Shown piece by piece: positions 1 through 64,000 of a stretch of 64,000 nucleotides of DNA (its first letter is position 1; every line of letters begins with the position of its first letter). The translations under genes and the position numbers were made by a program. Source of the DNA: a virus (taxonomy: Duplodnaviria > Caudoviricetes); IMG/VR virus record IMGVR_UViG_3300037520_001069, positions 1,967 through 65,966 of that record; one strand, given 5' to 3'. Below the pieces are notes generated by a model that did no database searches, was not told the origin of the DNA, and saw only the letters and a program-made list of their open reading frames with translations.

Positions 1-125
1 GAAACATGGTCAACATGGGAGTCATTGACCCGACCAAAGTGACCAAAAACGCGCTCATTAGCGCAACGAGTGTAGCCGCCACCCTTCTAGGAACCAACGT
101 AACGATCCATGAAAGCGATAAATAA
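1..125 (+). CDS. groEL: Chaperonin GroEL, C-terminal fragment (gene begins before the window)
   Basis: Frame from nt 3 reads NMVNMGVIDPTKVTKNALISATSVAATLLGTNVTIHESDK*, matching the GroEL C-terminal GI/VIDPxKV...AL..A.SVA motif; no GGM tail; overlaps groES. Confidence 0.85.
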   Translation, partial: NMVNMGVIDPTKVTKNALISATSVAATLLGTNVTIHESDK

Positions 126-366
126 GTTCATCGTCTGCGAACCGATCAATGAGGAGATCCGCACGGACTCTGGTCTCATGCTGTCCGAGAAGGACGCCGA
201 CAACATTCGGTACCGGATGGCCAAGGTCATCTCCCCGGGGAGCGAAGTCTCCGTCATTAAGGAGGGCGACGTGGTGTACTACGATCGGAGCGCTGGGTTC
301 AAGATCATGATTCAGGATCTTCCGTACCTAGTGATCTCCGAGAGAGATGTCGTTGTCGTACTCTGA
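109..366 (+). CDS. groES: Co-chaperonin GroES
   Basis: 85 aa with RTDSGLML mobile loop, AKVISPG, IKEGDVVYY and ISERDVVVVL end; adjacent to groEL. Confidence 0.9.
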   Translation: MKAINKFIVCEPINEEIRTDSGLMLSEKDADNIRYRMAKVISPGSEVSVIKEGDVVYYDRSAGFKIMIQDLPYLVISERDVVVVL

Positions 367-751
367 CGTTCATATTCTCGATCATTCGCCGGTAGACCTT
401 GTGTGAGTAGGGCACCTTCCGGGCAAAGATCTCGTTACTGTCGGGGTTTTCTGATATCTCTTCGCCTTCGAGCTTCTTGTAGATAATGGTGACCATAGCC
501 TTGGCCGAAGGCGTTATGGCGAAGAGCTTTTTGGGCTTCTCCTGGACGACGCCGACAAAACCATTCTGGATGAGTCGTTCCATCCTGTTCCTGTCCCACT
601 TAACGCAGGACTCGATCCCATCGAACATTTCCCTGGAGAAGTACTTCTCAGAGTAGATGAGCAGCAGGATGTCAAGGTCTTGCTCTTGGATGTTCCATTT
701 AACTTTGGCCCAGTAGCGAACTACGCGCCAGTACTTTAGGTAGTCTTTCAT
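305..751 (-). CDS. Putative winged-helix DNA-binding protein
   Basis: 148 aa; DLDILLLIY...MERLIQNGFV...LFAITPSAK resembles a MarR-like wHTH; TAATTTTG lies just upstream on the - strand. Confidence 0.55.
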   Translation of the reverse strand: MKDYLKYWRVVRYWAKVKWNIQEQDLDILLLIYSEKYFSREMFDGIESCVKWDRNRMERLIQNGFVGVVQEKPKKLFAITPSAKAMVTIIYKKLEGEEISENPDSNEIFARKVPYSHKVYRRMIENMNVRVRQRHLSRRSLGTEDPES

Positions 752-758
752 TGTTCCG

Positions 759-777
759 CAAAATTATGCTATTTTTG
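759..777. promoter_or_regulatory. Divergent pair of Bacteroidota-type -7 promoter elements
   Basis: TAATTTTG on - (766-759) and TATTTTTG on + (770-777), each a few nt before a start codon. Confidence 0.65.
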
Positions 778-781
778 CTGT

Positions 782-1117
782 GTGAAAGACGCCTGTTACA
801 AAAAGGTCAAAGCTCAGTACGATGTATTCCCATCCGCCCGGGCTAGCCAGGCCATTGCCAAGTGCCGGAAGGCATCTGGGTCTGTTCGCAAGACTGAGAA
901 AGGAACTGAATTAAAACGATGGGAGAAAGAGAAGTGGGTCGACCAGAAGACCGGCCGCGCCTGTGGAGCTGGTGGGAAGAACGAGTACTGCCGGCCGAGC
1001 AAGCGTGTGTCGGACAAGACCCCCAAGACGAGCTCCGAGATAGGCCGCTCTACCCTTCGGAAAAAGATCCAGGAGAAAGAGCGCGTGGGAATGGGTAAAC
1101 GCGTAAAGCCGGTATGA
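782..1117 (+). CDS. Small basic conserved phage protein (DUF5872-like)
   Basis: KVKAQYDVFPSARAS...LKRWEKEKWVD...CG...YCRPSKRVS motif. Confidence 0.6.
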   Translation: MKDACYKKVKAQYDVFPSARASQAIAKCRKASGSVRKTEKGTELKRWEKEKWVDQKTGRACGAGGKNEYCRPSKRVSDKTPKTSSEIGRSTLRKKIQEKERVGMGKRVKPV

Positions 1118-1695
1118 TGAAAAACAAATACCAAAAAGAAGGAAATCAAAGCTGCGTAACAGCGGGTGGGTGTAGTAAGCCAAAGCCCCCCAGGCTTAAG
1201 CCAGAAGTGGAAAGATCAGTTGCTGCGTCGATTAACCGGTCGGCAAGAAGCGAATCTGAGCGAAGGAATATGTACGAAAGAGCCGGAATACAGTATCAAT
1301 CTGTATCAGCATCAACGAGACCGGCAAGGACATTTGATATTCCCGCAAAAAAGACTGAACCAAAAAAAGTAATTAAAAAAAAGCCACAGGAAGAAACAAT
1401 ATCAAAGCCGGACACGACCTATAAGTATTACAAAAGGTCGAGTGGAGAAAAAGCTTTTCAAGAAAAAAACCTTAAAGCGACGTCAAGTACTCAGTTAACG
1501 TCCCCGAATGTATTTAATAAAGGAGGAAAAATGCCACTAAAGAAAGCATCAGGTAAGGGCAAGGCCGCCGTTCAGAAGGCGGTATCTACCAACATCGCCG
1601 AGCTGACCCGGGCGAACCGGGAGAAACCAGCCGGCAAGAAGCGCAGCAAGGAGCAGATTGCTGCCATTGCCTATTCAGCAGCGAGGAAAAAATAA
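1114..1695 (+). CDS. Basic hypothetical protein; the C-terminal 54 aa resemble a stand-alone small phage protein family
   Basis: 193-aa ORF; MPLKK...STNIAEL...EQIAAIAYSAAR tail begins at the internal ATG at 1531. Confidence 0.6.
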   Translation: MMKNKYQKEGNQSCVTAGGCSKPKPPRLKPEVERSVAASINRSARSESERRNMYERAGIQYQSVSASTRPARTFDIPAKKTEPKKVIKKKPQEETISKPDTTYKYYKRSSGEKAFQEKNLKATSSTQLTSPNVFNKGGKMPLKKASGKGKAAVQKAVSTNIAELTRANREKPAGKKRSKEQIAAIAYSAARKK

Positions 1696-1711
1696 TGCTA
1701 CCTTTGAGCCA

Positions 1712-2008
1712 ATGAAAAGAGTCGACAAAGAGTCCATGCCATGCAACAAGCCCCGGCCGTCAACAAGTCCGGGGAAGAAACGTATGGTCAAGGCTTGCGA
1801 GGGTGGTCAAGAAAAAATCATCCATTACGGAGCGGATGGCTATGGTCACAATTACAGCCCTGCTGCTCGAAAGTCATTCAAGGCGCGTCACAAGTGCGCT
1901 ACAGCCGACAGCAAATTAACGGCCCGGCATTGGTCCTGCAAAGACTTGTGGGCCGGTAAGGGCGGAAGCACGAAGCCGTCTCCAAAGGGAAGGAAGGGCA
2001 AGTACTGA
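1712..2008 (+). CDS. Small basic phage protein (DUF6321-like)
   Basis: KIIHYGADG...ARKSFKARHKC...TARHWSCK motif; TACCTTTG at 1699-1706 lies just upstream. Confidence 0.65.
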   Translation: MKRVDKESMPCNKPRPSTSPGKKRMVKACEGGQEKIIHYGADGYGHNYSPAARKSFKARHKCATADSKLTARHWSCKDLWAGKGGSTKPSPKGRKGKY

Positions 2009-2280
2009 TGGGAACCTGTTCGAAGGGGTGCAAGTGCACCTCATGCAAAGGTGGGAAGTCACGCTCCGCAAAGTATTATGCAGCCAACCCAGAGGCACGC
2101 AAGAAAAAAACCGAGTACGATACCAAGTATCATTCCACTCCAGAACGACGTAAGTACCGCGCGGAGCTCGTCCAGAAGAACAGAGAGATGGGTAAGAAGG
2201 GCGATGGGCTTGATGTGTCTCATCAGAAGGGCGGAAAGTTTATCTTAGAAAAAGCATCCAAAAATAGAGCAAGAAAATGA
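2008..2280 (+). CDS. Small HNH-like protein
   Basis: GDGLDVSH...ASKNRAR resembles minimal phage HNH proteins. Confidence 0.5.
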   Translation: MGTCSKGCKCTSCKGGKSRSAKYYAANPEARKKKTEYDTKYHSTPERRKYRAELVQKNREMGKKGDGLDVSHQKGGKFILEKASKNRARK

Positions 2281-2561
2281 AAGAGTTTCTAATGGACCTC
2301 GGGTTCAATATTGGCCTAGCCCTATCGGGCCTATTGGGCAGCCTGGTAACGATTTGGCGTTCGAAGAAGAAGATGAACGTCAAGGAGCAGGCTTTGTCAA
2401 TGATCGCCGGTACGCTATCGGCCAATTACCTGACCCCATTGGTCATAAGCTTTATGGACCTTAAGGACAACACCCAGTTTGGTGTGGCCTTTGTGGTTGG
2501 ATTCGGAGGACTTAAAGCAGTTGAGTATGTCTACGAAAAATACTTCACAAAGCAAGGATAA
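2277..2561 (+). CDS. Putative holin
   Basis: 94 aa with three hydrophobic segments and an AFVVGFGGL motif; upstream of the endolysin. Confidence 0.65.
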   Translation: MKEFLMDLGFNIGLALSGLLGSLVTIWRSKKKMNVKEQALSMIAGTLSANYLTPLVISFMDLKDNTQFGVAFVVGFGGLKAVEYVYEKYFTKQG

Positions 2562-2700
2562 GGGCTTTGGTGATACGCTGGCCCGTATTTTTACAGTCAC
2601 CGGTGTCAAAGCCGTTGTGGAAGCTGTTGCCGGAAGCGACTGCGGTTGCCAAGAAAGACAAGAAGCATTAAACGAACTAATACCCTATAAAAAAGACTAA
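2527..2700 (+). CDS. Small conserved phage protein (KGFGDT...DCGC..RQE.LN)
   Basis: 57 aa with a GxGDT and CGC motif common in aquatic phages. Confidence 0.6.
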   Translation: MSTKNTSQSKDKGFGDTLARIFTVTGVKAVVEAVAGSDCGCQERQEALNELIPYKKD

Positions 2701-2702
2701 AC

Positions 2703-5700
2703 ATGGCACTAGAACAAGTATCGACTTACATTTTTACTCCATCAATAACGCCATCAGGAGGCCAGCAGTATGCTGCTACTTTAGCTATTCCTGGCCGGTG
2801 GAATATTGGGCAAATCCGGCGAATTGTTAATGCTACAAGGAACAAGTTGATGTATAGCGATGAGAATGAAAAGCTCATTGGTACAATTGCATTTAGCACA
2901 TACAACCAAACGGTTCCAACCGGAATGCCAAGCACCCTTGTGCAAAAAGCTGGTGGTGTAACTACGTTTAATTTACTTATGGACACGTCGTATATGGCAG
3001 CGTCGGATGTCCTTGAGATTTTAGTTCAAAAGAAAGAGCAGATTATCCGACCATTTGACTTTGGAACGGATGCCATTGAGCGCATCCGGGTATCTGACCC
3101 CAAGTCAATGATTGACGCTGACTTTGAGTATGGCTTGCAGCCTACCAAATGGGCGTCTTATGGCTTGAACCGGTACTTCCCATCAATTCTTGAGCTTCAG
3201 AGTAATGACCTTGTTGTGACGGCTATTACTGCTGACGGAACAACCACATCGTCAACAAACTCTTTGATTACAGTTACAACCTCTGTCCCACATAGTATTG
3301 TTGCCGGAAGCCCTATTCACGTTGCCGGAACAAGTCAAACTGTTGCCCTTGGCGCTGGCGGTGCAGATGGCGGATTTATAGTTGAAACGCTTGTTAACTC
3401 AACCCAGTTTACATACAGGGCTAAAACAACCGTAACATCGGGCTCGATTTTAGCAGACAATATCGTCCTTCGTAGGTGCGTGTTTGCTACAAATGTCAGT
3501 ATTCCTGTTTCAAGTGTTTCCCCACTAACGCCTGCTAATGGTGGTACTTTAACCGTTACAACATCAAGCCCTCACAACCTTGTTCCTGGAACGCCTATTC
3601 TTGTTAGAGTTAGCGGAGGAGCATCTTTTCCTATTCAGGCCGTAGGTTCATTTTATGTGGTAGGCGTTCCAACAGCGACCACTTTTACATACGCAATTAG
3701 GCAGTGGACGAGCGGAAATGGAGGAAGCACTGTTGACCTTACCGGAGCGACATTCACCATCACCACTAACTCAGATGGACTTGCACAGCCTAGGCCCTGG
3801 GATGGTGGCGTTCAGATTTATACAGCTAGTGCTTCACATGGTGCTTCTATTATTCGAACAACAAAGAAGTACAACCGTTATCAGTCTGGTAAAGGGTATC
3901 TGTGGTCATCTGGCGTATTGTTTAGGCCCAACTATGACATTCGTAGCATTACCGCTGACGCAACAGCTATTGGCTCTCTTGTTACTGTTACTGTTGATGG
4001 AGTGCCCCATGGCCTTCAAGGAACGTCACTTCCCGCTCTTGGGGCTAGGGTAACTATTGCCGGAGTTAGTACAGCCGGTTACAATGGAACATTTACAGTG
4101 AATACGGTCACTAGCCCATATACATTTACTTACCGTAACACCGTAGCTCTTGGAACGACAACGGGTGTATCTATTCCGGGCACAGACCCAAAAGTCATTG
4201 TAACCGAGTGGTCCGGGGCCGTTGTTCGAGCTGGTCCTTTTGATGACCAAAACGGAATGTTTTTTGAATACGATGGAGCTACATTTTGGGCAGTTCGTAG
4301 AAGCGCAGTGTTTCAATTAGCCGGAACATTAGCTATAAATGCAGGAAGCACTACTGTTACAGGTACGGCTACTAGGTTTACGCAACAAACCCGCGTTGGC
4401 GATAAAATTGTCATTAAAGGTATGACATATTTAGTTTCGTCTATTGCCAGTGATACATCAATGACTATTTCTCCAGACTATCGACCCAGTACAAGTGCTA
4501 GTGGCGTTAAAGGGAGCATTGTTCGTGAAACTCGTATTTCTCAAGCAAACTGGAACATTGACACTTGCGATGGTTCTGGTGGAGTTAATAATCCAAGCGG
4601 ATTCCAACTTGACTTAAACACCATGCAAATGGTGGGCATTCAGTACACATGGTATGGCGCTGGATTTATTGATTGGATGATTCGTGGCGCTGATGGCAAC
4701 TGGGTAATGGTTCACAGGCTCAAGAACAACAACGTGAACTATGAGGCGCATATGCGAACAGGTAACTTGCCGGTTCGTTATTCCGTTGAGAATGAAGGAG
4801 CATATACCTATTTGACCGCATCGCTTGCGGCTGGAGCAACTACCGCAACCGTTGCTAGTACGGCTGATTTTCCAAGCACAGGCGTTTTATTGATTGACCA
4901 AGAGATTATTTCTTACAGTGGAAAAACATCAAGTCCGGCTACATTCACAGGACTTACCAGGGCTGCAACCTTGAGTAAGTTTCAAGGGGGTCTATTAAGA
5001 AGCTTTACCGGTTCGGGAGATGTCATACATAATACGCCAACTCCTAGTGCCACAAACGGACCTGGAGTAGTTCTTATTCGGAACACTTGTAGCCCATCGC
5101 TTGTACACTGGGGTTCGGCTCTTGTAATGGATGGCGGCTTTGATACTGACCGTGGTTATATCTTCAACTATCAAAGACCAAATCCTGCCGTTCCTGCGCC
5201 TATTAACTTAACAACGACAACTCAGACGGTTTTCCTAATCAGATTGGCTCCATCCGTTTCCGCTGGCCTTGTGGGCGTTCTTGGAAACAGGGACCTTATT
5301 AACAGGGCGCAATTCCTTTTGCAAGCCGTAGGTATTGCCGTTGATAACGGTGTTAATGCTGGCGCTGTAATTGTTGAGGGCGTTGTTAATCCGACGAATA
5401 TTAGTGCAATAACCTGGGTTGATGTAAATGCTTCGGCACAGGGCTCACAGCCGTCATTTGCCCAAGTTTCAACGTCTTGGACCGGTGGTACAGCTACTGG
5501 TGGTGAGCAAATTTTTGCTTTTGCCGCTCCCGCTCCATCAGGAACCTCTTCACAATGGGGAGCAGTAAACGACAGGCTTGATTTGAGTCCGTTGAAAGAG
5601 TTGACCAATTCGCCGATTGGTGGAGATGGCGTATATCCGGATGGGCCTGAAGTTCTTGCCATTAACGTAAGGCTTAGAAACGGAACCGCTAATGGAACTG

Positions 5701-5732
5701 TTTTGCTTCGCTGGTCAGAGGCTCAAGCGTAA
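2703..5732 (+). CDS. Large virion structural protein or fibre with beta-rich repeats
   Basis: 1009 aa, Thr/Gly/Ser-rich, three repeats of VT(T/V)xxPHxL...F.V..V....FTY. Confidence 0.7.
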   Translation: MALEQVSTYIFTPSITPSGGQQYAATLAIPGRWNIGQIRRIVNATRNKLMYSDENEKLIGTIAFSTYNQTVPTGMPSTLVQKAGGVTTFNLLMDTSYMAASDVLEILVQKKEQIIRPFDFGTDAIERIRVSDPKSMIDADFEYGLQPTKWASYGLNRYFPSILELQSNDLVVTAITADGTTTSSTNSLITVTTSVPHSIVAGSPIHVAGTSQTVALGAGGADGGFIVETLVNSTQFTYRAKTTVTSGSILADNIVLRRCVFATNVSIPVSSVSPLTPANGGTLTVTTSSPHNLVPGTPILVRVSGGASFPIQAVGSFYVVGVPTATTFTYAIRQWTSGNGGSTVDLTGATFTITTNSDGLAQPRPWDGGVQIYTASASHGASIIRTTKKYNRYQSGKGYLWSSGVLFRPNYDIRSITADATAIGSLVTVTVDGVPHGLQGTSLPALGARVTIAGVSTAGYNGTFTVNTVTSPYTFTYRNTVALGTTTGVSIPGTDPKVIVTEWSGAVVRAGPFDDQNGMFFEYDGATFWAVRRSAVFQLAGTLAINAGSTTVTGTATRFTQQTRVGDKIVIKGMTYLVSSIASDTSMTISPDYRPSTSASGVKGSIVRETRISQANWNIDTCDGSGGVNNPSGFQLDLNTMQMVGIQYTWYGAGFIDWMIRGADGNWVMVHRLKNNNVNYEAHMRTGNLPVRYSVENEGAYTYLTASLAAGATTATVASTADFPSTGVLLIDQEIISYSGKTSSPATFTGLTRAATLSKFQGGLLRSFTGSGDVIHNTPTPSATNGPGVVLIRNTCSPSLVHWGSALVMDGGFDTDRGYIFNYQRPNPAVPAPINLTTTTQTVFLIRLAPSVSAGLVGVLGNRDLINRAQFLLQAVGIAVDNGVNAGAVIVEGVVNPTNISAITWVDVNASAQGSQPSFAQVSTSWTGGTATGGEQIFAFAAPAPSGTSSQWGAVNDRLDLSPLKELTNSPIGGDGVYPDGPEVLAINVRLRNGTANGTVLLRWSEAQA

Positions 5733-6136
5733 TGCGAGAGATTAAGAACCTTGTCTGCCACTGTTCCGCTACCGCTAAGAATACTCCCGTCGATGCTATC
5801 AAAAAGTATTGGCGGGAGAATCTTGGGTGGAAGAGTGTTGGTTATCATCGAATAATTAAGACGAATGGCGAGATTGTGGTACTGGCGCCGGATGAGTCTA
5901 TCGCGAATGGCGTGGCAGGCCACAACAGCAGCAGCCTTCATGTATGCTATATTGGAGGCAAGGATAAGGACGATAGGACAGAGGCTCAGAAAAAGTCTAT
6001 GGAACTCGTTCTGAAGGAATGGCTTGCCAAGTACCCCAAGGCTAGGATTCGTGGACACCGGGACTTTCCGGGCGTGAAGAAAGCCTGCCCTCAGTTTATT
6101 GCAGAAAAAGAATATGGCTACCTCTATACAACTTAA
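5732..6136 (+). CDS. Endolysin, N-acetylmuramoyl-L-alanine amidase (T7 lysozyme-like, Amidase_2)
   Basis: HCSAT, GWKSVGYH, GHNSSSLHVCYIGG and GHRDF...KACP zinc-amidase motifs. Confidence 0.92.
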   Translation: MREIKNLVCHCSATAKNTPVDAIKKYWRENLGWKSVGYHRIIKTNGEIVVLAPDESIANGVAGHNSSSLHVCYIGGKDKDDRTEAQKKSMELVLKEWLAKYPKARIRGHRDFPGVKKACPQFIAEKEYGYLYTT

Positions 6137-6542
6137 ATTCATTGCTGTCCTGTTCCTATTGTTGGGATGCGGACGAAAGACCATTACCCAGGTGGAGTAC
6201 AGGACCCGCGTGGACATTCAGCGCGACACGGTCCAGATGCCGGTGCTTGTGGAGACGGTCATCCCGTCGCCGTGCGATACCGGTGGCATCCTGAAGGATT
6301 TTAAGTTCGAGACCCAGGCCGGCCCGGCAAAGGTCAGACTAGAGACGGACGGAACCCGGATTATCGTCAAGGTAAAGACCGACACGATTGTCAAGGCGTA
6401 CAGGGTCATTTCGGATACGGTCCGAGTTACTAGTCATTCCGTGACAACAAAGAAGGTCACGCCCCGTTGGGCCTGGCAGCTCCTTGTGGCCAATGTCATT
6501 GTAGCGGCAGGGCTCGTAATTTACCTATATTTGCGGAGATGA
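6114..6542 (+). CDS. Putative unimolecular spanin
   Basis: N-terminal lipobox (LLLGC), beta-rich middle and C-terminal TM helix ending RR; follows the endolysin. Confidence 0.65.
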   Translation: MATSIQLKFIAVLFLLLGCGRKTITQVEYRTRVDIQRDTVQMPVLVETVIPSPCDTGGILKDFKFETQAGPAKVRLETDGTRIIVKVKTDTIVKAYRVISDTVRVTSHSVTTKKVTPRWAWQLLVANVIVAAGLVIYLYLRR

Positions 6543-6787
6543 AAAAGTCGAGGGTTTATCTGAAGGAGATCCTATCGGCGCCCAAGGTGTTGCCTGGGGT
6601 GTTTTCTCACAAGCGGAATCCCATTGACATTATGGCCAATGGGCGGAAGATTGCTGAGGCTACCGGTGGGGAGTATGTCTTTAACCCGAAGCAAGTATCA
6701 ACTATGAAGCGTTTGGTCAAGAAAAACGACAAGACCGGCCTTCATTCCTATGTTCGCTCACTCATCCAAAAGTTTGAAAAACCATAA
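6539..6787 (+). CDS. Hypothetical protein
   Basis: LPGVFSHKRNPI...EATGGEYVFNPKQ; TATATTTG at 6526-6533 lies upstream. Confidence 0.6.
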   Translation: MKKSRVYLKEILSAPKVLPGVFSHKRNPIDIMANGRKIAEATGGEYVFNPKQVSTMKRLVKKNDKTGLHSYVRSLIQKFEKP

Positions 6788-6798
6788 ACCCAACAACC

Positions 6799-6996
6799 AT
6801 GAAAAAATACCAAGACGGAGGGAAGACTTCTTCAGGCAAGATGATCACTAAGCCTTCAAGCAAGCCGGCCACTAAAGAGTCAGGCAAGTTAATCACTAAA
6901 CCTTCAAGCAAGCCAGCGGCTAAGCCTTCAGACAAAAAATCAGGCAAAATGCTAATTATGAAGTATGGTGGCAAAATGGGCAAAAAATCCTGCTAA
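6799..6996 (+). CDS. Small Lys-rich protein with internal repeats
   Basis: SGK(M/L)ITKPSSKPA occurs twice; KYQDGGK and KYGGK motifs. Confidence 0.6.
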   Translation: MKKYQDGGKTSSGKMITKPSSKPATKESGKLITKPSSKPAAKPSDKKSGKMLIMKYGGKMGKKSC

Positions 6997-6999
6997 GCC

Positions 7000-7122
7000 A
7001 TGAAAAAGAAGAAAAAAATGACCGCCGACATGAAGGCTGTTGCCAAGCATGAGAAGGTCGAGAAGAAGATGGAGAAAGAGGGCTACATGAAGTCCGGCGG
7101 AAAAATGAAGAAAAAGTACTAG
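7000..7122 (+). CDS. 40-aa Lys-rich peptide (not in the ORF track)
   Basis: ATG 7000 to TAG 7122, MKKKKKMTADMKAVAKHEKVEKKMEKEGYMKSGGKMKKKY; fills the gap between neighbouring genes. Confidence 0.55.
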   Translation: MKKKKKMTADMKAVAKHEKVEKKMEKEGYMKSGGKMKKKY

Positions 7123-7674
7123 ATGCCTAAGATAAGCTCATATGAAGTTGTGGCCCCGGCCAGCAATGACCTCGTTACCGTTACTGACGCAAGCGACAGT
7201 AACAACACGAAGAACGTCACTGTTGGAAGTCTTTCGGCTACGGTTTATAGTGGCGCTTACAAGGAGATCTATGACAATACTTCTGGAGAGATAACGACTA
7301 TCGCTTCGGCAAACACTTTTGTTCTTTTGTCAGCGACAACTGTTGCTGGATCGACAAATGACGCTACCTTAACCAGCAATAACGCTGGGAGAATAACGAA
7401 TACCGGAACATCAAGGACATTTGTTGTCAACTATTGCGTTTCCGCTACGGCTGGTAACAACCAGAACTTGATGTTTCGTATTCACATAAGCGGTAGCCCG
7501 GTGCTATATTCTGAGTCAGACACTATAACGTCTTCCGGAGGAAAAGCCACAAGCACATCAAATGCAGCCATCATTACTTTAAACACTGGACAATTCGTCG
7601 AGGTGTATGTGGCAAACTCTGCGGTCAACAATGTGACCTTGGAGCATTTAAATCTCATTTTAAGACAAGTCTAA
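7123..7674 (+). CDS. Putative structural or fibre protein with a C1q/BclA-like C-terminus
   Basis: MPKISSY...D.SDSNNTKNVTV N-terminus; IITLNTGQFVEVYV jelly-roll-like C-terminus. Confidence 0.55.
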   Translation: MPKISSYEVVAPASNDLVTVTDASDSNNTKNVTVGSLSATVYSGAYKEIYDNTSGEITTIASANTFVLLSATTVAGSTNDATLTSNNAGRITNTGTSRTFVVNYCVSATAGNNQNLMFRIHISGSPVLYSESDTITSSGGKATSTSNAAIITLNTGQFVEVYVANSAVNNVTLEHLNLILRQV

Positions 7675-7898
7675 TGGACATTCGTAAAATCTCAGTCGGT
7701 CACGACTATAAAACAGCGATGCACTACATCGTTGGCCAACCGGTGTTGGGTGGAGAGTATACCATTCACCTGGTCAAGGTATTGGAAGAAACGGGAGTCA
7801 CCCGGGTCTACATCATCTCTAAAGCGCAGGAAGTGCTCCTATGGAAGGAGTTCAACTCTGTGGTTCCAATCTCTATTGAGTACAACATTTCTTTCTGA
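7674..7898 (+). CDS. Conserved hypothetical protein
   Basis: IRKISVG.DYK.AMHY.VGQ...WKEFN...ISIEYN; translationally coupled to neighbours. Confidence 0.7.
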   Translation: MDIRKISVGHDYKTAMHYIVGQPVLGGEYTIHLVKVLEETGVTRVYIISKAQEVLLWKEFNSVVPISIEYNISF

Positions 7899-8476
7899 TG
7901 CAATCGCCGTTTCAGTTCATCGTGCGTCCGCGCGATGCGAAACGATACGATAATGTACGGAAGTATGGAGATGTTGATTTTATCGTAAGCGCTTCGCAAG
8001 AGGACCACAAATTTTCCAATAGGTACGCCGAAGTGGTTAGCGTGCCTGTCCAGTACGATGGCCCCATCAAGCCTGGGGACACGCTCATCGTTCACCACAA
8101 CGTATTCAAGTTCTACTACGATATGCATGGTAGGCAGAAGAGCGGGAAGTCGTTCTTCCATGACGACCTGTTCTTCCTGGACGAAGACCAGTTCTTCATG
8201 TACAAGTCGGGAGAAGGGGATTGGAAGACCCACTCGAAGTACTGCTTTGTAAAGCCGGGGGAGGTGAGGGAGAAGTTCATCAAGGACGGCTCTTCAGAGG
8301 AGATGCTATTTGGCACCGTTCGTTACTCGAATGACGAGCTGAATAAGCTGGGCATAAAGGAGGGCGATGCGGTTGTCTATGAGCCGGAAGTGGAATACGA
8401 GTTCTACATTGATGGCGAGAGGTTATACCGGTTATTCACCGGGAACATTGCAGTAAAGCTCAATGAAGAAGAGTGA
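7898..8476 (+). CDS. Protein with tandem GroES-like domains
   Basis: Two GroES-like halves: AEVVSVP...IKPGDTLIVH and GTVRY...IKEGDAVVY...EFYIDGERLY. Confidence 0.6.
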   Translation: MQSPFQFIVRPRDAKRYDNVRKYGDVDFIVSASQEDHKFSNRYAEVVSVPVQYDGPIKPGDTLIVHHNVFKFYYDMHGRQKSGKSFFHDDLFFLDEDQFFMYKSGEGDWKTHSKYCFVKPGEVREKFIKDGSSEEMLFGTVRYSNDELNKLGIKEGDAVVYEPEVEYEFYIDGERLYRLFTGNIAVKLNEEE

Positions 8477-8741
8477 CATGGACTACAAGCTGCAAATAAT
8501 TGCAGCGGGTCGAAAGGCTGTTGACCACCTCATCAAGGTGGCTGAAGAAGAGATCATCACCGGAGGAGACGGGGATCTTAGTGCCGACAGGCTCAAGAAC
8601 GCGGCGGCCACGAAGAAGATCGCCATATTCGACGCTTTTGAGATCCTGTCCAGGATCCAGGCCGAAGAGGAAGCGTTATCATTACCGGCAGAAAAGAACG
8701 ATGGCTCAAAAAAAGGATTCGCAGAAAGGCACTCCAAGTAG
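8463..8741 (+). CDS. Putative terminase small subunit
   Basis: 92-aa helical protein directly upstream of and overlapping the large terminase. Confidence 0.45.
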   Translation: MKKSDMDYKLQIIAAGRKAVDHLIKVAEEEIITGGDGDLSADRLKNAAATKKIAIFDAFEILSRIQAEEEALSLPAEKNDGSKKGFAERHSK

Positions 8742-10962
8742 CCTATACAGCGTACTCCCGGCGCCACAACGAAAGGGCAAATGGGAGTATGGGTACGACC
8801 CTAAGTATGACATCATCGTCATATCGAGGGACGGGACCCTTGGGTCTGTGTACGAGGTCTCCGGGATAAAGATCGGGATCCCCAAGGCGCCGGCAAAGGT
8901 GTACTCAAGAACACCCAAGAAGGAGGACCAGTATTGGGAACCATTCCAGTACCCTGAAGCACTCGCCAAGATCAAGAGTATATTCCAGTGGAATGAAAGG
9001 CCAAAGGAGTTCAAGGATTCCTGGGTTGACTACATCGAGCAGGAGTTCGATCGGAGGGAGAAAGGCTTTTGGTTCATGAACAATGGCGTTCCGACCTACT
9101 TGCCAGGCAGCTACTATATGTACCTCCAGTGGACCAAGATAGACGTCGGTCATCCAGATTACCGGGAGGCGAACAGGATCTTCTTCATGTTCTTCGAAGC
9201 CTGCGTCGCGGATCCGCGTTGCTTTGGTATGTGCTACCTGAAGATTCGCCGATCGGGATTCTCATTCATGAGTTCGTCGGTTGCCGTAAATATGGCAACC
9301 ATTTCGAAAAACGCAAGGGTTGGTATTCTGTCAAAGACCGGTACCGACGCCAAGAAGATGTTCACGGACAAGGTGGTGCCGATCTCGAGCAACTATCCGT
9401 TTTTCTTCAAGCCCATCCAGGACGGTATGGACAAGCCGAAGACTGAGTTGGCGTACCGGTTGCCGGCGTCCAAGATCACCAAGAGGAATATGCACGATGT
9501 CATGTCATCGGCAGACGGCGACGGGCTGAACACCACAATCGACTGGCGGAACACGGCCGACAACAGCTATGACGGTGAAAAGCTCCTCCTCCTGGTCCAT
9601 GACGAATCAGGCAAGTGGGAAAAACCGGAGAATATCCTAAACAGCTGGAGGGTCACTAAGACGACTCTCCGCGTCGGTAGCAGGATCGTTGGCAAGTGCA
9701 TCATGGGCTCTACGGTGAACGCCCTTTCAAAGGGCGGCGCCAACTTCAAGGAGCTTTACGAAGATTCTGACGCCAGGAAGAGGAACGCGAATGGCCAGAC
9801 AAAGAGCGGTATGTACAAGCTCTTCGTGCCCATGGAGTGGAACTTTGAGGGATACATCGATAGGTATGGGTTTCCTATTATGGAAACTTCCGAACCGGTT
9901 GTCGGCATTGACGGGTCCATGGTCTACAACGGCGCCATCACGCACTGGGAGAACGAGGTTGATTCTCTGAAGAGGGACCAGGACGCGTTGAACGAGTTTT
10001 ACCGGCAGTTCCCAAGAACGGAGTCTCATGCCTTTAGGGACGAGAGCCGGCAGTCGTTATTCAACCTGAACAAGATCTACCAACAGATCGACTACAACGA
10101 CGGCATGATCATGAGCCACACGCTCACCCGGGGCTCATTCCAGTGGGCTGGGGGCATAAGGGATTCGAAGGTGATATGGGTACCAAGCAATACCGGGCGG
10201 TTTCTCGTTAGCTGGATCCCGCCGGCAGGGCTACAGAACAACGTGATCGAGAGGAACGGGAAGAGGCATCCAGGCAACGAGCATATTGGGGCCTTCGGGT
10301 GTGACCCATACGACATCTCCGGCGTTGTTGGTGGCGGAGGATCAAACGGATCCCTCCATGGACTGACGAAGTTCAGTATGTCCGACGCTCCGTCCAATCA
10401 CTTTTTTTTGGAGTACATTGCCAGGCCTCAGACTGCGGAGATCTTCTTCGAAGACGTCCTTATGGCCTGCGTATTCTACGGTATGCCGGTACTGGCGGAG
10501 AACAACAAGGCAAGGCTCCTGTACCACTTCAAGAACAGGGGATACCGGCCGTTTTCGCTCAACAGGCCCGATAAGCCAATGAGCAAGTTATCGCAGACAG
10601 AAATCGAGATAGGCGGCATCCCCAACAACTCGGAAGACATAAAGCAAGCACACGCTTCGGCCATCGAGTCGTACATTGAGAAGTATGTTGGCTTTGACAT
10701 GGAGGGTCAATTTAGGGATCCGGAAGAGTGTGGGTCGATGTATTTTACTAAGACGCTTCAAGATTGGGCACTATTTGATATCAACAACAGGACCAAACAT
10801 GACGCGTCAATCAGCTCAGGATTAGCGATAATGGCGACTCAGAGGCACCTATATCTGCCTGAAATCAAGAAGAGCAAAATAAGCATTACCTTTGCTAGGT
10901 ATAATAACTCAGGAAGAGTAAGCGTACTACATGGAAAAAAGCCAACCGATAGTTCCCTCTAA
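8701..10962 (+). CDS. Terminase large subunit
   Basis: KIRRSGFS Walker A-like, LLVHDESGKW Walker B, GSTVN coupling motif, FGCDPYD nuclease Asp, LAENN and HDASISSG; start placed at ATG 8701. Confidence 0.88.
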   Translation: MAQKKDSQKGTPSSLYSVLPAPQRKGKWEYGYDPKYDIIVISRDGTLGSVYEVSGIKIGIPKAPAKVYSRTPKKEDQYWEPFQYPEALAKIKSIFQWNERPKEFKDSWVDYIEQEFDRREKGFWFMNNGVPTYLPGSYYMYLQWTKIDVGHPDYREANRIFFMFFEACVADPRCFGMCYLKIRRSGFSFMSSSVAVNMATISKNARVGILSKTGTDAKKMFTDKVVPISSNYPFFFKPIQDGMDKPKTELAYRLPASKITKRNMHDVMSSADGDGLNTTIDWRNTADNSYDGEKLLLLVHDESGKWEKPENILNSWRVTKTTLRVGSRIVGKCIMGSTVNALSKGGANFKELYEDSDARKRNANGQTKSGMYKLFVPMEWNFEGYIDRYGFPIMETSEPVVGIDGSMVYNGAITHWENEVDSLKRDQDALNEFYRQFPRTESHAFRDESRQSLFNLNKIYQQIDYNDGMIMSHTLTRGSFQWAGGIRDSKVIWVPSNTGRFLVSWIPPAGLQNNVIERNGKRHPGNEHIGAFGCDPYDISGVVGGGGSNGSLHGLTKFSMSDAPSNHFFLEYIARPQTAEIFFEDVLMACVFYGMPVLAENNKARLLYHFKNRGYRPFSLNRPDKPMSKLSQTEIEIGGIPNNSEDIKQAHASAIESYIEKYVGFDMEGQFRDPEECGSMYFTKTLQDWALFDINNRTKHDASISSGLAIMATQRHLYLPEIKKSKISITFARYNNSGRVSVLHGKKPTDSSL
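8898..8915. repeat. One-mismatch copy of the 18-bp palindrome inside the terminase gene
   Basis: GGTGTACTCAAGAACACC, read as VYSRTP. Confidence 0.75.
10887..10894 (+). promoter_or_regulatory. Bacteroidota -7 element upstream of the portal gene
   Basis: TACCTTTG. Confidence 0.5.
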
Positions 10963-13366
10963 GGGGTTTCCTGGTCAATTTGTCTCCGATCAAGAAAAAA
11001 GAACGGAGACTTATGGCCTAAGAATCGGACAGGCAATCCAGTACGAGTGGTTCCGGAAGGACTCCGTGGGTGGTAGATTCTACTCCCAGTGGCGCGAGTT
11101 CCATCGTTTGAGGATGTACGCGAGAGGCGAACAGTCTGTCGAGAAGTACAAGAGCGAGTTGTCTGTCAATGGCGACTTGTCCTACCTCAACCTTGACTGG
11201 ACGCCGGTACCCATACTGCCCAAATTTGTGGACATTGTGGTAAACGGTATGTCCGATCGGTTCTTCAAAGTAAAGGCATATGCCCAGGACGCCATGTCGT
11301 CCGAGATGAGGAACCGGTTCCAAGAATCCGTTGAGCTTCAGATGGCCGGGAAACCGCTGTTCCAGGCTCTAAAGAAAAAAATGGGTGTTGACGCCTTCAC
11401 CATTCCGGAAACAGACATCCCGGAAACGGACGATGAGTTGCAGCTGTATATGCAGATGAACTACAAGCCGTCCATTGAGATCGCTGAAGAACAGGCCATA
11501 TCAACCGTTTTGGAGGACAACCGTTTCCCGGACCTTCGTAAGCGAGTTGACTATGACTTGACCGTGCTTGGGATTGGTATCTGCAAGCATGAGTTCCATC
11601 CCAACGATGGCATAAGGGTTCAGTATGTTGACCCGGCTAATGTGGTGTACAGCTACACGGAGGATCCCTACTTTAGGGACTGCATCTATTGGGGAGAAGT
11701 GAAGACGGTCCCGATTAGTGAGCTTATCAAAATCCGACCGGACCTCACGAATGAGCAACTGAACGAAATAGCGAGCCGCAGCCAGCAGTGGTATGACTAC
11801 TACAATGTGGCTCAGTTTTATGACAACAGTCTTTTCCGGAACGAAACCGCTACGCTGTTGTTCTATAACTACAAGACGACCAAGACCTTTGTCTACAAAA
11901 AGAAGAAGACAGAGACCGGTGGATTCCGGGTCATAGAGAAGGACGACACATTCAATCCTCCGGCCGAAATGATGGAGGAGCAGGGCTTTGAGAGAGTAGA
12001 GAAGACGATCGAGGTTTGGTATGAGGGCATTATGGTCATGGGCACAGAGATTGTGCTAAGGTGGCAACTCATGGAGAACATGGTGAGGCCAAACTCTCCA
12101 TCTCAGAACGCCATGCCCAATTATGTGGCTTGTGCGCCAAGGATGTACAAGGGCAACATCGAGTCGCTTTTGCGCCGGATGATCCCGTTTGCGGACCTCA
12201 TCCAGCTCACGCACCTCAAGTTGCAGCAGGTTATTGCCAGGGTTGTACCGGACGGTGTGTTTTTGGATGCCGATGGTATCAATGAAGTCGACCTGGGAAC
12301 CGGTCAGTCGTACAATCCGGAGGACGCTTTGCGCCTTTACTTCCAGACAGGTAGCGTCATCGGCCGGAGCTATACGCAGGACGGTGAATTCAACAACGCC
12401 CGGGTGCCAATTCAGGAGCTAAACTCAAGCTCAGGTCAGCAGAAGATGGCGGCCTTGATTGGCAACTACAACCATTACCTTGGCATGATTCGGGCCGTAA
12501 CTGGTTTGAACGAAGCGAGAGACGGATCGATGCCAGACGACAGGACGCTTGTTGGCGTTCAAAAGCTTGCTGCCATGAACTCAAACACGGCCACCAGGCA
12601 TATCCTTGACGCATCGGTCTACATAACGAAGACGCTATCCGAGTGTCTTACCTGTAGAATCTCCGATGTCCTTGAGTATGCCCCGTTCCGGGAGGAGTTC
12701 ATCAATCAGATCGGTAGGTACAATGTGTCTATCCTGGATTCGATCCGGGACCTTTACATCTACGATTTTGGTGTCTTCATCGAGGTTTCGCCTGATGAAG
12801 AGGACAAGGCAAGGCTTGAAGCCACTATTGCTGCCGCAATTCAGAAGGGAGATATCAACTTGGAGGATGCGATCGACATCCGAGAAATAAAGAACATCAA
12901 GCTTGCCAACCAGCTGCTGAAGATGAAGCGGAAGAAGAACCTCGAGAACGCGCAGGCGAATCAGATGCAGCAGGAGCAAATGCGTATGCAGACTCAGCTT
13001 GAGTCACAGAAAATGGCGGCTGACTTGGCGATGAAGAAGATCCAAGCTCAGGCCATGGCCGACATGGAGCTCGAGAAGATGACTATGACTCTTGCCGTGG
13101 AGAAGATGAAGATAGAGGCCGAGGTTAAGGGAGGCCTTATGGACCGGGAGTTCCAGTACAATATGCAGCTCGCCCAGGCCCAGGCCGAAGCTCTTACGAA
13201 GAGGGAGGATTTCAAGGAGAAAGAGAAAGCCAAGAGGATCGGCATACAGAACACGCAGCAATCAAGATTGATCGATCAAAGAAGGAACAATCTGCCTCCA
13301 AGCTCGTTTGAGAGCGATGAGGACAGCCTAGATGGGTTCGATTTAGCAGAATTTAACCCTCGGTAA
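10931..13366 (+). CDS. Portal protein
   Basis: 811 aa after terminase; PILPKFVDIVVNG and VTGLNEARDG motifs, Gln/Met-rich coiled-coil C-terminus. Confidence 0.85.
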   Translation: MEKSQPIVPSKGFPGQFVSDQEKRTETYGLRIGQAIQYEWFRKDSVGGRFYSQWREFHRLRMYARGEQSVEKYKSELSVNGDLSYLNLDWTPVPILPKFVDIVVNGMSDRFFKVKAYAQDAMSSEMRNRFQESVELQMAGKPLFQALKKKMGVDAFTIPETDIPETDDELQLYMQMNYKPSIEIAEEQAISTVLEDNRFPDLRKRVDYDLTVLGIGICKHEFHPNDGIRVQYVDPANVVYSYTEDPYFRDCIYWGEVKTVPISELIKIRPDLTNEQLNEIASRSQQWYDYYNVAQFYDNSLFRNETATLLFYNYKTTKTFVYKKKKTETGGFRVIEKDDTFNPPAEMMEEQGFERVEKTIEVWYEGIMVMGTEIVLRWQLMENMVRPNSPSQNAMPNYVACAPRMYKGNIESLLRRMIPFADLIQLTHLKLQQVIARVVPDGVFLDADGINEVDLGTGQSYNPEDALRLYFQTGSVIGRSYTQDGEFNNARVPIQELNSSSGQQKMAALIGNYNHYLGMIRAVTGLNEARDGSMPDDRTLVGVQKLAAMNSNTATRHILDASVYITKTLSECLTCRISDVLEYAPFREEFINQIGRYNVSILDSIRDLYIYDFGVFIEVSPDEEDKARLEATIAAAIQKGDINLEDAIDIREIKNIKLANQLLKMKRKKNLENAQANQMQQEQMRMQTQLESQKMAADLAMKKIQAQAMADMELEKMTMTLAVEKMKIEAEVKGGLMDREFQYNMQLAQAQAEALTKREDFKEKEKAKRIGIQNTQQSRLIDQRRNNLPPSSFESDEDSLDGFDLAEFNPR

Positions 13367-13375
13367 AAAACCGTA

Positions 13376-13383
13376 TATATTTG
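13376..13383 (+). promoter_or_regulatory. Bacteroidota -7 element upstream of the scaffold/capsid operon
   Basis: TATATTTG 16 nt before ATG 13400. Confidence 0.6.
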
Positions 13384-13399
13384 CACTAAATTTAATCAA

Positions 13400-14476
13400 A
13401 TGGATAATATTAAAGTCAGAGTAATGACGGATGAAGAAATCAAGGCTCCATCTGTCCAAGAGAGGGAAATCCAAGCCCAAAAAGACTTGGAGAAAACTCT
13501 CGCCGGCGATGATAAGGGGAACACCCCCCCAACTCCTCCCGCTGAAAAAACGATTGAAGAGGGTGACGTTCTTTCATTTATTAGAGAGAGGTACAAAAAA
13601 CCCATCAATTCCATCGATGAATTGATTGAGCAAAAGTCTTCTCAAGAGCCTCTCCCGGAGGATGTCATGGCGATTCTCAAGTATCGCAAGGAAACCGGTA
13701 GGACTCTTGAGGATTACATTAAGCTCAACAAGGATTACGATGCCGTTGACCCTGACGAGTTGCTTCTGGAGTACACTGTTGCTACAGAAGAGTTTCTTGA
13801 CAAGGAAGACGCAAAAGACATTTTGGCGGAAAAATTTTCTTACAGCGAGCATGATGATGACGATTCGTCTATCAAGAAGAAGAAAGCCGCCAAGAAAAGA
13901 GAATTAGCTAAAGCAAAGAAATACTTCAACGATCTCAAGGAGAAATACAGGGCGCCACTCGAGTCGAGGGCAAACTCTCTAGAGGATTCAGAGGAGTACA
14001 AACAATACAAAGAGTACCTTGACAAGGCTCAAGATGAGCAGAAGCAAGCTCAACGCAGGAGCGAGTGGTTTCAAAAGAAGACAGAAGAGGTCTTCGGTCC
14101 CGAATTCAAAGGTTTTGAGTTCAACTTAGGGGACAAGAGACTCACATACTCTCCGGCCGAGGCAGCTGAGATTAAAGCGCAGAACAGCACCCCAGTGAAT
14201 TTGATAAAGAAGTTCCTGGATGCCGATGGCCTTATCTCAGACGCAGCTGGTTATCATCGGGCCTTAGCGATCGCATCGAACCCGGAAAAGTTCGCCAAGT
14301 TCTTCTACGAACAAGGAGTGGCTTCTGCCACGGACGATTTTGCCAAGAAGAGCAAAAACGTCAACATGGACGTAAGAACAGTTGGTCAGCCAGCTTCTTC
14401 GGGAGGTATGAAGGTCGCAGCGGTAACCCCACCGTCGTCAGGCAACGGGCTACGCATCAAAGCCTATAAAACCTAA
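13400..14476 (+). CDS. Putative capsid scaffolding protein
   Basis: Charged helical 358-aa protein between portal and major capsid. Confidence 0.7.
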   Translation: MDNIKVRVMTDEEIKAPSVQEREIQAQKDLEKTLAGDDKGNTPPTPPAEKTIEEGDVLSFIRERYKKPINSIDELIEQKSSQEPLPEDVMAILKYRKETGRTLEDYIKLNKDYDAVDPDELLLEYTVATEEFLDKEDAKDILAEKFSYSEHDDDDSSIKKKKAAKKRELAKAKKYFNDLKEKYRAPLESRANSLEDSEEYKQYKEYLDKAQDEQKQAQRRSEWFQKKTEEVFGPEFKGFEFNLGDKRLTYSPAEAAEIKAQNSTPVNLIKKFLDADGLISDAAGYHRALAIASNPEKFAKFFYEQGVASATDDFAKKSKNVNMDVRTVGQPASSGGMKVAAVTPPSSGNGLRIKAYKT

Positions 14477-14481
14477 AAATC

Positions 14482-15933
14482 ATGCCAGTTAACGCATCAC
14501 CATCTTTTCAGCTTCAGCCATCTGCCAACCGTCAGATCGCTACCACCAACTATATCGGAAGCACTGCTTTCGATTGGACCAACCAATACCTGCCAGACAT
14601 TTACGAGAAAGAGTTCGAGCGCTACGGTAATCGTAGTGTATCCGGCTTCCTTCGTATGGTAGGCGCGGAAATGCCTTGTGCATCCGACCTTATCCGTTGG
14701 GCAGAGCAGGGCCGCCTTCACATTAAGTACACAAACGTAACCGTTACGTTTGCGAATGGTCTTGCAACATTGACCGTTCCGGCGCAAGACACCGTTGCCG
14801 GATATCCAACCGGAACTAACGCTCAGCCATTGGCGGCTGTAAACATTGCTCTTCGCGAAGGACAAAACATTTTTTGTCAACAAGAGAATGGAACGGCCTC
14901 TTTTCACGCAAGGGTGGCCTCTGTCACCTACGCTGCCCCTAACGCCACTACCTCGGTTACTGCTGCTGCATATGAATCGTCCGGCTTGACGAACGGAACG
15001 TATACCGTTTGGGTTTACGGATCTGAATTCAAAAAAGGCGACTCAGGAATGAGTCAGTCTTTGCAGCCTTTTGACTCGTATTTTGCAAACAACCCTATTA
15101 TTCTGAAAGACCGTTACACCGTGACAGGTTCTGACATGACTCAGATTGGATGGGTAGAGGTAACCACCGAGAATGGCGCTTCCGGATACCTGTGGTACAT
15201 GAAGGCCGAGCACGAATCTCGTCTTCGCTTCGAAGACTATCTCGAGTCCTCGATGATCGAGGCAATTCCGGCAGCCGGGAACCTGACTAACGGAGCGGCC
15301 AACACTGGCTTCAAGGGCACTGAGGGCGTGTTTAGCGCCGTAACTAGCCGTGGTAACATCTTCAGCGGTGGTTTCCCAACCAGTCTTGTTGACTTTGACG
15401 CGATTGTACAGCGTCTTGATAAGCAGGGTGCCATCGAAGAAAATGCTATGTTCATAAACCGTGCTGCCTCTTTCGCCATGGATGACTTCTTGGCCGCTCA
15501 AAACTCTTACGGTACCGGTGGAACCTCCTACGGTTTGTTTGACAACAGCGAGCAAATGGCCTTGAATCTCGGCTTCCGAGGCTTCCGCCGTGGCTACGAT
15601 TTCTACAAGACCGACTGGAAATACCTGAACGACCCCACCATGCGCGGTCAAGGTACTGCCACAGGTACTGTTGGAGGCGCTGTGAACGGATTGCTTGTAC
15701 CAGCTGGTACCACCAACGTCTACGACGAAGTAATGGGCCAGAATGCCAAGCGTCCATTCTTGCACGTTCGTTATCGCGAAACAGAAGCAGAAAGCCGCAA
15801 GTTCAAGACTTGGGCTGTGGGTTCTGCCGGTGGTGCCGCGAATAGCGATGTTGACAGCATGAGCGTTCACTACTTGTCAGAGCGTTGTGTTTGTGTTCTG
15901 GGCGCAAACAACTTCTTTATCTTCCAGTCATAA
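14482..15933 (+). CDS. Major capsid protein
   Basis: 483 aa; QYLPDIYEKEFERYGNR and WAEQGRLH; typical position; followed by a strong terminator. Confidence 0.85.
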   Translation: MPVNASPSFQLQPSANRQIATTNYIGSTAFDWTNQYLPDIYEKEFERYGNRSVSGFLRMVGAEMPCASDLIRWAEQGRLHIKYTNVTVTFANGLATLTVPAQDTVAGYPTGTNAQPLAAVNIALREGQNIFCQQENGTASFHARVASVTYAAPNATTSVTAAAYESSGLTNGTYTVWVYGSEFKKGDSGMSQSLQPFDSYFANNPIILKDRYTVTGSDMTQIGWVEVTTENGASGYLWYMKAEHESRLRFEDYLESSMIEAIPAAGNLTNGAANTGFKGTEGVFSAVTSRGNIFSGGFPTSLVDFDAIVQRLDKQGAIEENAMFINRAASFAMDDFLAAQNSYGTGGTSYGLFDNSEQMALNLGFRGFRRGYDFYKTDWKYLNDPTMRGQGTATGTVGGAVNGLLVPAGTTNVYDEVMGQNAKRPFLHVRYRETEAESRKFKTWAVGSAGGAANSDVDSMSVHYLSERCVCVLGANNFFIFQS

Positions 15934-15939
15934 TCACTT

Positions 15940-15970
15940 GGGGCGCACTTCGGTGCGCCCCTTTTCTTTT
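15940..15970 (+). terminator. Intrinsic terminator after the capsid gene
   Basis: GGGGCGCAC-TTCG-GTGCGCCCC followed by a T tract. Confidence 0.9.
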
Positions 15971-15991
15971 TTTCTTTTAAATTAAAATCAA

Positions 15992-16708
15992 ATGCCAAAA
16001 GTCTACAGATTAAAAAAAGAGTCAGCCCCGCTGACGTTTATGCTTGCAAGCCGTAACACGATCGCTCGCAGGCTTTATCATTTTGACGGAACTCGCAACA
16101 GAGAACTCCGTTATGCCAGGAATCAGAAAAGCCCATACGTCGATGAACAGGACGGGAATTTTATTCTTGAGCCAATAATTTTTGAGGATGGTTTTCTCAC
16201 CGTTGAGGACACAAACCTCATCCTACAGAGATTCTTAGAGGTTCACCCGGACAATGGGGCCGTTTTCGAGGAGGTAGATAGAAAGAGAGACGCAAGCAAG
16301 GAACTTGACGTTCTTGAGGTCGAGATTGAGGCTCTCAATGTCGCTCGTAAGATGGAGATCTCTATGATGGAGAACGTCGCCCGGGTGGCTCTTGAGGTTG
16401 ATCCGACTCGCATTTCGACTGCTGAGCTTAAGCGGGACATCCTTGTTTACGCAAGGAACAATCCGGAGGAGTTCTTGTCGATCGCAAACGACCCACAGGT
16501 GGCTCACGACGGACTTGTATCGAAGATGTTCGACACGGGCATCCTGGTCACCAAGAAGACAGCGGTTCACTTCAATCTGTCTACCAACAAGTCTAAAATG
16601 CTGTCTATTCCACTTGGAGAAACGGCTCGCAGTGCCACTAGGGCTTTCTTTTTGACAGACGAAGGGGTCGAGATCATGAAGACGCTCGAAAAACACTTGC
16701 CCGATTAA
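15992..16708 (+). CDS. Conserved hypothetical protein downstream of the capsid gene
   Basis: 238 aa, RELRYARNQKSP...IIFEDGFL. Confidence 0.75.
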   Translation: MPKVYRLKKESAPLTFMLASRNTIARRLYHFDGTRNRELRYARNQKSPYVDEQDGNFILEPIIFEDGFLTVEDTNLILQRFLEVHPDNGAVFEEVDRKRDASKELDVLEVEIEALNVARKMEISMMENVARVALEVDPTRISTAELKRDILVYARNNPEEFLSIANDPQVAHDGLVSKMFDTGILVTKKTAVHFNLSTNKSKMLSIPLGETARSATRAFFLTDEGVEIMKTLEKHLPD

Positions 16709-16735
16709 TCTTGTATATTTGCCTAAAGTTTAGCT

Positions 16736-17047
16736 ATGCAAAAGTTTTTAAGAATTGCGAAATCAGTAAAAGTAAGCACCTCGCTTGCTTCAACATTGGT
16801 CAACTTAGACCTTGTTGGAGCTGTTAATTCAACAGCGAATACCGCAGTAATACTGAGGCTCAAAGGCGCGCCAACAAGCGCCCTTGATAGGGTTACTCTT
16901 TCTATAACCGCAGATACTCCGTCAAGAAATGCGATCATTAACGCTGTGTTTACGGCCTCTTTGGGGAAATCCAGCTCGGCCGTAAGCGCTTTCATTCTTG
17001 ATTCTTTGCCAACAGCGAATATCACCATCTCAACCACAATCGATTAA
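16736..17047 (+). CDS. Small structural protein, paralog 1
   Basis: MQKFLRI start; TATATTTG at 16714-16721. Confidence 0.65.
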   Translation: MQKFLRIAKSVKVSTSLASTLVNLDLVGAVNSTANTAVILRLKGAPTSALDRVTLSITADTPSRNAIINAVFTASLGKSSSAVSAFILDSLPTANITISTTID

Positions 17048-17048
17048 T

Positions 17049-18326
17049 ATGTCGAAGTTTTTAAAGTTCCCAACAGAATTCACGAATAGCAACTGGACTT
17101 GCGTTGCTTCAAACAACAACACTAGTTCGCCCATCTGGGTTGCCTTGGCTGACTCTGGTCCATTCCGAGTTGCCCGAAGCACGGACGGTGTGAACTGGAC
17201 TATTATCCAAGGCCTGACTGCTTCTGTGGTGAATAAGACATGGACTTCCGTTGCTTTTGGTAACGGTCGATTCGTTGCAGTAGCTAACTCCGGAACAAAC
17301 AGGATGATGACAAGCACCGACGGTATCACCTGGACCGAGGTTACAGCGGCTGCCGGAGGATACGTAGATGGCATCTTTACGGGCATTGCATGGAACGGAA
17401 CCGTATTCGCTGTAGTGTCGAGTGGAGTTGCGACCAATGCGGTTTATCATAGCACAACCGGGACATCCGGGTATACGGGTACTAATGCTGCTACCGCTCA
17501 GGCGTGGAATGGTATTGCATGGAATGGTGCCGGTAATACCTGGGTAATTGTCGCCTCAGACGGAACCACTACGGCTCAAATAAACCGAAACGCGAATGCG
17601 ACTCCGACTGGAACATGGGCTGCCGCAACAACTGCTGCCACCACCTCTACATGGCAGTCTGTTGTTGCTAGAGGGACTACGTTCGTTGCTGTTTCTAACT
17701 CAGGATCAAACAGGGCCTACGTTAGTACTGATAACGGAGTGACATGGACATCAAACGCCGGAATAAGCGCGAGTGTTTCATGGAAATCTTTGGCATCAAA
17801 CGGGACAAACATTGTTGCCGTTGGACAGGACGGAGCTCAGTCGGTTCGAATTGCCACAAGCGCTGACGGAACAACTTGGACCGCAGCTGCTGGAGCTACT
17901 ACCAACAACAACTCCAACATATGGAACGGAGTTGCCTCATTGGGTACGTCGAACAGTTATGTGGCCGTGTCTAGGTCTGGTGGACAACGAAGGATTTTGT
18001 TTACCTCAGACACATTTGCTACCTCTACCATCTGCAATGATTCGTATCCGCCTACTCGAATTAGCTCGCCTGCGTATCTTAATGTGGAAAGCGTAATTAG
18101 TGCCCAAGAGGGTTCTTCCGCTAGCACGACTCTTGTCTTAAACATTCTCACTCCTAGTGCCAGCTTTGACGTTGTGACTCTCACGTTTGGAGAAGACTTA
18201 ACGGGAGCAACGCATGAGGTAATTCTTGATGCAATTGTTGACGCAAATTCCGCAGTATCAAGCCCAGAGGGCGCACTTACGGTTTCATTACCAGAAAACA
18301 GAAACGTAACCTTATCTTTCGCATAA
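17049..18326 (+). CDS. Structural protein with BNR/beta-propeller-like repeats, paralog 2
   Basis: Repeated W.SVA.G...FVAV and STDG.(T/N)WT motifs. Confidence 0.75.
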   Translation: MSKFLKFPTEFTNSNWTCVASNNNTSSPIWVALADSGPFRVARSTDGVNWTIIQGLTASVVNKTWTSVAFGNGRFVAVANSGTNRMMTSTDGITWTEVTAAAGGYVDGIFTGIAWNGTVFAVVSSGVATNAVYHSTTGTSGYTGTNAATAQAWNGIAWNGAGNTWVIVASDGTTTAQINRNANATPTGTWAAATTAATTSTWQSVVARGTTFVAVSNSGSNRAYVSTDNGVTWTSNAGISASVSWKSLASNGTNIVAVGQDGAQSVRIATSADGTTWTAAAGATTNNNSNIWNGVASLGTSNSYVAVSRSGGQRRILFTSDTFATSTICNDSYPPTRISSPAYLNVESVISAQEGSSASTTLVLNILTPSASFDVVTLTFGEDLTGATHEVILDAIVDANSAVSSPEGALTVSLPENRNVTLSFA

Positions 18327-18328
18327 TC

Positions 18329-18640
18329 ATGGCAAAATATCTAAGAATTCCTGCTGCATTGCAGACTACAGCCACAAACGGCGACTTTCTTCTTGACGCT
18401 GACAATGTTATAAACATCGTCCCCAGCGGTAATACGAACGACCTATTGATCCGCCTAAACAGAGCGGCTGATTCAATTTTAACCTTGACTTTCAGCTCTA
18501 ATGATGCTGACCGTATCACCCAGGAGTTTGTGAGTAATGCTATTTGTGCCGCATCAAGGGGCGAAAAAGGAGCCACGCCGTTTGATCTTCAGCCATTGCC
18601 AGGCGGAAGGACGATCACTACGCTTGCGTTCTCTGCATAG
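18329..18640 (+). CDS. Small structural protein, paralog 3
   Basis: MAKYLRIP start; shares a domain pattern with the two preceding genes. Confidence 0.65.
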   Translation: MAKYLRIPAALQTTATNGDFLLDADNVINIVPSGNTNDLLIRLNRAADSILTLTFSSNDADRITQEFVSNAICAASRGEKGATPFDLQPLPGGRTITTLAFSA

Positions 18641-18655
18641 GTCGGCTTAACCTTT

Positions 18656-18693
18656 AAAGCCACCCGCTGAATCTCAGTTGGGTGGCTTTTTTT
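18656..18693 (+). terminator. Intrinsic terminator
   Basis: AGCCACCC...GGGTGGCT stem followed by a T tract. Confidence 0.8.
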
Positions 18694-18706
18694 ATTACCT
18701 TTGTGT

Positions 18707-19441
18707 ATGATAAACGAGGTAAGAACGGCTGTTTTGGCTATCGTAAATAAGAACAACTACGGCTACATCACGCCCAACGACTTCAATCTATACGCAAGGA
18801 TGGCCCAGACGGACATCTTTGAGGACTACTTTCAGACATACAACGACCAGGTATACCGGCAGAACTATGGCAGCTTAAGCGCAGCCAAGACGAAGATTTC
18901 CGGGGAAGGATATGCCAATCTTAGACAGATCACCGAGGAGGTTATCGACACTTTCAGCGCTACGGCTACGATGGCATACAATGCCGGTAACTTCTCCGCG
19001 CCGGCAGACTGCTACACGATGATCAATGTTCTGTACAATGGCAAGATCGTTGACAGGGTATCTCTGAGCAAAATCAATCAGTTGAACGCGTCCAACCTTA
19101 CGGCGCCATCCACTTTGTTCCCGGCCTACACAATGACTGGGACCGGCACCGGCTCTGCCCTGGCCCAAAGGGTCGTGGTCTATCCAAGCAGCATAACCAG
19201 CGGCGTGACGGTCCAATACATCCGATACCCAACGACTCCTATTTGGGGCTATGCCAGCCTTGTGGGAGGCGAGCCCGTATACAACCCGGCCGCTTCCACG
19301 GACTTTGAGTTACCGGAGTCAGACTTCTCTGACCTGGTCGCCAGGATCCTGCAATATGCCGGCGTGTCGATTAGGGAGCAAGAGGTGGTGCAAATGGCTA
19401 GCGCAAAAGAGGCTGCTGACTTCCAAAAAGATAGAGGATAA
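18707..19441 (+). CDS. Putative head-tail adaptor
   Basis: NKNNYGYITP.DFN...QYIRYP..P.W...DFELP...LV..IL.YAG; TACCTTTG at 18696-18703. Confidence 0.65.
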   Translation: MINEVRTAVLAIVNKNNYGYITPNDFNLYARMAQTDIFEDYFQTYNDQVYRQNYGSLSAAKTKISGEGYANLRQITEEVIDTFSATATMAYNAGNFSAPADCYTMINVLYNGKIVDRVSLSKINQLNASNLTAPSTLFPAYTMTGTGTGSALAQRVVVYPSSITSGVTVQYIRYPTTPIWGYASLVGGEPVYNPAASTDFELPESDFSDLVARILQYAGVSIREQEVVQMASAKEAADFQKDRG

Positions 19442-20346
19442 TGGCTTACATAAATCAAGAGCAGTACTATACCAATAACGGTAATACGCCTCAAGACGCG
19501 AACTGGGGATCCTATCAGTACATCTCGCTGGAGGACATCGTCAACAACTTCATGTTGATGTATCAGGGCAACAACGAGATCATCGGAAACATCACCCGGT
19601 ATCAGGTGGTGTTCTATGCGAAGAGGGCCATCCAGGAGCTTAACTACGACGCCCTCAAAGAGACGAAGGTCCTTGAGGTGACTGTTGACAGCGCGCTTCG
19701 GGTGGTGCTTCCTCCCGACTTTGTCAACTGGGTCCGCATATCAGCCGAGTCAAACGGCGTGCTTTTCCCATTGAGCGAAAGCACCCAGGCCAATTCGGCA
19801 TTGGCTTACCTATATGACCAAGGCGGAAACATTCTGTTCGATCAGAATGGGAACGCTGTTTCGCCCCAGTTCTCCGAGCTCGATTTGGCCCGGATAAACG
19901 GCACGGCGCCCGTCCTATTCCAGAACCCACTCAGCCCATACGATGGGCAGTACGGCTGGTATATTGATGACGTGTGGTACTTCCGATACGGATTGAACAC
20001 CGAGGTGGCTACCGCTAATCCTACGTTCAAGATCGACAAGAAGAACGGAGTGATCAACTTCAGCTCGAACATGACCGGTTGTTTATGTGTCATCGAGTAT
20101 GTCTCTGACGGCATGGAGAACGGCAGCGACGCGTCGGTTGGAGTGAACAAGTTATTTGAGGACTACATCTATGCCGCCATTAAGTACGCGATCATCAACA
20201 ACAAGGCGGGGATCCAGGAATACATCGTCAACAGGGCCAGGAAAGATCGCCGGGCTTTGTTAATGAACGCAAAAATTCGACTTAGCAACATTCACCCGGG
20301 TCGCCTTCTGATGAATATGAGGGGACGCGACAAATGGATTAAATGA
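19441..20346 (+). CDS. Putative tail ring or tubular structural protein
   Basis: KRAIQELNYD, LPPDFVNWVRIS and IEYVSDG; position in the tail module. Confidence 0.65.
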   Translation: MAYINQEQYYTNNGNTPQDANWGSYQYISLEDIVNNFMLMYQGNNEIIGNITRYQVVFYAKRAIQELNYDALKETKVLEVTVDSALRVVLPPDFVNWVRISAESNGVLFPLSESTQANSALAYLYDQGGNILFDQNGNAVSPQFSELDLARINGTAPVLFQNPLSPYDGQYGWYIDDVWYFRYGLNTEVATANPTFKIDKKNGVINFSSNMTGCLCVIEYVSDGMENGSDASVGVNKLFEDYIYAAIKYAIINNKAGIQEYIVNRARKDRRALLMNAKIRLSNIHPGRLLMNMRGRDKWIK

Positions 20347-23300
20347 AGAATCCTATAAATTTCAATGCAGGCAAGATGAACAAAGATCTTGACCTGAAGA
20401 TGATTCCTGCCGGAGAGTATGTAGATGCTCAGAACATTAGGGTGTACAATCAAACGCTTCCAAACAATGTTGGAGGATCGGTTACGCCTGATTATGGAAC
20501 CATACAGATTGCGCCAATTGTAAACCTAACCGGATCAGCAAAGACTATTGGGTCATTTAGCGATGAGGCAAATGACACGATCTACTGGTTTGTTGTAGAT
20601 AGTGGTAGATCGCTAGTCCTGTCTTTCAATGTGATCAGTAATTTAGGGGTTGTACATATTGACGACAATTACAGCAAATTTAATTTTTCAGAAGATTACC
20701 CAATTGTGTCAGTAAATAAGGTTGATGACCTTTTGTTTTGGACTGATGGGCTTAACCCTCCCAGGTACATAAACGTAAGGAAGGCGTACGATCCCCTGTG
20801 GTATCCGGCAAACGATATTTATGGAGACATTGACACCTACACTTGCGTCATAAAGACTCCTCCTCCGTCTTCACCTACGGTACAGTTAATCAACGATGGA
20901 ACTGAGTCAAATTACCTGGCGGAAAACATGGTGTCTTTTGCATACCGTTACAGGTATGAAGACAATATGTACAGTGCGCTGTCGCAGTTTTCATCGGTTG
21001 CTTTTGACCCGAAGGATTTTGCGTACAACGCAAACACTGGCCTTAACGATGGCATGACCAACACTTACAACAGCGCCGATATCACCGTGAATTTGGGTGG
21101 TCAAGCGGTTGTTGGAATTGACGTTGTCTTCAAGAGGTTTTCATCAAACACGATTTACCTTATTGAGAGGATAGATAAGGCTGACATACCTCCATACGTT
21201 TCTCACACGATTCGTTTTCAGAACAATAAGATGTACTCAATTCTCCCTTCGGACGAATTGGTTCGCTTGTACGATAATGTTCCGATCTCAGCAAAGTCTC
21301 AGGTAATCGCAGGGAATCGATTGATTTACGGAAACTATGTTGACGGAAGGGACCTAAAGGACCCATCCAATGTCGACGTAAGACTGGATTACACACCTAC
21401 CGCAGTTAATCAAGAGATAGGGTCTGTCCAGCAGCTGACACATACTCTTGGAAATCAGACCATATACGTTGGAAGTCTTGGCCCCACTCTTCCTGCCGCT
21501 CAACAAACCTTGGCAAACTCTTTAGCCACGATAACTATCCCGGTCGCATTTCAAGGCAATATACTCCCTGGATTTACTTTTGGGTTTTCGGCCAATGTAG
21601 TACCAGTTTCTCAAGCGTATAGGTTCACGGGCGCTGAGACATCAGTTACGCCAACAACCCCGCAGTTTCCGATATCTTTTTCGTTTACGGCTCAGAAGTT
21701 TTACGCGAACTTCCTTCAGATGGTGACATCGAGTGAGTTTTCGGTGGCCCTTGGATCCGATATTGATTATTATGCGGATCCAATAACAAATTGTTCCAGC
21801 GGTTATTCTCTTGCCGACAGATTTGCGTGTCAGATTACAACCGATTTTAATACAGCTGAAAACAGGAACAAAGCCTATCTAAGCAATTCACTTGGTTTAA
21901 CCGGTGCCAACCAAGGGCCAAACTATGCCGGTTTTTCCGTGGGGTCCGGCACCACATCTTCTTCTCTTCAAATATTAATGCCTCAGGTCTCTTATGCGAC
22001 TGTGAGCAGTGGTGTTTTAACTGGATATGCCCTCTTTAATTTCGCGAACTTTGTGGCTACGGCCGGCTATCAAAAAGGGCAATTGAGCCTTCATAGCAAC
22101 AGAGACTATCAGGTGGGAATTGTCTACATGGACAAAAACCATCGGTCGTCTCCGGTACTCGTTAGCAACGACAATTCGGTATACTTTCAAGCTTCTTCTT
22201 CGGTTAGGAAGAACTACATTCAGGTAAGCGTTCCGCCATCTCAAAGACCTCCGTCTTGGGCGACAAAGTATAAGTTCGTCATTCAACCAACAAAGGAAAG
22301 GTATGATACTTTTTACGGAAGGGTGTTTTATACAGACCCATCTGATAAAAATGTATGGATCAAATTAGAAGGCGAGTTTCAGAAAACAGTAAGCGTAGGG
22401 CAAAAGCTGATCGTAAAGAAAGACACGAACGGGCCCTTGAGTTCATTGGTATATGCCACCGTGCTAGCCACTGAAGTTCAGCCATCAAACTTTATCACAG
22501 GAACCACATCGATATCTGAGCTACCTGGGTTTTATGCGAAATTCAAAGCCGAAAAATGGAGCGCTAACTACAGTGACACTACCTTCAGTGATACCGGACT
22601 AATCAGCAACAGGACCTCGTCCGGAACGGATTGGTCATTCGTAAACATCCCGTTGTTTACGTTCACATCTCCTAGTTCATATGTAAAGTATGACGTTCCC
22701 GCCGGATCAATAGTTGACATATACATTTATTGCGAAAGAGCCGGAAGGTGCAGCGGAAATCCCCCATACAGCTGCGGAATGACAAAGTCCGTATTCAGCA
22801 AGAGATATATTGCCAGCACGAACTATCCTGATATCAAGGCGTTCTGGGACGGCGAAGGGGTTGATGTTACAACGGCTATATACCCAAACACATATTGCGT
22901 AGATAATGGCGGCGAGAATGGTCAATACTACAATAATGTGCTCGCATCATCCGCTCCTTTTTCGACGAGTAACGGAATTCAAGGAAGAAACAGGTACCAG
23001 TTTTACACTGACCCCGTAAATGCAAATGCGTTGTATTTAGCCGTTCAAAACGGATCAGCACGCTGTGGTATCCCAGGTGCTAGAAATGCATGGATCGACG
23101 CTCAGATCAAGATTCAAAGAACTGACTCGGTCATTGTTTTTGAAACGCTACCTGAAAACGCGGTTCCTGAATTGTACTATGAAAACGAGCAGTCCTTCGA
23201 CATATCGCCGATTGATGCCGGTAGCTTTCACCAAGGAAACGTGCAGAACCAAACAGCAATCCTTCCGGCTATCGTTAACCTATCGTTTGCAAACTGTGTG

Positions 23301-25031
23301 TCTTTCGGTAACGGTGTAGAAAGTATGTCGATCGAGGATTCGATCACGGGAGACTACCTGAAACTTGGCCATAGGGTTCACTCCATATCAACCGGATACA
23401 AGCTGACAAACCGGTTCTCCGACATGACATATAGCGGAGTTTACAATAGAGAGTCTAATGTAAACAACCTGAACGAGTTCAACCTTGGTCTATTGAACTT
23501 TAAGACGCTTGAGCCATTCTATGGGAGCATTCAGTATATGTACCCAAGGGAAAGCGACATACTGGTTTTTCAGGAAGATAAAGTGTCCAAGGTTCTCCTT
23601 GGCAAAAACATCTTGTCTGATGCCGTTGGGGGTAGCACATTGGCAAGCATTCCAGAGGTACTTGGCAATCAAGTTCCAAGGCCGGAGGAGTATGGGATTG
23701 ACAAATACCCTGAGACATTTGCCGTCTATGGGGACAAAATTTACTTTACGGATGCCAAGAGAGGAGCGGTCATTCAGATGATGGGCGATTCAATGACGAG
23801 GATTTCGGACATTGGCATGATCTCGTATTTCAGGAATGCGCTCATAAACAACAACGGTCTTAAGAGGGGAGGATATGATCCGTACATGAGGGATTATGTT
23901 TTTCACTACGGAGAACCGGTTGCGGAAATTCAAAACATTGAATGCGGAACAACATTCAACTTGAACGAAGCACCAGAAGGATATCCCGGCACGATCATAA
24001 GGGCATATTATAGCTTATCATACCCATACCCAACGTATGGAACGATGCAAGTAAGTTTTAATTGGCTAGGAGCCGGACGCGTTTATTGGAGAATATTTTA
24101 TGACGGCACTGAAGTCGAAAGTGGCCTTACCGACGATACCACCCCATTCTATCAGACGTCTGTAGGCGGTATCAATCAGTCGGTCAACCCACCTTATGTT
24201 GAGGTTGAAATACTAGATTATAATGCCGGAACCGACGGATCAGCCAGCATAACGATTGGGTGCCCATCAAACAGCACCATAACTCCAGTAATGGTGGTGT
24301 TGTCTGACGGTGCCGATGCCGGGAAAATGGCAACTCAAGTGGTTGGTCCGTCTTTGATCCGAAACTATCAATTTGAAACCCAGCTTAGTGGTAGCGGAGA
24401 ATACATAGATCATTTGGATCCTACCCAATTTGGATCGGAGATGTTGCCGGATTCTGTTGGAGGGACCTTTAATATGCACACGATAGTTCGAACGAACGGG
24501 TTTTCACCGAACGTGACGGATACTAGGTTTAAGCTATTGCTTAGCAACACGCTTTATGGCGTGGGTCAGGGTTCCCTTATTTCCTCATTAGCAGGCCAGT
24601 CGAGAACCATAGTGGCTGACAATAACAGCTTTTCCCCGAGCCCATCTTTTGTGTCTGCCACCACTCTTACCCTAAGCTCACTTCCAGCATACGCTTATTA
24701 TGTATGGGATTACAGAAAGTCTGGAATAGCCATAAATTTATGCGAAGGAGCCTCATCGAATCTGGCCTGCTGCGGAACTTGTAATGACTCTTGCGTTTAT
24801 ATCAATACCAATGCGGCATATAGCGCATATGGAGGATACGGCATATGTTCGTCTCTTTACAATCTTGTCATATACAGATCATCTAGCACCGTTGTTGTTG
24901 GAAGCAAGTTCATGCTAAATATGTCAGCGACTATTCCAGCACTTCCAGGGTGGTATAAGTTTTACGATGGATCAGACAAGGTTGCGCAAGTTGGTTCGCT
25001 TGGAAGTGTATTGTTAGTTCAACCCTGTTAA
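20343..25031 (+). CDS. Tail nozzle/muzzle (stabilisation) protein
   Basis: 1562 aa; GKMNKDLD...GEYVDAQNIR start, LLFWTDGLNPPRYIN, FAYRYRY.D..YSALS and YFTDAKRGAV. Confidence 0.75.
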   Translation: MKNPINFNAGKMNKDLDLKMIPAGEYVDAQNIRVYNQTLPNNVGGSVTPDYGTIQIAPIVNLTGSAKTIGSFSDEANDTIYWFVVDSGRSLVLSFNVISNLGVVHIDDNYSKFNFSEDYPIVSVNKVDDLLFWTDGLNPPRYINVRKAYDPLWYPANDIYGDIDTYTCVIKTPPPSSPTVQLINDGTESNYLAENMVSFAYRYRYEDNMYSALSQFSSVAFDPKDFAYNANTGLNDGMTNTYNSADITVNLGGQAVVGIDVVFKRFSSNTIYLIERIDKADIPPYVSHTIRFQNNKMYSILPSDELVRLYDNVPISAKSQVIAGNRLIYGNYVDGRDLKDPSNVDVRLDYTPTAVNQEIGSVQQLTHTLGNQTIYVGSLGPTLPAAQQTLANSLATITIPVAFQGNILPGFTFGFSANVVPVSQAYRFTGAETSVTPTTPQFPISFSFTAQKFYANFLQMVTSSEFSVALGSDIDYYADPITNCSSGYSLADRFACQITTDFNTAENRNKAYLSNSLGLTGANQGPNYAGFSVGSGTTSSSLQILMPQVSYATVSSGVLTGYALFNFANFVATAGYQKGQLSLHSNRDYQVGIVYMDKNHRSSPVLVSNDNSVYFQASSSVRKNYIQVSVPPSQRPPSWATKYKFVIQPTKERYDTFYGRVFYTDPSDKNVWIKLEGEFQKTVSVGQKLIVKKDTNGPLSSLVYATVLATEVQPSNFITGTTSISELPGFYAKFKAEKWSANYSDTTFSDTGLISNRTSSGTDWSFVNIPLFTFTSPSSYVKYDVPAGSIVDIYIYCERAGRCSGNPPYSCGMTKSVFSKRYIASTNYPDIKAFWDGEGVDVTTAIYPNTYCVDNGGENGQYYNNVLASSAPFSTSNGIQGRNRYQFYTDPVNANALYLAVQNGSARCGIPGARNAWIDAQIKIQRTDSVIVFETLPENAVPELYYENEQSFDISPIDAGSFHQGNVQNQTAILPAIVNLSFANCVSFGNGVESMSIEDSITGDYLKLGHRVHSISTGYKLTNRFSDMTYSGVYNRESNVNNLNEFNLGLLNFKTLEPFYGSIQYMYPRESDILVFQEDKVSKVLLGKNILSDAVGGSTLASIPEVLGNQVPRPEEYGIDKYPETFAVYGDKIYFTDAKRGAVIQMMGDSMTRISDIGMISYFRNALINNNGLKRGGYDPYMRDYVFHYGEPVAEIQNIECGTTFNLNEAPEGYPGTIIRAYYSLSYPYPTYGTMQVSFNWLGAGRVYWRIFYDGTEVESGLTDDTTPFYQTSVGGINQSVNPPYVEVEILDYNAGTDGSASITIGCPSNSTITPVMVVLSDGADAGKMATQVVGPSLIRNYQFETQLSGSGEYIDHLDPTQFGSEMLPDSVGGTFNMHTIVRTNGFSPNVTDTRFKLLLSNTLYGVGQGSLISSLAGQSRTIVADNNSFSPSPSFVSATTLTLSSLPAYAYYVWDYRKSGIAINLCEGASSNLACCGTCNDSCVYINTNAAYSAYGGYGICSSLYNLVIYRSSSTVVVGSKFMLNMSATIPALPGWYKFYDGSDKVAQVGSLGSVLLVQPC

Positions 25032-25032
25032 T

Positions 25033-26091
25033 ATGCCAACCAGATACATAGATTCCTCGGACTTCTCCACGGCATCGGCCGTATGGACTTCGGCCGCAAA
25101 AACAAGCAAAGCGCCCGACCAGTGGTACTCTTTTTGCGGAATTGCTCGTCAGCAGGTCAGTGGCGCTTTGGGCCCCGTTTTTGTTTGCGGAAGCGTTTCG
25201 GATGGTTGCGCGTCTAGGTGCGCTGAGTCGGTCATAAATGGATACTTTGGAACGCGTACAAGACTATATAGCGGGACTCCATATGCGCCCGGTATGTATA
25301 GGAAAAGAATCACGGGCACATCTGGAAAGGCTGCGTTTAGAGTTGAAATAACCGGACTTAATGGGGCGGCTATACCAAATGGCCCTATAGGCGTTCAAAT
25401 ACAACAGACCACAACGCTAAATGAGGCAATAAATCCAAACCAGTACCCATTAAGAGGGATTAGTTTTAACAATTTATCCGCAGCATTTTTTGGGGGAGGA
25501 GCGGTAACTGGACCCATACAACAAAGACTTTTTGGGTCCGTAAATGGATGTTACTCGGCTCCAGGAACAACCTCTGTTAACGAATACTTATACAACAAGT
25601 CGATATCTGTTAGCTTAGGACTTGACACATTTTTGCCAAGGGTAAACCCGGTGGTAGCAAGACTTGGGACAAACAGATTGTTCACGACTGATACTGGTAG
25701 GGGGGTTTTTTATATGTCGCCATCTGGAGGTGAAGACATAGACCTGATCATATGGATTCCTTGTAGCACCACTTTTGGGGCAAATGTGGATGTGAATGTC
25801 TTCTGTAGCAATACGTTGAGAGAGTTTACGGCGTATTACCAGGGAGGAGGCGCTGGTGGGGGATGTACCGGGACAGGATACGATCAGAGAAACATATTCT
25901 TAGGAAACGTAGCAAACGCCATTGGCGGCTCAATCGGCCTTTACGACTGGGCCTTCTCTGACTTCATGGCTAACGGCGTAAGGGCTGATGGATACTATTG
26001 GCTTCCGGTTCAGCCTGGGCTTGCCACTCAAAGCAAGGCCCGTGTTTTAAATGGTATTATTGTTGAGTGGATTAGCCCTTGTACAACTTAA
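25033..26091 (+). CDS. Gly/Cys-rich tail-associated protein
   Basis: 352 aa; APDQWYS and ADGYY...NG.I...SPC modules. Confidence 0.6.
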   Translation: MPTRYIDSSDFSTASAVWTSAAKTSKAPDQWYSFCGIARQQVSGALGPVFVCGSVSDGCASRCAESVINGYFGTRTRLYSGTPYAPGMYRKRITGTSGKAAFRVEITGLNGAAIPNGPIGVQIQQTTTLNEAINPNQYPLRGISFNNLSAAFFGGGAVTGPIQQRLFGSVNGCYSAPGTTSVNEYLYNKSISVSLGLDTFLPRVNPVVARLGTNRLFTTDTGRGVFYMSPSGGEDIDLIIWIPCSTTFGANVDVNVFCSNTLREFTAYYQGGGAGGGCTGTGYDQRNIFLGNVANAIGGSIGLYDWAFSDFMANGVRADGYYWLPVQPGLATQSKARVLNGIIVEWISPCTT

Positions 26092-26094
26092 GAT

Positions 26095-26853
26095 ATGGCA
26101 GACACAGTAGCTTTTAGCGAAGTCGCTAACGGATGGACCTCTCGATTCAGTTACTCTCCCGAGTGGATGACTCACATCAACGGGAGGTTTTATTCTTTCA
26201 GCGGGGGAAACCTATACCGACATCAGGACCCAAATAGCACACCGACCGTTTACTATAACGGCGGGGTGAGTGGGTCCAACATTATTGTTGTGTCGAACAA
26301 TCAGCCTCTTGAAAAGAAGAAGTTCAAGGCCATCGGCATTGACTCAACTAAGAGGCCGACAGTTTCGGTAGTGACAAATGAGTTAGGCGTCATAGATATT
26401 GCTCCGGCAAACTTCCTCCTAAAAGAGGGTATGTTTTTCTCCGATCTTAAGACATCGGTTTCGTCCCCGCCTGACCTTAATTCAAGATCCGTCATGGGGC
26501 TTGGGTTTGCGACCACCGCAACGGGCGGAGCCTCTAAGACATGGACCTTTCCTGCCGGCGTTATTTCCCCGATGATAAGCACCCAGGATACTCTTTATTA
26601 CACGATTAATCCGGCCGTAAACACATTGAGTCCGGCTGGACCTATAACGTCCATTACCCCTACAACCATCGTGACATCTTCTGGCGTGCCATTTGCCGGT
26701 GGGTCTTATTTTATTGTGATTGTCAAAAACCAGGTCGCAGAGTCTCAGGGCATCCTTGGCGACTATGCCCAGATAACCCTTGCGTTTGGAGCAGGCCAGC
26801 TTCCATTCGAAATGTTTGCGATTGAAGTCGATTATATGAAGAGCTTCCCATAA
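26095..26853 (+). CDS. Tail protein resembling the usual C-terminal part of the nozzle/muzzle
   Basis: TVAFSE..NGWTSRFSYSPE...FYSF.GG.LY.H...KEG.FFS. Confidence 0.6.
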   Translation: MADTVAFSEVANGWTSRFSYSPEWMTHINGRFYSFSGGNLYRHQDPNSTPTVYYNGGVSGSNIIVVSNNQPLEKKKFKAIGIDSTKRPTVSVVTNELGVIDIAPANFLLKEGMFFSDLKTSVSSPPDLNSRSVMGLGFATTATGGASKTWTFPAGVISPMISTQDTLYYTINPAVNTLSPAGPITSITPTTIVTSSGVPFAGGSYFIVIVKNQVAESQGILGDYAQITLAFGAGQLPFEMFAIEVDYMKSFP

Positions 26854-26870
26854 AATGGTATCTTTGCATA

Positions 26871-27278
26871 ATGACGATAAGGGCCATTCAGGACGGTGAT
26901 TACGAGAACATCCTAACCAAGTGGTGGTCGGACTGGGGATTCCCGGCCCCTCCACCCAAGGAGTCTATTCCTGAGACCTCTTATATCGCATACGACGAGG
27001 AAACGCCTGTTTGCTTTTGCTCGTTGTACTTCACCAATTCAAGCATGGCATGGCTTACCTGGCTTCTTTCAAACAAGGAGTACCGCAAAAAGCCACACCG
27101 TAGGTACATCATGAACGCAATGATTGACTCCGTTTCTCATTTTGCGAGACAGCAAGGGTGTTCACTGGTATATACAGTATCCAACAACCGGTTTGCCGTA
27201 GAGGCCTTTGAGACAGCCGGCTTCAAGAAAGCATCATCAAACGCAACAGAACTCATAAAGACATGGGAGCAGAAGTAG
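26871..27278 (+). CDS. GNAT-fold acetyltransferase-like protein
   Basis: 135 aa with GNAT-like pattern (MTIRAI...WLLSNKEYR...FETAGF); sits before the ejection genes, as is common in podoviruses. Confidence 0.6.
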   Translation: MTIRAIQDGDYENILTKWWSDWGFPAPPPKESIPETSYIAYDEETPVCFCSLYFTNSSMAWLTWLLSNKEYRKKPHRRYIMNAMIDSVSHFARQQGCSLVYTVSNNRFAVEAFETAGFKKASSNATELIKTWEQK

Positions 27279-27823
27279 CATTAGGCGCCGCAGCAGCAGG
27301 CGCTGTAGTAAACATGGTCGGGTCATTTGCCCAGGCCAATCAGCAGCGGAAACTTGCGGCCCAGGCCCAGGACGCTGCGGCTAAAGCCGTAAGAGAAGCA
27401 AGGGCAGAACTCGAGACCAATTACTTGAGCTCGATCACCCTTCCAACAAAGGCCTATGAGGCCCAGCGTGAAGCCATTGGGCAGCAGGCGGCAGACCTCA
27501 TGATGGCCGGTGTTGAGGGCGATCAGAGGGGCGCAGGGGCCATCGCATCACAGCTAATGGCCGCAAGGACAAAGGCAGAGCAAGACCTCATGGCTCAGAT
27601 TCAGAAGGACGACCTCGAACGCCAAAAGCTTATTGCCGGCGAAGAGGCTCGCCTTGCCGGCGAGAGAGCTGGCATCTCATTGCAAGAGGCAAGCGGTGCC
27701 GCTCTAGCTCAGCGAGACGCGATGATCGCAAGGGCTAAGTCTCAGGAGAATGCGTGGGGGTCTATAGCTGATGTTTCTGGCGTTTTTGCTAAATACGGGT
27801 TTGATAATCCTTCAAAGAAATGA
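27263..27823 (+). CDS. Internal virion (ejection) protein
   Basis: Ala/Gln-rich coiled coil with a hydrophobic Gly/Ala N-terminus. Confidence 0.65.
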   Translation: MGAEVALGAAAAGAVVNMVGSFAQANQQRKLAAQAQDAAAKAVREARAELETNYLSSITLPTKAYEAQREAIGQQAADLMMAGVEGDQRGAGAIASQLMAARTKAEQDLMAQIQKDDLERQKLIAGEEARLAGERAGISLQEASGAALAQRDAMIARAKSQENAWGSIADVSGVFAKYGFDNPSKK

Positions 27824-29430
27824 GTTACTTTGGATATAAAAGCATGGATGGCCAGGGAGTGGCCGATCTCAGAAAGTCATTGTCTCAGCCATTGGCAGAG
27901 GCGGCATCTACTTTTCTTGAAAACGTAGAAAAGCGCAAGGAGGAGGCATTGACCCTTCAGCGTGAATCGTCTAAAGCGGTCAGGAACTCTCCGTATGGGC
28001 TGTCTAAATCGGCCCAACAGGCGGCTCTTACCTTGGCGACAACGGGTGCCGGAAAGTTGCAGAAATTGAACAAGGACTACAACTCCGGGACCATATCTTT
28101 CAAGGAGTATAAGTTTGCCCAACAAAACATCGTTGATGAGACGTTGTCTCAATACGACGTCTTAACGAAGTCGTCTGCTCTTAGCAAGGCTAAGTATGAG
28201 GCTATAGCAAAAGGCGAAGAGGATCCTATGTCGGTTTTTATCGGAGACAAGCTTCAAAAGGAATCGAACTTGTCAGATTTAACCCCAGACTACACTCCAG
28301 AGGGGATCCTGGTTTATAAAAAGTCAGATGGAACTGAACTGTCCGGAAGAGAAGTCGTTCAAATGCAAACTTTCAGGCTTCCAAAATTTAACTATCTATC
28401 TGGTGTTAATGATTTCATGAAAGAGGTTGGGACGCAGGAGGCTCTTGGTTTTGGCAAAATAGCAACAACTACATCTGTTTTAAATAACCCAAACTTCAAG
28501 GATGCTAAAAAAAAATACATCGAGAGTCAGTTGGCAAATCCGTATACGGTACAATCAATTCTTGGCCAGACGGCATCCGATTTGAATTCTGTTTATACCG
28601 ATAATCCGGCAGAAGCGGAAAAGGATCCCAATAAAATCCTCATTAGACCAGGGCAAAATGCCCTTGGCTTTGAGCCGGTTATCACGGAATACCATAAGGA
28701 AAAAGTGAGAAAGGAACTTGAGTCTCAAATAGAGACACGCGTATCTAGCGTGCTCCAGTTGAAGCCAGAGGGACAGAAGGCGGAAAATAAGCCGACTGAG
28801 GGAGAGCAAAAAATGGCTCGAGTCCAATCAATTATCTCAAACGCATATTCTGGCGACAAAAAGGCGCGAGGGGCTTTTATATCAGCCATTTCTAGCGCAA
28901 GGCCAGGGATACAGAATGCAAGTTTTGCCAATGTAAATGGTGTCCCGACATTTACTTACAAGCAGGTAAGCGCATCCCCAACGGGAGGGACAGTTGAGAC
29001 CAACCATAGCATACCTCTGAGTAGCTTGAATGATTTTGCGGTATCAGTTGGGCCACTGTTTGGGGTCACGATTGGAGCTGGAGAAATGACAGGGCAAGGA
29101 ATGGGATCACTTGAAGAAGTGGAAGTTGGCGGCGAAAAAGTCGCCAAAAAGCTACCGACAAATTCTACTGCTATCGTAAACATAGATGGAAAGTCATATC
29201 GGTTTAACAAATCGATCATAGATAGTGGCGTGACCACTTTTTCTGAGAGCCTGAATGATAGGGGGTATCCCGTTGTTGCAAACGTGCAAAGCGGAGAGGG
29301 ATATTTTACCGTAAAGAATAAAGACGGGTCTGAAAGAAATATTGCCATAGGCACGGAGGGCACATATCAAGGAACCCGAATTCAAAAAGCCATGAATGAA
29401 GTATTGAAACATTACAGAAACCTAAAATAA
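27820..29430 (+). CDS. Internal virion (ejection) protein
   Basis: 536 aa, between the small ejection protein and the giant protein. Confidence 0.55.
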   Translation: MSYFGYKSMDGQGVADLRKSLSQPLAEAASTFLENVEKRKEEALTLQRESSKAVRNSPYGLSKSAQQAALTLATTGAGKLQKLNKDYNSGTISFKEYKFAQQNIVDETLSQYDVLTKSSALSKAKYEAIAKGEEDPMSVFIGDKLQKESNLSDLTPDYTPEGILVYKKSDGTELSGREVVQMQTFRLPKFNYLSGVNDFMKEVGTQEALGFGKIATTTSVLNNPNFKDAKKKYIESQLANPYTVQSILGQTASDLNSVYTDNPAEAEKDPNKILIRPGQNALGFEPVITEYHKEKVRKELESQIETRVSSVLQLKPEGQKAENKPTEGEQKMARVQSIISNAYSGDKKARGAFISAISSARPGIQNASFANVNGVPTFTYKQVSASPTGGTVETNHSIPLSSLNDFAVSVGPLFGVTIGAGEMTGQGMGSLEEVEVGGEKVAKKLPTNSTAIVNIDGKSYRFNKSIIDSGVTTFSESLNDRGYPVVANVQSGEGYFTVKNKDGSERNIAIGTEGTYQGTRIQKAMNEVLKHYRNLK

Positions 29431-29434
29431 CCTA

Positions 29435-32400
29435 ATGGATCCACTTTTTTTGGCATCGCAGGATGCAGAGCGACGTAGGAAAGAAGAAGAGCGACTCAAG
29501 AAGGAACAATTTGAGGCGCGTATGAAAAAGAGGGAGGCATACTATGCCAACACACCTGAAGCCAGAGCGCAAAGACAGAAGGATGCATTGAAGGAAAGGC
29601 AGGCGAAGGAAGCCAACAAGCCCGGAAATATTGGCAACGCCAATCTGCCGGGCCCAAGGGTAGGCAAATTGCCAGAGGGATCTACGCAAGCACCTATAGC
29701 AAGTCAGATAAGGGCGTCGTACCTGGACTACCTCAAGGATTACAAGGAGGAAGAAGCGCCGGTAGTCACGAAACAAAAAGCCTATGTGCCTCCGCAAGAG
29801 GTGGCTGGTCTTTCTTCGCTTGAGAAAGGCGTTGATATGGAGCCGTTTGTCAAGGACTTCAACTCAAAGTATTCGAAGTATGGTATCTACGCGAAGTCTG
29901 GAACAACGGGCGTTCGAGTATCAACCACTGATGGCAAGAAATCAATGGATATCCCCGGGGCTCTTGGAAAAGTAGCCGGCGGATCCGATGCCCTCAAGAA
30001 ATTTGTATCAGAAAATTCGACAAGGGATATTGTCGGTGACCTTGGTTTTCAAGAAAAGGCCAAGTTGGCCAAACAGCAGAGGCCTGTTGCCAGGTTAAAC
30101 AAGGATGGATCTGAGAGTACTCATATGTACTCTTATGCGCAAGTTGGAAACAAGTTCGTCGCGTATCCAACTCTTTTCCCGAAATCCGCTGAATCAACAA
30201 GCAATCCTAAAGACTGGATGGAGCTTGATGGCGATAAGGCCTACAGCGAAGCGAAGAGGAGAGGTGAAACCGTTGAGTTTAACGATGAGGCGTCTGCAAA
30301 GGCGTTTGCTGCTGGGGCATGGAAGAAGTCGGTTGATCCGGGCGAAGAGCTTAGCAGAAGGGTTTTCAGGAAGATGGGGCTCGACAACTACGATCAAGTA
30401 GCCGCCGCAAAGAGAAGGCAAAACGAAGTAGAAGAGAATCTAACTGAAATACGCGAATACGAAGAGGCCGGCGTTCCGAGTGCGGCGATCCGCGCGAAGT
30501 ATGGCAAGGACATAAAGGCAGCAAAGCAAAAGCTCATCAGTGAGAGAGACGAACTCTATGAGTTCACTACATCTGACAAGGTTAGAGAGGCTATCGAGGA
30601 GTCGTCGGCGGAACAAAAGCGAGCCGTGTCCAGGTTGAGGGCCCAAGCAAAAGAAGAAGCGGCCAGGGCCAAAGAAATGCTTGCCTCAATAAATAAATAC
30701 ACCAAGGGCAAGTATGGTGAGGAATTCGTTGATCCGAGGAACTTCGAGATAAACAAAAATGTCGAAAGGTTATTGGCTAAAGACCCGATCGAGTATTCTT
30801 CAGTGATCAGGAATCTAAATGTCGCCTATAACACATACAAGCTGGCTTCAGATAAGGCGTTCACCGAAAAGACCTACCTAAACGCAACCCTGGACAAGTA
30901 TGCCCAGGAGAGATATACCGGAGCGATAAATAGCCTTTACAACTCCACCATGTCAAGCCTCAAAGAAGGTGACATGAAAAGAGTGATGGCTAAGTCGCTT
31001 TTGGCTGACCCAAATGCCAATCCAGACGACCCGGCTTTGGCTTTAGAATTGGCGAAACTTGCGGCAAAAAATGTCCCAAGCGATATTTCGCTAAATCAAA
31101 AAAGGCTCAATGAGGCGATGGAGACCAATAACCTGGAGGGTATCTGGGATGCGATTTCCGAAAACCCATTTGAAGCAGTCGCCGGCGCAGTGATCAGTTC
31201 TTTTGCGCAGGTGTTGCCCATAATGCTGGACGTTATTCCCATGACTATGGCAGCCGGAGCAGGAGCTGGGGCGGCGTATGGGGCAAGGTTAGGGCTTAAG
31301 GGAGCGGCAGCTGGAGCTTTAGCTGGCGGCCTTAGAGGTCTCACATACGGTCAGTCTATGTCTCAGTTTACTCTTGAGGTAGGCGATGCGATGTTGTCTA
31401 AAGCAAGAGAGAAGTATGATCTCACGGACACGAATCAGGCCGCCATGGCTTTAAGGGATCCGGAGGTTATTGAGGCTGCCCGGACAACGGGATTAGCGAG
31501 AGGCGGAACTATTGGCGCAGTTGACGCACTTACGACAGCGCTTACCGGTCGACTCAATCTGGTCAAGCCACTGGCCTCAAGGGCAAGCCGCGTGAGTGGT
31601 ACTGTATTGGCTAAGACGGCTATCGATATCCCCAGCGAAATGTTGGGTGAGACTTTGGCTCAAGCAGCCGCCGGTCAACAATTCAGCGCGTCTGAAGTAG
31701 CCATGGAAGGCGTGGGCGCCTTTGGGATGAACACGCCAACAACGGCTGTTGCCATATACAAGCAGGCCAGGGGCGATTATTACGCGAACATCGCCGACAA
31801 GATGTCGAAGTCTCCGTCCTTCATCCGACATATGGGTGAAGACCTGGGGACCGTTGTCGACTGGACCAACAATATGCGCCAGACCGGACAGATAAATGCA
31901 GCGACTCAACAAGACATCCTGATGAATGTGTCTTCCGTCCGGGAGGCCAGGTCTATGTTGTCAGCGGCTAATCCGAATGTGGCTCAAAGGGCGAATCAGT
32001 TGTTCTTTGGTACAGGCACAAAAGCGGAGGACCGGTTGGCTTTGTTGGTTCGCGCCAAAAACATTCTCTCATCAAACCCGACCGGCAATAAAGCGACGCT
32101 ATCGGAGATTGATAACGAAATCAATTACACCGTTCAGAACAAAGAGGTTGCTCCTAAAAGTATTTCCGTTGACCTGTCCTCGATAGTCCCACAGGACACG
32201 ATGTATATGCTCAACGGGAGATTCGTCCTCGCTGATGAGATGGAGAACTTTATTGGCAGCGGCAAGGACGGAGACAAAGACTTGACCGAATCCGATGTCG
32301 TTATCGTTGGGGACGATCGTCTCCGCAGCCTTTTCGCCGAGGCAAAGAACATGGGCGCCGGCGTGAACATCGATGAGTACGAAGACGGAGAGGCGATAAC

Positions 32401-35400
32401 GATTTCGGCCGAAACAAAAGACGAGCTACCTGCTCGTTTCCGGGAGAAAGCGAAATACAACGAAAAAAACAAGCGCTGGGAAGCAGTCACTATCAAAGAA
32501 GAGGTGAAGGCCGCTCCTGACATGGGGCCCATCACGAATGTGGTATCCGATGAGGTGTATGAGGCATTCCAGCAGGACAAGACATCTGTTCCTGAAGATG
32601 TGCTGAATGGAGTTGCTATTGCAATGGGACAGAACAAACCGCTAAGCGCCAGGCAGGAAGAGATATACCAGGAGTACAAGGATCAAATCAAGGAGTACGA
32701 GGATTTGTCCGGCGTGATATCTTCTTCAAAGGCCGAAATGGAGACGGCAACACAAGCGCTTACCGCTAAAGACCGGCAGGTTTACGCTATCGATCGGCGC
32801 ACTGGAGATCGATTCTCCGTGTCCAACGCCGAAGAGTTGGCTAAAGCCGGAGAACGTGGTATGAAGATCGTTACCACCACGAACAAGCTTTCCGGGGCCA
32901 TCGCCTTTTCCAAGAGAGGGTCTAAAATGGCGGCCGACGATGTCCGTACGCTTAAGTACGTGAAGGACTTGATGAACCAAGTTGGTTTAAGCAAGTCAAG
33001 CTATCAGAACGCTGTTGAGCAAATTGCTAAGGCCGTAGAGAATGGAGCCGATGTTGACTCCGCAATCAATACTGCAATCAACAACCTGAATAATTCGGTC
33101 GGCGTTGGCAGGTGGAACCAGAGCAAGTTCAACATGATCATGCGGGAGATCACGGGGACGGCTGTCAAGAAGTCGGCTCCAACCAAGGACATGAGGGTTG
33201 ATGTGAACATGGGCGAGTCCATGGTGAAACCAAGGGATGTTACCTACACCAAGAAGGTGTTGAGTATGCTTTCCAAGAAGTTCAACGCTGACGCCAAGGT
33301 AATCAACGACCCATCCATAATGAAGAGCGGCTGGGTGGATTATTCCGGGCCCAAGCCAACCATATACATCAACACAGCATATTCCGCCGTAGATGCCCCG
33401 ATGCATGAATACGGCCATGTGTTCCTCGATTTGATTAGAGAGAACAATCTTAGCCTTTACCAACAAATCCTCCGGGAGACTTTTGGCGTTGGCGCTACAG
33501 ATCAGAAGGACTTTCAGTCTGCATACGACAATTACATAAAAAGCGGAAAGGTAAGCGTTCCTCTCTTTAACTATGTGGACGCAAAGGTTCAGGCAAACCG
33601 CGAGAGTGGTCTCGTAGACCTATTCGACGGAATGTCCAAGGAAGAGGTTGATGTATACAATGCAGTTAAAGACGGCACTGCTGAGTTCGATAGGCCTGAG
33701 GTTGTTCGGGAGATGTCTATCGTTGAAAGGCTTTACCCTGAATATAACACAAGACAAAGAGACGAAGAGGTTATCGTAAGACTCTTGGGTCAGTACGCGA
33801 CAAAGGAGCTCGATGAAAGAGCCAAGTCGTACAATGCCATCAAGGAGTTTTGGGAGGCGATAAAGACCATGTTGGCTCAGGCCATCAAGATGTCTATAAA
33901 AGACATTGGAGCGTCCGTTGACGAGAATCTCATAAGGGACACCATTGTCCCGAACTCTACTCTACAGTACATCGGTATGCTCATGGCTAATCCGAATCTG
34001 AAGTTTAAGGACAAGATTCAGACTCAATTTGCATCGACGCAAGATCCTTATTTAAAGAAGATAACAGACGCATACGAGGATGCATCTGAGAGAGCGAGGC
34101 TCATGATGTTGTCGCCCAATGCAGCTATTCTTGCCGGGCAGCCAGATTCGAAATCATGGAACATGATTGTCTTCGAGGATAGGCAGAAGGCAATCGATTC
34201 GATGGACAATATGTTGTCTGGCGTTAAAGCTGTGTTATCAGAATTGGAGTCATACATGAACGACTCGAATGCCGTTTACAGAGACCTCAAAGACTTTGTC
34301 GAAAAGGCTGGTCCATTGTATGACCCATATACGCAAATTCAAAACAATGCATTTTTAGACAACGATGAGTTTTTGAGAATATGTAAGAAGGTGTCCGATT
34401 ACATCATGGATCCATCTCTCGAAAGGCCATCAAATATTGAGATGCTTATAGGGCTGTTCGGAAGCGATACTTCTGCGGCAAATGATTCATTTAGCTCTTT
34501 TTTAGCAGCATTTGAGATAGAGAAATCACTTGAGACCGGTGTTCCGTTGCAAGATGAGGCTCTTATAAAGTCTTTTGTATACGGGCTTACACCGGGATTT
34601 GAGAATTCCTTTCCCGCAATTCGAAAAGACATAGAATCGACAAACAAAGAGCTTACAACCCAAAGACCCGAGTTCCATTTATGGTCTATGGTTTCAAGCT
34701 CTAAGGAATCATCGCTTGGGCGAGCAGCATCGTTTTTCGGATCAACCACTGGCAATTTCCCGACGGATGCAATTGACCAAAAAGGTGTCGATAACGGTAG
34801 GACAAGGGTAATGGCCAGGCAACAAAACCGCCGAGTGAAATCCGCCAATGATGGAGGGGATTTCCTTGCGTCATCCTTGGTTACCAATCCAATGATGAGA
34901 AACTTAAACGAAAGCTTTCTGAATGGAATCGCTTACGTTCATATCCCATTCTCTGGAGACATTGAAGGGAAGAGTCTGATAAGAGACTCGAAGAAAGAAA
35001 ATTTTGGATCGGTACAGACGGGCGGCGCTCAGTTTATTGTCAGCGGTCTTGCCCCCAATAACGCCACAACGATGGCGTTAGGTAGTCAAGGCGAGGACTT
35101 TGTTGGGTTCTTGGACGCAAATGTTGATGCCCAAATCAAAAGAATGTCTGCCACAGCGGCCGCTCCAACAGGACAAAAAATATCAAGGTTCACCATTGAC
35201 GTACCGGGAAGAGGACCAACGGAATATAAGGTTGAGGCGAATAGGTCTAAAGATGGCTCGGTGTATGTGTCTTTCACGGCTGGGGGTAACTATCCAATGA
35301 CTGGAAACGCCATGCAATCTATGCCAATGGTGGCAAGTGAAGTGTTAAGAATGTGGGCCGGAACTCCCGTGACTAAGATAACTTTTTCTGTTGCAATGGG

Positions 35401-38400
35401 AGGCGGAACAAAGAGGCCTGGGGGCGAAGTTCGTGCTGGTGTTTACAATTTAATTGCAAGAAGGATGTTCGGCAAGTACGCCGTTGAGTCCGGAAGTCAA
35501 TATGAAATCATTGTTCCTGACGCGTTTAGACCAATGGTGAGCCTAGACAACAATGCCGTTAAAGACATGAGGGTCGATGGGCCTGGCATTGTACAGAACG
35601 ACGCGGTCAACTCGACGAAGTACATTATACCAATGCTGAAACTCTTGTCAAAGAAGTTCGGTACGAAGTATCAAGTAATAAACGATCCGTCTATCATGAA
35701 GAACGGATGGGTCGACTACAATGGGGCTGAGCCTGTCATTTATGTCAACATGGCTTATCCAACCAAAGATGTGGCTGCTCACGAATATGGCCATATTTTC
35801 ATTGACCTACTGAAGGTGCATAACCTTACACTATACAAAGATGTAGTCAGGGAAATATTTGGTGGTGACAGGAAAGAAATCATAGATGATGCCGATTATC
35901 AGCAATTCCGGGACACCAATAAGGTTTCGACATCTATATTCAACGGGGCTCAATATCTTATCGCAAAGGGATTGACTGTTGACCCGAGAATGCAAGAAAT
36001 GTATGATGCGGTAATGAATGGAACCGCTAGCACGGAAAAGCCTTTGATTGATGCGGAGAGAAGATATGTGGCAAGGAATTATCCTGACTTGAGCATAATC
36101 GAGCAAGAGGAAGAGATACTTGTGAGACTTCTCGGAAAGCTTGCTGCCGATGAGTTTACAAAGCAGTCCTCTCTGTATGAGACGATGATGAAGTTTTGGA
36201 GGGGTATCTACGACCTCATCAGGTCTGCAATTCAATTGTCTGTAGGAGACCTTGTGGTCCCTCAAAGCATGGGCGCCGACGTAACGCTCGAGTTTTTAGC
36301 CAAAGCACTGGTGAACCCAAGAGTCGTGTTTACGGATAGGCTAAAAGGATTCAATAGATCTACGTCTACGGCAGGTATGCCTCAATGGCTTATCGACATG
36401 GAAGACACATATAATAGGGCTCGCATCTCTGCGGCCTCTAAAATGCAGTCTCCCAATAGCGTCCTCTCAGTTATGGGCACGGATTCAGATGCTAGAGGTC
36501 AGGTCGTTGTTTTCGGGGATAAAAGTGAAGCGATATCCGTTGCCGAAGAGTACAATTCAAACATGAATAAGTTGTTTGACATCGCTGTGGACTACGGAAA
36601 CAACGTCACTCCAGAGCAAATGCTCAGGGATTATGAAAATGCAAAGATTCAGTTTTCGGGGCAACATGATGTGAATGAAGTTTCTCAGTCAAGATCTGGA
36701 TTTTCGATGTCTTGGTACGAAGATATTCAACAAGAAATCTATTTAGCGTTTGAGGGACAAGGTCAGATGCCTGATGCTTTTCGTGTTTTCGCTCTCATGG
36801 TGCATCCTGATGAAGGGGGGGCAGGTATATCTAGATTTAGGGGATGGGATTTGGTTAATAGGGTTGCTGTAGGAGATTCCGATATGTCAGCCTTAAAAAA
36901 CGGGATTGAAATAAGGATCGATTCGGTTAAGGATTATCTCAGCCGGGCCCAGAGCAATTTTAACGTTGGGCATAGAGTCAATCCGCTGCATACAGCATCC
37001 ATGATCGCAGCGACAACCACTAGTAGCGCGGAGGCATATGAGAGAACGATATTGGGTGTGGCTGGGCAGCAACAGCCTAGTGTACCCGACCAGAGTTTTG
37101 CAGAGCGGCGTTTTAAAGCTCCAGACGACTTCAATGATAATAACTTCTCTCTGGCACCGGGAAGCATGGTTACTCTTAGAGTGTATATTAATGAACTAGC
37201 GTCCAGAATGAGCTTTGTTGCAATTCCAGTGGATGCTAGGACCGATATAGAGTTAGCGTTTGTGGGTCCGAGAGAAACCATAAAGACGCAGCCTGGTATT
37301 TCGACTTTAAGAACACACATCCTTGAGAATCAACAAGGCGATTGGGCTAGAGATAACTCAGCAGCTTTAGACGGACTTGTTGCAGAAACTATTCGACGAG
37401 CAAAAAACGCCGTCACTTCTCCGCCAAGTTCTTCTTCTTCAAGATCTAGGACAAAAGAAATCATGGTTCAGGTTCCTGAACTCAAGGATAAAGACACGGG
37501 CGTGGTTACTCCGGCTTATGTAGTGACTTACCAGGTTCATACCGATCTCGAAAGCAACTCCTTTGGTCAAGGGATAAGCCTTAGATTTAACGTGAAAGGA
37601 GACACATACCTGAAATTAGAGAATGCGCAACAGTCTATGCCGAGCGTTATTCGAGCGGCTATAAGCTTATGGGAAGGAACTCCTTTGTCATATATCACTT
37701 TTGGAGTTTCGGGCATAGGAAAAGACAGCTATAAGCCTGACGGAACAATAAAAAGAACTGCGAAACAGCAAAGGGAGCAGGTTTACAACTTCTTTGGCAG
37801 AAAAGTAGCGGGAAAATATTATGAGCAGAGCGGTAGTGGTACAACGATATTGATCCCCGAAACAATGAGGCCCGTCATAAATAATACCAATCAGGGCATA
37901 AAAGACTCAAGGGTAGACCTCGACCTTAGGAATGATGGCACCGGGATTATGCTTAATGGAACGCCGGATGAAGAAATGGCTGGGCAAACACTTCCGCCTT
38001 CATTTAAAGAGGAACTGGCAAAAACGCCAGCCATATTCCCGGATGAGTACAGAGCGTCTGACGTGTTGGATGAAACTCACGCCAGTGGATCGAAGTTCAT
38101 TGGTATAATAAAAAAATGGGCGAACGGCGCTATCAAGTACAAAAAGAAAACTGGCGATGTATCGGTCGAAAAAACCTTCCTTGTCCCTTTTGCCGACAAA
38201 AATGTTTACAGTCAACTAGAGAGATTGGAGAGAGAGATTGACGCCAAAGAGGGAGATGTAGAGGCAAAGACCGAAGAGATGAATACGATCGCAAAAGAGT
38301 ATTACCAATCCACAATGCTTGGAATGGTTCAGAACTTGCTTGCGATATTCGACTCTCTTACCGACGACTTTAAGGCAAAGGCAAAAGACTGGTATATAGG

Positions 38401-41400
38401 AGCCAACAGGACGGCTAACTTCTTGTCCAATAAGTACGGCGTATCGTTGGAGCAATCCTCCGCGATACTTGCCGTCTTCAGTCCGAAGAAAGAGTGGTTC
38501 AATAACATTGCAGATGCCGAAAGGTTTCTTGATGTTATGAAGAACGACTATCAGACCGTATTCACCAAAGCAGATGCAGACAAGGTTATATCAAAGTTGA
38601 CGAAGGGCAAGGTGAATAGTTTAAAAAGTCGACGCAAAATCGAAGACAGTCAACTCAAAAAGTTCGCCGAATTGCTGAATGCTCACTTTAAGAAATACGG
38701 CGAGGTGTCCATGGAACAGATGGATCGAATGGGGGTTTCTGAAGAGGTTCAGTCACAAATCGTAAGGGGGCTTATGTCCCTTAACTACCCGAAGAATACA
38801 TACGGTATGTTTAATCCGGATGGGACTTTTGACAGGCCATCCACGACCACATATTCCGAGAACAGCTACGATAACATGGGTAAGGCAATGCGGATATACA
38901 AGGACGGGTCTCTTCAGAACATACACCAGGAACTGGGGGCGTACAATAAGATCCGTAATTTCTACAACAACATCGTAGACCCCAATAGCCCAATCCCATA
39001 TGTAACAGCGGACACCCACGCGCTATCTGGGGCCCTTGGCATATCAGTATCTGCCGATGAGGCATCCGCCTCTGGTCTTTTTGCCGAGGGGTTTTCGTCC
39101 ATATATGCCATGACCAAAGAGGCATACATTATTGCAGCTCAGATCACCGGATATTCCCCTAGAGAGATGCAGTCCATTGTTTGGGAGGCCGTCCGCACTG
39201 GCATTAACGACAAAGGTCGTAGTGCAGCGCAAAAACAAAAGATATTTAGCACAGCCACGCAGAAAAATAAGAAATCTAGATATGAAAGAACAACCGAAAC
39301 CATCAATGAAAACCAAAGCAAAAACCCAGAGTGGGGCGGAGGAAATGTCAAAATCCAGGTTCCTGAATTTTTGCAGGGAGCTGGAGATCGAGCCAAGTCA
39401 AGATTACGCGAAATTCTACTTAAATGGAAGCAGCTCAGAGGAAGAGTCGGGGCCGCTGCCAACATGGGTGGAGGGTCTACCCCTAAAAACAGCGCAAACT
39501 ACGCCTTCCTAAACTCAAGGGGTAGCATAAAGCGATCCATGCAGGTCGTCAGGATGCTACAAAAGGCTTTCCCTGATGCGGTCGTGTTCATGAGCGAGTC
39601 AGATTGGAACGAGATGGCTCCAAGCCTGAACATTAAGGCAAACGGAGCATACGGTGTCACTCAGAACGGAAAGGTGTACATAAATCCAGCCGTTCACAAG
39701 GGCGATACGGATATGTTTGAGACTGTAATTCACGAATTCGGTCACCTTTGGGTTAACTACATCAAGACATACAACAAGGCTCTTTACGGCAGGGGTATTG
39801 CGCTTGCGATGGAAGAGCCTGATGTGGCTTCCGGAAAGATGAGCGCTGAAGAAATGCTTGCAACCATGATCGGACAGAGAGGCAAGAGTGAATTGCTTGT
39901 AGCGTCTGAGAAATTTGGGTCAAAGCAGAAATTCAAGAACTTCCTTGGAGAGCTGTACGATATGCTAAGGAACGCCTTCAGGTTCCTAAGAGGCATGAGT
40001 GATGCCGAGATCGCGAGTCTTACGATGGATGAATTTATCGGTGGAGCGTTGATGGATTTGTTCTCTGGAGTGCCGATTCCGGAAAGCAGAGAGGCTTTTG
40101 AAGCCACATTTTCGGCGGATCCGCAGTTCCGGGAAACCGAGTCTGTTTACGACATGGTCAGCAGGGCAAGGATTGAAGGGTACAAAGACTCCGAGATCGC
40201 AAGGATGCTTGAGAAGAACTTGCCGGCTACTCCAGACAGAAAGGACATCATCATCGATGCTCTTCGCGTCATGCCGTTTGACTTGTTCAACGAGTTCCCA
40301 GATTCGTTTAAGAATCTCCCCGGTGGTATCAATCTTGGCAAGACCATGCTGACATCGGTATTGGACGAGGTGAAGAAATTCGCCAAGAAAGCCGTTGATG
40401 GCAAGAAACCAACCATGGCGAAGGTCCGGCAGTTTGCTTTGACAGAGCTTGGCAAGAGGGACGCTTTCAAGGATGCTCCTGAGTCATTGCGTATGCAGAT
40501 GATGATGGACCTCGACTCTATCGTCAACATCACCGAGAACAAAGCGATCCAGAATCGCATGAAGGAGTACGCCAAGAAGGTGAGGGCGATGAAGAAGGGC
40601 GCAAGAGAGTTGACCAAGATCAAGAAAGAAATGATGTCGCTCATCAGGGCTGGTCTTCCAAAGACCATGTACACCCGTAGCGATGTGGTTACTCTGTTGC
40701 GTAAACTCAACGAGGCCACTTACGCAAACATCAAGCAGGTCCAGGATGAGGTGTTCGAGTTCATTACGAGCATCAAGGTTCGCGACCTAAAGGAGAAGGT
40801 CAAGAAGCAGTTGGACATAGCCACGACAAAAATCGAGTACAACAAGAGAAAGGGTAAGTCCACGATTGGTCTTCAGGACACCATGGAGTTCATCAACCAG
40901 AACATCATGGACGAAAAAGCGTCTCCAGAACAGATCAACGAAAGGATCGTGAAGCTGCAAGGCATTATTGACACGGAGTCGAACCCGGACATAATCGCAG
41001 CAGCCCAGATGGCTATGAACTACAATAGAGCCCTGATGCTTGAAGACAACGAGTTCATCAAGTATCAATACTTGAGCGATGTGTCTGATTTCCTCAAGGC
41101 GCTTATCAACGAAGACCGGGCGATCTTCAGACAGATCATGGCGGAATCCGTGGCCTACTACAACAACTTGAAATCGGCTGCTTTCTTTGACATAACCGGT
41201 AACGCTGTCGACTTCAGTAACGCCCAAGAAGTTGAGGCGGCTGAGGATTCATTGTCCGGCGCACAGGTCGAGCAATCAAGGAGCCGTTTTAGGGCAATCA
41301 TGTCAAAGGCCGCAAGCTCTCTGTTTGTTGCGTTTGAATCGATTGAGGGTCTTGTTGAGCGAATCTCTTTCGCGGCAGACGAGATGTTCGGCGGTGTGTT

Positions 41401-43525
41401 GAGGAGTATGATCACCAATAGATTCGATAACGCAAGAAGGACGCATGACATATACAATGCATACGCGTCCAATATGCAGACTGAAAAGGCTATTGAGATA
41501 TGGGGCAAGAAATACAGAAGCGCGCTCAGGAAAAATGCCACTCAGAAGTATGAGATAAAGCTGAAGGATGGCAATTCGATTCGGATGACAATGAACCAGA
41601 TGTACTACATCTACAATTTGTATAAGGATCCATCTAATTACAAGGCTCTTGATTCGATGAAGCACTTTAAGGGCGACATCAACGGGCTAATGAGCCAAAT
41701 CAACAACTACTTCAACACACCAGAGGGTCAAAAAGTGAAGGAGTGGGCCGATTGGCAAGTCGATGAGTTGTATCCCGCTCTTTACGACATATACAACCCG
41801 GTGTACATGAGGATATACCGAACTCGTATGCCATGGAATAGGTACTATGCCGGCAGAATCTACAGAGAGGGTGCTACGCAAGATGTTGCTCCTGACCTAT
41901 TGGGCGATCGTGGCTCATCGTTCATCACTTACATTGGCGGAGAGTCGACAAAGATGAGGACAGCGTTCAACGCTCCTATCTATATGGACGCTGATGGAGG
42001 AAGAGATGGAGACTCAGTGATGATGGCTTATCTCAACGACATGAACTTCTTTGCAAGTCACGCTGAGGTCATAAGGGATGTTGATAAAGTGCTGAAAACC
42101 AAGCTGATAAAGGACGCAATAGACGTGTATGCCAGCAAAGATGTGTACGACGCTTTATTGGAGATGATTAAGTCGGTTCAGGATGTAGGATTTAACTACA
42201 ATAAGTCTGACAAATTGGTAACAAAGATTACAGACTCAATATACTCAAAGATTACCAGGGCGAAGGTGGCATTGGTGCCAAGGATTTCTTTGACCCAGTT
42301 CACTTCTTTGATTGGTTTTATTCCATACATAGGTCCCGTTGCTTGGTCCAAGTACCTTGTCGAAGCCATAAATCCTGCCGGGCCATCCTACATGAAGGAG
42401 ATCATTGAAAATTCTCCGACCATTGCGAAGAGATACGACACCAACGAGATAACGAGAATGCTTAGCGACTTTCAGGCGCAAAGGAACTCGCTTGTTGGAC
42501 TTAATGAAACGCAAAGGCTTTCAACCATTACTCAATCATTCATTAGGTTTGGTGATAAGGCGAGTCTTATTGGCGTACTGCCAAACTACTTGTACTACAA
42601 GAAGGAGTTCTTGAAGAAGAATCCCGGGAACGAACAAGGGGCCATCAATTACGCATTGTCAAAAATTGAGCCCCAAGTAGACTCCGTAGCACAAAGCTCT
42701 GCCGCTAAAGACAGGAGCTTGGCGCAAAATTCGAGCGTATACCGATATGCATTCCCATTTGTGAGCGCACCATTGGCATTGGCCCGAAGAGAGATGCACG
42801 CTATTCGTAACATCTTTAGAATCCTTACCGGCAAAAAGGCCAAGGGGACTCTTGTTGGGAACATCGGGGCATTGGCAGTATACCACATCCTAATGCCTAC
42901 TCTTGTAACATTGGCCATAAAACTGCCAACAGTTTTGTTGGGAGACTGGGACGAGGACGATGAAGATGATGTAAAGGCCGCTGCTACTTTCGGCAACTTG
43001 TACCTGCTTGGTATCATTCCGCAAGTTTTCTACGCAATGATTGAAAAGCTCAGAGGTAAGCCATGGGCTGACGCTGTTGGTCAAAGCATTATTGCCGAGG
43101 AACTGTTTAGTGTAGCGGAGATCATCCTAAAGCTCTTCAACCCAGACACAATGCCTCTCACAAGCGATGACAAGGCCTACATCCGCCAGGAAGGCGGAGA
43201 TCCAGAGGAGTTTAAGGGGCCAATAGATGAAGACAAGCGCAGAGAGGTCGCCATGAAGCTAATCCTCAAGAGCATTGACATGAAGACCGGTGTTGGCGCC
43301 GAAAACGCCGGCAGGTTTGTCAAGAATATCAACGCCATCGCTGAAGGCGAGGTTGAGGATGTTAGCGATATATTTGCGAGGTTGCTTAACCCTCCACCGA
43401 GTACCTTTAAGGGAACCGGAAAGTATGACAAGAAAAGGTACACCGAAGACGACCTCCAATACATGAAGGCCGAAAACCCAGAGCTTTACCAAAGAATAGT
43501 CGATGAAAATAGAGGCAAAGAGTAA
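29435..43525 (+). CDS. Giant (4696 aa) polyvalent internal virion protein with zincin-like metallopeptidase domains
   Basis: Single ORF; HEYGH (33404, 35780) and HEFGH (39731); Gly/Ala membrane-like stretch; hydrophobic C-terminal region. Confidence 0.8.
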   Translation: MDPLFLASQDAERRRKEEERLKKEQFEARMKKREAYYANTPEARAQRQKDALKERQAKEANKPGNIGNANLPGPRVGKLPEGSTQAPIASQIRASYLDYLKDYKEEEAPVVTKQKAYVPPQEVAGLSSLEKGVDMEPFVKDFNSKYSKYGIYAKSGTTGVRVSTTDGKKSMDIPGALGKVAGGSDALKKFVSENSTRDIVGDLGFQEKAKLAKQQRPVARLNKDGSESTHMYSYAQVGNKFVAYPTLFPKSAESTSNPKDWMELDGDKAYSEAKRRGETVEFNDEASAKAFAAGAWKKSVDPGEELSRRVFRKMGLDNYDQVAAAKRRQNEVEENLTEIREYEEAGVPSAAIRAKYGKDIKAAKQKLISERDELYEFTTSDKVREAIEESSAEQKRAVSRLRAQAKEEAARAKEMLASINKYTKGKYGEEFVDPRNFEINKNVERLLAKDPIEYSSVIRNLNVAYNTYKLASDKAFTEKTYLNATLDKYAQERYTGAINSLYNSTMSSLKEGDMKRVMAKSLLADPNANPDDPALALELAKLAAKNVPSDISLNQKRLNEAMETNNLEGIWDAISENPFEAVAGAVISSFAQVLPIMLDVIPMTMAAGAGAGAAYGARLGLKGAAAGALAGGLRGLTYGQSMSQFTLEVGDAMLSKAREKYDLTDTNQAAMALRDPEVIEAARTTGLARGGTIGAVDALTTALTGRLNLVKPLASRASRVSGTVLAKTAIDIPSEMLGETLAQAAAGQQFSASEVAMEGVGAFGMNTPTTAVAIYKQARGDYYANIADKMSKSPSFIRHMGEDLGTVVDWTNNMRQTGQINAATQQDILMNVSSVREARSMLSAANPNVAQRANQLFFGTGTKAEDRLALLVRAKNILSSNPTGNKATLSEIDNEINYTVQNKEVAPKSISVDLSSIVPQDTMYMLNGRFVLADEMENFIGSGKDGDKDLTESDVVIVGDDRLRSLFAEAKNMGAGVNIDEYEDGEAITISAETKDELPARFREKAKYNEKNKRWEAVTIKEEVKAAPDMGPITNVVSDEVYEAFQQDKTSVPEDVLNGVAIAMGQNKPLSARQEEIYQEYKDQIKEYEDLSGVISSSKAEMETATQALTAKDRQVYAIDRRTGDRFSVSNAEELAKAGERGMKIVTTTNKLSGAIAFSKRGSKMAADDVRTLKYVKDLMNQVGLSKSSYQNAVEQIAKAVENGADVDSAINTAINNLNNSVGVGRWNQSKFNMIMREITGTAVKKSAPTKDMRVDVNMGESMVKPRDVTYTKKVLSMLSKKFNADAKVINDPSIMKSGWVDYSGPKPTIYINTAYSAVDAPMHEYGHVFLDLIRENNLSLYQQILRETFGVGATDQKDFQSAYDNYIKSGKVSVPLFNYVDAKVQANRESGLVDLFDGMSKEEVDVYNAVKDGTAEFDRPEVVREMSIVERLYPEYNTRQRDEEVIVRLLGQYATKELDERAKSYNAIKEFWEAIKTMLAQAIKMSIKDIGASVDENLIRDTIVPNSTLQYIGMLMANPNLKFKDKIQTQFASTQDPYLKKITDAYEDASERARLMMLSPNAAILAGQPDSKSWNMIVFEDRQKAIDSMDNMLSGVKAVLSELESYMNDSNAVYRDLKDFVEKAGPLYDPYTQIQNNAFLDNDEFLRICKKVSDYIMDPSLERPSNIEMLIGLFGSDTSAANDSFSSFLAAFEIEKSLETGVPLQDEALIKSFVYGLTPGFENSFPAIRKDIESTNKELTTQRPEFHLWSMVSSSKESSLGRAASFFGSTTGNFPTDAIDQKGVDNGRTRVMARQQNRRVKSANDGGDFLASSLVTNPMMRNLNESFLNGIAYVHIPFSGDIEGKSLIRDSKKENFGSVQTGGAQFIVSGLAPNNATTMALGSQGEDFVGFLDANVDAQIKRMSATAAAPTGQKISRFTIDVPGRGPTEYKVEANRSKDGSVYVSFTAGGNYPMTGNAMQSMPMVASEVLRMWAGTPVTKITFSVAMGGGTKRPGGEVRAGVYNLIARRMFGKYAVESGSQYEIIVPDAFRPMVSLDNNAVKDMRVDGPGIVQNDAVNSTKYIIPMLKLLSKKFGTKYQVINDPSIMKNGWVDYNGAEPVIYVNMAYPTKDVAAHEYGHIFIDLLKVHNLTLYKDVVREIFGGDRKEIIDDADYQQFRDTNKVSTSIFNGAQYLIAKGLTVDPRMQEMYDAVMNGTASTEKPLIDAERRYVARNYPDLSIIEQEEEILVRLLGKLAADEFTKQSSLYETMMKFWRGIYDLIRSAIQLSVGDLVVPQSMGADVTLEFLAKALVNPRVVFTDRLKGFNRSTSTAGMPQWLIDMEDTYNRARISAASKMQSPNSVLSVMGTDSDARGQVVVFGDKSEAISVAEEYNSNMNKLFDIAVDYGNNVTPEQMLRDYENAKIQFSGQHDVNEVSQSRSGFSMSWYEDIQQEIYLAFEGQGQMPDAFRVFALMVHPDEGGAGISRFRGWDLVNRVAVGDSDMSALKNGIEIRIDSVKDYLSRAQSNFNVGHRVNPLHTASMIAATTTSSAEAYERTILGVAGQQQPSVPDQSFAERRFKAPDDFNDNNFSLAPGSMVTLRVYINELASRMSFVAIPVDARTDIELAFVGPRETIKTQPGISTLRTHILENQQGDWARDNSAALDGLVAETIRRAKNAVTSPPSSSSSRSRTKEIMVQVPELKDKDTGVVTPAYVVTYQVHTDLESNSFGQGISLRFNVKGDTYLKLENAQQSMPSVIRAAISLWEGTPLSYITFGVSGIGKDSYKPDGTIKRTAKQQREQVYNFFGRKVAGKYYEQSGSGTTILIPETMRPVINNTNQGIKDSRVDLDLRNDGTGIMLNGTPDEEMAGQTLPPSFKEELAKTPAIFPDEYRASDVLDETHASGSKFIGIIKKWANGAIKYKKKTGDVSVEKTFLVPFADKNVYSQLERLEREIDAKEGDVEAKTEEMNTIAKEYYQSTMLGMVQNLLAIFDSLTDDFKAKAKDWYIGANRTANFLSNKYGVSLEQSSAILAVFSPKKEWFNNIADAERFLDVMKNDYQTVFTKADADKVISKLTKGKVNSLKSRRKIEDSQLKKFAELLNAHFKKYGEVSMEQMDRMGVSEEVQSQIVRGLMSLNYPKNTYGMFNPDGTFDRPSTTTYSENSYDNMGKAMRIYKDGSLQNIHQELGAYNKIRNFYNNIVDPNSPIPYVTADTHALSGALGISVSADEASASGLFAEGFSSIYAMTKEAYIIAAQITGYSPREMQSIVWEAVRTGINDKGRSAAQKQKIFSTATQKNKKSRYERTTETINENQSKNPEWGGGNVKIQVPEFLQGAGDRAKSRLREILLKWKQLRGRVGAAANMGGGSTPKNSANYAFLNSRGSIKRSMQVVRMLQKAFPDAVVFMSESDWNEMAPSLNIKANGAYGVTQNGKVYINPAVHKGDTDMFETVIHEFGHLWVNYIKTYNKALYGRGIALAMEEPDVASGKMSAEEMLATMIGQRGKSELLVASEKFGSKQKFKNFLGELYDMLRNAFRFLRGMSDAEIASLTMDEFIGGALMDLFSGVPIPESREAFEATFSADPQFRETESVYDMVSRARIEGYKDSEIARMLEKNLPATPDRKDIIIDALRVMPFDLFNEFPDSFKNLPGGINLGKTMLTSVLDEVKKFAKKAVDGKKPTMAKVRQFALTELGKRDAFKDAPESLRMQMMMDLDSIVNITENKAIQNRMKEYAKKVRAMKKGARELTKIKKEMMSLIRAGLPKTMYTRSDVVTLLRKLNEATYANIKQVQDEVFEFITSIKVRDLKEKVKKQLDIATTKIEYNKRKGKSTIGLQDTMEFINQNIMDEKASPEQINERIVKLQGIIDTESNPDIIAAAQMAMNYNRALMLEDNEFIKYQYLSDVSDFLKALINEDRAIFRQIMAESVAYYNNLKSAAFFDITGNAVDFSNAQEVEAAEDSLSGAQVEQSRSRFRAIMSKAASSLFVAFESIEGLVERISFAADEMFGGVLRSMITNRFDNARRTHDIYNAYASNMQTEKAIEIWGKKYRSALRKNATQKYEIKLKDGNSIRMTMNQMYYIYNLYKDPSNYKALDSMKHFKGDINGLMSQINNYFNTPEGQKVKEWADWQVDELYPALYDIYNPVYMRIYRTRMPWNRYYAGRIYREGATQDVAPDLLGDRGSSFITYIGGESTKMRTAFNAPIYMDADGGRDGDSVMMAYLNDMNFFASHAEVIRDVDKVLKTKLIKDAIDVYASKDVYDALLEMIKSVQDVGFNYNKSDKLVTKITDSIYSKITRAKVALVPRISLTQFTSLIGFIPYIGPVAWSKYLVEAINPAGPSYMKEIIENSPTIAKRYDTNEITRMLSDFQAQRNSLVGLNETQRLSTITQSFIRFGDKASLIGVLPNYLYYKKEFLKKNPGNEQGAINYALSKIEPQVDSVAQSSAAKDRSLAQNSSVYRYAFPFVSAPLALARREMHAIRNIFRILTGKKAKGTLVGNIGALAVYHILMPTLVTLAIKLPTVLLGDWDEDDEDDVKAAATFGNLYLLGIIPQVFYAMIEKLRGKPWADAVGQSIIAEELFSVAEIILKLFNPDTMPLTSDDKAYIRQEGGDPEEFKGPIDEDKRREVAMKLILKSIDMKTGVGAENAGRFVKNINAIAEGEVEDVSDIFARLLNPPPSTFKGTGKYDKKRYTEDDLQYMKAENPELYQRIVDENRGKE

Positions 43526-44378
43526 GAACATCCACATCATACACGTTGACGACGAGCAGGAGTTTCTGCTGATAAGTGATGCGCACTGGGACAATCCGCA
43601 TTGTGACCGGGAGCTTTTGGAGAACCACCTCAAGGAGGCCGTCAAGAGAAACGCCATCATCCTCATCAATGGGGACCTATTCTGCTGTATGCAGGGGAAG
43701 GCCGATCCTCGTAGGAGCAAGGACGACATAAGGCCGGAACACAACAACGGCCGGTATCTTGACTCCATCGTGTCAACGGCGGTCGAGTGGTTTAAACCAT
43801 ACGCCAAGAACATCGCCGTAATTGGCTATGGGAACCACGAAACCGGCGTGATGAAGAACGCGGAGACAGACCTCATCGCTAGGTTCGTGGACCTACTCAA
43901 TTACAGCACGGGGTCGGAGGTTTATGCCGGAGGATATGGGGGGACCATTGAGGTCGTGATGAACTATGCGGGGGAACGCGGCAACCAATCGTTCGCCATA
44001 CACTATTTCCACGGGTCTGGAGGCGGTGGACCGGTCACAAAGGGCGTTATCCAGGACCAAAGGATGATGGCCCAGATTGAGGGGTACGACATGACCTGGC
44101 AGGGCCACGTCCATGAGTTGTACCACCACATAAACATGATCCATCGGTACGATCGGCTGAAGAAGGCGATCTCAATAAGGCCTATACACCAATTACGCAC
44201 CGCCACCTACAAGGAGGAATGGGCAGACGGCTACATGGGATTCCATGTGGAAAGGGGTAGGTCGCCCAAGCCCATGGGCGGCTACTGGATGAAGCTGAAA
44301 GTAAAAAGGCAGTATTCCGGAAGGGGCCCCGAACGATACATCTCCGCAGAATTGAGCCCCTGCTCTGATATGTACTAA
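43503..44378 (+). CDS. Calcineurin-like metallophosphoesterase
   Basis: SDAH, NGD, GNHE, FHG and GHVH motifs. Confidence 0.85.
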   Translation: MKIEAKSKNIHIIHVDDEQEFLLISDAHWDNPHCDRELLENHLKEAVKRNAIILINGDLFCCMQGKADPRRSKDDIRPEHNNGRYLDSIVSTAVEWFKPYAKNIAVIGYGNHETGVMKNAETDLIARFVDLLNYSTGSEVYAGGYGGTIEVVMNYAGERGNQSFAIHYFHGSGGGGPVTKGVIQDQRMMAQIEGYDMTWQGHVHELYHHINMIHRYDRLKKAISIRPIHQLRTATYKEEWADGYMGFHVERGRSPKPMGGYWMKLKVKRQYSGRGPERYISAELSPCSDMY

Positions 44379-44584
44379 CTGCCGTCTCCGTCAGCCTCTG
44401 GGTTGACGGTCTGTATGTTGAATGGTGAAGCCTTTATCTCCGCCAACTGCTGAGATATGGACGCCACGGCAGCCTTGACGGAAATGTCGTCCTCGTCAAC
44501 TATGGCCTCATACAAGCAGGCCATCTCGTCATACATGGACGAAAGCCTCTTTATGGCTATCTCGGCTCGCTGATCGCTATTCAT
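44375..44584 (-). CDS. Hypothetical protein
   Basis: MNSDQRAEIAI...; last gene of the - strand arm, converging with the + arm. Confidence 0.5.
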   Translation of the reverse strand: MNSDQRAEIAIKRLSSMYDEMACLYEAIVDEDDISVKAAVASISQQLAEIKASPFNIQTVNPEADGDGS

Positions 44585-44834
44585 GATCCAAAGATAATGT
44601 GTCGCACCAAATCGGCGTTTTTTCGCCAATATAAGCGTATCTGACATTGAAATCAAAATAATCCATGGCCTCTTCTTCGGTCATGTCTCTCATGAGAATC
44701 TCGATGCATTTGTCAACAGAGTAAATGACCCGCATCTCTCTGCGCTCAAGGCCAATGATGGCTTCGTTGAATCCATCGGCGTACATGAGTTCGCCGAAGT
44801 ACTCATTGATTAGTGTGTCGTACAGATTGCTCAT
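44577..44834 (-). CDS. Conserved small phage protein
   Basis: ADGFNEAIIG...YSVDKCIEIL...EEAMDYFDFNV..AYIGEKTP. Confidence 0.75.
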   Translation of the reverse strand: MSNLYDTLINEYFGELMYADGFNEAIIGLERREMRVIYSVDKCIEILMRDMTEEEAMDYFDFNVRYAYIGEKTPIWCDTLSLDHE

Positions 44835-45304
44835 TTTAACCGGAGGATGGTCATGTCTTGTGGCGCCGGTGGGATGCCACCGAAGTATGCGGGTAGCGTA
44901 TAAGTGATAAGGGGTATGCGCACCTTGAAGGTCGTAGAGAAATCATTGATATGCACCGAGGCGTTGTTCCCCTGGTTGGAAATCAAACACCGCACCTTCT
45001 GCCCGGGATGAACCGCGCGTAGGTAGCGAATCTCCCGGTGTCCGTTGATGTAAGCGGTGGCGTACATCTTGATGTACTGACCCTCATCGCTCGGCATCCA
45101 GCAAATGCGTACCGAGTTGCGCTTGTGGTAAGGCCAACCGGACACGCCCCAGAGTTTGTTGATGCCATAGCCTTCCATGCCGGTACTCTTGTAAAGGCAC
45201 GACTCCGTGAACTCATAGTCTCTCCTCCAAATAGTTCCGATGGTGGGGAGCATTAGGTCATTCTCGGCCCAGTTCTTTCCTTCTTTGATGATGATTCTTT
45301 TCAT
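44831..45304 (-). CDS. Hypothetical protein (possible lectin or polysaccharide-lyase-like beta fold)
   Basis: INKLWGVS...NSVRICW...YFGG..PAP. Confidence 0.55.
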   Translation of the reverse strand: MKRIIIKEGKNWAENDLMLPTIGTIWRRDYEFTESCLYKSTGMEGYGINKLWGVSGWPYHKRNSVRICWMPSDEGQYIKMYATAYINGHREIRYLRAVHPGQKVRCLISNQGNNASVHINDFSTTFKVRIPLITYTLPAYFGGIPPAPQDMTILRLK

Positions 45305-45690
45305 GGCTTTATGGTTTGGAAAAGTTGATATTTACCGCATTTATCGGTTATGTCTTTTAACTGCGGGCCGAAGCCGTTTGACCTTGATAACACATACTCG
45401 CACTTATCCCCCTTCTCCCGAACCTCAATGACCTTCCAGGGACGCTCGTTGGAGCAGGAGGAAAATGTCATCAGCAATCCAATGGCAAGCAAGCCGCCCG
45501 TCTGCTTTACCTTTTCAAGGTACACTACGGCATCCATCAGCTCTTCTTGAAGGTGCTGAATCCATTGTATCGGAGTTAAGTCATTGCGGTCCATGGTCGT
45601 GCCATACTTGGCTTTACCCATGGCCGCCCGGTCGTGGAACTGCTGTACCACGCTCTCAACAATCGAGTCGCTTTTAGGTGTGTCTTTCAT
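45301..45690 (-). CDS. NTP-pyrophosphatase-like N-terminal domain with a lipoprotein-like C-terminal extension
   Basis: G.AKYGTTMDRNDL...W..HLQEELMDAVVY, then LLAIGLLMTFSSC. Confidence 0.55.
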   Translation of the reverse strand: MKDTPKSDSIVESVVQQFHDRAAMGKAKYGTTMDRNDLTPIQWIQHLQEELMDAVVYLEKVKQTGGLLAIGLLMTFSSCSNERPWKVIEVREKGDKCEYVLSRSNGFGPQLKDITDKCGKYQLFQTIKP

Positions 45691-45732
45691 TCTGTTTGTT
45701 GTACCGGTTACACTTTGTAACCATTTATAGTG

Positions 45733-46026
45733 CTAATCCTTCACGAACATACCATCCACCATCTTACCGGTGCGATTTTTAATGACATTGTAGGCCGACT
45801 CCAAGCAGTCCTGCAAGTCCATGCCTTGCATCTTGCATTGGATAATCAGCGTTACCATAATGTCGCCAATGGCGTCCTTGATTTCCTCCGGGTTTTCGTC
45901 CAGGATAGCATGGCATAGCTCATCGACCTCCTCTTCGGTCTTCATGGCCTGCGTGAGGGGTGTAGCCTTTGAGAGAATGCCTTTCTCTTCGGCCCATTGT
46001 TCTACGAGTTGGATTGTTTGTTTCAT
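45733..46026 (-). CDS. MazG-like nucleotide pyrophosphohydrolase
   Basis: KTEEEVDEL...DAIGDIMVTL...AYNVIKNRTGKMVDGMFVKD. Confidence 0.85.
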   Translation of the reverse strand: MKQTIQLVEQWAEEKGILSKATPLTQAMKTEEEVDELCHAILDENPEEIKDAIGDIMVTLIIQCKMQGMDLQDCLESAYNVIKNRTGKMVDGMFVKD

Positions 46027-46241
46027 TGGCCTAAGCATCCGCAATTCTGGCCACAAGAATCCATGAAGCATCCGTTGCCGTCGTTGCCGGTACATTTTAT
46101 TTTTTCCTGCTCAATATGTTTAGGCGGTAAGCCCGTTATTTCTGAAATAATTCTCGCCCCATTACAGGTTGGGCAAGAGCTAAAAAAGGCATCAGGCGTA
46201 CCACTGCCAGTACCCTTGCAAATTGGACATTTTTGCCACAT
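46023..46241 (-). CDS. Small zinc-finger protein (DnaJ-type CxxCxGxG)
   Basis: CPICKGTG and CPTCNGAR; Cys-rich tail. Confidence 0.6.
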   Translation of the reverse strand: MWQKCPICKGTGSGTPDAFFSSCPTCNGARIISEITGLPPKHIEQEKIKCTGNDGNGCFMDSCGQNCGCLGQ

Positions 46242-46273
46242 AATTTATGGGTTAAGTTTAGGGGTTTAAAGGT

Positions 46274-46489
46274 CTATGCAAGTGTATAGTTATCCTCAAA
46301 GAACTTCTTTGAAACAAGCCATTGGTCCGAATGATTCTCTGGATTACGAGCAATCATGTCGCCATCCTTTGGGCTACCATTCTCCCTATCTTCTTTTGAT
46401 ATTGAAACGGAATCACTCAAAGCCTCCCCTACGATGTAAGGTCGCATTTCGCCTAATTGTTTTTTTCGGTATAGTTTAAAGTCGCTCAT
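46274..46489 (-). CDS. Small conserved phage protein
   Basis: YRKK...GSPKDGDMIARNPENHSDQWLV...FFEDNY. Confidence 0.7.
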   Translation of the reverse strand: MSDFKLYRKKQLGEMRPYIVGEALSDSVSISKEDRENGSPKDGDMIARNPENHSDQWLVSKKFFEDNYTLA

Positions 46490-46624
46490 TGTATTTGGGT
46501 TTAGAAGAGTAAAATTATGCACAAAGTATTACTTTTCACTACTTTACGCAAAAATATACCCTATTGGGTACGGCAAAGTGAAAAGAACGCTAAAAACGCA
46601 CTTTCGGTTCCCGATAGGGTATAA

Positions 46625-47074
46625 TTATGTGTAAATAGACAGAATCCTCTCTCCCGGCTCAAGGTTCATCATGGCCGATTGCTCTGTGTTATACATACCC
46701 CTCGCAGATACTCCGTCAAAAATGGTGAAGTACGACAACTTGAGTTGTGCCTCCTTCTTCTTCATCGCCTTATCTATGTCAGACTCAATCATTGACATCA
46801 ACTTGGCAACGCGCTTGTCATAAGAGGATATCCCCTCAATGGTCTGTAGGCTATACATGACCGTGGTGTGGTTCCTCGCATCAAAATGACGCAGTATCTC
46901 CTTGTAGCTCATGTGCATGAACTTGCGAAGCATATACATCATTATCTGACGGGCCTCAACGCTCTTGCGAGTGCCAGACCTTCGGCGCAAATCATTCAAT
47001 GAAACGCCGCAAATTTCAGAGACGATTTCTCGAATCATCTCAATCGTTCTTGTAGATCTCTGTTCTAATTCCAT
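46625..47074 (-). CDS. DnaA C-terminal (domain IV)-like HTH protein
   Basis: ARQIMMYMLR...SYKEI...RNHTTVMYS matches the DnaA domain IV RDHTTV motif. Confidence 0.75.
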   Translation of the reverse strand: MELEQRSTRTIEMIREIVSEICGVSLNDLRRRSGTRKSVEARQIMMYMLRKFMHMSYKEILRHFDARNHTTVMYSLQTIEGISSYDKRVAKLMSMIESDIDKAMKKKEAQLKLSYFTIFDGVSARGMYNTEQSAMMNLEPGERILSIYT

Positions 47075-47282
47075 GTTTATTAAGTTCTTCTATTCTGTAT
47101 TTCTGTAATTCGGAAAGCCGTCCGATCGGGGTTTTTATTTCGCTGAACAACACATCTGAGTTTGGAGGAATCGCAATGAGGTCGGGTATCCCATTCTTGT
47201 TGGTCTTAATCAACTTAATGACATAATACCCCTCCGCTTCCAACTGCTTTATCCTTTTCGCTTGAATCTGTTGTTCCCTCAT
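47040..47282 (-). CDS. VRR-NUC-like nuclease
   Basis: E.QIQ...GIPDL...FSEIK...GRLSELQ. Confidence 0.85.
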   Translation of the reverse strand: MREQQIQAKRIKQLEAEGYYVIKLIKTNKNGIPDLIAIPPNSDVLFSEIKTPIGRLSELQKYRIEELNKHGIRTEIYKND

Positions 47283-48511
47283 AAAAAGTCTCGTCTAAAG
47301 TGGTAAATGGTGTAATCCAACTTCTTAGTGACCATCTTGTATATCCGGACCTCTATGCCGCCATCGGAAAAAAGCCAGACAACATTGTTCTCAAGCCTAT
47401 CCATCGTGGTCATCCGGTCTCTTGATTGCCAATAAGATGTCGCACTGAAATCGATGTTGAAATATACAAGCAAATCGGCCTCCTTTAAAGAAATCCCCTC
47501 TCTGCCCGATATTATTTGCAGTGCTATGTGCTTGTCGGTCGAGTTGAACTCCTCCAAGTTATCGGTCAAGGTGTACTCAAGTACACTCTTCAGCAACTCA
47601 TACTCGGCTTTGAACTTGTAAAATATGCCAAGTTTCATGCCCGAAAAGTGAGTTCTGATGTAATGCGCCTTTGCGTAATCAAAACATAGGTGCTTCCCGC
47701 TCTCAAAAATTACCGTTCCAGAATAAATCTGGTGGAGTTTGTTCATCAACTTGACCTCTGTGTCTGCCAAAATAACTTCATCACCAACCCTCACAACCTT
47801 GTCCTTCTTCAGTTGCTTGGCGAGTTCGTGGGTGGCAGGACTCATTTCAACAGACTCTATCCTCTCATTTATGGTCGTCAAAAAACCGGCCTCTTGCTGA
47901 GTGAACGATATTGTGTATGGCTCCATCGCTTTCAGAATGCTCTTGTGCCCATCGCTATAGTCCTTGACATCATAGCCATTTATCTTCTTGGTCTTTAATG
48001 TCACATAGTCCCTTGCGAACAGGTAAAAGTTACGATACCCAATGAACGGATTTCCAGGGATGCCGTACATCTGATGATAAATCTGAGAGTAAGATTCGGG
48101 AGTTGGAGTTCCCGATAGCAGAACAACGCGTAATGGCTTATTAGCGTAAATCAGCTTCGCAATGTCAGAAGCCCTCCTGCTTGGCTTGGGAAACGCACCA
48201 AGGCAATGGGCTTCGTCCAATACCAAGAAATCCCACTTGCACTTGGGTAGTTTGTGGGCAGACTCGTAATTGGTCACCGTCACACTTAATGCCGTTCCGT
48301 AATTCTTTATGTCGGCTTGTATACCTGCAACTGCTTTTTTCTTCGTGAGGAACAATACTTGCCCTTGCCGTAATACTTTCTCACAACACGCAATGCTTGT
48401 AAGAGTCTTGCCCGTTCTGACCTGCATGGCCAAGTAAAGAAATCCGTGGCGACTCAATATCCTTGAGCCCCTATCAGATATGTCTATCTGATAATCTCTC
48501 AGCGTGATCAC
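47279..48511 (-). CDS. SF2 (SNF2-like) helicase
   Basis: LRDYQ, RTGKT, LDEAH, LSGTP, GREGISL and QSRDR. Confidence 0.88.
   Translation of the reverse strand: MITLRDYQIDISDRGSRILSRHGFLYLAMQVRTGKTLTSIACCEKVLRQGQVLFLTKKKAVAGIQADIKNYGTALSVTVTNYESAHKLPKCKWDFLVLDEAHCLGAFPKPSRRASDIAKLIYANKPLRVVLLSGTPTPESYSQIYHQMYGIPGNPFIGYRNFYLFARDYVTLKTKKINGYDVKDYSDGHKSILKAMEPYTISFTQQEAGFLTTINERIESVEMSPATHELAKQLKKDKVVRVGDEVILADTEVKLMNKLHQIYSGTVIFESGKHLCFDYAKAHYIRTHFSGMKLGIFYKFKAEYELLKSVLEYTLTDNLEEFNSTDKHIALQIISGREGISLKEADLLVYFNIDFSATSYWQSRDRMTTMDRLENNVVWLFSDGGIEVRIYKMVTKKLDYTIYHFRRDFL
47570..47587. repeat. One-mismatch copy of the 18-bp palindrome inside the helicase gene
   Basis: GGTGTACTCAAGTACACT. Confidence 0.85.
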
Positions 48512-48648
48512 GCGCTAAAAGAGAAAAAGACAAAATGATCCGATCCGATCAGAAAAGTGCTTCCAGTATACCAGTTCAATGTATGTTGAATAGTGTACCC
48601 GTAACGAGTCTCAATAAAGTCACTCGTCACAACATATGCATAATTCAT
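48508..48648 (-). CDS. Possible 46-aa peptide (not in the ORF track)
   Basis: MNYAYVVTSDF...FVFFSFSA*; 4-nt overlaps with both neighbours. Confidence 0.35.
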   Translation of the reverse strand: MNYAYVVTSDFIETRYGYTIQHTLNWYTGSTFLIGSDHFVFFSFSA

Positions 48649-48896
48649 TTTACGGGAATGCAGTATGAGATAATAAACTCCGATGCCTGAATGGACGCTT
48701 CAGGTTCAGGCAGTTCTCTCCTGAACGCTTCCTGAACATACATCCTGAATCGGTCAAATTGTTGCTCATCCATATGATACAACTCACGCCAATTCTCTAC
48801 ATCAACGATGTTCTCGCTTGAGACATCATTGTAACCGGCAATGACAAACATGGTGTCAATGCAATCAAGCCTTAGTTTTGCTTCTTGTTCTGTCAT
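48645..48896 (-). CDS. Hypothetical protein
   Basis: 83-aa ORF within the operon. Confidence 0.6.
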   Translation of the reverse strand: MTEQEAKLRLDCIDTMFVIAGYNDVSSENIVDVENWRELYHMDEQQFDRFRMYVQEAFRRELPEPEASIQASEFIISYCIPVK

Positions 48897-49023
48897 TTTT
48901 AATTACATTATCAATTAGAATACCACAGTACGGACAGTACGGGCCTGTCTTAATGTCAATCATCGCTTTGGTCGCCTCATGTTGGACGAGACCATGAACT
49001 TTACAAGTGCCTACATACTTCAT
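48865..49023 (-). CDS. 52-aa zinc-ribbon-like peptide (not in the ORF track)
   Basis: MKYVGTCKVHG...GPYCPYCG; promoter-like TATCTTTA 4 nt upstream. Confidence 0.5.
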   Translation of the reverse strand: MKYVGTCKVHGLVQHEATKAMIDIKTGPYCPYCGILIDNVIKNDRTRSKTKA

Positions 49024-49037
49024 TGTGTAAAGATAAA

Positions 49038-51428
49038 TTAAAATGGTGAATTTTCTTCTTCTTCCTTACCAAAAATTATCCATCTTCCGCTCATGTCTCT
49101 GCCTTCTTCGGGCTGACAATTATACTTGAACTGAGAGTAAGATGAAAGCCATCTGTAGAACCTTGTTCTGCTTATCGTGAACTTTGACTTCGGAGCATAA
49201 TCGGGGTTCTCTCTGATGAAATCGTCATACAAACTATTCTTGTACAGCCTTCTTCCCTCGGCCAAAACTTCATTCGGCTGTTGACCTGGAAGCACTGCAC
49301 ACCACTCCATAAACTCATGCGATGTTTCTGCGGAGAATTGACGAACCCTCAAGTTGACAAAAGAACTCTTGGTCAAGCCCGTTGCAAGGTATGACGATAG
49401 GTTTTGTAACATATAATTGTCAAACGCCAACCACTCGGCATCATCCCAATCGCTGAACATGAGCCTGCCAAATTCGTCAAGTGGCGTAAACTCCTTTGTG
49501 TAATACTGATGTAATTCTAACTCCCACTTCCTTCTCGCAAAGGAATTGCCTGCACCCTTGATGGCATAATTTGTAGTAATCGCAATCTTGGGCGAATTTG
49601 CAAACGGAATCTTGATAGCATCCTTGTTCTTCTTCTCTATGGTCAAGCCTTCGGTTACCGCACTAAACAACCTCTCAAAGTCAAAGTGCTTGCGAACATC
49701 ATCAAAGCATATCACTTGGGTCTCAGCACTCACAAGTTGATAGGCGAATGACCTCTCAAAGGTGAACGACTTACCGTCAATCATAATGACCTTCTTCATC
49801 TTGGCGAGTCCGTTCATAAGCAATCCCTTACCCGTTCCTCCCTCCGGGTTATCCGTAATGACTTCATCATTCAGAATGACCGCAGGACAGAAACTCAAAT
49901 GCTTGTACCCATGCAACAAGAACCCGATGGTGGACTGCATTGACTTAATCCTTGACTCTTCCTTGTTGCAGATGTTCTCAACGAACCTCTTGAAATCGCA
50001 AGTGGTTACCTCAATTTGCCTAAAGTCCCTATCAATAATATGCTCCTTCCAAACATACCCATTCAAGTCAAAGTAGTCTATGCATAATATCTCGTACTCC
50101 GAAACTCGTACTGCACAATTTCTGTAATACAAATACGCGTGTTCCTTCGTGTCTTCCATGACATAGACATCAATCGTTGTCAAGAAGGACAGAAATGTGT
50201 CCGTGAAATACTTCGTGTTCTCCACGAAGAAATTGTAAACTTCAATATCGCCATACGAAAGCAGATGGTTCAGAGTGAAATCCTTAATCTTCTGCTCGGA
50301 TGCGTTCTCAATCAAGTTGTTCGTAATGCGAACAAAGATGTAATGCTGACTGCCGTGAGGGAAATACTTGTAAAACCCATTGTCTTCCAAAAATTTTTTG
50401 AACCCAATGTGAAACATCTTAATGCTCCCCTTCTCTGTTTTCTTCCAAAATATGTCCTCGTCTTGAGCGATGTCTTGGATGATGGATTCAACTGCTTCGG
50501 GGTCAACTCCCTCTTTATCTAATTGACCCCGTATTGCTTTTTTTGGTACACCGGCCTTAATCTGATTCTTAATGCTCTCCACCTTCTCTCTGTCCTCGTA
50601 ATACTTCGTGCCAAAGTTTTGTGTGTTGGAATAGGCACTATCCACAAGGCGTATAATTTCCATTTGCTTGAAATCGCTTGACATATAACTCAAGCATATG
50701 TTCAATGCAGATGATTTGTCAATACCGAAATCGTTAAGTGCCATCGCCAAGATGTACAAGTTGTGATTCCTTGAGCCATTGACCATCGGATATTTCTTAC
50801 TCCACCATGTGAGCAGAATTTTCGTAATCTTATCTTCGTCAGTTATCGGGATGGTTTTGGTGACTTCGGTAATCGTATGCTGAACCGACTCCTCTTCCTC
50901 AATTTTATCCCAAACGATAGAGTCCTCATTCACATACGCAGATGGGTCATAGGACTCGTAGCAGACACGGGAAATGTTCCCCGTGGCTTTATCAAAATGT
51001 GGGTTATCGTAATACTTCATCAATGTCTGAAAATAACCCTTGTGGCTATCTATTGATGGCGGAACTTTAACGATAACCTTGATGCCATCGCCCGATGGGG
51101 ATATGAAAGCACAATAGGTGTACTCGGATTGAGTTAGCACCTTCAAGTCTTTGCTTAATGCACTTTTGCTTTGATACCCGTCAAAGTCCAAACAAATGTA
51201 CCCAGAGTGTTGAATGACCGAATGGTCATTCCTCTTGGTAAAAACACCGCTAAAACAAATAGCAGGTAAGTCTTTCTTCAAAATTCTTCTCTTCTCCTTG
51301 TCGCTCTCTGCCCTTATCTTATCAACAAGTTCCTTTGACGCACCACTCTTAATCCTATCAATGACGAAATCAATAGGCTTATGGAATGGTGTTGTTGTTT
51401 CCTTTATGTTCTTGAATATCGTTATCAT
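49038..51428 (-). CDS. Primase-helicase (BT4734/VirE-N-like primase, PriCT-like domain, P-loop)
   Basis: K..LPAICFSG.F..R, SGYICLDFD, FISPSGDG.K, GSRNH, GGTGKG and ICFDD. Confidence 0.85.
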   Translation of the reverse strand: MITIFKNIKETTTPFHKPIDFVIDRIKSGASKELVDKIRAESDKEKRRILKKDLPAICFSGVFTKRNDHSVIQHSGYICLDFDGYQSKSALSKDLKVLTQSEYTYCAFISPSGDGIKVIVKVPPSIDSHKGYFQTLMKYYDNPHFDKATGNISRVCYESYDPSAYVNEDSIVWDKIEEEESVQHTITEVTKTIPITDEDKITKILLTWWSKKYPMVNGSRNHNLYILAMALNDFGIDKSSALNICLSYMSSDFKQMEIIRLVDSAYSNTQNFGTKYYEDREKVESIKNQIKAGVPKKAIRGQLDKEGVDPEAVESIIQDIAQDEDIFWKKTEKGSIKMFHIGFKKFLEDNGFYKYFPHGSQHYIFVRITNNLIENASEQKIKDFTLNHLLSYGDIEVYNFFVENTKYFTDTFLSFLTTIDVYVMEDTKEHAYLYYRNCAVRVSEYEILCIDYFDLNGYVWKEHIIDRDFRQIEVTTCDFKRFVENICNKEESRIKSMQSTIGFLLHGYKHLSFCPAVILNDEVITDNPEGGTGKGLLMNGLAKMKKVIMIDGKSFTFERSFAYQLVSAETQVICFDDVRKHFDFERLFSAVTEGLTIEKKNKDAIKIPFANSPKIAITTNYAIKGAGNSFARRKWELELHQYYTKEFTPLDEFGRLMFSDWDDAEWLAFDNYMLQNLSSYLATGLTKSSFVNLRVRQFSAETSHEFMEWCAVLPGQQPNEVLAEGRRLYKNSLYDDFIRENPDYAPKSKFTISRTRFYRWLSSYSQFKYNCQPEEGRDMSGRWIIFGKEEEENSPF

Positions 51429-51442
51429 TTTTTTTGAAGATT

Positions 51443-51466
51443 AAAAAAGGGGAGGTTTCCCTCCCC
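51443..51466 (-). terminator. Intrinsic terminator on the - strand
   Basis: GGGGAGG-GAAA-CCTCCCC-TTTTTT on the - strand. Confidence 0.8.
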
Positions 51467-51489
51467 TCAAACATAAGCCATGAGTGATA

Positions 51490-51729
51490 TTAGTAAGGGG
51501 CAGACCCCTCGTCTTTTTTCGGTTTGAATGTGCTTAATTCAATATAAGTCTTGCCATTCTTGGCTTCCTTAATTTCCAAATTAACCCATCCATTGTCTTG
51601 GTGTTTATCCAAGAACGCTTTGGCATCTTCAACTTTTACTGATAGTTTCCCAATCACGAATTGGGGGGCTTTGTCACTCGGATATTTGAATGAAAAGCCG
51701 TCTGCGAAAATTTTTTCTGTGTCTGACAT
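51490..51729 (-). CDS. Small putative ssDNA-binding protein
   Basis: 79 aa, FADG...APQFVIG.LS...NGWVNL.I...GKTY, aromatic C-terminus; lies in the recombination module. Confidence 0.5.
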   Translation of the reverse strand: MSDTEKIFADGFSFKYPSDKAPQFVIGKLSVKVEDAKAFLDKHQDNGWVNLEIKEAKNGKTYIELSTFKPKKDEGSAPY

Positions 51730-51741
51730 AGTTTTTAGGTT

Positions 51742-52473
51742 TTAGAGAGTTTGATATATGGTGATTTGGCTTATGTTCTTTTTCTTCGTTGGTGATAGGT
51801 AAGTGTTGTAGACTTCAAGGGCCATCTCCACCTTTTCCCTGCCCCTTGCTACAAACTCATCGGATGCAGTAAACACCCCTATCATCTTGGTCTCCTTGTC
51901 AATGACAATGAACTTCATCGGCTTGCCGAATAGTTCGCCATAGATGTAGGCTTGGCTATCGTAGTTGTAACGATAAGCACTATATCTAAAGTCGGACAAT
52001 GACGATGTGGTCTTGATGTCATACAAGAAATCAGAGGCAACAATGTCTGCCTTACCCTTGAATGATTGACCCATAATCGTGCCAATCGCAGGTTGCTCAA
52101 ACTTGTTCCCTTTATCGTAGATGGTTGAAGACACCTCAAAGTTCTGCTTCAGAGCAGAGGCAACCTCCAACATAGCATCCGCCTCGTCCTGCAACAAGAG
52201 AATCTGCTTACCGCTATCTGCAACCGCTTGCTTATAGATGTTGGTGTTTCGGCTTGATGCTTGGACGATTTGAAACGAAGATGCTTTGTCGGGCTCAAGC
52301 ATGAGCGTGTGGAGGTATCTACCTTCCACCATCGCCTTGGTCTCCTCCTTTGGCTTACCAAAGTTCTTCGGGTCATTGATTAGCGTTCCAATGTCAGAAT
52401 TGGATAACCAATTCGCACCGAACTCTCCATAGTAGTTGTCATCAACTTTCAGTTTTTCAATTATCGTACTCAT
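51742..52473 (-). CDS. PD-(D/E)xK exonuclease (RecE/ExoVIII, DUF3799-like)
   Basis: LSNSDI, GRYLHTLMLEP, KGKADI, DIKTT and Y.YDSQAYIY. Confidence 0.85.
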   Translation of the reverse strand: MSTIIEKLKVDDNYYGEFGANWLSNSDIGTLINDPKNFGKPKEETKAMVEGRYLHTLMLEPDKASSFQIVQASSRNTNIYKQAVADSGKQILLLQDEADAMLEVASALKQNFEVSSTIYDKGNKFEQPAIGTIMGQSFKGKADIVASDFLYDIKTTSSLSDFRYSAYRYNYDSQAYIYGELFGKPMKFIVIDKETKMIGVFTASDEFVARGREKVEMALEVYNTYLSPTKKKNISQITIYQTL

Positions 52474-53077
52474 CTTTTAGGGATTTAATTGCGTTAAGGG
52501 AAATGTCATATTTTTCGTTGAATGCTTCAAGCAAGTCAGCGAAGGGCATACTCTTTTTGTTTGCCTTGAGATAAGCGACTACCTTATCCCAATTTTTGTC
52601 ACCGACATCAAGACCGACTCGCTCCTTGCTTGGTGTACTTGAGTACACCCTGCGACCCCTTGGTGTAGGCGTTGGTGCAGGCGTTTCGTCTTTGATATCT
52701 GTGTCCTCTCCAATCCACAACTGAATGCCAAGCCCATGCATGGCAATCGCCTTGGCGGTGCTACGCTGAATACTCTTGTTGACATCAGTTGAGGTAATCT
52801 TCTCAAGCGGAAGAGAGTTATTCCGAAAGTCCATCACGGGCAACATATCAATATGCTCTTGACCGCCAACGATGATTCCGACCTTCACATAAGCAGTCTT
52901 GCCATCCGTAAAGTAATTCAGCCCCGTGTGAGGAGACTCGTAGATGACCCTTTGGGCATCGGGGTACTCTTGCTTGAGCATATCCCAAGCGTTAGCCCAA
53001 GAGAGGTAGTCCATACCGCCCTTCTTCTCAACCTTGTCCTTGACACCGATTGAATTTAGTTTTTTGTAAGTTGACAT
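52457..53077 (-). CDS. Sak/Rad52-like ssDNA annealing protein (DUF1071-like)
   Basis: YLSWANAW, LPVMDFRN and DVNKSIQR...KAIAMHGLG. Confidence 0.85.
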   Translation of the reverse strand: MSTYKKLNSIGVKDKVEKKGGMDYLSWANAWDMLKQEYPDAQRVIYESPHTGLNYFTDGKTAYVKVGIIVGGQEHIDMLPVMDFRNNSLPLEKITSTDVNKSIQRSTAKAIAMHGLGIQLWIGEDTDIKDETPAPTPTPRGRRVYSSTPSKERVGLDVGDKNWDKVVAYLKANKKSMPFADLLEAFNEKYDISLNAIKSLKDEYDN

Positions 53078-53394
53078 AGTTTTGATTTAAGTAAATTGAT
53101 TTTTTTAATTGTTCTTTTGCTCGGTTTAATTTGCTCTATTCGTTCTTCTATTAAATACCTGGCGACAATTCTTACACCCTCAATCCAACCTATGCGGTAG
53201 AAGATGGCGACAAATTCTTTTGGCATATCCGTGTAGTATTCGCAATCGGATATGTTGTAAGAGAATGTCAGTTCTCCCTTCGCATGGATGCACTTGATGT
53301 AAAACTTGTAAGCCCACGAAGATTCAGTTCCTCTGACATACAAAGTTTCGCAATCGGTTATTGCCTCACTCCATATTTCGTCAGTTGTATACAA
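53056..53394 (-). CDS. Hypothetical protein
   Basis: 112-aa ORF within the operon. Confidence 0.5.
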   Translation of the reverse strand: MYTTDEIWSEAITDCETLYVRGTESSWAYKFYIKCIHAKGELTFSYNISDCEYYTDMPKEFVAIFYRIGWIEGVRIVARYLIEERIEQIKPSKRTIKKINLLKSKLCQLTKN

Positions 53395-53687
53395 GGTTCG
53401 GTGATTTTATCTACAACTGATTTGAAGAACTTGTCCTTCGCACACATTTGTCTGCAAGCGTTGACATTGTACCCAAATAAATTCGGGGGCATATCAAATC
53501 CTTTACGCTTGAAGAACTCGTAAATATAGATGGGTTCAATGAGACATTTGTGACAAATGTAGCAGAACGCTTGTCGCCCCCTTGTGATATGGCGTTTTTG
53601 CGTTTTGGTAAACAATGTATCAACTGACTCATACTTGAACTCTCTCTTTATTTCTTTCAACGCTAAATTAAATACATCATCTCTCAT
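53358..53687 (-). CDS. Hypothetical protein, possibly a degenerate DnaA domain IV-like HTH
   Basis: LFTKTQKRHITRGRQAFCYIC resembles the R....v.aRq..mY pattern of 46625-47074. Confidence 0.45.
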   Translation of the reverse strand: MRDDVFNLALKEIKREFKYESVDTLFTKTQKRHITRGRQAFCYICHKCLIEPIYIYEFFKRKGFDMPPNLFGYNVNACRQMCAKDKFFKSVVDKITEPCIQLTKYGVRQ

Positions 53688-53691
53688 TTCG

Positions 53692-54390
53692 TTAGTGTTC
53701 GTTTATTTTAATGTGCCTATTAGTTTTGACTCGCCTCCCACTACAAAGTCTACACTTTGAGCAGGTGGACATATAGCCTGCCTCCTTGGACGCAGGACAT
53801 TGAACCGCATCAACCTCTTGGCCTTCCTTCTTGACGATGAAAGCACGGAAGCCAAGTTGAAATGACTCTCTTGCCTCTTCATCGTTATGAGCGGATGCCA
53901 TAAAGTATTCTGCATAAGGCTGACACCAAGGCTTACGCCATTGGTGAGTGTAGCCCGTGTGACACTTGCTGACCTCTACCATGTCCTTTACCAAATCAAT
54001 GGGCATGAGACTCGGTTCTCCGTATGTGCCAAAGCGAACATATTTGCCCTTGCACATTTCAACTATCTTCCGCCTCTTCTCATCAGTCAACTCGGTGGTG
54101 TCCTTGATAGAGCGGAGCGAAGACAAGAAGCCGGAATACTGAAGGTACTTGTGCGTGTAGCAACCGCCCTCCCCCGCGTTGCGGGAGAAGGGGCAGTCCA
54201 TACAATTAGCCTTGTCATGTCCGAAGAAATCAGATTGTGTTGTCTTGCCGTTGAGAACTAAATTCAGTTGGTCTAACGAATAGGTGTAGGTCTGAACTAT
54301 TTGTTCCTTTGGCTCGGCAATCTTTTTGTTGGTAGTGAACGCAGAACTAACTACGAACAACCTGCTACCATCAGACCAACTTATTTTCAT
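53692..54390 (-). CDS. Cys-rich phage protein (Gp88/DUF7227-like, possible Fe-S or Zn enzyme)
   Basis: CMDCPF...CY, VRFGTYGEP, GYTHQW, CPAS and CSKCRLC; TATCTTTG 4 nt upstream of ATG 54390. Confidence 0.65.
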   Translation of the reverse strand: MKISWSDGSRLFVVSSAFTTNKKIAEPKEQIVQTYTYSLDQLNLVLNGKTTQSDFFGHDKANCMDCPFSRNAGEGGCYTHKYLQYSGFLSSLRSIKDTTELTDEKRRKIVEMCKGKYVRFGTYGEPSLMPIDLVKDMVEVSKCHTGYTHQWRKPWCQPYAEYFMASAHNDEEARESFQLGFRAFIVKKEGQEVDAVQCPASKEAGYMSTCSKCRLCSGRRVKTNRHIKINEH

Positions 54391-54565
54391 GTGACAAAGA
54401 TAGTTCAAAATCCCTATCAAGTTTAGCCTCATGCACTTTTTTCGCAAGTGCAGTATCTACCCTCAAAGGCGATTTGATTTCACAAATGGTCGGGAACACC
54501 CGACACTTACGGACTTGGCCTACGATGTAGGCTCTCCATCTATTGAACTCGGCTACCCTATCCAT
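54371..54565 (-). CDS. Hypothetical protein
   Basis: 64-aa ORF coupled to the upstream gene. Confidence 0.4.
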   Translation of the reverse strand: MDRVAEFNRWRAYIVGQVRKCRVFPTICEIKSPLRVDTALAKKVHEAKLDRDFELSLSHENKLV

Positions 54566-55151
54566 TGGCTCTTGATGTCATAAGTTGTTGCAAAAGGGAA
54601 CATTCTTGAATAAGTTCCTCCAAGGACGAATAGGTCTCACCATTTCCGTTCAACCTCAACCTCCACTCAAGACCCACTACTTCAGATGCAGACACCTCCT
54701 CGCCATCGGGCAACTTGATTGGGTTCTTTATCTGCTTGAGCGAGACTTTCAGAGGTATTGGGTCTATGCGTTTGCCCTTCACGGCAATGAACACATCTGC
54801 GAGTCCATGATAATGGATGGACGCAGGATTGTCCTTCAAGGTCTGAATCAAGTCCATAGGAGTGTTCCATCTTTGTGAGGCAAAGCCCATTGACCCTTCA
54901 ATCAAAGTAAAGCGAGAGCCAAACTCTTCGTGGAAATTGGCGAAATCCCGTTTGATTGACTCTTGCAGAGACGGGGCGATTGCGAGGTTTTTCGTAACAA
55001 CGGACTTCACATACTCGTCCTTCAACGATAAAGACTCGTTGATTTTTGCCATGTTGAAACGCTCGTACCTTTTGGTTGAGGTGGAGTCATTGATGTTTTC
55101 AAAGTTCCTCGTAAGGTCATTGATGATTTGTTGTTGTGATTGTGTTAACAT
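54558..55151 (-). CDS. Hypothetical protein
   Basis: MLTQSQQQII...; A-rich leader after the palindrome. Confidence 0.65.
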   Translation of the reverse strand: MLTQSQQQIINDLTRNFENINDSTSTKRYERFNMAKINESLSLKDEYVKSVVTKNLAIAPSLQESIKRDFANFHEEFGSRFTLIEGSMGFASQRWNTPMDLIQTLKDNPASIHYHGLADVFIAVKGKRIDPIPLKVSLKQIKNPIKLPDGEEVSASEVVGLEWRLRLNGNGETYSSLEELIQECSLLQQLMTSRANG

Positions 55152-55203
55152 TTTTTGGTTTTTAAAAAGTGAAAGAAAAGGGTGTACTTGAGTACACCCG
55201 AAA

Positions 55204-55917
55204 TTAAGATTCTGCAAGCAATAAGGTTCGGTACTCGTCTGCCGTCAAGTGCCGGTGGTGTTTGAGCCTTTCATATCCGCCCTTCGGCTTGACAAGGATG
55301 CAGTCTCCTTGACGGAGGATGTGGCTAATATAACCCTCGGCAATATCGGTGGTGATTGTCCAAGCCACGCAGTCAATAGCATTAACCACCTTCGGGGCTT
55401 CTCTTTGCTGACTTGCCCATGAACTCCAAGTATCTTTTTGTTTCGTCATATACACCGAATAAATATCAACCCATAGCAAATACTCTCGGTCGGTAGAGGT
55501 GTCCTTGCAGGTGATGTAGTAGAACTTCTCGCCTTTATTGATAGGCGACCTCCAATCGTTGTCAATGTCTCTAAACAAGTCCTCGCCATTTAACTCGTAC
55601 AAGCGGTAGGTATCGTCAAACTTATGCTCAACAAGTTCACCGCTTTCGGTCACCCACATGGTGGTCTTGGCAATAGACTCTTCGTTGATAAGACGAACAT
55701 TCAGTTGCTCTTTCATCCGCTCAAGCCCAAGGCAATTTAGTGCAACCCTACGGGCCTCCACATTGTGGGTGTCTCGGACGATGTCTTGGAATGTGGGAGG
55801 CACGATGCTATCCCAAATGTCTTCAAGCCCTGCGAATGGCGTGTCGCCATATTTCAATTTAAGTAGACCACATCCGATGTTGTAGTCAAATTCTTGGTTT
55901 TGGATTATTATTTTCAT
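55204..55917 (-). CDS. DUF6745-like phage protein
   Basis: NVEARRVA...CKDTSTDREYLLWV...AIDCVAWT...RQGD. Confidence 0.6.
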   Translation of the reverse strand: MKIIIQNQEFDYNIGCGLLKLKYGDTPFAGLEDIWDSIVPPTFQDIVRDTHNVEARRVALNCLGLERMKEQLNVRLINEESIAKTTMWVTESGELVEHKFDDTYRLYELNGEDLFRDIDNDWRSPINKGEKFYYITCKDTSTDREYLLWVDIYSVYMTKQKDTWSSWASQQREAPKVVNAIDCVAWTITTDIAEGYISHILRQGDCILVKPKGGYERLKHHRHLTADEYRTLLLAES

Positions 55918-56549
55918 AGTTCTCTATCTTGTGTGATAAAATATCTTGTTTGGAAATTGCACTCTAATTTGTCATTGCTTTCGTATTCAAACGATAAGCC
56001 TTCATCGTGTAACTCAATATCGTCTCCATACCCTTGCTCAATGTCAAAGTTATGGTTCAGTAGTTGGGTTCTGATAGCATCAATGAATACACTCAAAGCC
56101 TCTTCGTCCTTGTCGGTCAAAATGCAGTCGCCCTTGTAGTTGACCTCGCACTCGCCCCCATTGTACGGATTGCCACTCATTGAGTCAATCTTCGCAAGGA
56201 TGGATTCTTTGACCCAATCATCCACCTTTACCTCTTCAGCATTCGTAGCGGTTTCTTCGTATTCCGACCTTGAGGACTTGTTAAAGTACAAAGTTTCGCC
56301 ATCATCCTCCATTCCGATAAAGACATCGCCATGCTCACCAAGATAGTGCCCGTCACTGCACTCGTAAAAGGTCACTTGATTGTAGACCTCATTTGATAGT
56401 AGGTCTTCCAATTCCGTGTCATGTATACGCTCTCCGCCCTCATTGTATAGGGCCATTTCCGTATCATTCATGGAGTCGCCCCCTGCCGAAAAGGTGAACT
56501 TCGCCTCATCCACATTCAGTTTTTTCCATAGTTCTAAAATCTTATCCAT
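55914..56549 (-). CDS. Very acidic protein (DUF6878-like N-terminus)
   Basis: FSAGGDS motif; strongly Asp/Glu-rich. Confidence 0.6.
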   Translation of the reverse strand: MDKILELWKKLNVDEAKFTFSAGGDSMNDTEMALYNEGGERIHDTELEDLLSNEVYNQVTFYECSDGHYLGEHGDVFIGMEDDGETLYFNKSSRSEYEETATNAEEVKVDDWVKESILAKIDSMSGNPYNGGECEVNYKGDCILTDKDEEALSVFIDAIRTQLLNHNFDIEQGYGDDIELHDEGLSFEYESNDKLECNFQTRYFITQDREL

Positions 56550-56940
56550 TTTGTAGTTTTTGAATTAAGTTAGTTGCGTTAAGTTTTGATTCGTCATTGT
56601 CAATCTCCTTCACCCCGTTGCACATCCACGGCTGAACCTCAAGGTGCTTGAGATAGTCCTGCGGTGTAGGTACGAACTTCATGCGGAAATCTTCTGCTAT
56701 GTGCAACATGGCAACATCTATCGTGTCCACCCTCTTGCCGTCAGCATTGGTCAAGTTGTACCCGAATACCTTGGGGATAATCGTGTACGCAAACCATGTG
56801 TTGTGAGTCAGAGCCCTTGATGAATTATTGTTCATCGTGGCCTTCGGTGAGTCAATCAGTTCATGGATGGGGAGGTAGTCTTCTACCTTACCTCCCCACC
56901 GCTTGACCGATGATTGCGAGTGAATGAGTGGGTTCGCCAT
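56542..56940 (-). CDS. DUF6915-like protein
   Basis: MANPLIHSQSSVKRWGG..EDYLPIH..ID..K...RALTH...HIAED...PT.QDYL. Confidence 0.75.
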   Translation of the reverse strand: MANPLIHSQSSVKRWGGKVEDYLPIHELIDSPKATMNNNSSRALTHNTWFAYTIIPKVFGYNLTNADGKRVDTIDVAMLHIAEDFRMKFVPTPQDYLKHLEVQPWMCNGVKEIDNDESKLNATNLIQKLQNG

Positions 56941-56941
56941 G

Positions 56942-57202
56942 TCAATCCCAAACTCTTGTAATGGTGCGACTGAACGGGTTGTACTCCACTTGTTTTCCGG
57001 TGATGTACTGACCCTTCTCAACTCGGAGCGATTGATGTTCGGCAAACTTACCCGAAGGTGTCTCATGCCTCAAGACCGAATCCTCGGCAACATCAAGCGT
57101 GATAGTTTCGCCATCCTCTCGGTGAGAGAAATCTCCGTAGAGCGTGTGTTGGTTGACCCCCTCACCCTTGAGGATGGTCAGTTTATTCTTGGACTTTGTC
57201 AT
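56942..57202 (-). CDS. Small His-motif protein (typical partner of DUF6745-like proteins)
   Basis: GEG..QH...LRHE...EH....G.Y....QVEYNP. Confidence 0.65.
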   Translation of the reverse strand: MTKSKNKLTILKGEGVNQHTLYGDFSHREDGETITLDVAEDSVLRHETPSGKFAEHQSLRVEKGQYITGKQVEYNPFSRTITRVWD

Positions 57203-57428
57203 AAGGTAAGTAGTTAAAGTTTTCTTCTAAAATCGGGTCACTCGGTTCGCAGTTAAGTTCAATGGCAAGGAATTGTTTGGCATCGTCAACGCTCGGAAAT
57301 TGCATGAGTTCATCGTTATCGTTCAGCAGAAACTCAAGCCCATTGATGCATATTCCCTCAATGTAGCGACCGATAACAAAAGAAGGGGGTGTACTTGAGT
57401 ACACCCCTTCTTGAGAAGGATTAGTCAT
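57183..57428 (-). CDS. Hypothetical early protein
   Basis: IGR.IEGI.INGLEFLL; contains an in-frame palindrome (VYSSTP). Confidence 0.6.
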   Translation of the reverse strand: MTNPSQEGVYSSTPPSFVIGRYIEGICINGLEFLLNDNDELMQFPSVDDAKQFLAIELNCEPSDPILEENFNYLPYDKVQE

Positions 57429-57747
57429 TGGTCTTACGCCTTACTTCAAGACCCTTAATCATGTCAGCCAAGAGGCTATCGCCATGTTGAGCCAAAAGCC
57501 TCTCCATGATTTTACGCTCGGCAATGACCACTCCCATGTGGAAGCCACTCATGTACACCTTACGCTCGTACTCGGTCAACCCTTCGGTCTCGCCAAGTTC
57601 ATCGTGGTGTAACCCGTTGAGGTGCGTCTCAAACATATCTGAAACCTTGTCCTCCTTGTCCCAAGACTTGAAGGCTTGGGCTTTGCTTTCATACGCCCAC
57701 TCATCGGTGAGGCCAAAAGCGACTGCAACTGAATCATTGTTTTCCAT
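57421..57747 (-). CDS. Hypothetical early protein
   Basis: 108-aa ORF with an A-rich leader. Confidence 0.6.
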   Translation of the reverse strand: MENNDSVAVAFGLTDEWAYESKAQAFKSWDKEDKVSDMFETHLNGLHHDELGETEGLTEYERKVYMSGFHMGVVIAERKIMERLLAQHGDSLLADMIKGLEVRRKTND

Positions 57748-57795
57748 TTTTCTAATTTTTTATGGAGTGAAACAAATAAGATAGGGTTTGCGGAT

Positions 57796-58122
57796 TTAAG
57801 CCTCCGCAAGGGGCTTGAAATAAATCTTCTTGGGCATATAGCCGAAGACGAATGAGGTGACCTTGCAGAGCCATAGCAATTTATTGTTATGGCGGTAAGT
57901 CGCACCGCCAATGAATGGCGTGTTGACAATCTTGGTCAGTACATCGCACCCGTCAAAAGGCTCGGTGTCAAGAGTGAGGGTGATTGTGGGTCGCCCTTCG
58001 GATAAGCGGTCAAGGAGCGTGTCTGCTCCTGCGACCATAGCAAGGTCGCCTTTTGCTCCTCGCCATTCGGGAAGGTCAATATACCATTGACCGCCCTCGT
58101 TGTTGAATGTGTATTGTGTCAT
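57796..58122 (-). CDS. DUF6717-like protein
   Basis: WYIDLPEW...MVAGADTLLD...WLC.V..FVFG..PKKIY. Confidence 0.7.
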   Translation of the reverse strand: MTQYTFNNEGGQWYIDLPEWRGAKGDLAMVAGADTLLDRLSEGRPTITLTLDTEPFDGCDVLTKIVNTPFIGGATYRHNNKLLWLCKVTSFVFGYMPKKIYFKPLAEA

Positions 58123-58130
58123 GTGTTTTA

Positions 58131-58158
58131 CGAAGATATTGCAATAATTGTGCCAAAG
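58131..58158 (-). promoter_or_regulatory. Sigma54-type -24/-12 promoter with a nested -7-like element
   Basis: - strand reads CTTTGGCAC-AATTA-TTGC-AA-TATCTTCG. Confidence 0.7.
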
Positions 58159-58163
58159 TGTTT

Positions 58164-58382
58164 TTATAGTTCAGAAATAATTAAATCGGACAAATAGTCA
58201 TACTCGGCATCTGACAAAATGTCCTCATCGTCAAAGTGTACAACCTTGTGCGTAGTGCATGAGCCATCGTGCATTTCCGTAACAATATATGCACCCGTTA
58301 CAAGTCGCCCGTCCTCCATGCGTAGGGAAAAAACGCCATCAGTCCTTGTGGACTCATGCTTCATGTTTAGGTCAGTTATCAT
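58164..58382 (-). CDS. Hypothetical acidic early protein
   Basis: ORF overlapping the upstream stop codon by 4 nt. Confidence 0.5.
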   Translation of the reverse strand: MITDLNMKHESTRTDGVFSLRMEDGRLVTGAYIVTEMHDGSCTTHKVVHFDDEDILSDAEYDYLSDLIISEL

Positions 58383-58693
58383 AGGTTGTAGTCTTGAAAT
58401 AGTGTATCGTCCTTGATAACTTTCTGCGACCATGCACTACTCCAATAGGATGGGCTGATGGAGGCAAGGATGTAGTCATCAAGGATGGTCGGGTCAACCT
58501 CGGTGTAGAGGTAGAAGGTGTCCTCGCATTGCTCAAGTGCTGATAGTGGATTATCCATCGGGCAATCCTCAATAGACATTGCGTAGTATGTTATGGTGTG
58601 ACCATTGCCATCGGGTTTGCAGATGGCAACCTCGCCCATGTCCGTGACGAAAATAGATGTGTTATCGGGTTTGGTTATCTTTCGGTATTTCAT
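58379..58693 (-). CDS. Hypothetical early protein
   Basis: 104-aa ORF, coupled to neighbours. Confidence 0.55.
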   Translation of the reverse strand: MKYRKITKPDNTSIFVTDMGEVAICKPDGNGHTITYYAMSIEDCPMDNPLSALEQCEDTFYLYTEVDPTILDDYILASISPSYWSSAWSQKVIKDDTLFQDYNL

Positions 58694-59079
58694 GTTTGGT
58701 GTGTTTTCTTCTCTTCAATTAAACGCTCTACTTGTTTCATTGGGGCAGTAAGAATTAGTTGACGCAACATTTGTCCATCCATCCCAATGGCCCTTAGTAT
58801 ATGCTCCATTGTTTCTCCATCTACATCTTGTAGCATTTCAATGGCCTCATTTTCATTGTAGGCTTTGGCTTGGTAGTCATCTTCGCAGGGCTTGGGTCGG
58901 TTGTCTATGATTTTTCCATCCGAATCCTCCCAATAGATTTCATTACCTTGAGAATCCCATTCACGCCTTACCCAACCTCCCAATGAGTTCTCAATGTAGA
59001 TTATGTTATGGTTCTTGTCTTTGATTATCAAATATTTATTGGTCTCAAAGTTCCAATTAATTTGTTGTGCGATTGTCAT
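58690..59079 (-). CDS. Early protein with a YD-like (xDS.GN.IY.E.S.G) repeat
   Basis: IIYIENSLG...EWDSQGNEIYWEDSDG. Confidence 0.6.
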   Translation of the reverse strand: MTIAQQINWNFETNKYLIIKDKNHNIIYIENSLGGWVRREWDSQGNEIYWEDSDGKIIDNRPKPCEDDYQAKAYNENEAIEMLQDVDGETMEHILRAIGMDGQMLRQLILTAPMKQVERLIEEKKTHQT

Positions 59080-59384
59080 AGCAGTTGGTTTAGTTTGTGT
59101 TCAAATTCTTGGGTCATGCCCTCAACATCGTACTCGGTTGTGCCATCCTCGTCCGTGCAGAAGGCGATGTCAACAACGATTGTGCTTGGTGGTGTACTTG
59201 AGTACACCTTGTCCATGAAGGCATGGATGCAGTCAAGTTCGCTCACGCTTAACTTGTTAAATTCGGAGGACAAGAAGTCTTGGTAGAGACTATGGGCTCT
59301 TTGCCATGTCTCGTCAAGGTCAGCATAACGCTCTTGCTGAAGGATGCGTGATGCCACGCAGAAAACGGGATAGTAGTGGTTCAT
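59076..59384 (-). CDS. Hypothetical early protein
   Basis: 102 aa; in-frame palindrome (VYSSTP) near the middle. Confidence 0.6.
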   Translation of the reverse strand: MNHYYPVFCVASRILQQERYADLDETWQRAHSLYQDFLSSEFNKLSVSELDCIHAFMDKVYSSTPPSTIVVDIAFCTDEDGTTEYDVEGMTQEFEHKLNQLL

Positions 59385-59689
59385 TTTTCAAAACGGATTT
59401 TAGGAATTGGAAGTGAAGGATTGAATGCAACGGAGCGACCCCCCTTGGTGTAGCCAAGGACAACGCCTATCCCCTTGATGATGGTGTCGCCAATCATAAA
59501 GGATTTGGAGTCTTGGACATAGAGACCCTCGTCATCTACCCACAAGTCATGTCGGTCGGTTAACACAACTCGGTCAACATACTGACATCCGATGGTCTTG
59601 TAGAGCGATTGAAGGATGTTGTCTTTGCCTCCATCTATCTCGGTGATGGTGGCGGTCTTTTCGTTTGGATTAATTACAAGTGCTTTCAT
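59381..59689 (-). CDS. DUF3846-like protein
   Basis: MKALVINP...LQSLYKTIGC..V..V...DLWVDDEGL. Confidence 0.75.
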   Translation of the reverse strand: MKALVINPNEKTATITEIDGGKDNILQSLYKTIGCQYVDRVVLTDRHDLWVDDEGLYVQDSKSFMIGDTIIKGIGVVLGYTKGGRSVAFNPSLPIPKIRFEK

Positions 59690-59748
59690 AGTTATAGTTT
59701 TAAGAAAGGGAGAGGTGTACTTGAGTACACCCCTCCCGTGGTAACCCC

Positions 59749-60624
59749 TTACCACATTTGTGAGTATTTGGTGTCTGATTGAATGGATTGAATGATTTTG
59801 GCAATCGTCTCCTTGGTGAACTCTGCCGTTGACTCTTCCTTGTGGAAGCATGGCAAGTCACCCGCAGGAAGTTCAATGACTATCTCCTCTTTGTCTACCC
59901 CGACAAATCGGAGGAGGGCTTCGTCCGAACAAACTCTGTGCCTATCCTTGCCCGTTTGCGAGCAACCATAAGAAGCGGAGAACGATGCTTCCTTGAGGTA
60001 TTCGCCCAAGCCCTCAAGCCATGCGAATCCGATACGCCTAAAGAAGGACGGGTGGGTGACCGCACCAAGGCGTGGGATGTCTAAAGGCTCGCAGTAGTCT
60101 TTGAGCCCGAAGATGTTCATGCCCTTGTCCTTGTAAACCCATGTGTTAGCGAAGTAACCGCTTATCTTGAGGTCGCAGGAGTCAGCCAAGAACTCGCAGA
60201 TGCTTGCCACCATGCCACCATGGTTGATGAAGGCATTGGCGGAGTGCCCTGCCGTGCAGTTGGATGCGAAGAGCAGATGTACCTTGGGCATCTTGTCGGT
60301 GTTGACCCTACGCCAATAGCATTTTTCCTCGCCTGCAATGAATGAGGCCATGTCAAGGTCATCGCCCTCCTCCGCAAGGATGTAGCCCTTGCGTGGTGCG
60401 GTCAGCGTGTCCACAATGTAGTCACGGGCTCGGATGATTTCCTTGGCATTGTAGCCGTCATAACATCGGTCAACCATCTCTTTGAAATTCTTGGCATCAC
60501 CATAGAATCTCTCGTCCTTATCCTTGCTATGGATGGACTCCGTGCCCATAGCCTTGGCTAATTGCACGAACTCATCAAAACCGCACTCGGTAAAGGTCAA
60601 GTCACCCTCTTGTTCCCACCTCAT
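59749..60624 (-). CDS. vWA-like partner of the MoxR-type ATPase
   Basis: G.DLD...F.AGEE.C, degenerate MIDAS (ASNCTA), HPSFFRR.GF and SYG; coupled to the AAA gene. Confidence 0.65.
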   Translation of the reverse strand: MRWEQEGDLTFTECGFDEFVQLAKAMGTESIHSKDKDERFYGDAKNFKEMVDRCYDGYNAKEIIRARDYIVDTLTAPRKGYILAEEGDDLDMASFIAGEEKCYWRRVNTDKMPKVHLLFASNCTAGHSANAFINHGGMVASICEFLADSCDLKISGYFANTWVYKDKGMNIFGLKDYCEPLDIPRLGAVTHPSFFRRIGFAWLEGLGEYLKEASFSASYGCSQTGKDRHRVCSDEALLRFVGVDKEEIVIELPAGDLPCFHKEESTAEFTKETIAKIIQSIQSDTKYSQMW

Positions 60625-61730
60625 AGGTCAACCCCCTCCGTGAGTCTTTTTACAACATCGGATGCGAGTCCGTTAAGGATGGAATACTCAAGGGCTTTCT
60701 TGATGGAATGCCGACCCGTAGCCACCAACTTGGTGGTGTGGATGGTTTGGCGTGGGCTGATGAGCAGATGGTCATAGCCCAACTCCTTGGCCTTGGCACG
60801 AATCTTCTGCACCGCACGGATGCCCTGCTCAACCTCGGCAATGGCCCGATACCTATTGGGCTCGGTCTCTGAGAAACGCTTGTCAATGTACGGCAGGGCT
60901 TGTGCCATCGCCACCTTGACCTCCAAAGCCGTGTCAATGTTCCAAATAATCCGGCTGAATCGGGTCAATGAAGAGCCGTCCTGCCGTTGTGCGGATGCAT
61001 ACGCCTTGGATGACCCGTGGCCCGTGGTGTTCTGACAAGCGACCACACGAAAGTCGGGGTGCTTGTCCACAAGTACGCCATCCGCAAAGGTGAACCGACT
61101 GCCCTCAAGCAGGCCGTTGAGCATGATGGTGACATCCGAATTGCCTCGGTCATACTCGTCAAGGATGACAAGACCGCCCTTGGTATAGGCATCGTACAAG
61201 GGCGTGGCCTTGTAATTGCCGTGCGGGTCTCGGTAGCCGACAAGAGAGGAGGTGGACATCATGCCGTTGAACGGCTGAAAGTAAGGAGTGAGCCCAAGTG
61301 CCTCGGCACATTGGAACGCACCGAAGGTCTTACCCGACCCTGCCTCACCGATGAGGGCGACATTGAGCCCCAAGTTGATTTGGTAGCACAACTCCTCAAA
61401 GTTCTCATGGGCATGGTCAAACTCTGCCGTTGCACCCGTGGGTGATATTAAACGGGTGACACGGGCACGGGGCAACTTATCAAGAGCCTTGGCGGTAGCC
61501 TCGCTGACATCTTGCTTGATGATTTGGGCAAGGCGTGGGTCGGCAAGGATGGAGGCCATAAGTGACTCGGTGTCTATGGCAGGTGTACTTGAGTACACCT
61601 CTGCCTCGCCCGATTCAAGGGTCTCACGCATGGCTTGAGCAACTGCGTCTGCCAACTGCGTCTGCACTTGGGCTTGGGCTTTGGAGGTCGCTCTTTGTAG
61701 CAGAGCCTCCCATTGGGGATTCTTGGACAT
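60621..61730 (-). CDS. MoxR/CbbQ/CobS-like AAA+ ATPase
   Basis: GEAGSGKT, ILDEYD, HPDFRVVA..NT.G.G, RQDGSSLTRF and ISPR. Confidence 0.88.
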   Translation of the reverse strand: MSKNPQWEALLQRATSKAQAQVQTQLADAVAQAMRETLESGEAEVYSSTPAIDTESLMASILADPRLAQIIKQDVSEATAKALDKLPRARVTRLISPTGATAEFDHAHENFEELCYQINLGLNVALIGEAGSGKTFGAFQCAEALGLTPYFQPFNGMMSTSSLVGYRDPHGNYKATPLYDAYTKGGLVILDEYDRGNSDVTIMLNGLLEGSRFTFADGVLVDKHPDFRVVACQNTTGHGSSKAYASAQRQDGSSLTRFSRIIWNIDTALEVKVAMAQALPYIDKRFSETEPNRYRAIAEVEQGIRAVQKIRAKAKELGYDHLLISPRQTIHTTKLVATGRHSIKKALEYSILNGLASDVVKRLTEGVDL

Positions 61731-61736
61731 AATGGT

Positions 61737-61949
61737 TTAGGGGTTTAAGGGTGAATAGGAATAGATTGGTGCTTGAGCCTCAATAAGGTCATCGGGGTTG
61801 GAGGTGAAGCCGTAGCGGTAGCCTCCGCCAATGTCCACGCACCACACTCCATTGCGGAGGTAGGCATCAGACTCGGCAAAGTATTGATACTCGCCATCAC
61901 GGGCTCGCATGAACATCATGCCTTTCTTAATCTCGGATACTTTAATCAT
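61737..61949 (-). CDS. Small early protein
   Basis: 70-aa ORF directly downstream of a promoter. Confidence 0.6.
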   Translation of the reverse strand: MIKVSEIKKGMMFMRARDGEYQYFAESDAYLRNGVWCVDIGGGYRYGFTSNPDDLIEAQAPIYSYSPLNP

Positions 61950-61972
61950 GGTGTAGGGGTTTAGGTTGTTTA

Positions 61973-62000
61973 CAAAGGTAGTGCAAAGATTGTGCCAAAG
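61973..62000 (-). promoter_or_regulatory. Sigma54-type -24/-12 promoter with a nested TAnnTTTG
   Basis: - strand reads CTTTGGCAC-AATCT-TTGC-AC-TACCTTTG. Confidence 0.72.
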
Positions 62001-62018
62001 TCAAAATCGGACACATTG

Positions 62019-62252
62019 TCATGACATAATGTCAAAACGGCAGATGGTGTACGCCATGACGCTCAAGATGTGGATGAGCCACATGGCCTTGATGTCAGAT
62101 AATGCCCCTTGGTAGGGCTCTTCGTCATAGGACAAGCCGTGGTATAGCCCAAGGATGAAGGTTGAGAAAAACAGCATAAGGTTTGCAAGCGAAGGCTCTT
62201 TGATGTATAGGGCAAAGAACGATGGGAGGATTGCGATGATTTTGTGTAGCAT
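62019..62252 (-). CDS. Small membrane protein
   Basis: 77 aa with 2-3 hydrophobic segments. Confidence 0.55.
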   Translation of the reverse strand: MLHKIIAILPSFFALYIKEPSLANLMLFFSTFILGLYHGLSYDEEPYQGALSDIKAMWLIHILSVMAYTICRFDIMS

Positions 62253-62323
62253 GATGGTAGTGAATTTAAGGGTGGAGAGGTTTAAGGGAGGAGAGGTGTA
62301 CTCAAGTACACCTCCCCCGTGGG

Positions 62324-62428
62324 TTAGATTTTACGCTTGTCTACTTTAGGGGCGGACAAGATTCGGATGATGGCCCTTGATAGGGCAAGCGTTCCAAGGA
62401 ACACCGATAGAACAATGAGAGTTTCCAT
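62324..62428 (-). CDS. 34-aa single-TM peptide (not in the ORF track)
   Basis: METLIVLSVFLGTLALSRAIIRILSAPKVDKRKI*; AAACCCC leader; flanked by palindromes. Confidence 0.55.
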   Translation of the reverse strand: METLIVLSVFLGTLALSRAIIRILSAPKVDKRKI

Positions 62429-62485
62429 GTGGTTTGATGGGGTTTAAGAGTGGGAGGTGTACTCAAGTACACCTCCCGTGGTGGA

Positions 62486-62677
62486 TTAAAGGCAGGGCGT
62501 TCCTGCGGAGAAAAGGTGGATGCACTCGCCTTGGGCATTGTACACGCCTACTGCGGTGTATTCAAGGTGGGCCGTGTATGAGGTGGCTTGGGCTTGAATC
62601 CTCGCCTCGGTCTCGGTTAGCGAGGTGGCGAGGAGGTGGTGGTGGTTGGGGGTTTGGGTTGCGATGATGGTAAACAT
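62486..62677 (-). CDS. Small early protein
   Basis: 63-aa ORF with an AAACCCC leader, flanked by palindromes. Confidence 0.55.
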   Translation of the reverse strand: MFTIIATQTPNHHHLLATSLTETEARIQAQATSYTAHLEYTAVGVYNAQGECIHLFSAGTPCL

Positions 62678-62799
62678 GGGTGATAGGGGTTTGGTTGGTG
62701 GTCGGGACGGAAGCCCCCCGACCTTGGGCTTGGAGCGGTGGAGGGAGGCGAATCCCTCGGTGTACTCAAGTACACCTCACGCCATGACACCGCTGAGGA

Positions 62800-63537
62800 T
62801 TAAAGGGAGACCCTGCTGAAGCCCTCGGATGGGGCAGGGGTCTCGGCAGGCTCACCGATGGCATCCACCAACGCCTGCCACACGGCAAGGGCACGCAGGA
62901 GTTCGGCCTTGGTGTTTGAGGTCTGAAGGTTGCCCTCGGCATCAATTCGGGCCGACACGCCACGGGTGGCATCGGGGTCAACATCGCCAAGTCTGAAGGA
63001 CAAGGTGCTGACGGCCTTGGGCTTGGCGGGGGCGGGGGCAGGGGCAACATCGCCCTCGGCCTCGGCCTCTTCAAGAAGGGTCTCAATCTGCTCCTCGGTG
63101 AGCCCTTTGGCATAGTCCACGAAGGCACGGAGCGAGAGGGTGGCATTGCCCTTGGCAACCTCCCTGCGGAACAGCATCACGGCCACGCTCTCTTTGCCGT
63201 CAGCGTCAAACCCAAGGCGGCCTGCATTCTTGAGGACGCTCACCCACTTGGACGATACCTCAGACTCGGTGACAAGCCCAACGGCCACAAGGTGGGCGTT
63301 CTCGGAGGGTAATTTGGTGGATGCGGTATGGCCCTCAATCTGAGTCCATACGGCCTTGAATCCATTGGAGTTGATGGCATCAACATTGGCACGGACAAGC
63401 CCTGCCCTACGGAGGGCGAGCCCGAAGCCGTCAACGGAGTGCTTTGCGTCAGCGGTGTTGAGGGCCTCAATTTGCTTGACCTTGAAGAGGTCAGCCATGG
63501 CGGTGAAATAGTTGGTGGCGGTTGGGGTGGTAGTCAT
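62800..63537 (-). CDS. First early gene, Ala-rich hypothetical protein
   Basis: 245 aa from MTTTPTATNY; lies downstream of a sigma54-type promoter. Confidence 0.7.
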   Translation of the reverse strand: MTTTPTATNYFTAMADLFKVKQIEALNTADAKHSVDGFGLALRRAGLVRANVDAINSNGFKAVWTQIEGHTASTKLPSENAHLVAVGLVTESEVSSKWVSVLKNAGRLGFDADGKESVAVMLFRREVAKGNATLSLRAFVDYAKGLTEEQIETLLEEAEAEGDVAPAPAPAKPKAVSTLSFRLGDVDPDATRGVSARIDAEGNLQTSNTKAELLRALAVWQALVDAIGEPAETPAPSEGFSRVSL

Positions 63538-63587
63538 GGGTGAAAGGGGTTTAGGTTGTGGGGCGGAATTGCCCCGTACCCCTCTCA

Positions 63588-63607
63588 TTGCAAACATCGT
63601 GCCAAAG
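63588..63607 (-). promoter_or_regulatory. Sigma54-type -24/-12 promoter
   Basis: - strand reads CTTTGGCAC-GATGT-TTGCAA. Confidence 0.72.
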
Positions 63608-64000
63608 ATGATTCAAAGGCTTTTGGCAGTCATTTCGGACATGGTGGCAGGGTTAACTGACAAGGTTAACATGACAAGGTGGCAGGGGGCAGGGGCTATC
63701 GGCCCTCCCGTGCCGTTTGGGGCGTTTTGTTGGTGTACTTGAGTACACCTTGTTTGTCTTGTGTTACACTTTCTCTCTCTCACAGCGTCACTCACTCTCT
63801 CTCTTTGGTGGCAGGGGACACGGCAGGGGGGACGGCATGACGGGGACGGGGACGGGCCGACATCGGGACGGCATGGGGGGTGCAGGGGGCATGACGGAAA
63901 CGGCAGAAATTTTGGCAGGGGGCAGGGTAGTCTGACCCCCCCCCACCGACCGAGGGGGGTACTTTCGCAATCGGGGGTCGGTCGCAAATCGGCCGGAGAA

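Follow-up and report, generated by a model that had tools for sequence, protein, structure and literature searches.

Why does one arm of a phage genome carry the same 18-bp palindrome ten times, between as well as inside its early genes? We studied this question for a window of 64 kb (the whole stretch of 64,000 nucleotides analysed), which is part of the 65,966-bp genome of a freshwater podophage whose relatives have Flavobacteriia as hosts.

The palindrome array and its placement

The palindrome, in the following called P, reads GGTGTACT-YR-AGTACACC. Exact matches to GGTGTACTNNAGTACACC were scored on the window, with 100 dinucleotide-preserving shuffles as the null model. Ten exact copies are found within 52632-63749 (starts 52632, 55181, 57388, 59191, 59714, 61582, 62295, 62456, 62759 and 63732; 0 expected), and 100/100 shuffles are without a match. 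The whole 65,966-bp genome contains no exact copy beyond the same ten. When up to 3 mismatches are tolerated, only the sites at 8898 and 47570 are gained (1 mismatch each; 0.19 expected). Lone half-sites are not enriched, i.e., GTGTAC occurs 15 times outside P with about 16 expected. The final 1.5 kb holds four copies, and the gaps beyond are about 0.5-2.5 kb. On the plus strand, the central dinucleotide is TG in 7/10 copies and CA in 3/10 (62295, 62456, 62759). The first-pass annotation had described an invariant ten-copy palindrome in 11 kb, irregularly spaced, densest at the right end and with its TG/CA centre in both orientations; all of this was recovered at the same ten positions. Its view of P as a sequence-specific cis element rather than a CRISPR is supported as well.

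Among 596 Gb of prokaryote genomes, the exact 18-mer is present in 24 stretches (about 35 expected by our own arithmetic, i.e., roughly chance) and in none of the Bacteroidota records, which argues against a site of a host regulon.

The copies and related features are, from right to left:

63732-63749: P copy 1, within the divergent control region; the first sigma54-type box (63604) follows 128 nt downstream; without flanking stem extension
62759-62776: P in the spacer between ORF 62800-63597 and ORF 62486-62677; followed by a second small GC hairpin with compensatory changes in relatives
62456-62473: P in a spacer, TAA stop 12 nt before, ATG 27 nt after; stem lengthened by GGGA/TCCC; centre flipped in the 92%-identical relative L159
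62442-62448, minus strand: CTTAAAC box, 7 nt after P 62456
62295-62312: P in a spacer, ATG of ORF 62019-62252 42 nt on; stem longer by 6 pairs, 2 of them G.U on minus-strand reading; centre flipped in L159
61582-61599: P 22 nt ahead of an ATG (61559) that is internal to the ORF of the AAA_5 ATPase
59714-59731: P in a spacer, TAA stop 17 nt before, ATG 24 nt after; forms the centre of a hairpin with 13 pairs (59708-59737, minus strand) and TTTCTT behind it; top terminator-like site of the arm
59191-59208: P inside ORF 59076-59384, next ATG 111 nt on; exact in the relatives L142, L178 and L179, with flanks just 67-70% identical in the latter two
57388-57405: P in a spacer, TAA stop 15 nt before; terminator-like, with extended stem and CTTCTTTTGT tail (57386-57407, minus strand)
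55181-55198: P in a spacer, TAA stop 5 nt before, ATG 29 nt after; terminator-like, with tail TTTTCTTTCA (55180-55199, minus strand)
52632-52649: P within the coding sequence of the Sak-type SSAP, in its variable linker past the core domain (about residues 143-148); exonuclease gene 158-159 nt further on
47570-47587: one-mismatch P, outermost pair broken, inside the helicase gene
8898-8915: one-mismatch P (arm position 13) in the other arm, within the gene for the terminase large subunit; probably not functional

Two of these sites deserve comment. The homology of the relatives L163 and L179 stops 5 nt from P 61582, so this copy is probably a spacer copy and the real start of the AAA_5 ATPase ORF comes after it. 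The site at 47570 looks like a decaying copy, because its ortholog in L160 and L196 carries another arm change. CTTAAAC-like boxes are also found after P 62295 (62280-62286), after P 59714 (59698-59704) and, with less regularity, after P 55181 (55161-55166); they may be promoter-like boxes or pieces of a pyrimidine-rich tail.

The description of P as lying 'between and inside genes' is correct in that both occur, while it understates the intergenic bias: 7-8 of the 10 copies are in spacers, whose share of the arm is 9-10% (binomial 4e-6 to 5e-7). For the relative MW202828, which has its own palindrome, 7/14 copies are in spacers that make up 12%. Distances to the following ATG are 22, 24, 27, 29 and 42 nt for five copies of P and 16, 16, 17, 17, 19, 19, 23 and 39 nt in MW202828, where the palindrome also sits exactly 3 nt past a TAA stop in at least five cases. 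This strong preference for spacers that immediately precede start codons speaks for a role in gene expression more than for the protection, uptake or organisation of first-entering DNA, which the first-pass annotation had inferred.

Conservation and counterparts in relatives

Next, we compared P with its orthologous sites. In 17 such comparisons, 0/238 arm positions differ (flanks: 1653/1909 identical) and all 14 differences within P are confined to the central 4 nt, where relatives were chosen for at least one exact P, such that short loci are biased towards conservation. The 7-bp arms are unchanged in relatives with 67-99% flank identity, and among 32 copies in 8 relative loci the inner 6-bp arms are kept in 28. 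The central 4 nt read TTGA, TCAA, CCAA, TCGA or TTCG. Between close relatives the centre even flips (TTGA/TCAA) at orthologous sites, while the asymmetric flanks stay put. Judged from these alignments, purifying selection is acting on the arms of P only. The claim that the asymmetric centre is conserved and hence recognised is thus not sustained: centres flip and mutate among relatives while the arms are fixed. Since the arms are constant and the centre flips or mutates, the recognised feature would be two inverted 6-7-bp arms at fixed spacing, in either orientation. Such orientation-independent recognition fits a symmetric dimer.

Analogous arrays are present in three other lineages. MW202828 carries 14 copies of its own palindrome, GTGTCGTTAACGACAC, one of them in the same Sak-type SSAP linker as P 52632. 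Locus L133 has GGTGTC-N6-GACACC in 7 exact-arm copies and 2 near-copies, with N6 variable in sequence and fixed in length. The architecture common to the arrays is GTGTM-N6-KACAC, with 11, 14 and 9 occurrences vs. 0.02-0.12 expected; it is present in 9/25 further relative loci and absent from 16/25. The 18-mer of AT-rich lake contigs is identical to P, although these contigs have early genes similar to the ones in MW202828 and L133, two lineages with other versions. The type of P is therefore not simply following phage phylogeny, a point against the operator reading given below. No palindrome array was found in 14 relative loci with long flanks, nor any repeated palindrome in the first 45 kb of the cultured Flavobacterium phage elemoF. 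The first-pass annotation had staked its idea on a scan of relatives for end-biased palindromes; the analogues found are indeed biased to one arm.

What P might do

Because relatives carry their own versions at equivalent places, a phage regulator most likely docks at P and thereby switches early genes. Our preferred reading, to which we assign a rough probability of 0.4, is that the copies are operators of a two-fold symmetric phage protein controlling early-arm expression. The arms GGTGTAC and GTACACC, 4 nt apart, would be recognised, with centre and orientation being immaterial. Since P occupies short stop-to-start spacers of early genes as well as the control region that precedes the first promoter, a dimer on P could gate each cistron by repression or as a roadblock, possibly also by activation. 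The candidate binder is a conserved MarR-like winged-helix dimer, which would be made from its own host-type promoter:

305-751, minus strand: candidate trans factor P0001, a 148-aa winged-helix protein; gene preceded by a host-type TAATTTTG box

In this way the early arm would likely be shut off in the course of infection. The same cassette probably attenuates transcription, too, given that five spacer copies have longer GC stems, three with T-rich and two with pyrimidine-rich tails. The array with its intergenic bias, the conserved arms, the versions by lineage and the predicted dimeric winged-helix fold are results; we infer that P is bound as double-stranded DNA, that P0001 binds it and which way expression changes.

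P0001 is conserved across the phage family, and its MW202828 homologue is annotated 'repressor protein'. Its predicted structure (pLDDT 89) shows the MarR helix-wing topology, and the best Foldseek matches are MarR-family chains, some of them DNA-bound (E about 0.01, TM 0.45-0.5). A Pfam match is lacking, so no sequence-level family membership was found. The homodimer prediction scores 0.71 vs. 0.00 for the best control, a mark reached by 20/30 proteins solved as same-chain pairs and by 1/23 solved single-chain; at least 74% of contacts are shared between runs, and the partner pLDDT is at least 82. As MarR dimers are themselves solved structures, this result shows likeness to MarR dimers and is not a proof of dimerisation. 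The dimeric HTH/LexA-type geometry and the winged-helix protein suggested by the first-pass annotation thus fit, the protein being MarR-like and a predicted homodimer; what needs correction is the strand, since the gene lies on the minus strand. That the protein's own promoter contains neither P nor a half-site and that the family is also found in relatives without arrays counts against P0001 as the binder, and the tight 16-23-nt start-codon spacing of the AT-rich lineages, which a roadblock operator would not need, counts against operators in general.

The position of P 16-42 nt before start codons and, in MW202828, 3 nt past stop codons speaks for P acting as RNA, the main rival and a possible but more doubtful explanation. 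Here, P would be transcribed into a 7-bp/4-nt hairpin within the intercistronic leaders of polycistronic early mRNAs and serve as an attenuator or terminator, as a processing or stabilising element, or as the target of a sequence-specific RNA-binding protein or endoribonuclease, through which each early cistron would have its translation or decay set. Analogous cases are T4 RegA/RegB logic and T7 RNase III sites. Five spacer copies have stems lengthened to 8-14 pairs; those at 59714, 57388 and 55181 have T-rich tails, score as intrinsic terminators and are among the arm's top minus-strand terminator-like sites, while the tails of 62456 and 62295 are pyrimidine-rich. G.U pairs favour the transcript strand at 62295 (-22.3 vs. 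-20.8 kcal/mol) and 59714 (-24.8 vs. -20.9 kcal/mol), TTCG is among the loop variants, and the equivalent spacers of locus L135 carry hairpins of variable sequence with compensatory changes. Overall, however, coding and other strand show no bias in stability (mean difference -0.22 here, +1.27 in MW202828 and -0.03 kcal/mol in L133). In MW202828, the hairpins are weak (-6.8 kcal/mol), lack an extension and precede A-rich rather than T-rich sequence, and are therefore not terminators. Efficient termination at the terminator-like copies would silence the genes after them, because no own promoter is recognised for these. Furthermore, structure alone needs no invariant arms across 67-99% flank identity, Rfam yields no match for P, and P 63732 is upstream of the first recognisable early promoter, which hints at the DNA level.

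P could also be kept mainly as a gene-border repeat for the swapping, duplication and deletion of early genes, i.e., as a mobile cassette resembling the promoter-early stem-loops (PeSLs) of T4-like phages. Homologous recombination between co-infecting phages would act on it, and gene conversion would keep the copies identical. We consider this unlikely as the main role; it is compatible with an operator or an RNA element as molecular function. Genes between P copies are without detectable homology to MW202828, while replication and structural genes are conserved, and the same 18-mer is found in lineages whose early genes otherwise differ. Three copies share a longer module, CCACGGGRG-P-TCYCC..CTTAAAC. 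With respect to homology breakpoints, 7/51 are within 30 nt of P vs. 3.3 for random placement (p about 0.04), where the seven fall at 4 separate places in lineages that are not independent of each other; the other 44/51 are ordinary gene borders without P. Lake-variant contigs show joints near P (62275 to 59699, 62327 to 62440, 62487 to 61756) and a 224-nt insertion at 62432-62439, with the joints being weak evidence since they rest on placement by 85% likeness. Conversion alone leaves both the same arms across 20-30% diverged lineages and the regular distance to start codons unexplained, and a repeat of 18 bp is short for efficient homologous recombination. According to PMC4122927, PeSLs are composite terminator/promoter repeats that mediate such shuffling.

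It is improbable that P extrudes as a DNA hairpin promoter of the N4 type, an alternative offered by the first-pass annotation; the phage or virion polymerase reading it would be carried in the phage's 4696-aa giant protein. According to PMC4496689, N4 virion-RNA-polymerase promoters resemble P as small hairpins (5-7-bp stem, 3-base loop vs. 7 bp and 4 nt) with conserved stem bases that serve early genes at one genome end. The host-type TAnnTTTG box found ahead of many genes in the other arm is missing from most genes of the P arm, transcription starting about 11 nt from the loop centre would yield leaders of 14-40 nt, and a giant, presumably virion, protein exists. This protein, however, bears no polymerase signature: Pfam reports DUF7178 only, PHROGs reports families of unknown function only, no PDB sequence matches, and the DFDxD-type motif is absent from it and from its MW202828 homologue. 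In the Atlas, residues 1-2046 have leads to polyvalent-protein LPD domains, with scores below 0.9, and residues 2047-4092 give nothing. N4 has 3 such promoters and a known vRNAP, and its loop is read at bases -11 and -10 (PMC4496689), whereas P comes in 10-14 copies including intragenic ones, has no polymerase found for it and has a loop that flips and mutates freely. In addition, the arm owns three sigma54-type promoters.

That P provides enhancer (upstream activating) sites for these promoters (perfect TGGCAC-N5-TTGCA boxes at 63604, 61997 and 58155, all minus-strand; about 0.06 expected by our own arithmetic), another alternative raised earlier, is very improbable: only P 63732, 128 nt upstream of the first box, is at a typical enhancer distance, the nearest copies upstream of the 61997 and 58155 boxes are about 300 and 1040 nt off, 6 copies are downstream of all boxes, the arm's AAA protein is AAA_5 and no member of the Sigma54_activat family, and the reading fails because MW202828 with its 14 palindromes has no such box, nor has L133 with 7.

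Comparison with known systems

We finally relate the operator reading and its rivals to known repeats. MarR-family operators and LexA-type CTGT-N8-ACAG boxes are 16-20-bp palindromes bound by winged-helix/HTH dimers. Written as GTGT-N8-ACAC, P has the same geometry; such boxes, in contrast, occur as one or few sites at the promoters of a regulon, while 10-14 identical sites punctuate an operon-like arm here. The inverted repeats of phiC31, which are bound by the c repressor, and the MotA boxes of T4 are many conserved phage-specific sites between early or middle genes, and by analogy P resembles them in multiplicity and in early-region intergenic placement.

As described in PMC4122927, PeSLs are, like P, repeated composite stem-loop cassettes between small, fast-changing early ORFs; they lie in plastic regions, with one version per phage group, and are implicated in cassette shuffling. 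In PeSLs a sigma70-type promoter is recognisable and the stem is conserved loosely (e.g., GN-loop-CN), while P has an invariant stem, no host-type promoter and copies inside genes, too.

The stoperators of Cluster A mycobacteriophages (L5, Bxb1, TipsytheTRex) are, following PMC9283540 and PMC6550527, 20-30 near-identical, genome-dispersed repressor sites; they are mostly in short intergenic spaces rather than at promoters, the repressor halts elongation there, and their sequence varies between related phages. P is likewise short, dispersed, mostly intergenic and different in version by phage. Stoperators are asymmetric sites of 13-14 bp that are bound by a monomer and whose orientation follows transcription and is required for function, whereas P is palindromic and is used in either orientation. 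The stoperator binder consists of an HTH and a stoperator domain, to which the MarR-like candidate here is unrelated. Stoperators also span both arms of temperate phages, while P keeps to a single arm, and no lysogeny genes were noticed in this phage. By analogy, the P array would be a variant of known dispersed phage regulatory repeats, i.e., of stoperators and PeSLs.

The palindrome and its place in the genome

The genome is that of a podophage whose plus strand encodes a portal, a terminase and virion proteins of P22-like type as well as a giant protein of 4696 aa. Its minus-strand arm (44.4-63.6 kb) carries a prim-pol/helicase, an SNF2-type helicase, a PDDEXK exonuclease, a Sak-type annealing protein and an AAA_5 ATPase as well as many small ORFs without known families. 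We studied the 18-bp palindrome P of this early arm, i.e., the arms GGTGTAC and GTACACC around four central bases (TTGA or TCAA). For GGTGTACTNNAGTACACC, 10 mismatch-free matches are found (52632-63749) and none in 100 dinucleotide-preserving shuffles, which bears out the ten invariant copies with TG/CA centre (7 TG, 3 CA) reported by the first-pass annotation. Allowing up to 3 mismatches adds just two more copies in the window (8898 and 47570, one mismatch each), and the whole 65,966-bp genome, a single contig with a 127-nt terminal overlap, contains the same ten. The window spans bases 1967-65966 of this genome.

The spacing from copy to copy ranges from 143 to 2531 nt with whole genes in between; a CRISPR array is thus rejected, as already held in the first pass. 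Most copies are located in spacers, namely 8/10 on the ORF-based gene model or 7/10 if the ATPase ORF runs from its first ATG, and spacers make up 9-10% of the arm (binomial 5e-7 and 4e-6, respectively). Five copies are found 22-42 nt upstream of a start codon and 5-28 nt downstream of the preceding stop. Individual placements are as follows.

Placement of single copies of P (start coordinates)
52632: inside an ORF, in the linker of the annealing protein
59191: inside an ORF
61582: intragenic only if the long ATPase ORF is real; an in-frame ATG follows 22 nt further on
63732: divergent control region, upstream of the first recognisable promoter

At P 61582, homology to two relatives stops 5 nt away. 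We conclude that P is a genuine, phage-specific cis element that is under selection and tied to early-gene borders.

Within 596 Gb of prokaryote genomes, the 18-mer is found in 24 stretches, which is about chance. A Chloroflexia MAG (contigs L097, L101, L104, L113 and L114) contains it at least five times, each time as part of a repeated element whose 40-nt flanks are identical, and a separate contig group among the prokaryote matches shows a TTAA-centred hairpin version with common flanks (ACCAAGGTGGTGT...). As far as we can tell, neither family is related to the phage.

Going by primase and winged-helix protein, the phage is related to phages of Flavobacterium, Maribacter, Polaribacter and Cellulophaga as well as to uncultured contigs. 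According to the metagenome run listing, the stretch is found in 24 listed runs from 23 studies. The 18 DNA runs with a large share are lake or other freshwater metagenomes with one exception labelled crustacean metagenome, and the RNA runs with a small share include sediment and aquatic metagenomes. That is, the phage is abundant in lakes. GroEL (G000:C1:554-2091, in full-genome coordinates) and GroES (window 109-366) are phage-encoded and kept in the related public phage MW202828 and the elemo phages. The divergent control region (G000:C1:180-270, which falls just beyond the window, and window 63600-64000) shows about 6 ATGTCG iterons, G-rich repeats (GGCAGGGG, GACGGCATGACGG) and CT-rich runs, and may be an origin or terminal region.

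TAnnTTTG is the Bacteroidota -7 promoter box. It is found 3-16 nt upstream of the start codons of at least 7 plus-strand genes including GroEL and also of the winged-helix gene:

TAnnTTTG boxes
770, 1699, 6526, 13376, 16714, 18696, 26859 (window): plus strand
766, 44596 (window): minus strand
G000:C1:539: plus strand, GroEL

Boxes this close to the start codons of many structural-arm genes suggest leaderless mRNAs or very short leaders. None adjoins any P, and the P arm is largely without them.

Fixed arms, free centre and the arrays of relatives

A metagenome scan for the 18-mer provided 74 stretches, 16 of which align to the window at 65-98% identity. Over 17 orthologous comparisons, we find 0/238 differences at arm positions and 1653/1909 identical flank positions, with flanks just 67-84% identical in 9/17. 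All 14 differences within P are located in the central four bases, i.e., TTGA/TCAA flips at 62295, 62456 and 62759 and CCAA at 61582. Since the arms never differ while the centre varies, the recognised unit is given by two inverted 6-7-bp arms at fixed spacing. Among 32 copies with at most 2 mismatches in eight relative loci, 17 are exact, 6 change G1 to A only, 5 differ in the centre only (CCAA/TTGG, TTCG/CGAA) and 4 have changed arms. In both comparisons, the loci were chosen by carrying at least one exact P such that short loci are biased towards conservation. The conservation argument is therefore carried by the long loci L160, L179 and L195/L196. A site in L191 shows the centre TCGA.

The conserved asymmetric centre of the first-pass annotation does not hold among relatives, given TTGA, TCAA, CCAA/TTGG, TCGA and TTCG/CGAA at orthologous or related sites. 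In these alignments, centre and orientation are free even where asymmetric flanks (CCACGGGRG ... TCYCC ... CTTAAAC) keep direction. The TTGA/TCAA inversion is seen repeatedly at 62295-62312, 62456-62473 and 62759-62776 when compared to orthologues of closely related strains in L159, L163, L179, L195 and L200; it is the small-inversion signature of a DNA palindrome. Such flips would be the expected product of template switching or inverted gene conversion at a DNA palindrome, and as such they show only orientation neutrality.

The scan of related phages proposed in the first pass reveals that MW202828 (14 copies) and the relative contig L133 (7) carry early-arm palindromes of their own. MW202828.1 is the closest public record (60,850 bp, primase 62% identical). 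Its early arm contains GTGTCGTTAACGACAC 14 times, with 7/14 in annotated spacers (12% of the arm). Eight of these palindromes lie 16-39 nt upstream of a start codon, at least five start exactly 3 nt past the TAA of the preceding gene, and one is located in the same annealing-protein linker as P 52632. Between the copies, the small early ORFs of the two phages show no detectable homology; common to both are only the replication module, the structural genes, GroEL/ES and the winged-helix gene. L133 contains GGTGTC-N6-GACACC seven times plus two near-copies, where N6 is variable in sequence and constant in length. All three arrays fit GTGTM-N6-KACAC, with 11 (here), 14 (MW202828) and 9 (L133) occurrences vs. 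0.02-0.12 expected. Eight more relative loci show this pattern once or twice, and 16 lack it.

Repeated palindromes are missing from 14 primase-linked loci of relatives whose flanks are long, and bases 1-45000 of elemoF, a cultured Flavobacterium phage, lack a P-like array, so that the arrays are a trait of some lineages rather than of the whole family. Two candidate arrays were rejected: the TTAAATTAA-type repeats of elemoF are AT-rich low complexity, and a repeated 13-mer of contig L036 is a coding tandem repeat. A megablast of 52000-64000 against phage records gave no match, and a search for loci related by the AAA ATPase provided 2 distant ones among viral contigs and 0 among metagenome contigs. 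In the literature on Flavobacterium phages, searched apart from supplementary motif lists, we found no such array described.

Other repeats were observed along the way. The early spacers of L135 (14400-15700) contain GC hairpins that vary in sequence and show compensatory changes, and several of these hairpins include GGTGTA/TACACC; each hairpin is followed by an invariant TTGGTAGTATGA and a ATTTAAAAG-like box, five times in total. They are a different solution at the same positions. L136 (13032-13302) shows seven direct, iteron-like copies of AGTACAATAAGT within 270 nt of its control region. The 59-kb viral contig G001, not counted among the relatives, has 5 GTGTCG-loop-CGACAC sites with variable loops. 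In lake contigs that were not placed as relatives (L149:7440-7500, L140, L184, L186, L197), the half-sites AGTGTACTC and GGTGTACTG/C abut an exact P, which resembles a multi-site operator.

Candidate functions of the palindrome

We favour, at a probability of about 0.4, that P is the operator of a symmetric DNA-binding dimer. The candidate binder is P0001, a MarR-like winged-helix (wHTH) protein. The recognised DNA-binding proteins are the following.

Recognised DNA-binding proteins
305-751, minus strand: P0001, 148 aa
46625-47074: DnaA-domain-IV-like protein
53358-53687: DnaA-domain-IV-like protein

P0001, with 26 database relatives, is conserved throughout the family; for the MW202828 homologue, the annotation reads 'repressor protein'. 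At E ≤0.01, no Pfam family is found, and PHROGs provides phrog_17028 alone, which is of unknown function. The structure model (pLDDT 89) shows the MarR order of helices and wing, i.e., helices at residues 4-19, 23-32, 40-50 and 56-62, wing strands at 66-70/76-79 and helices at 81-94 and 115-140. The top Foldseek matches are MarR-family chains, some of them DNA-bound; these matches are weak (E ~0.01, TM 0.45-0.5). Homodimer prediction scored 0.71 vs. 0.00 for the best of three controls, a mark reached by 20/30 proteins solved as one-chain pairs and by 1/23 solved as single chains. Contact agreement between runs is at least 74%, the partner pLDDT is at least 82, and the predicted symmetric interface comprises residues 1-9, 27-34, 90-95 and 119-126. 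This predicted dimer shows likeness to solved MarR dimers and is not proof of dimerising. As modelled, P0001 has the MarR architecture of a homodimer with a winged helix between N- and C-terminal dimerisation helices. The candidate is tied to P solely by symmetry, by family-wide conservation and by the lack of other recognisable DNA-binding proteins beyond the two DnaA-domain-IV-like ones. Near the wHTH promoter, no half-sites beyond chance are found. In the alignment, recognition helix and wing differ among homologues, a comparison that covers three P types only.

A function of P as RNA hairpin element, which we rank second, is somewhat unlikely. It would fit the five spacer copies with stems lengthened to 8-14 pairs and the T-rich tails of 59714, 57388 and 55181, which are among the best minus-strand terminator-like sites in the arm. 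The tails of 62456 and 62295 are pyrimidine-rich, and the G.U pairs at 62295 and 59714 function on the transcript strand only. When compared to the intrinsic-terminator pattern (GC stem-loop plus T tract), 3/10 copies fit and 62456 and 62295 fit partly, whereas the other 5 copies and 14/14 MW202828 copies do not. Furthermore, neither strand is the more stable one overall (mean difference -0.22 kcal/mol here, +1.27 for MW202828 and -0.03 for L133), and the hairpins of MW202828 are weak at -6.8 kcal/mol, have no stem extension and precede A-rich sequence. P 63732 is located upstream of the first recognisable promoter. The metatranscriptome contigs X19 and X21 are short pieces spanning P 52632, 55181 and 61582, for which RNA ends and strand are not resolvable and a DNA origin is possible. 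No Rfam family is found in the whole window. A second small hairpin was observed next to P 62759:

62720-62758, minus strand: GAGGGA-TTCGCC-TCCCTC, just past P 62759

Relatives show GAGGGTT-CGCA-AACCCTC or GAGGG-CTCGCA-CCCTC instead, i.e., compensatory changes, and this hairpin may be a structured RNA or terminator.

Besides any regulatory role, P might take part in the exchange of early genes. AT-rich lake contigs have the identical 18-mer in their spacers in the same layout, TAATCRG-P-~17-20 nt-ATG, and early proteins encoded by three such contigs share 50-59% identity with those of MW202828, L133 or L130; thus, the P type does not simply follow phage phylogeny. We consider it rather unlikely, at present, that P arrays form an exchangeable 'regulatory barcode' of freshwater Flavobacteriia podophages. 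Here, GGTGTAC-4-GTACACC, GTGTCG-4-CGACAC and GGTGTC-6-GACACC would each be recognised by a symmetric phage factor matched to it. A cassette gained via P-to-P recombination from a co-infecting phage of the same barcode would immediately fall under the timing control of the resident phage because the barcode is present at every early-gene border. If true, regulation and modular gene exchange would be tied to one 18-bp element, which would explain the identical 18-mer across lineages with otherwise unrelated early genes. That P is kept mainly as a recombination cassette is less probable still. For this, 7/51 homology breakpoints are within 30 nt of P vs. 3.3 for random positions (p ~0.04; four distinct, non-independent places), and joints of lake-variant contigs end 14-24 nt from P copies, one of them linking the flank left of P 62295 to that left of P 59714 (the joints are hints only, from alignments at 85% identity). 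Overall, the evidence for P at module borders is modest.

An N4-type hairpin promoter, an alternative raised in the first pass, is very unlikely. The N4 polymerase reads the hairpin loop (PMC4496689), whereas the loop of P is free, i.e., its bases are not conserved. In addition, sequence-level searches, whose reach ends before distant folds, give no polymerase signal in the giant protein:

29435-43525, plus strand: giant protein, 4696 aa; in Pfam only DUF7178 (residues 2958-3052)

By sequence, nothing was found for it in the PDB, and an atlas search with residues 2047-4092 gave no usable match. For residues 1-2046, language-model neighbours are LPD-domain phage proteins, one cluster of them with ART-PolyVal (scores <0.9), i.e., polyvalent-protein domains. 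The giant protein may be a virion-delivered polyvalent protein.

Enhancers of sigma54 are located ~80-200 nt upstream of -24/-12 promoters. The minus strand of the arm contains three perfect TGGCAC-N5-TTGCA boxes, with ~0.06 expected by our own arithmetic, all pointing along the early arm:

sigma54-type -24/-12 boxes (cttTGGCAC-N5-TTGCA)
63589-63604, minus strand
61982-61997, minus strand
58140-58155, minus strand

The 61997 box is kept in L159, L163, L179 and L195 (70-92% identical). For a phage, early promoters that depend on sigma54 would be unusual. P as sigma54 enhancer, also put forward initially, is extremely improbable, given that 1/10 copies only (63732) is at enhancer distance, that MW202828 and L133 have arrays without a -24/-12 box, and that the arm's ATPase is an AAA_5.

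Relevance and relation to known systems

To our knowledge, gene regulation in Bacteroidota phages is almost unexplored. The array provides a testable handle, i.e., a defined 18-mer, a 148-aa candidate binder and three natural variant codes, to questions on early-gene timing and on whether regulatory repeats drive the rapid turnover of early cassettes. A confirmed site-protein pair would also offer a compact orthogonal operator/repressor set for Flavobacteria genetics.

Among known systems, P comes closest to the stoperators of Cluster A mycobacteriophages and to the PeSLs of T4-like phages. PeSLs combine a stem-loop with a host sigma-A-type early promoter, whereas P has an invariant stem and no host-type promoter; a sigma70-type scan gave 27 hits vs. 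27.9 in shuffles with 0 paired with P. They are described in hyperplastic regions at borders of indels and replacements, to be compared with the 7/51 breakpoints within 30 nt of P (3.3 at random). Stoperators are asymmetric sites with an orientation that follows transcription, while P is a palindrome with its centre both ways in co-directional genes. They are bound by a phage repressor that blocks elongation and, like P with its 10 exact copies of which 7-8 are in spacers, occur as many near-identical sites in short intergenic spaces.
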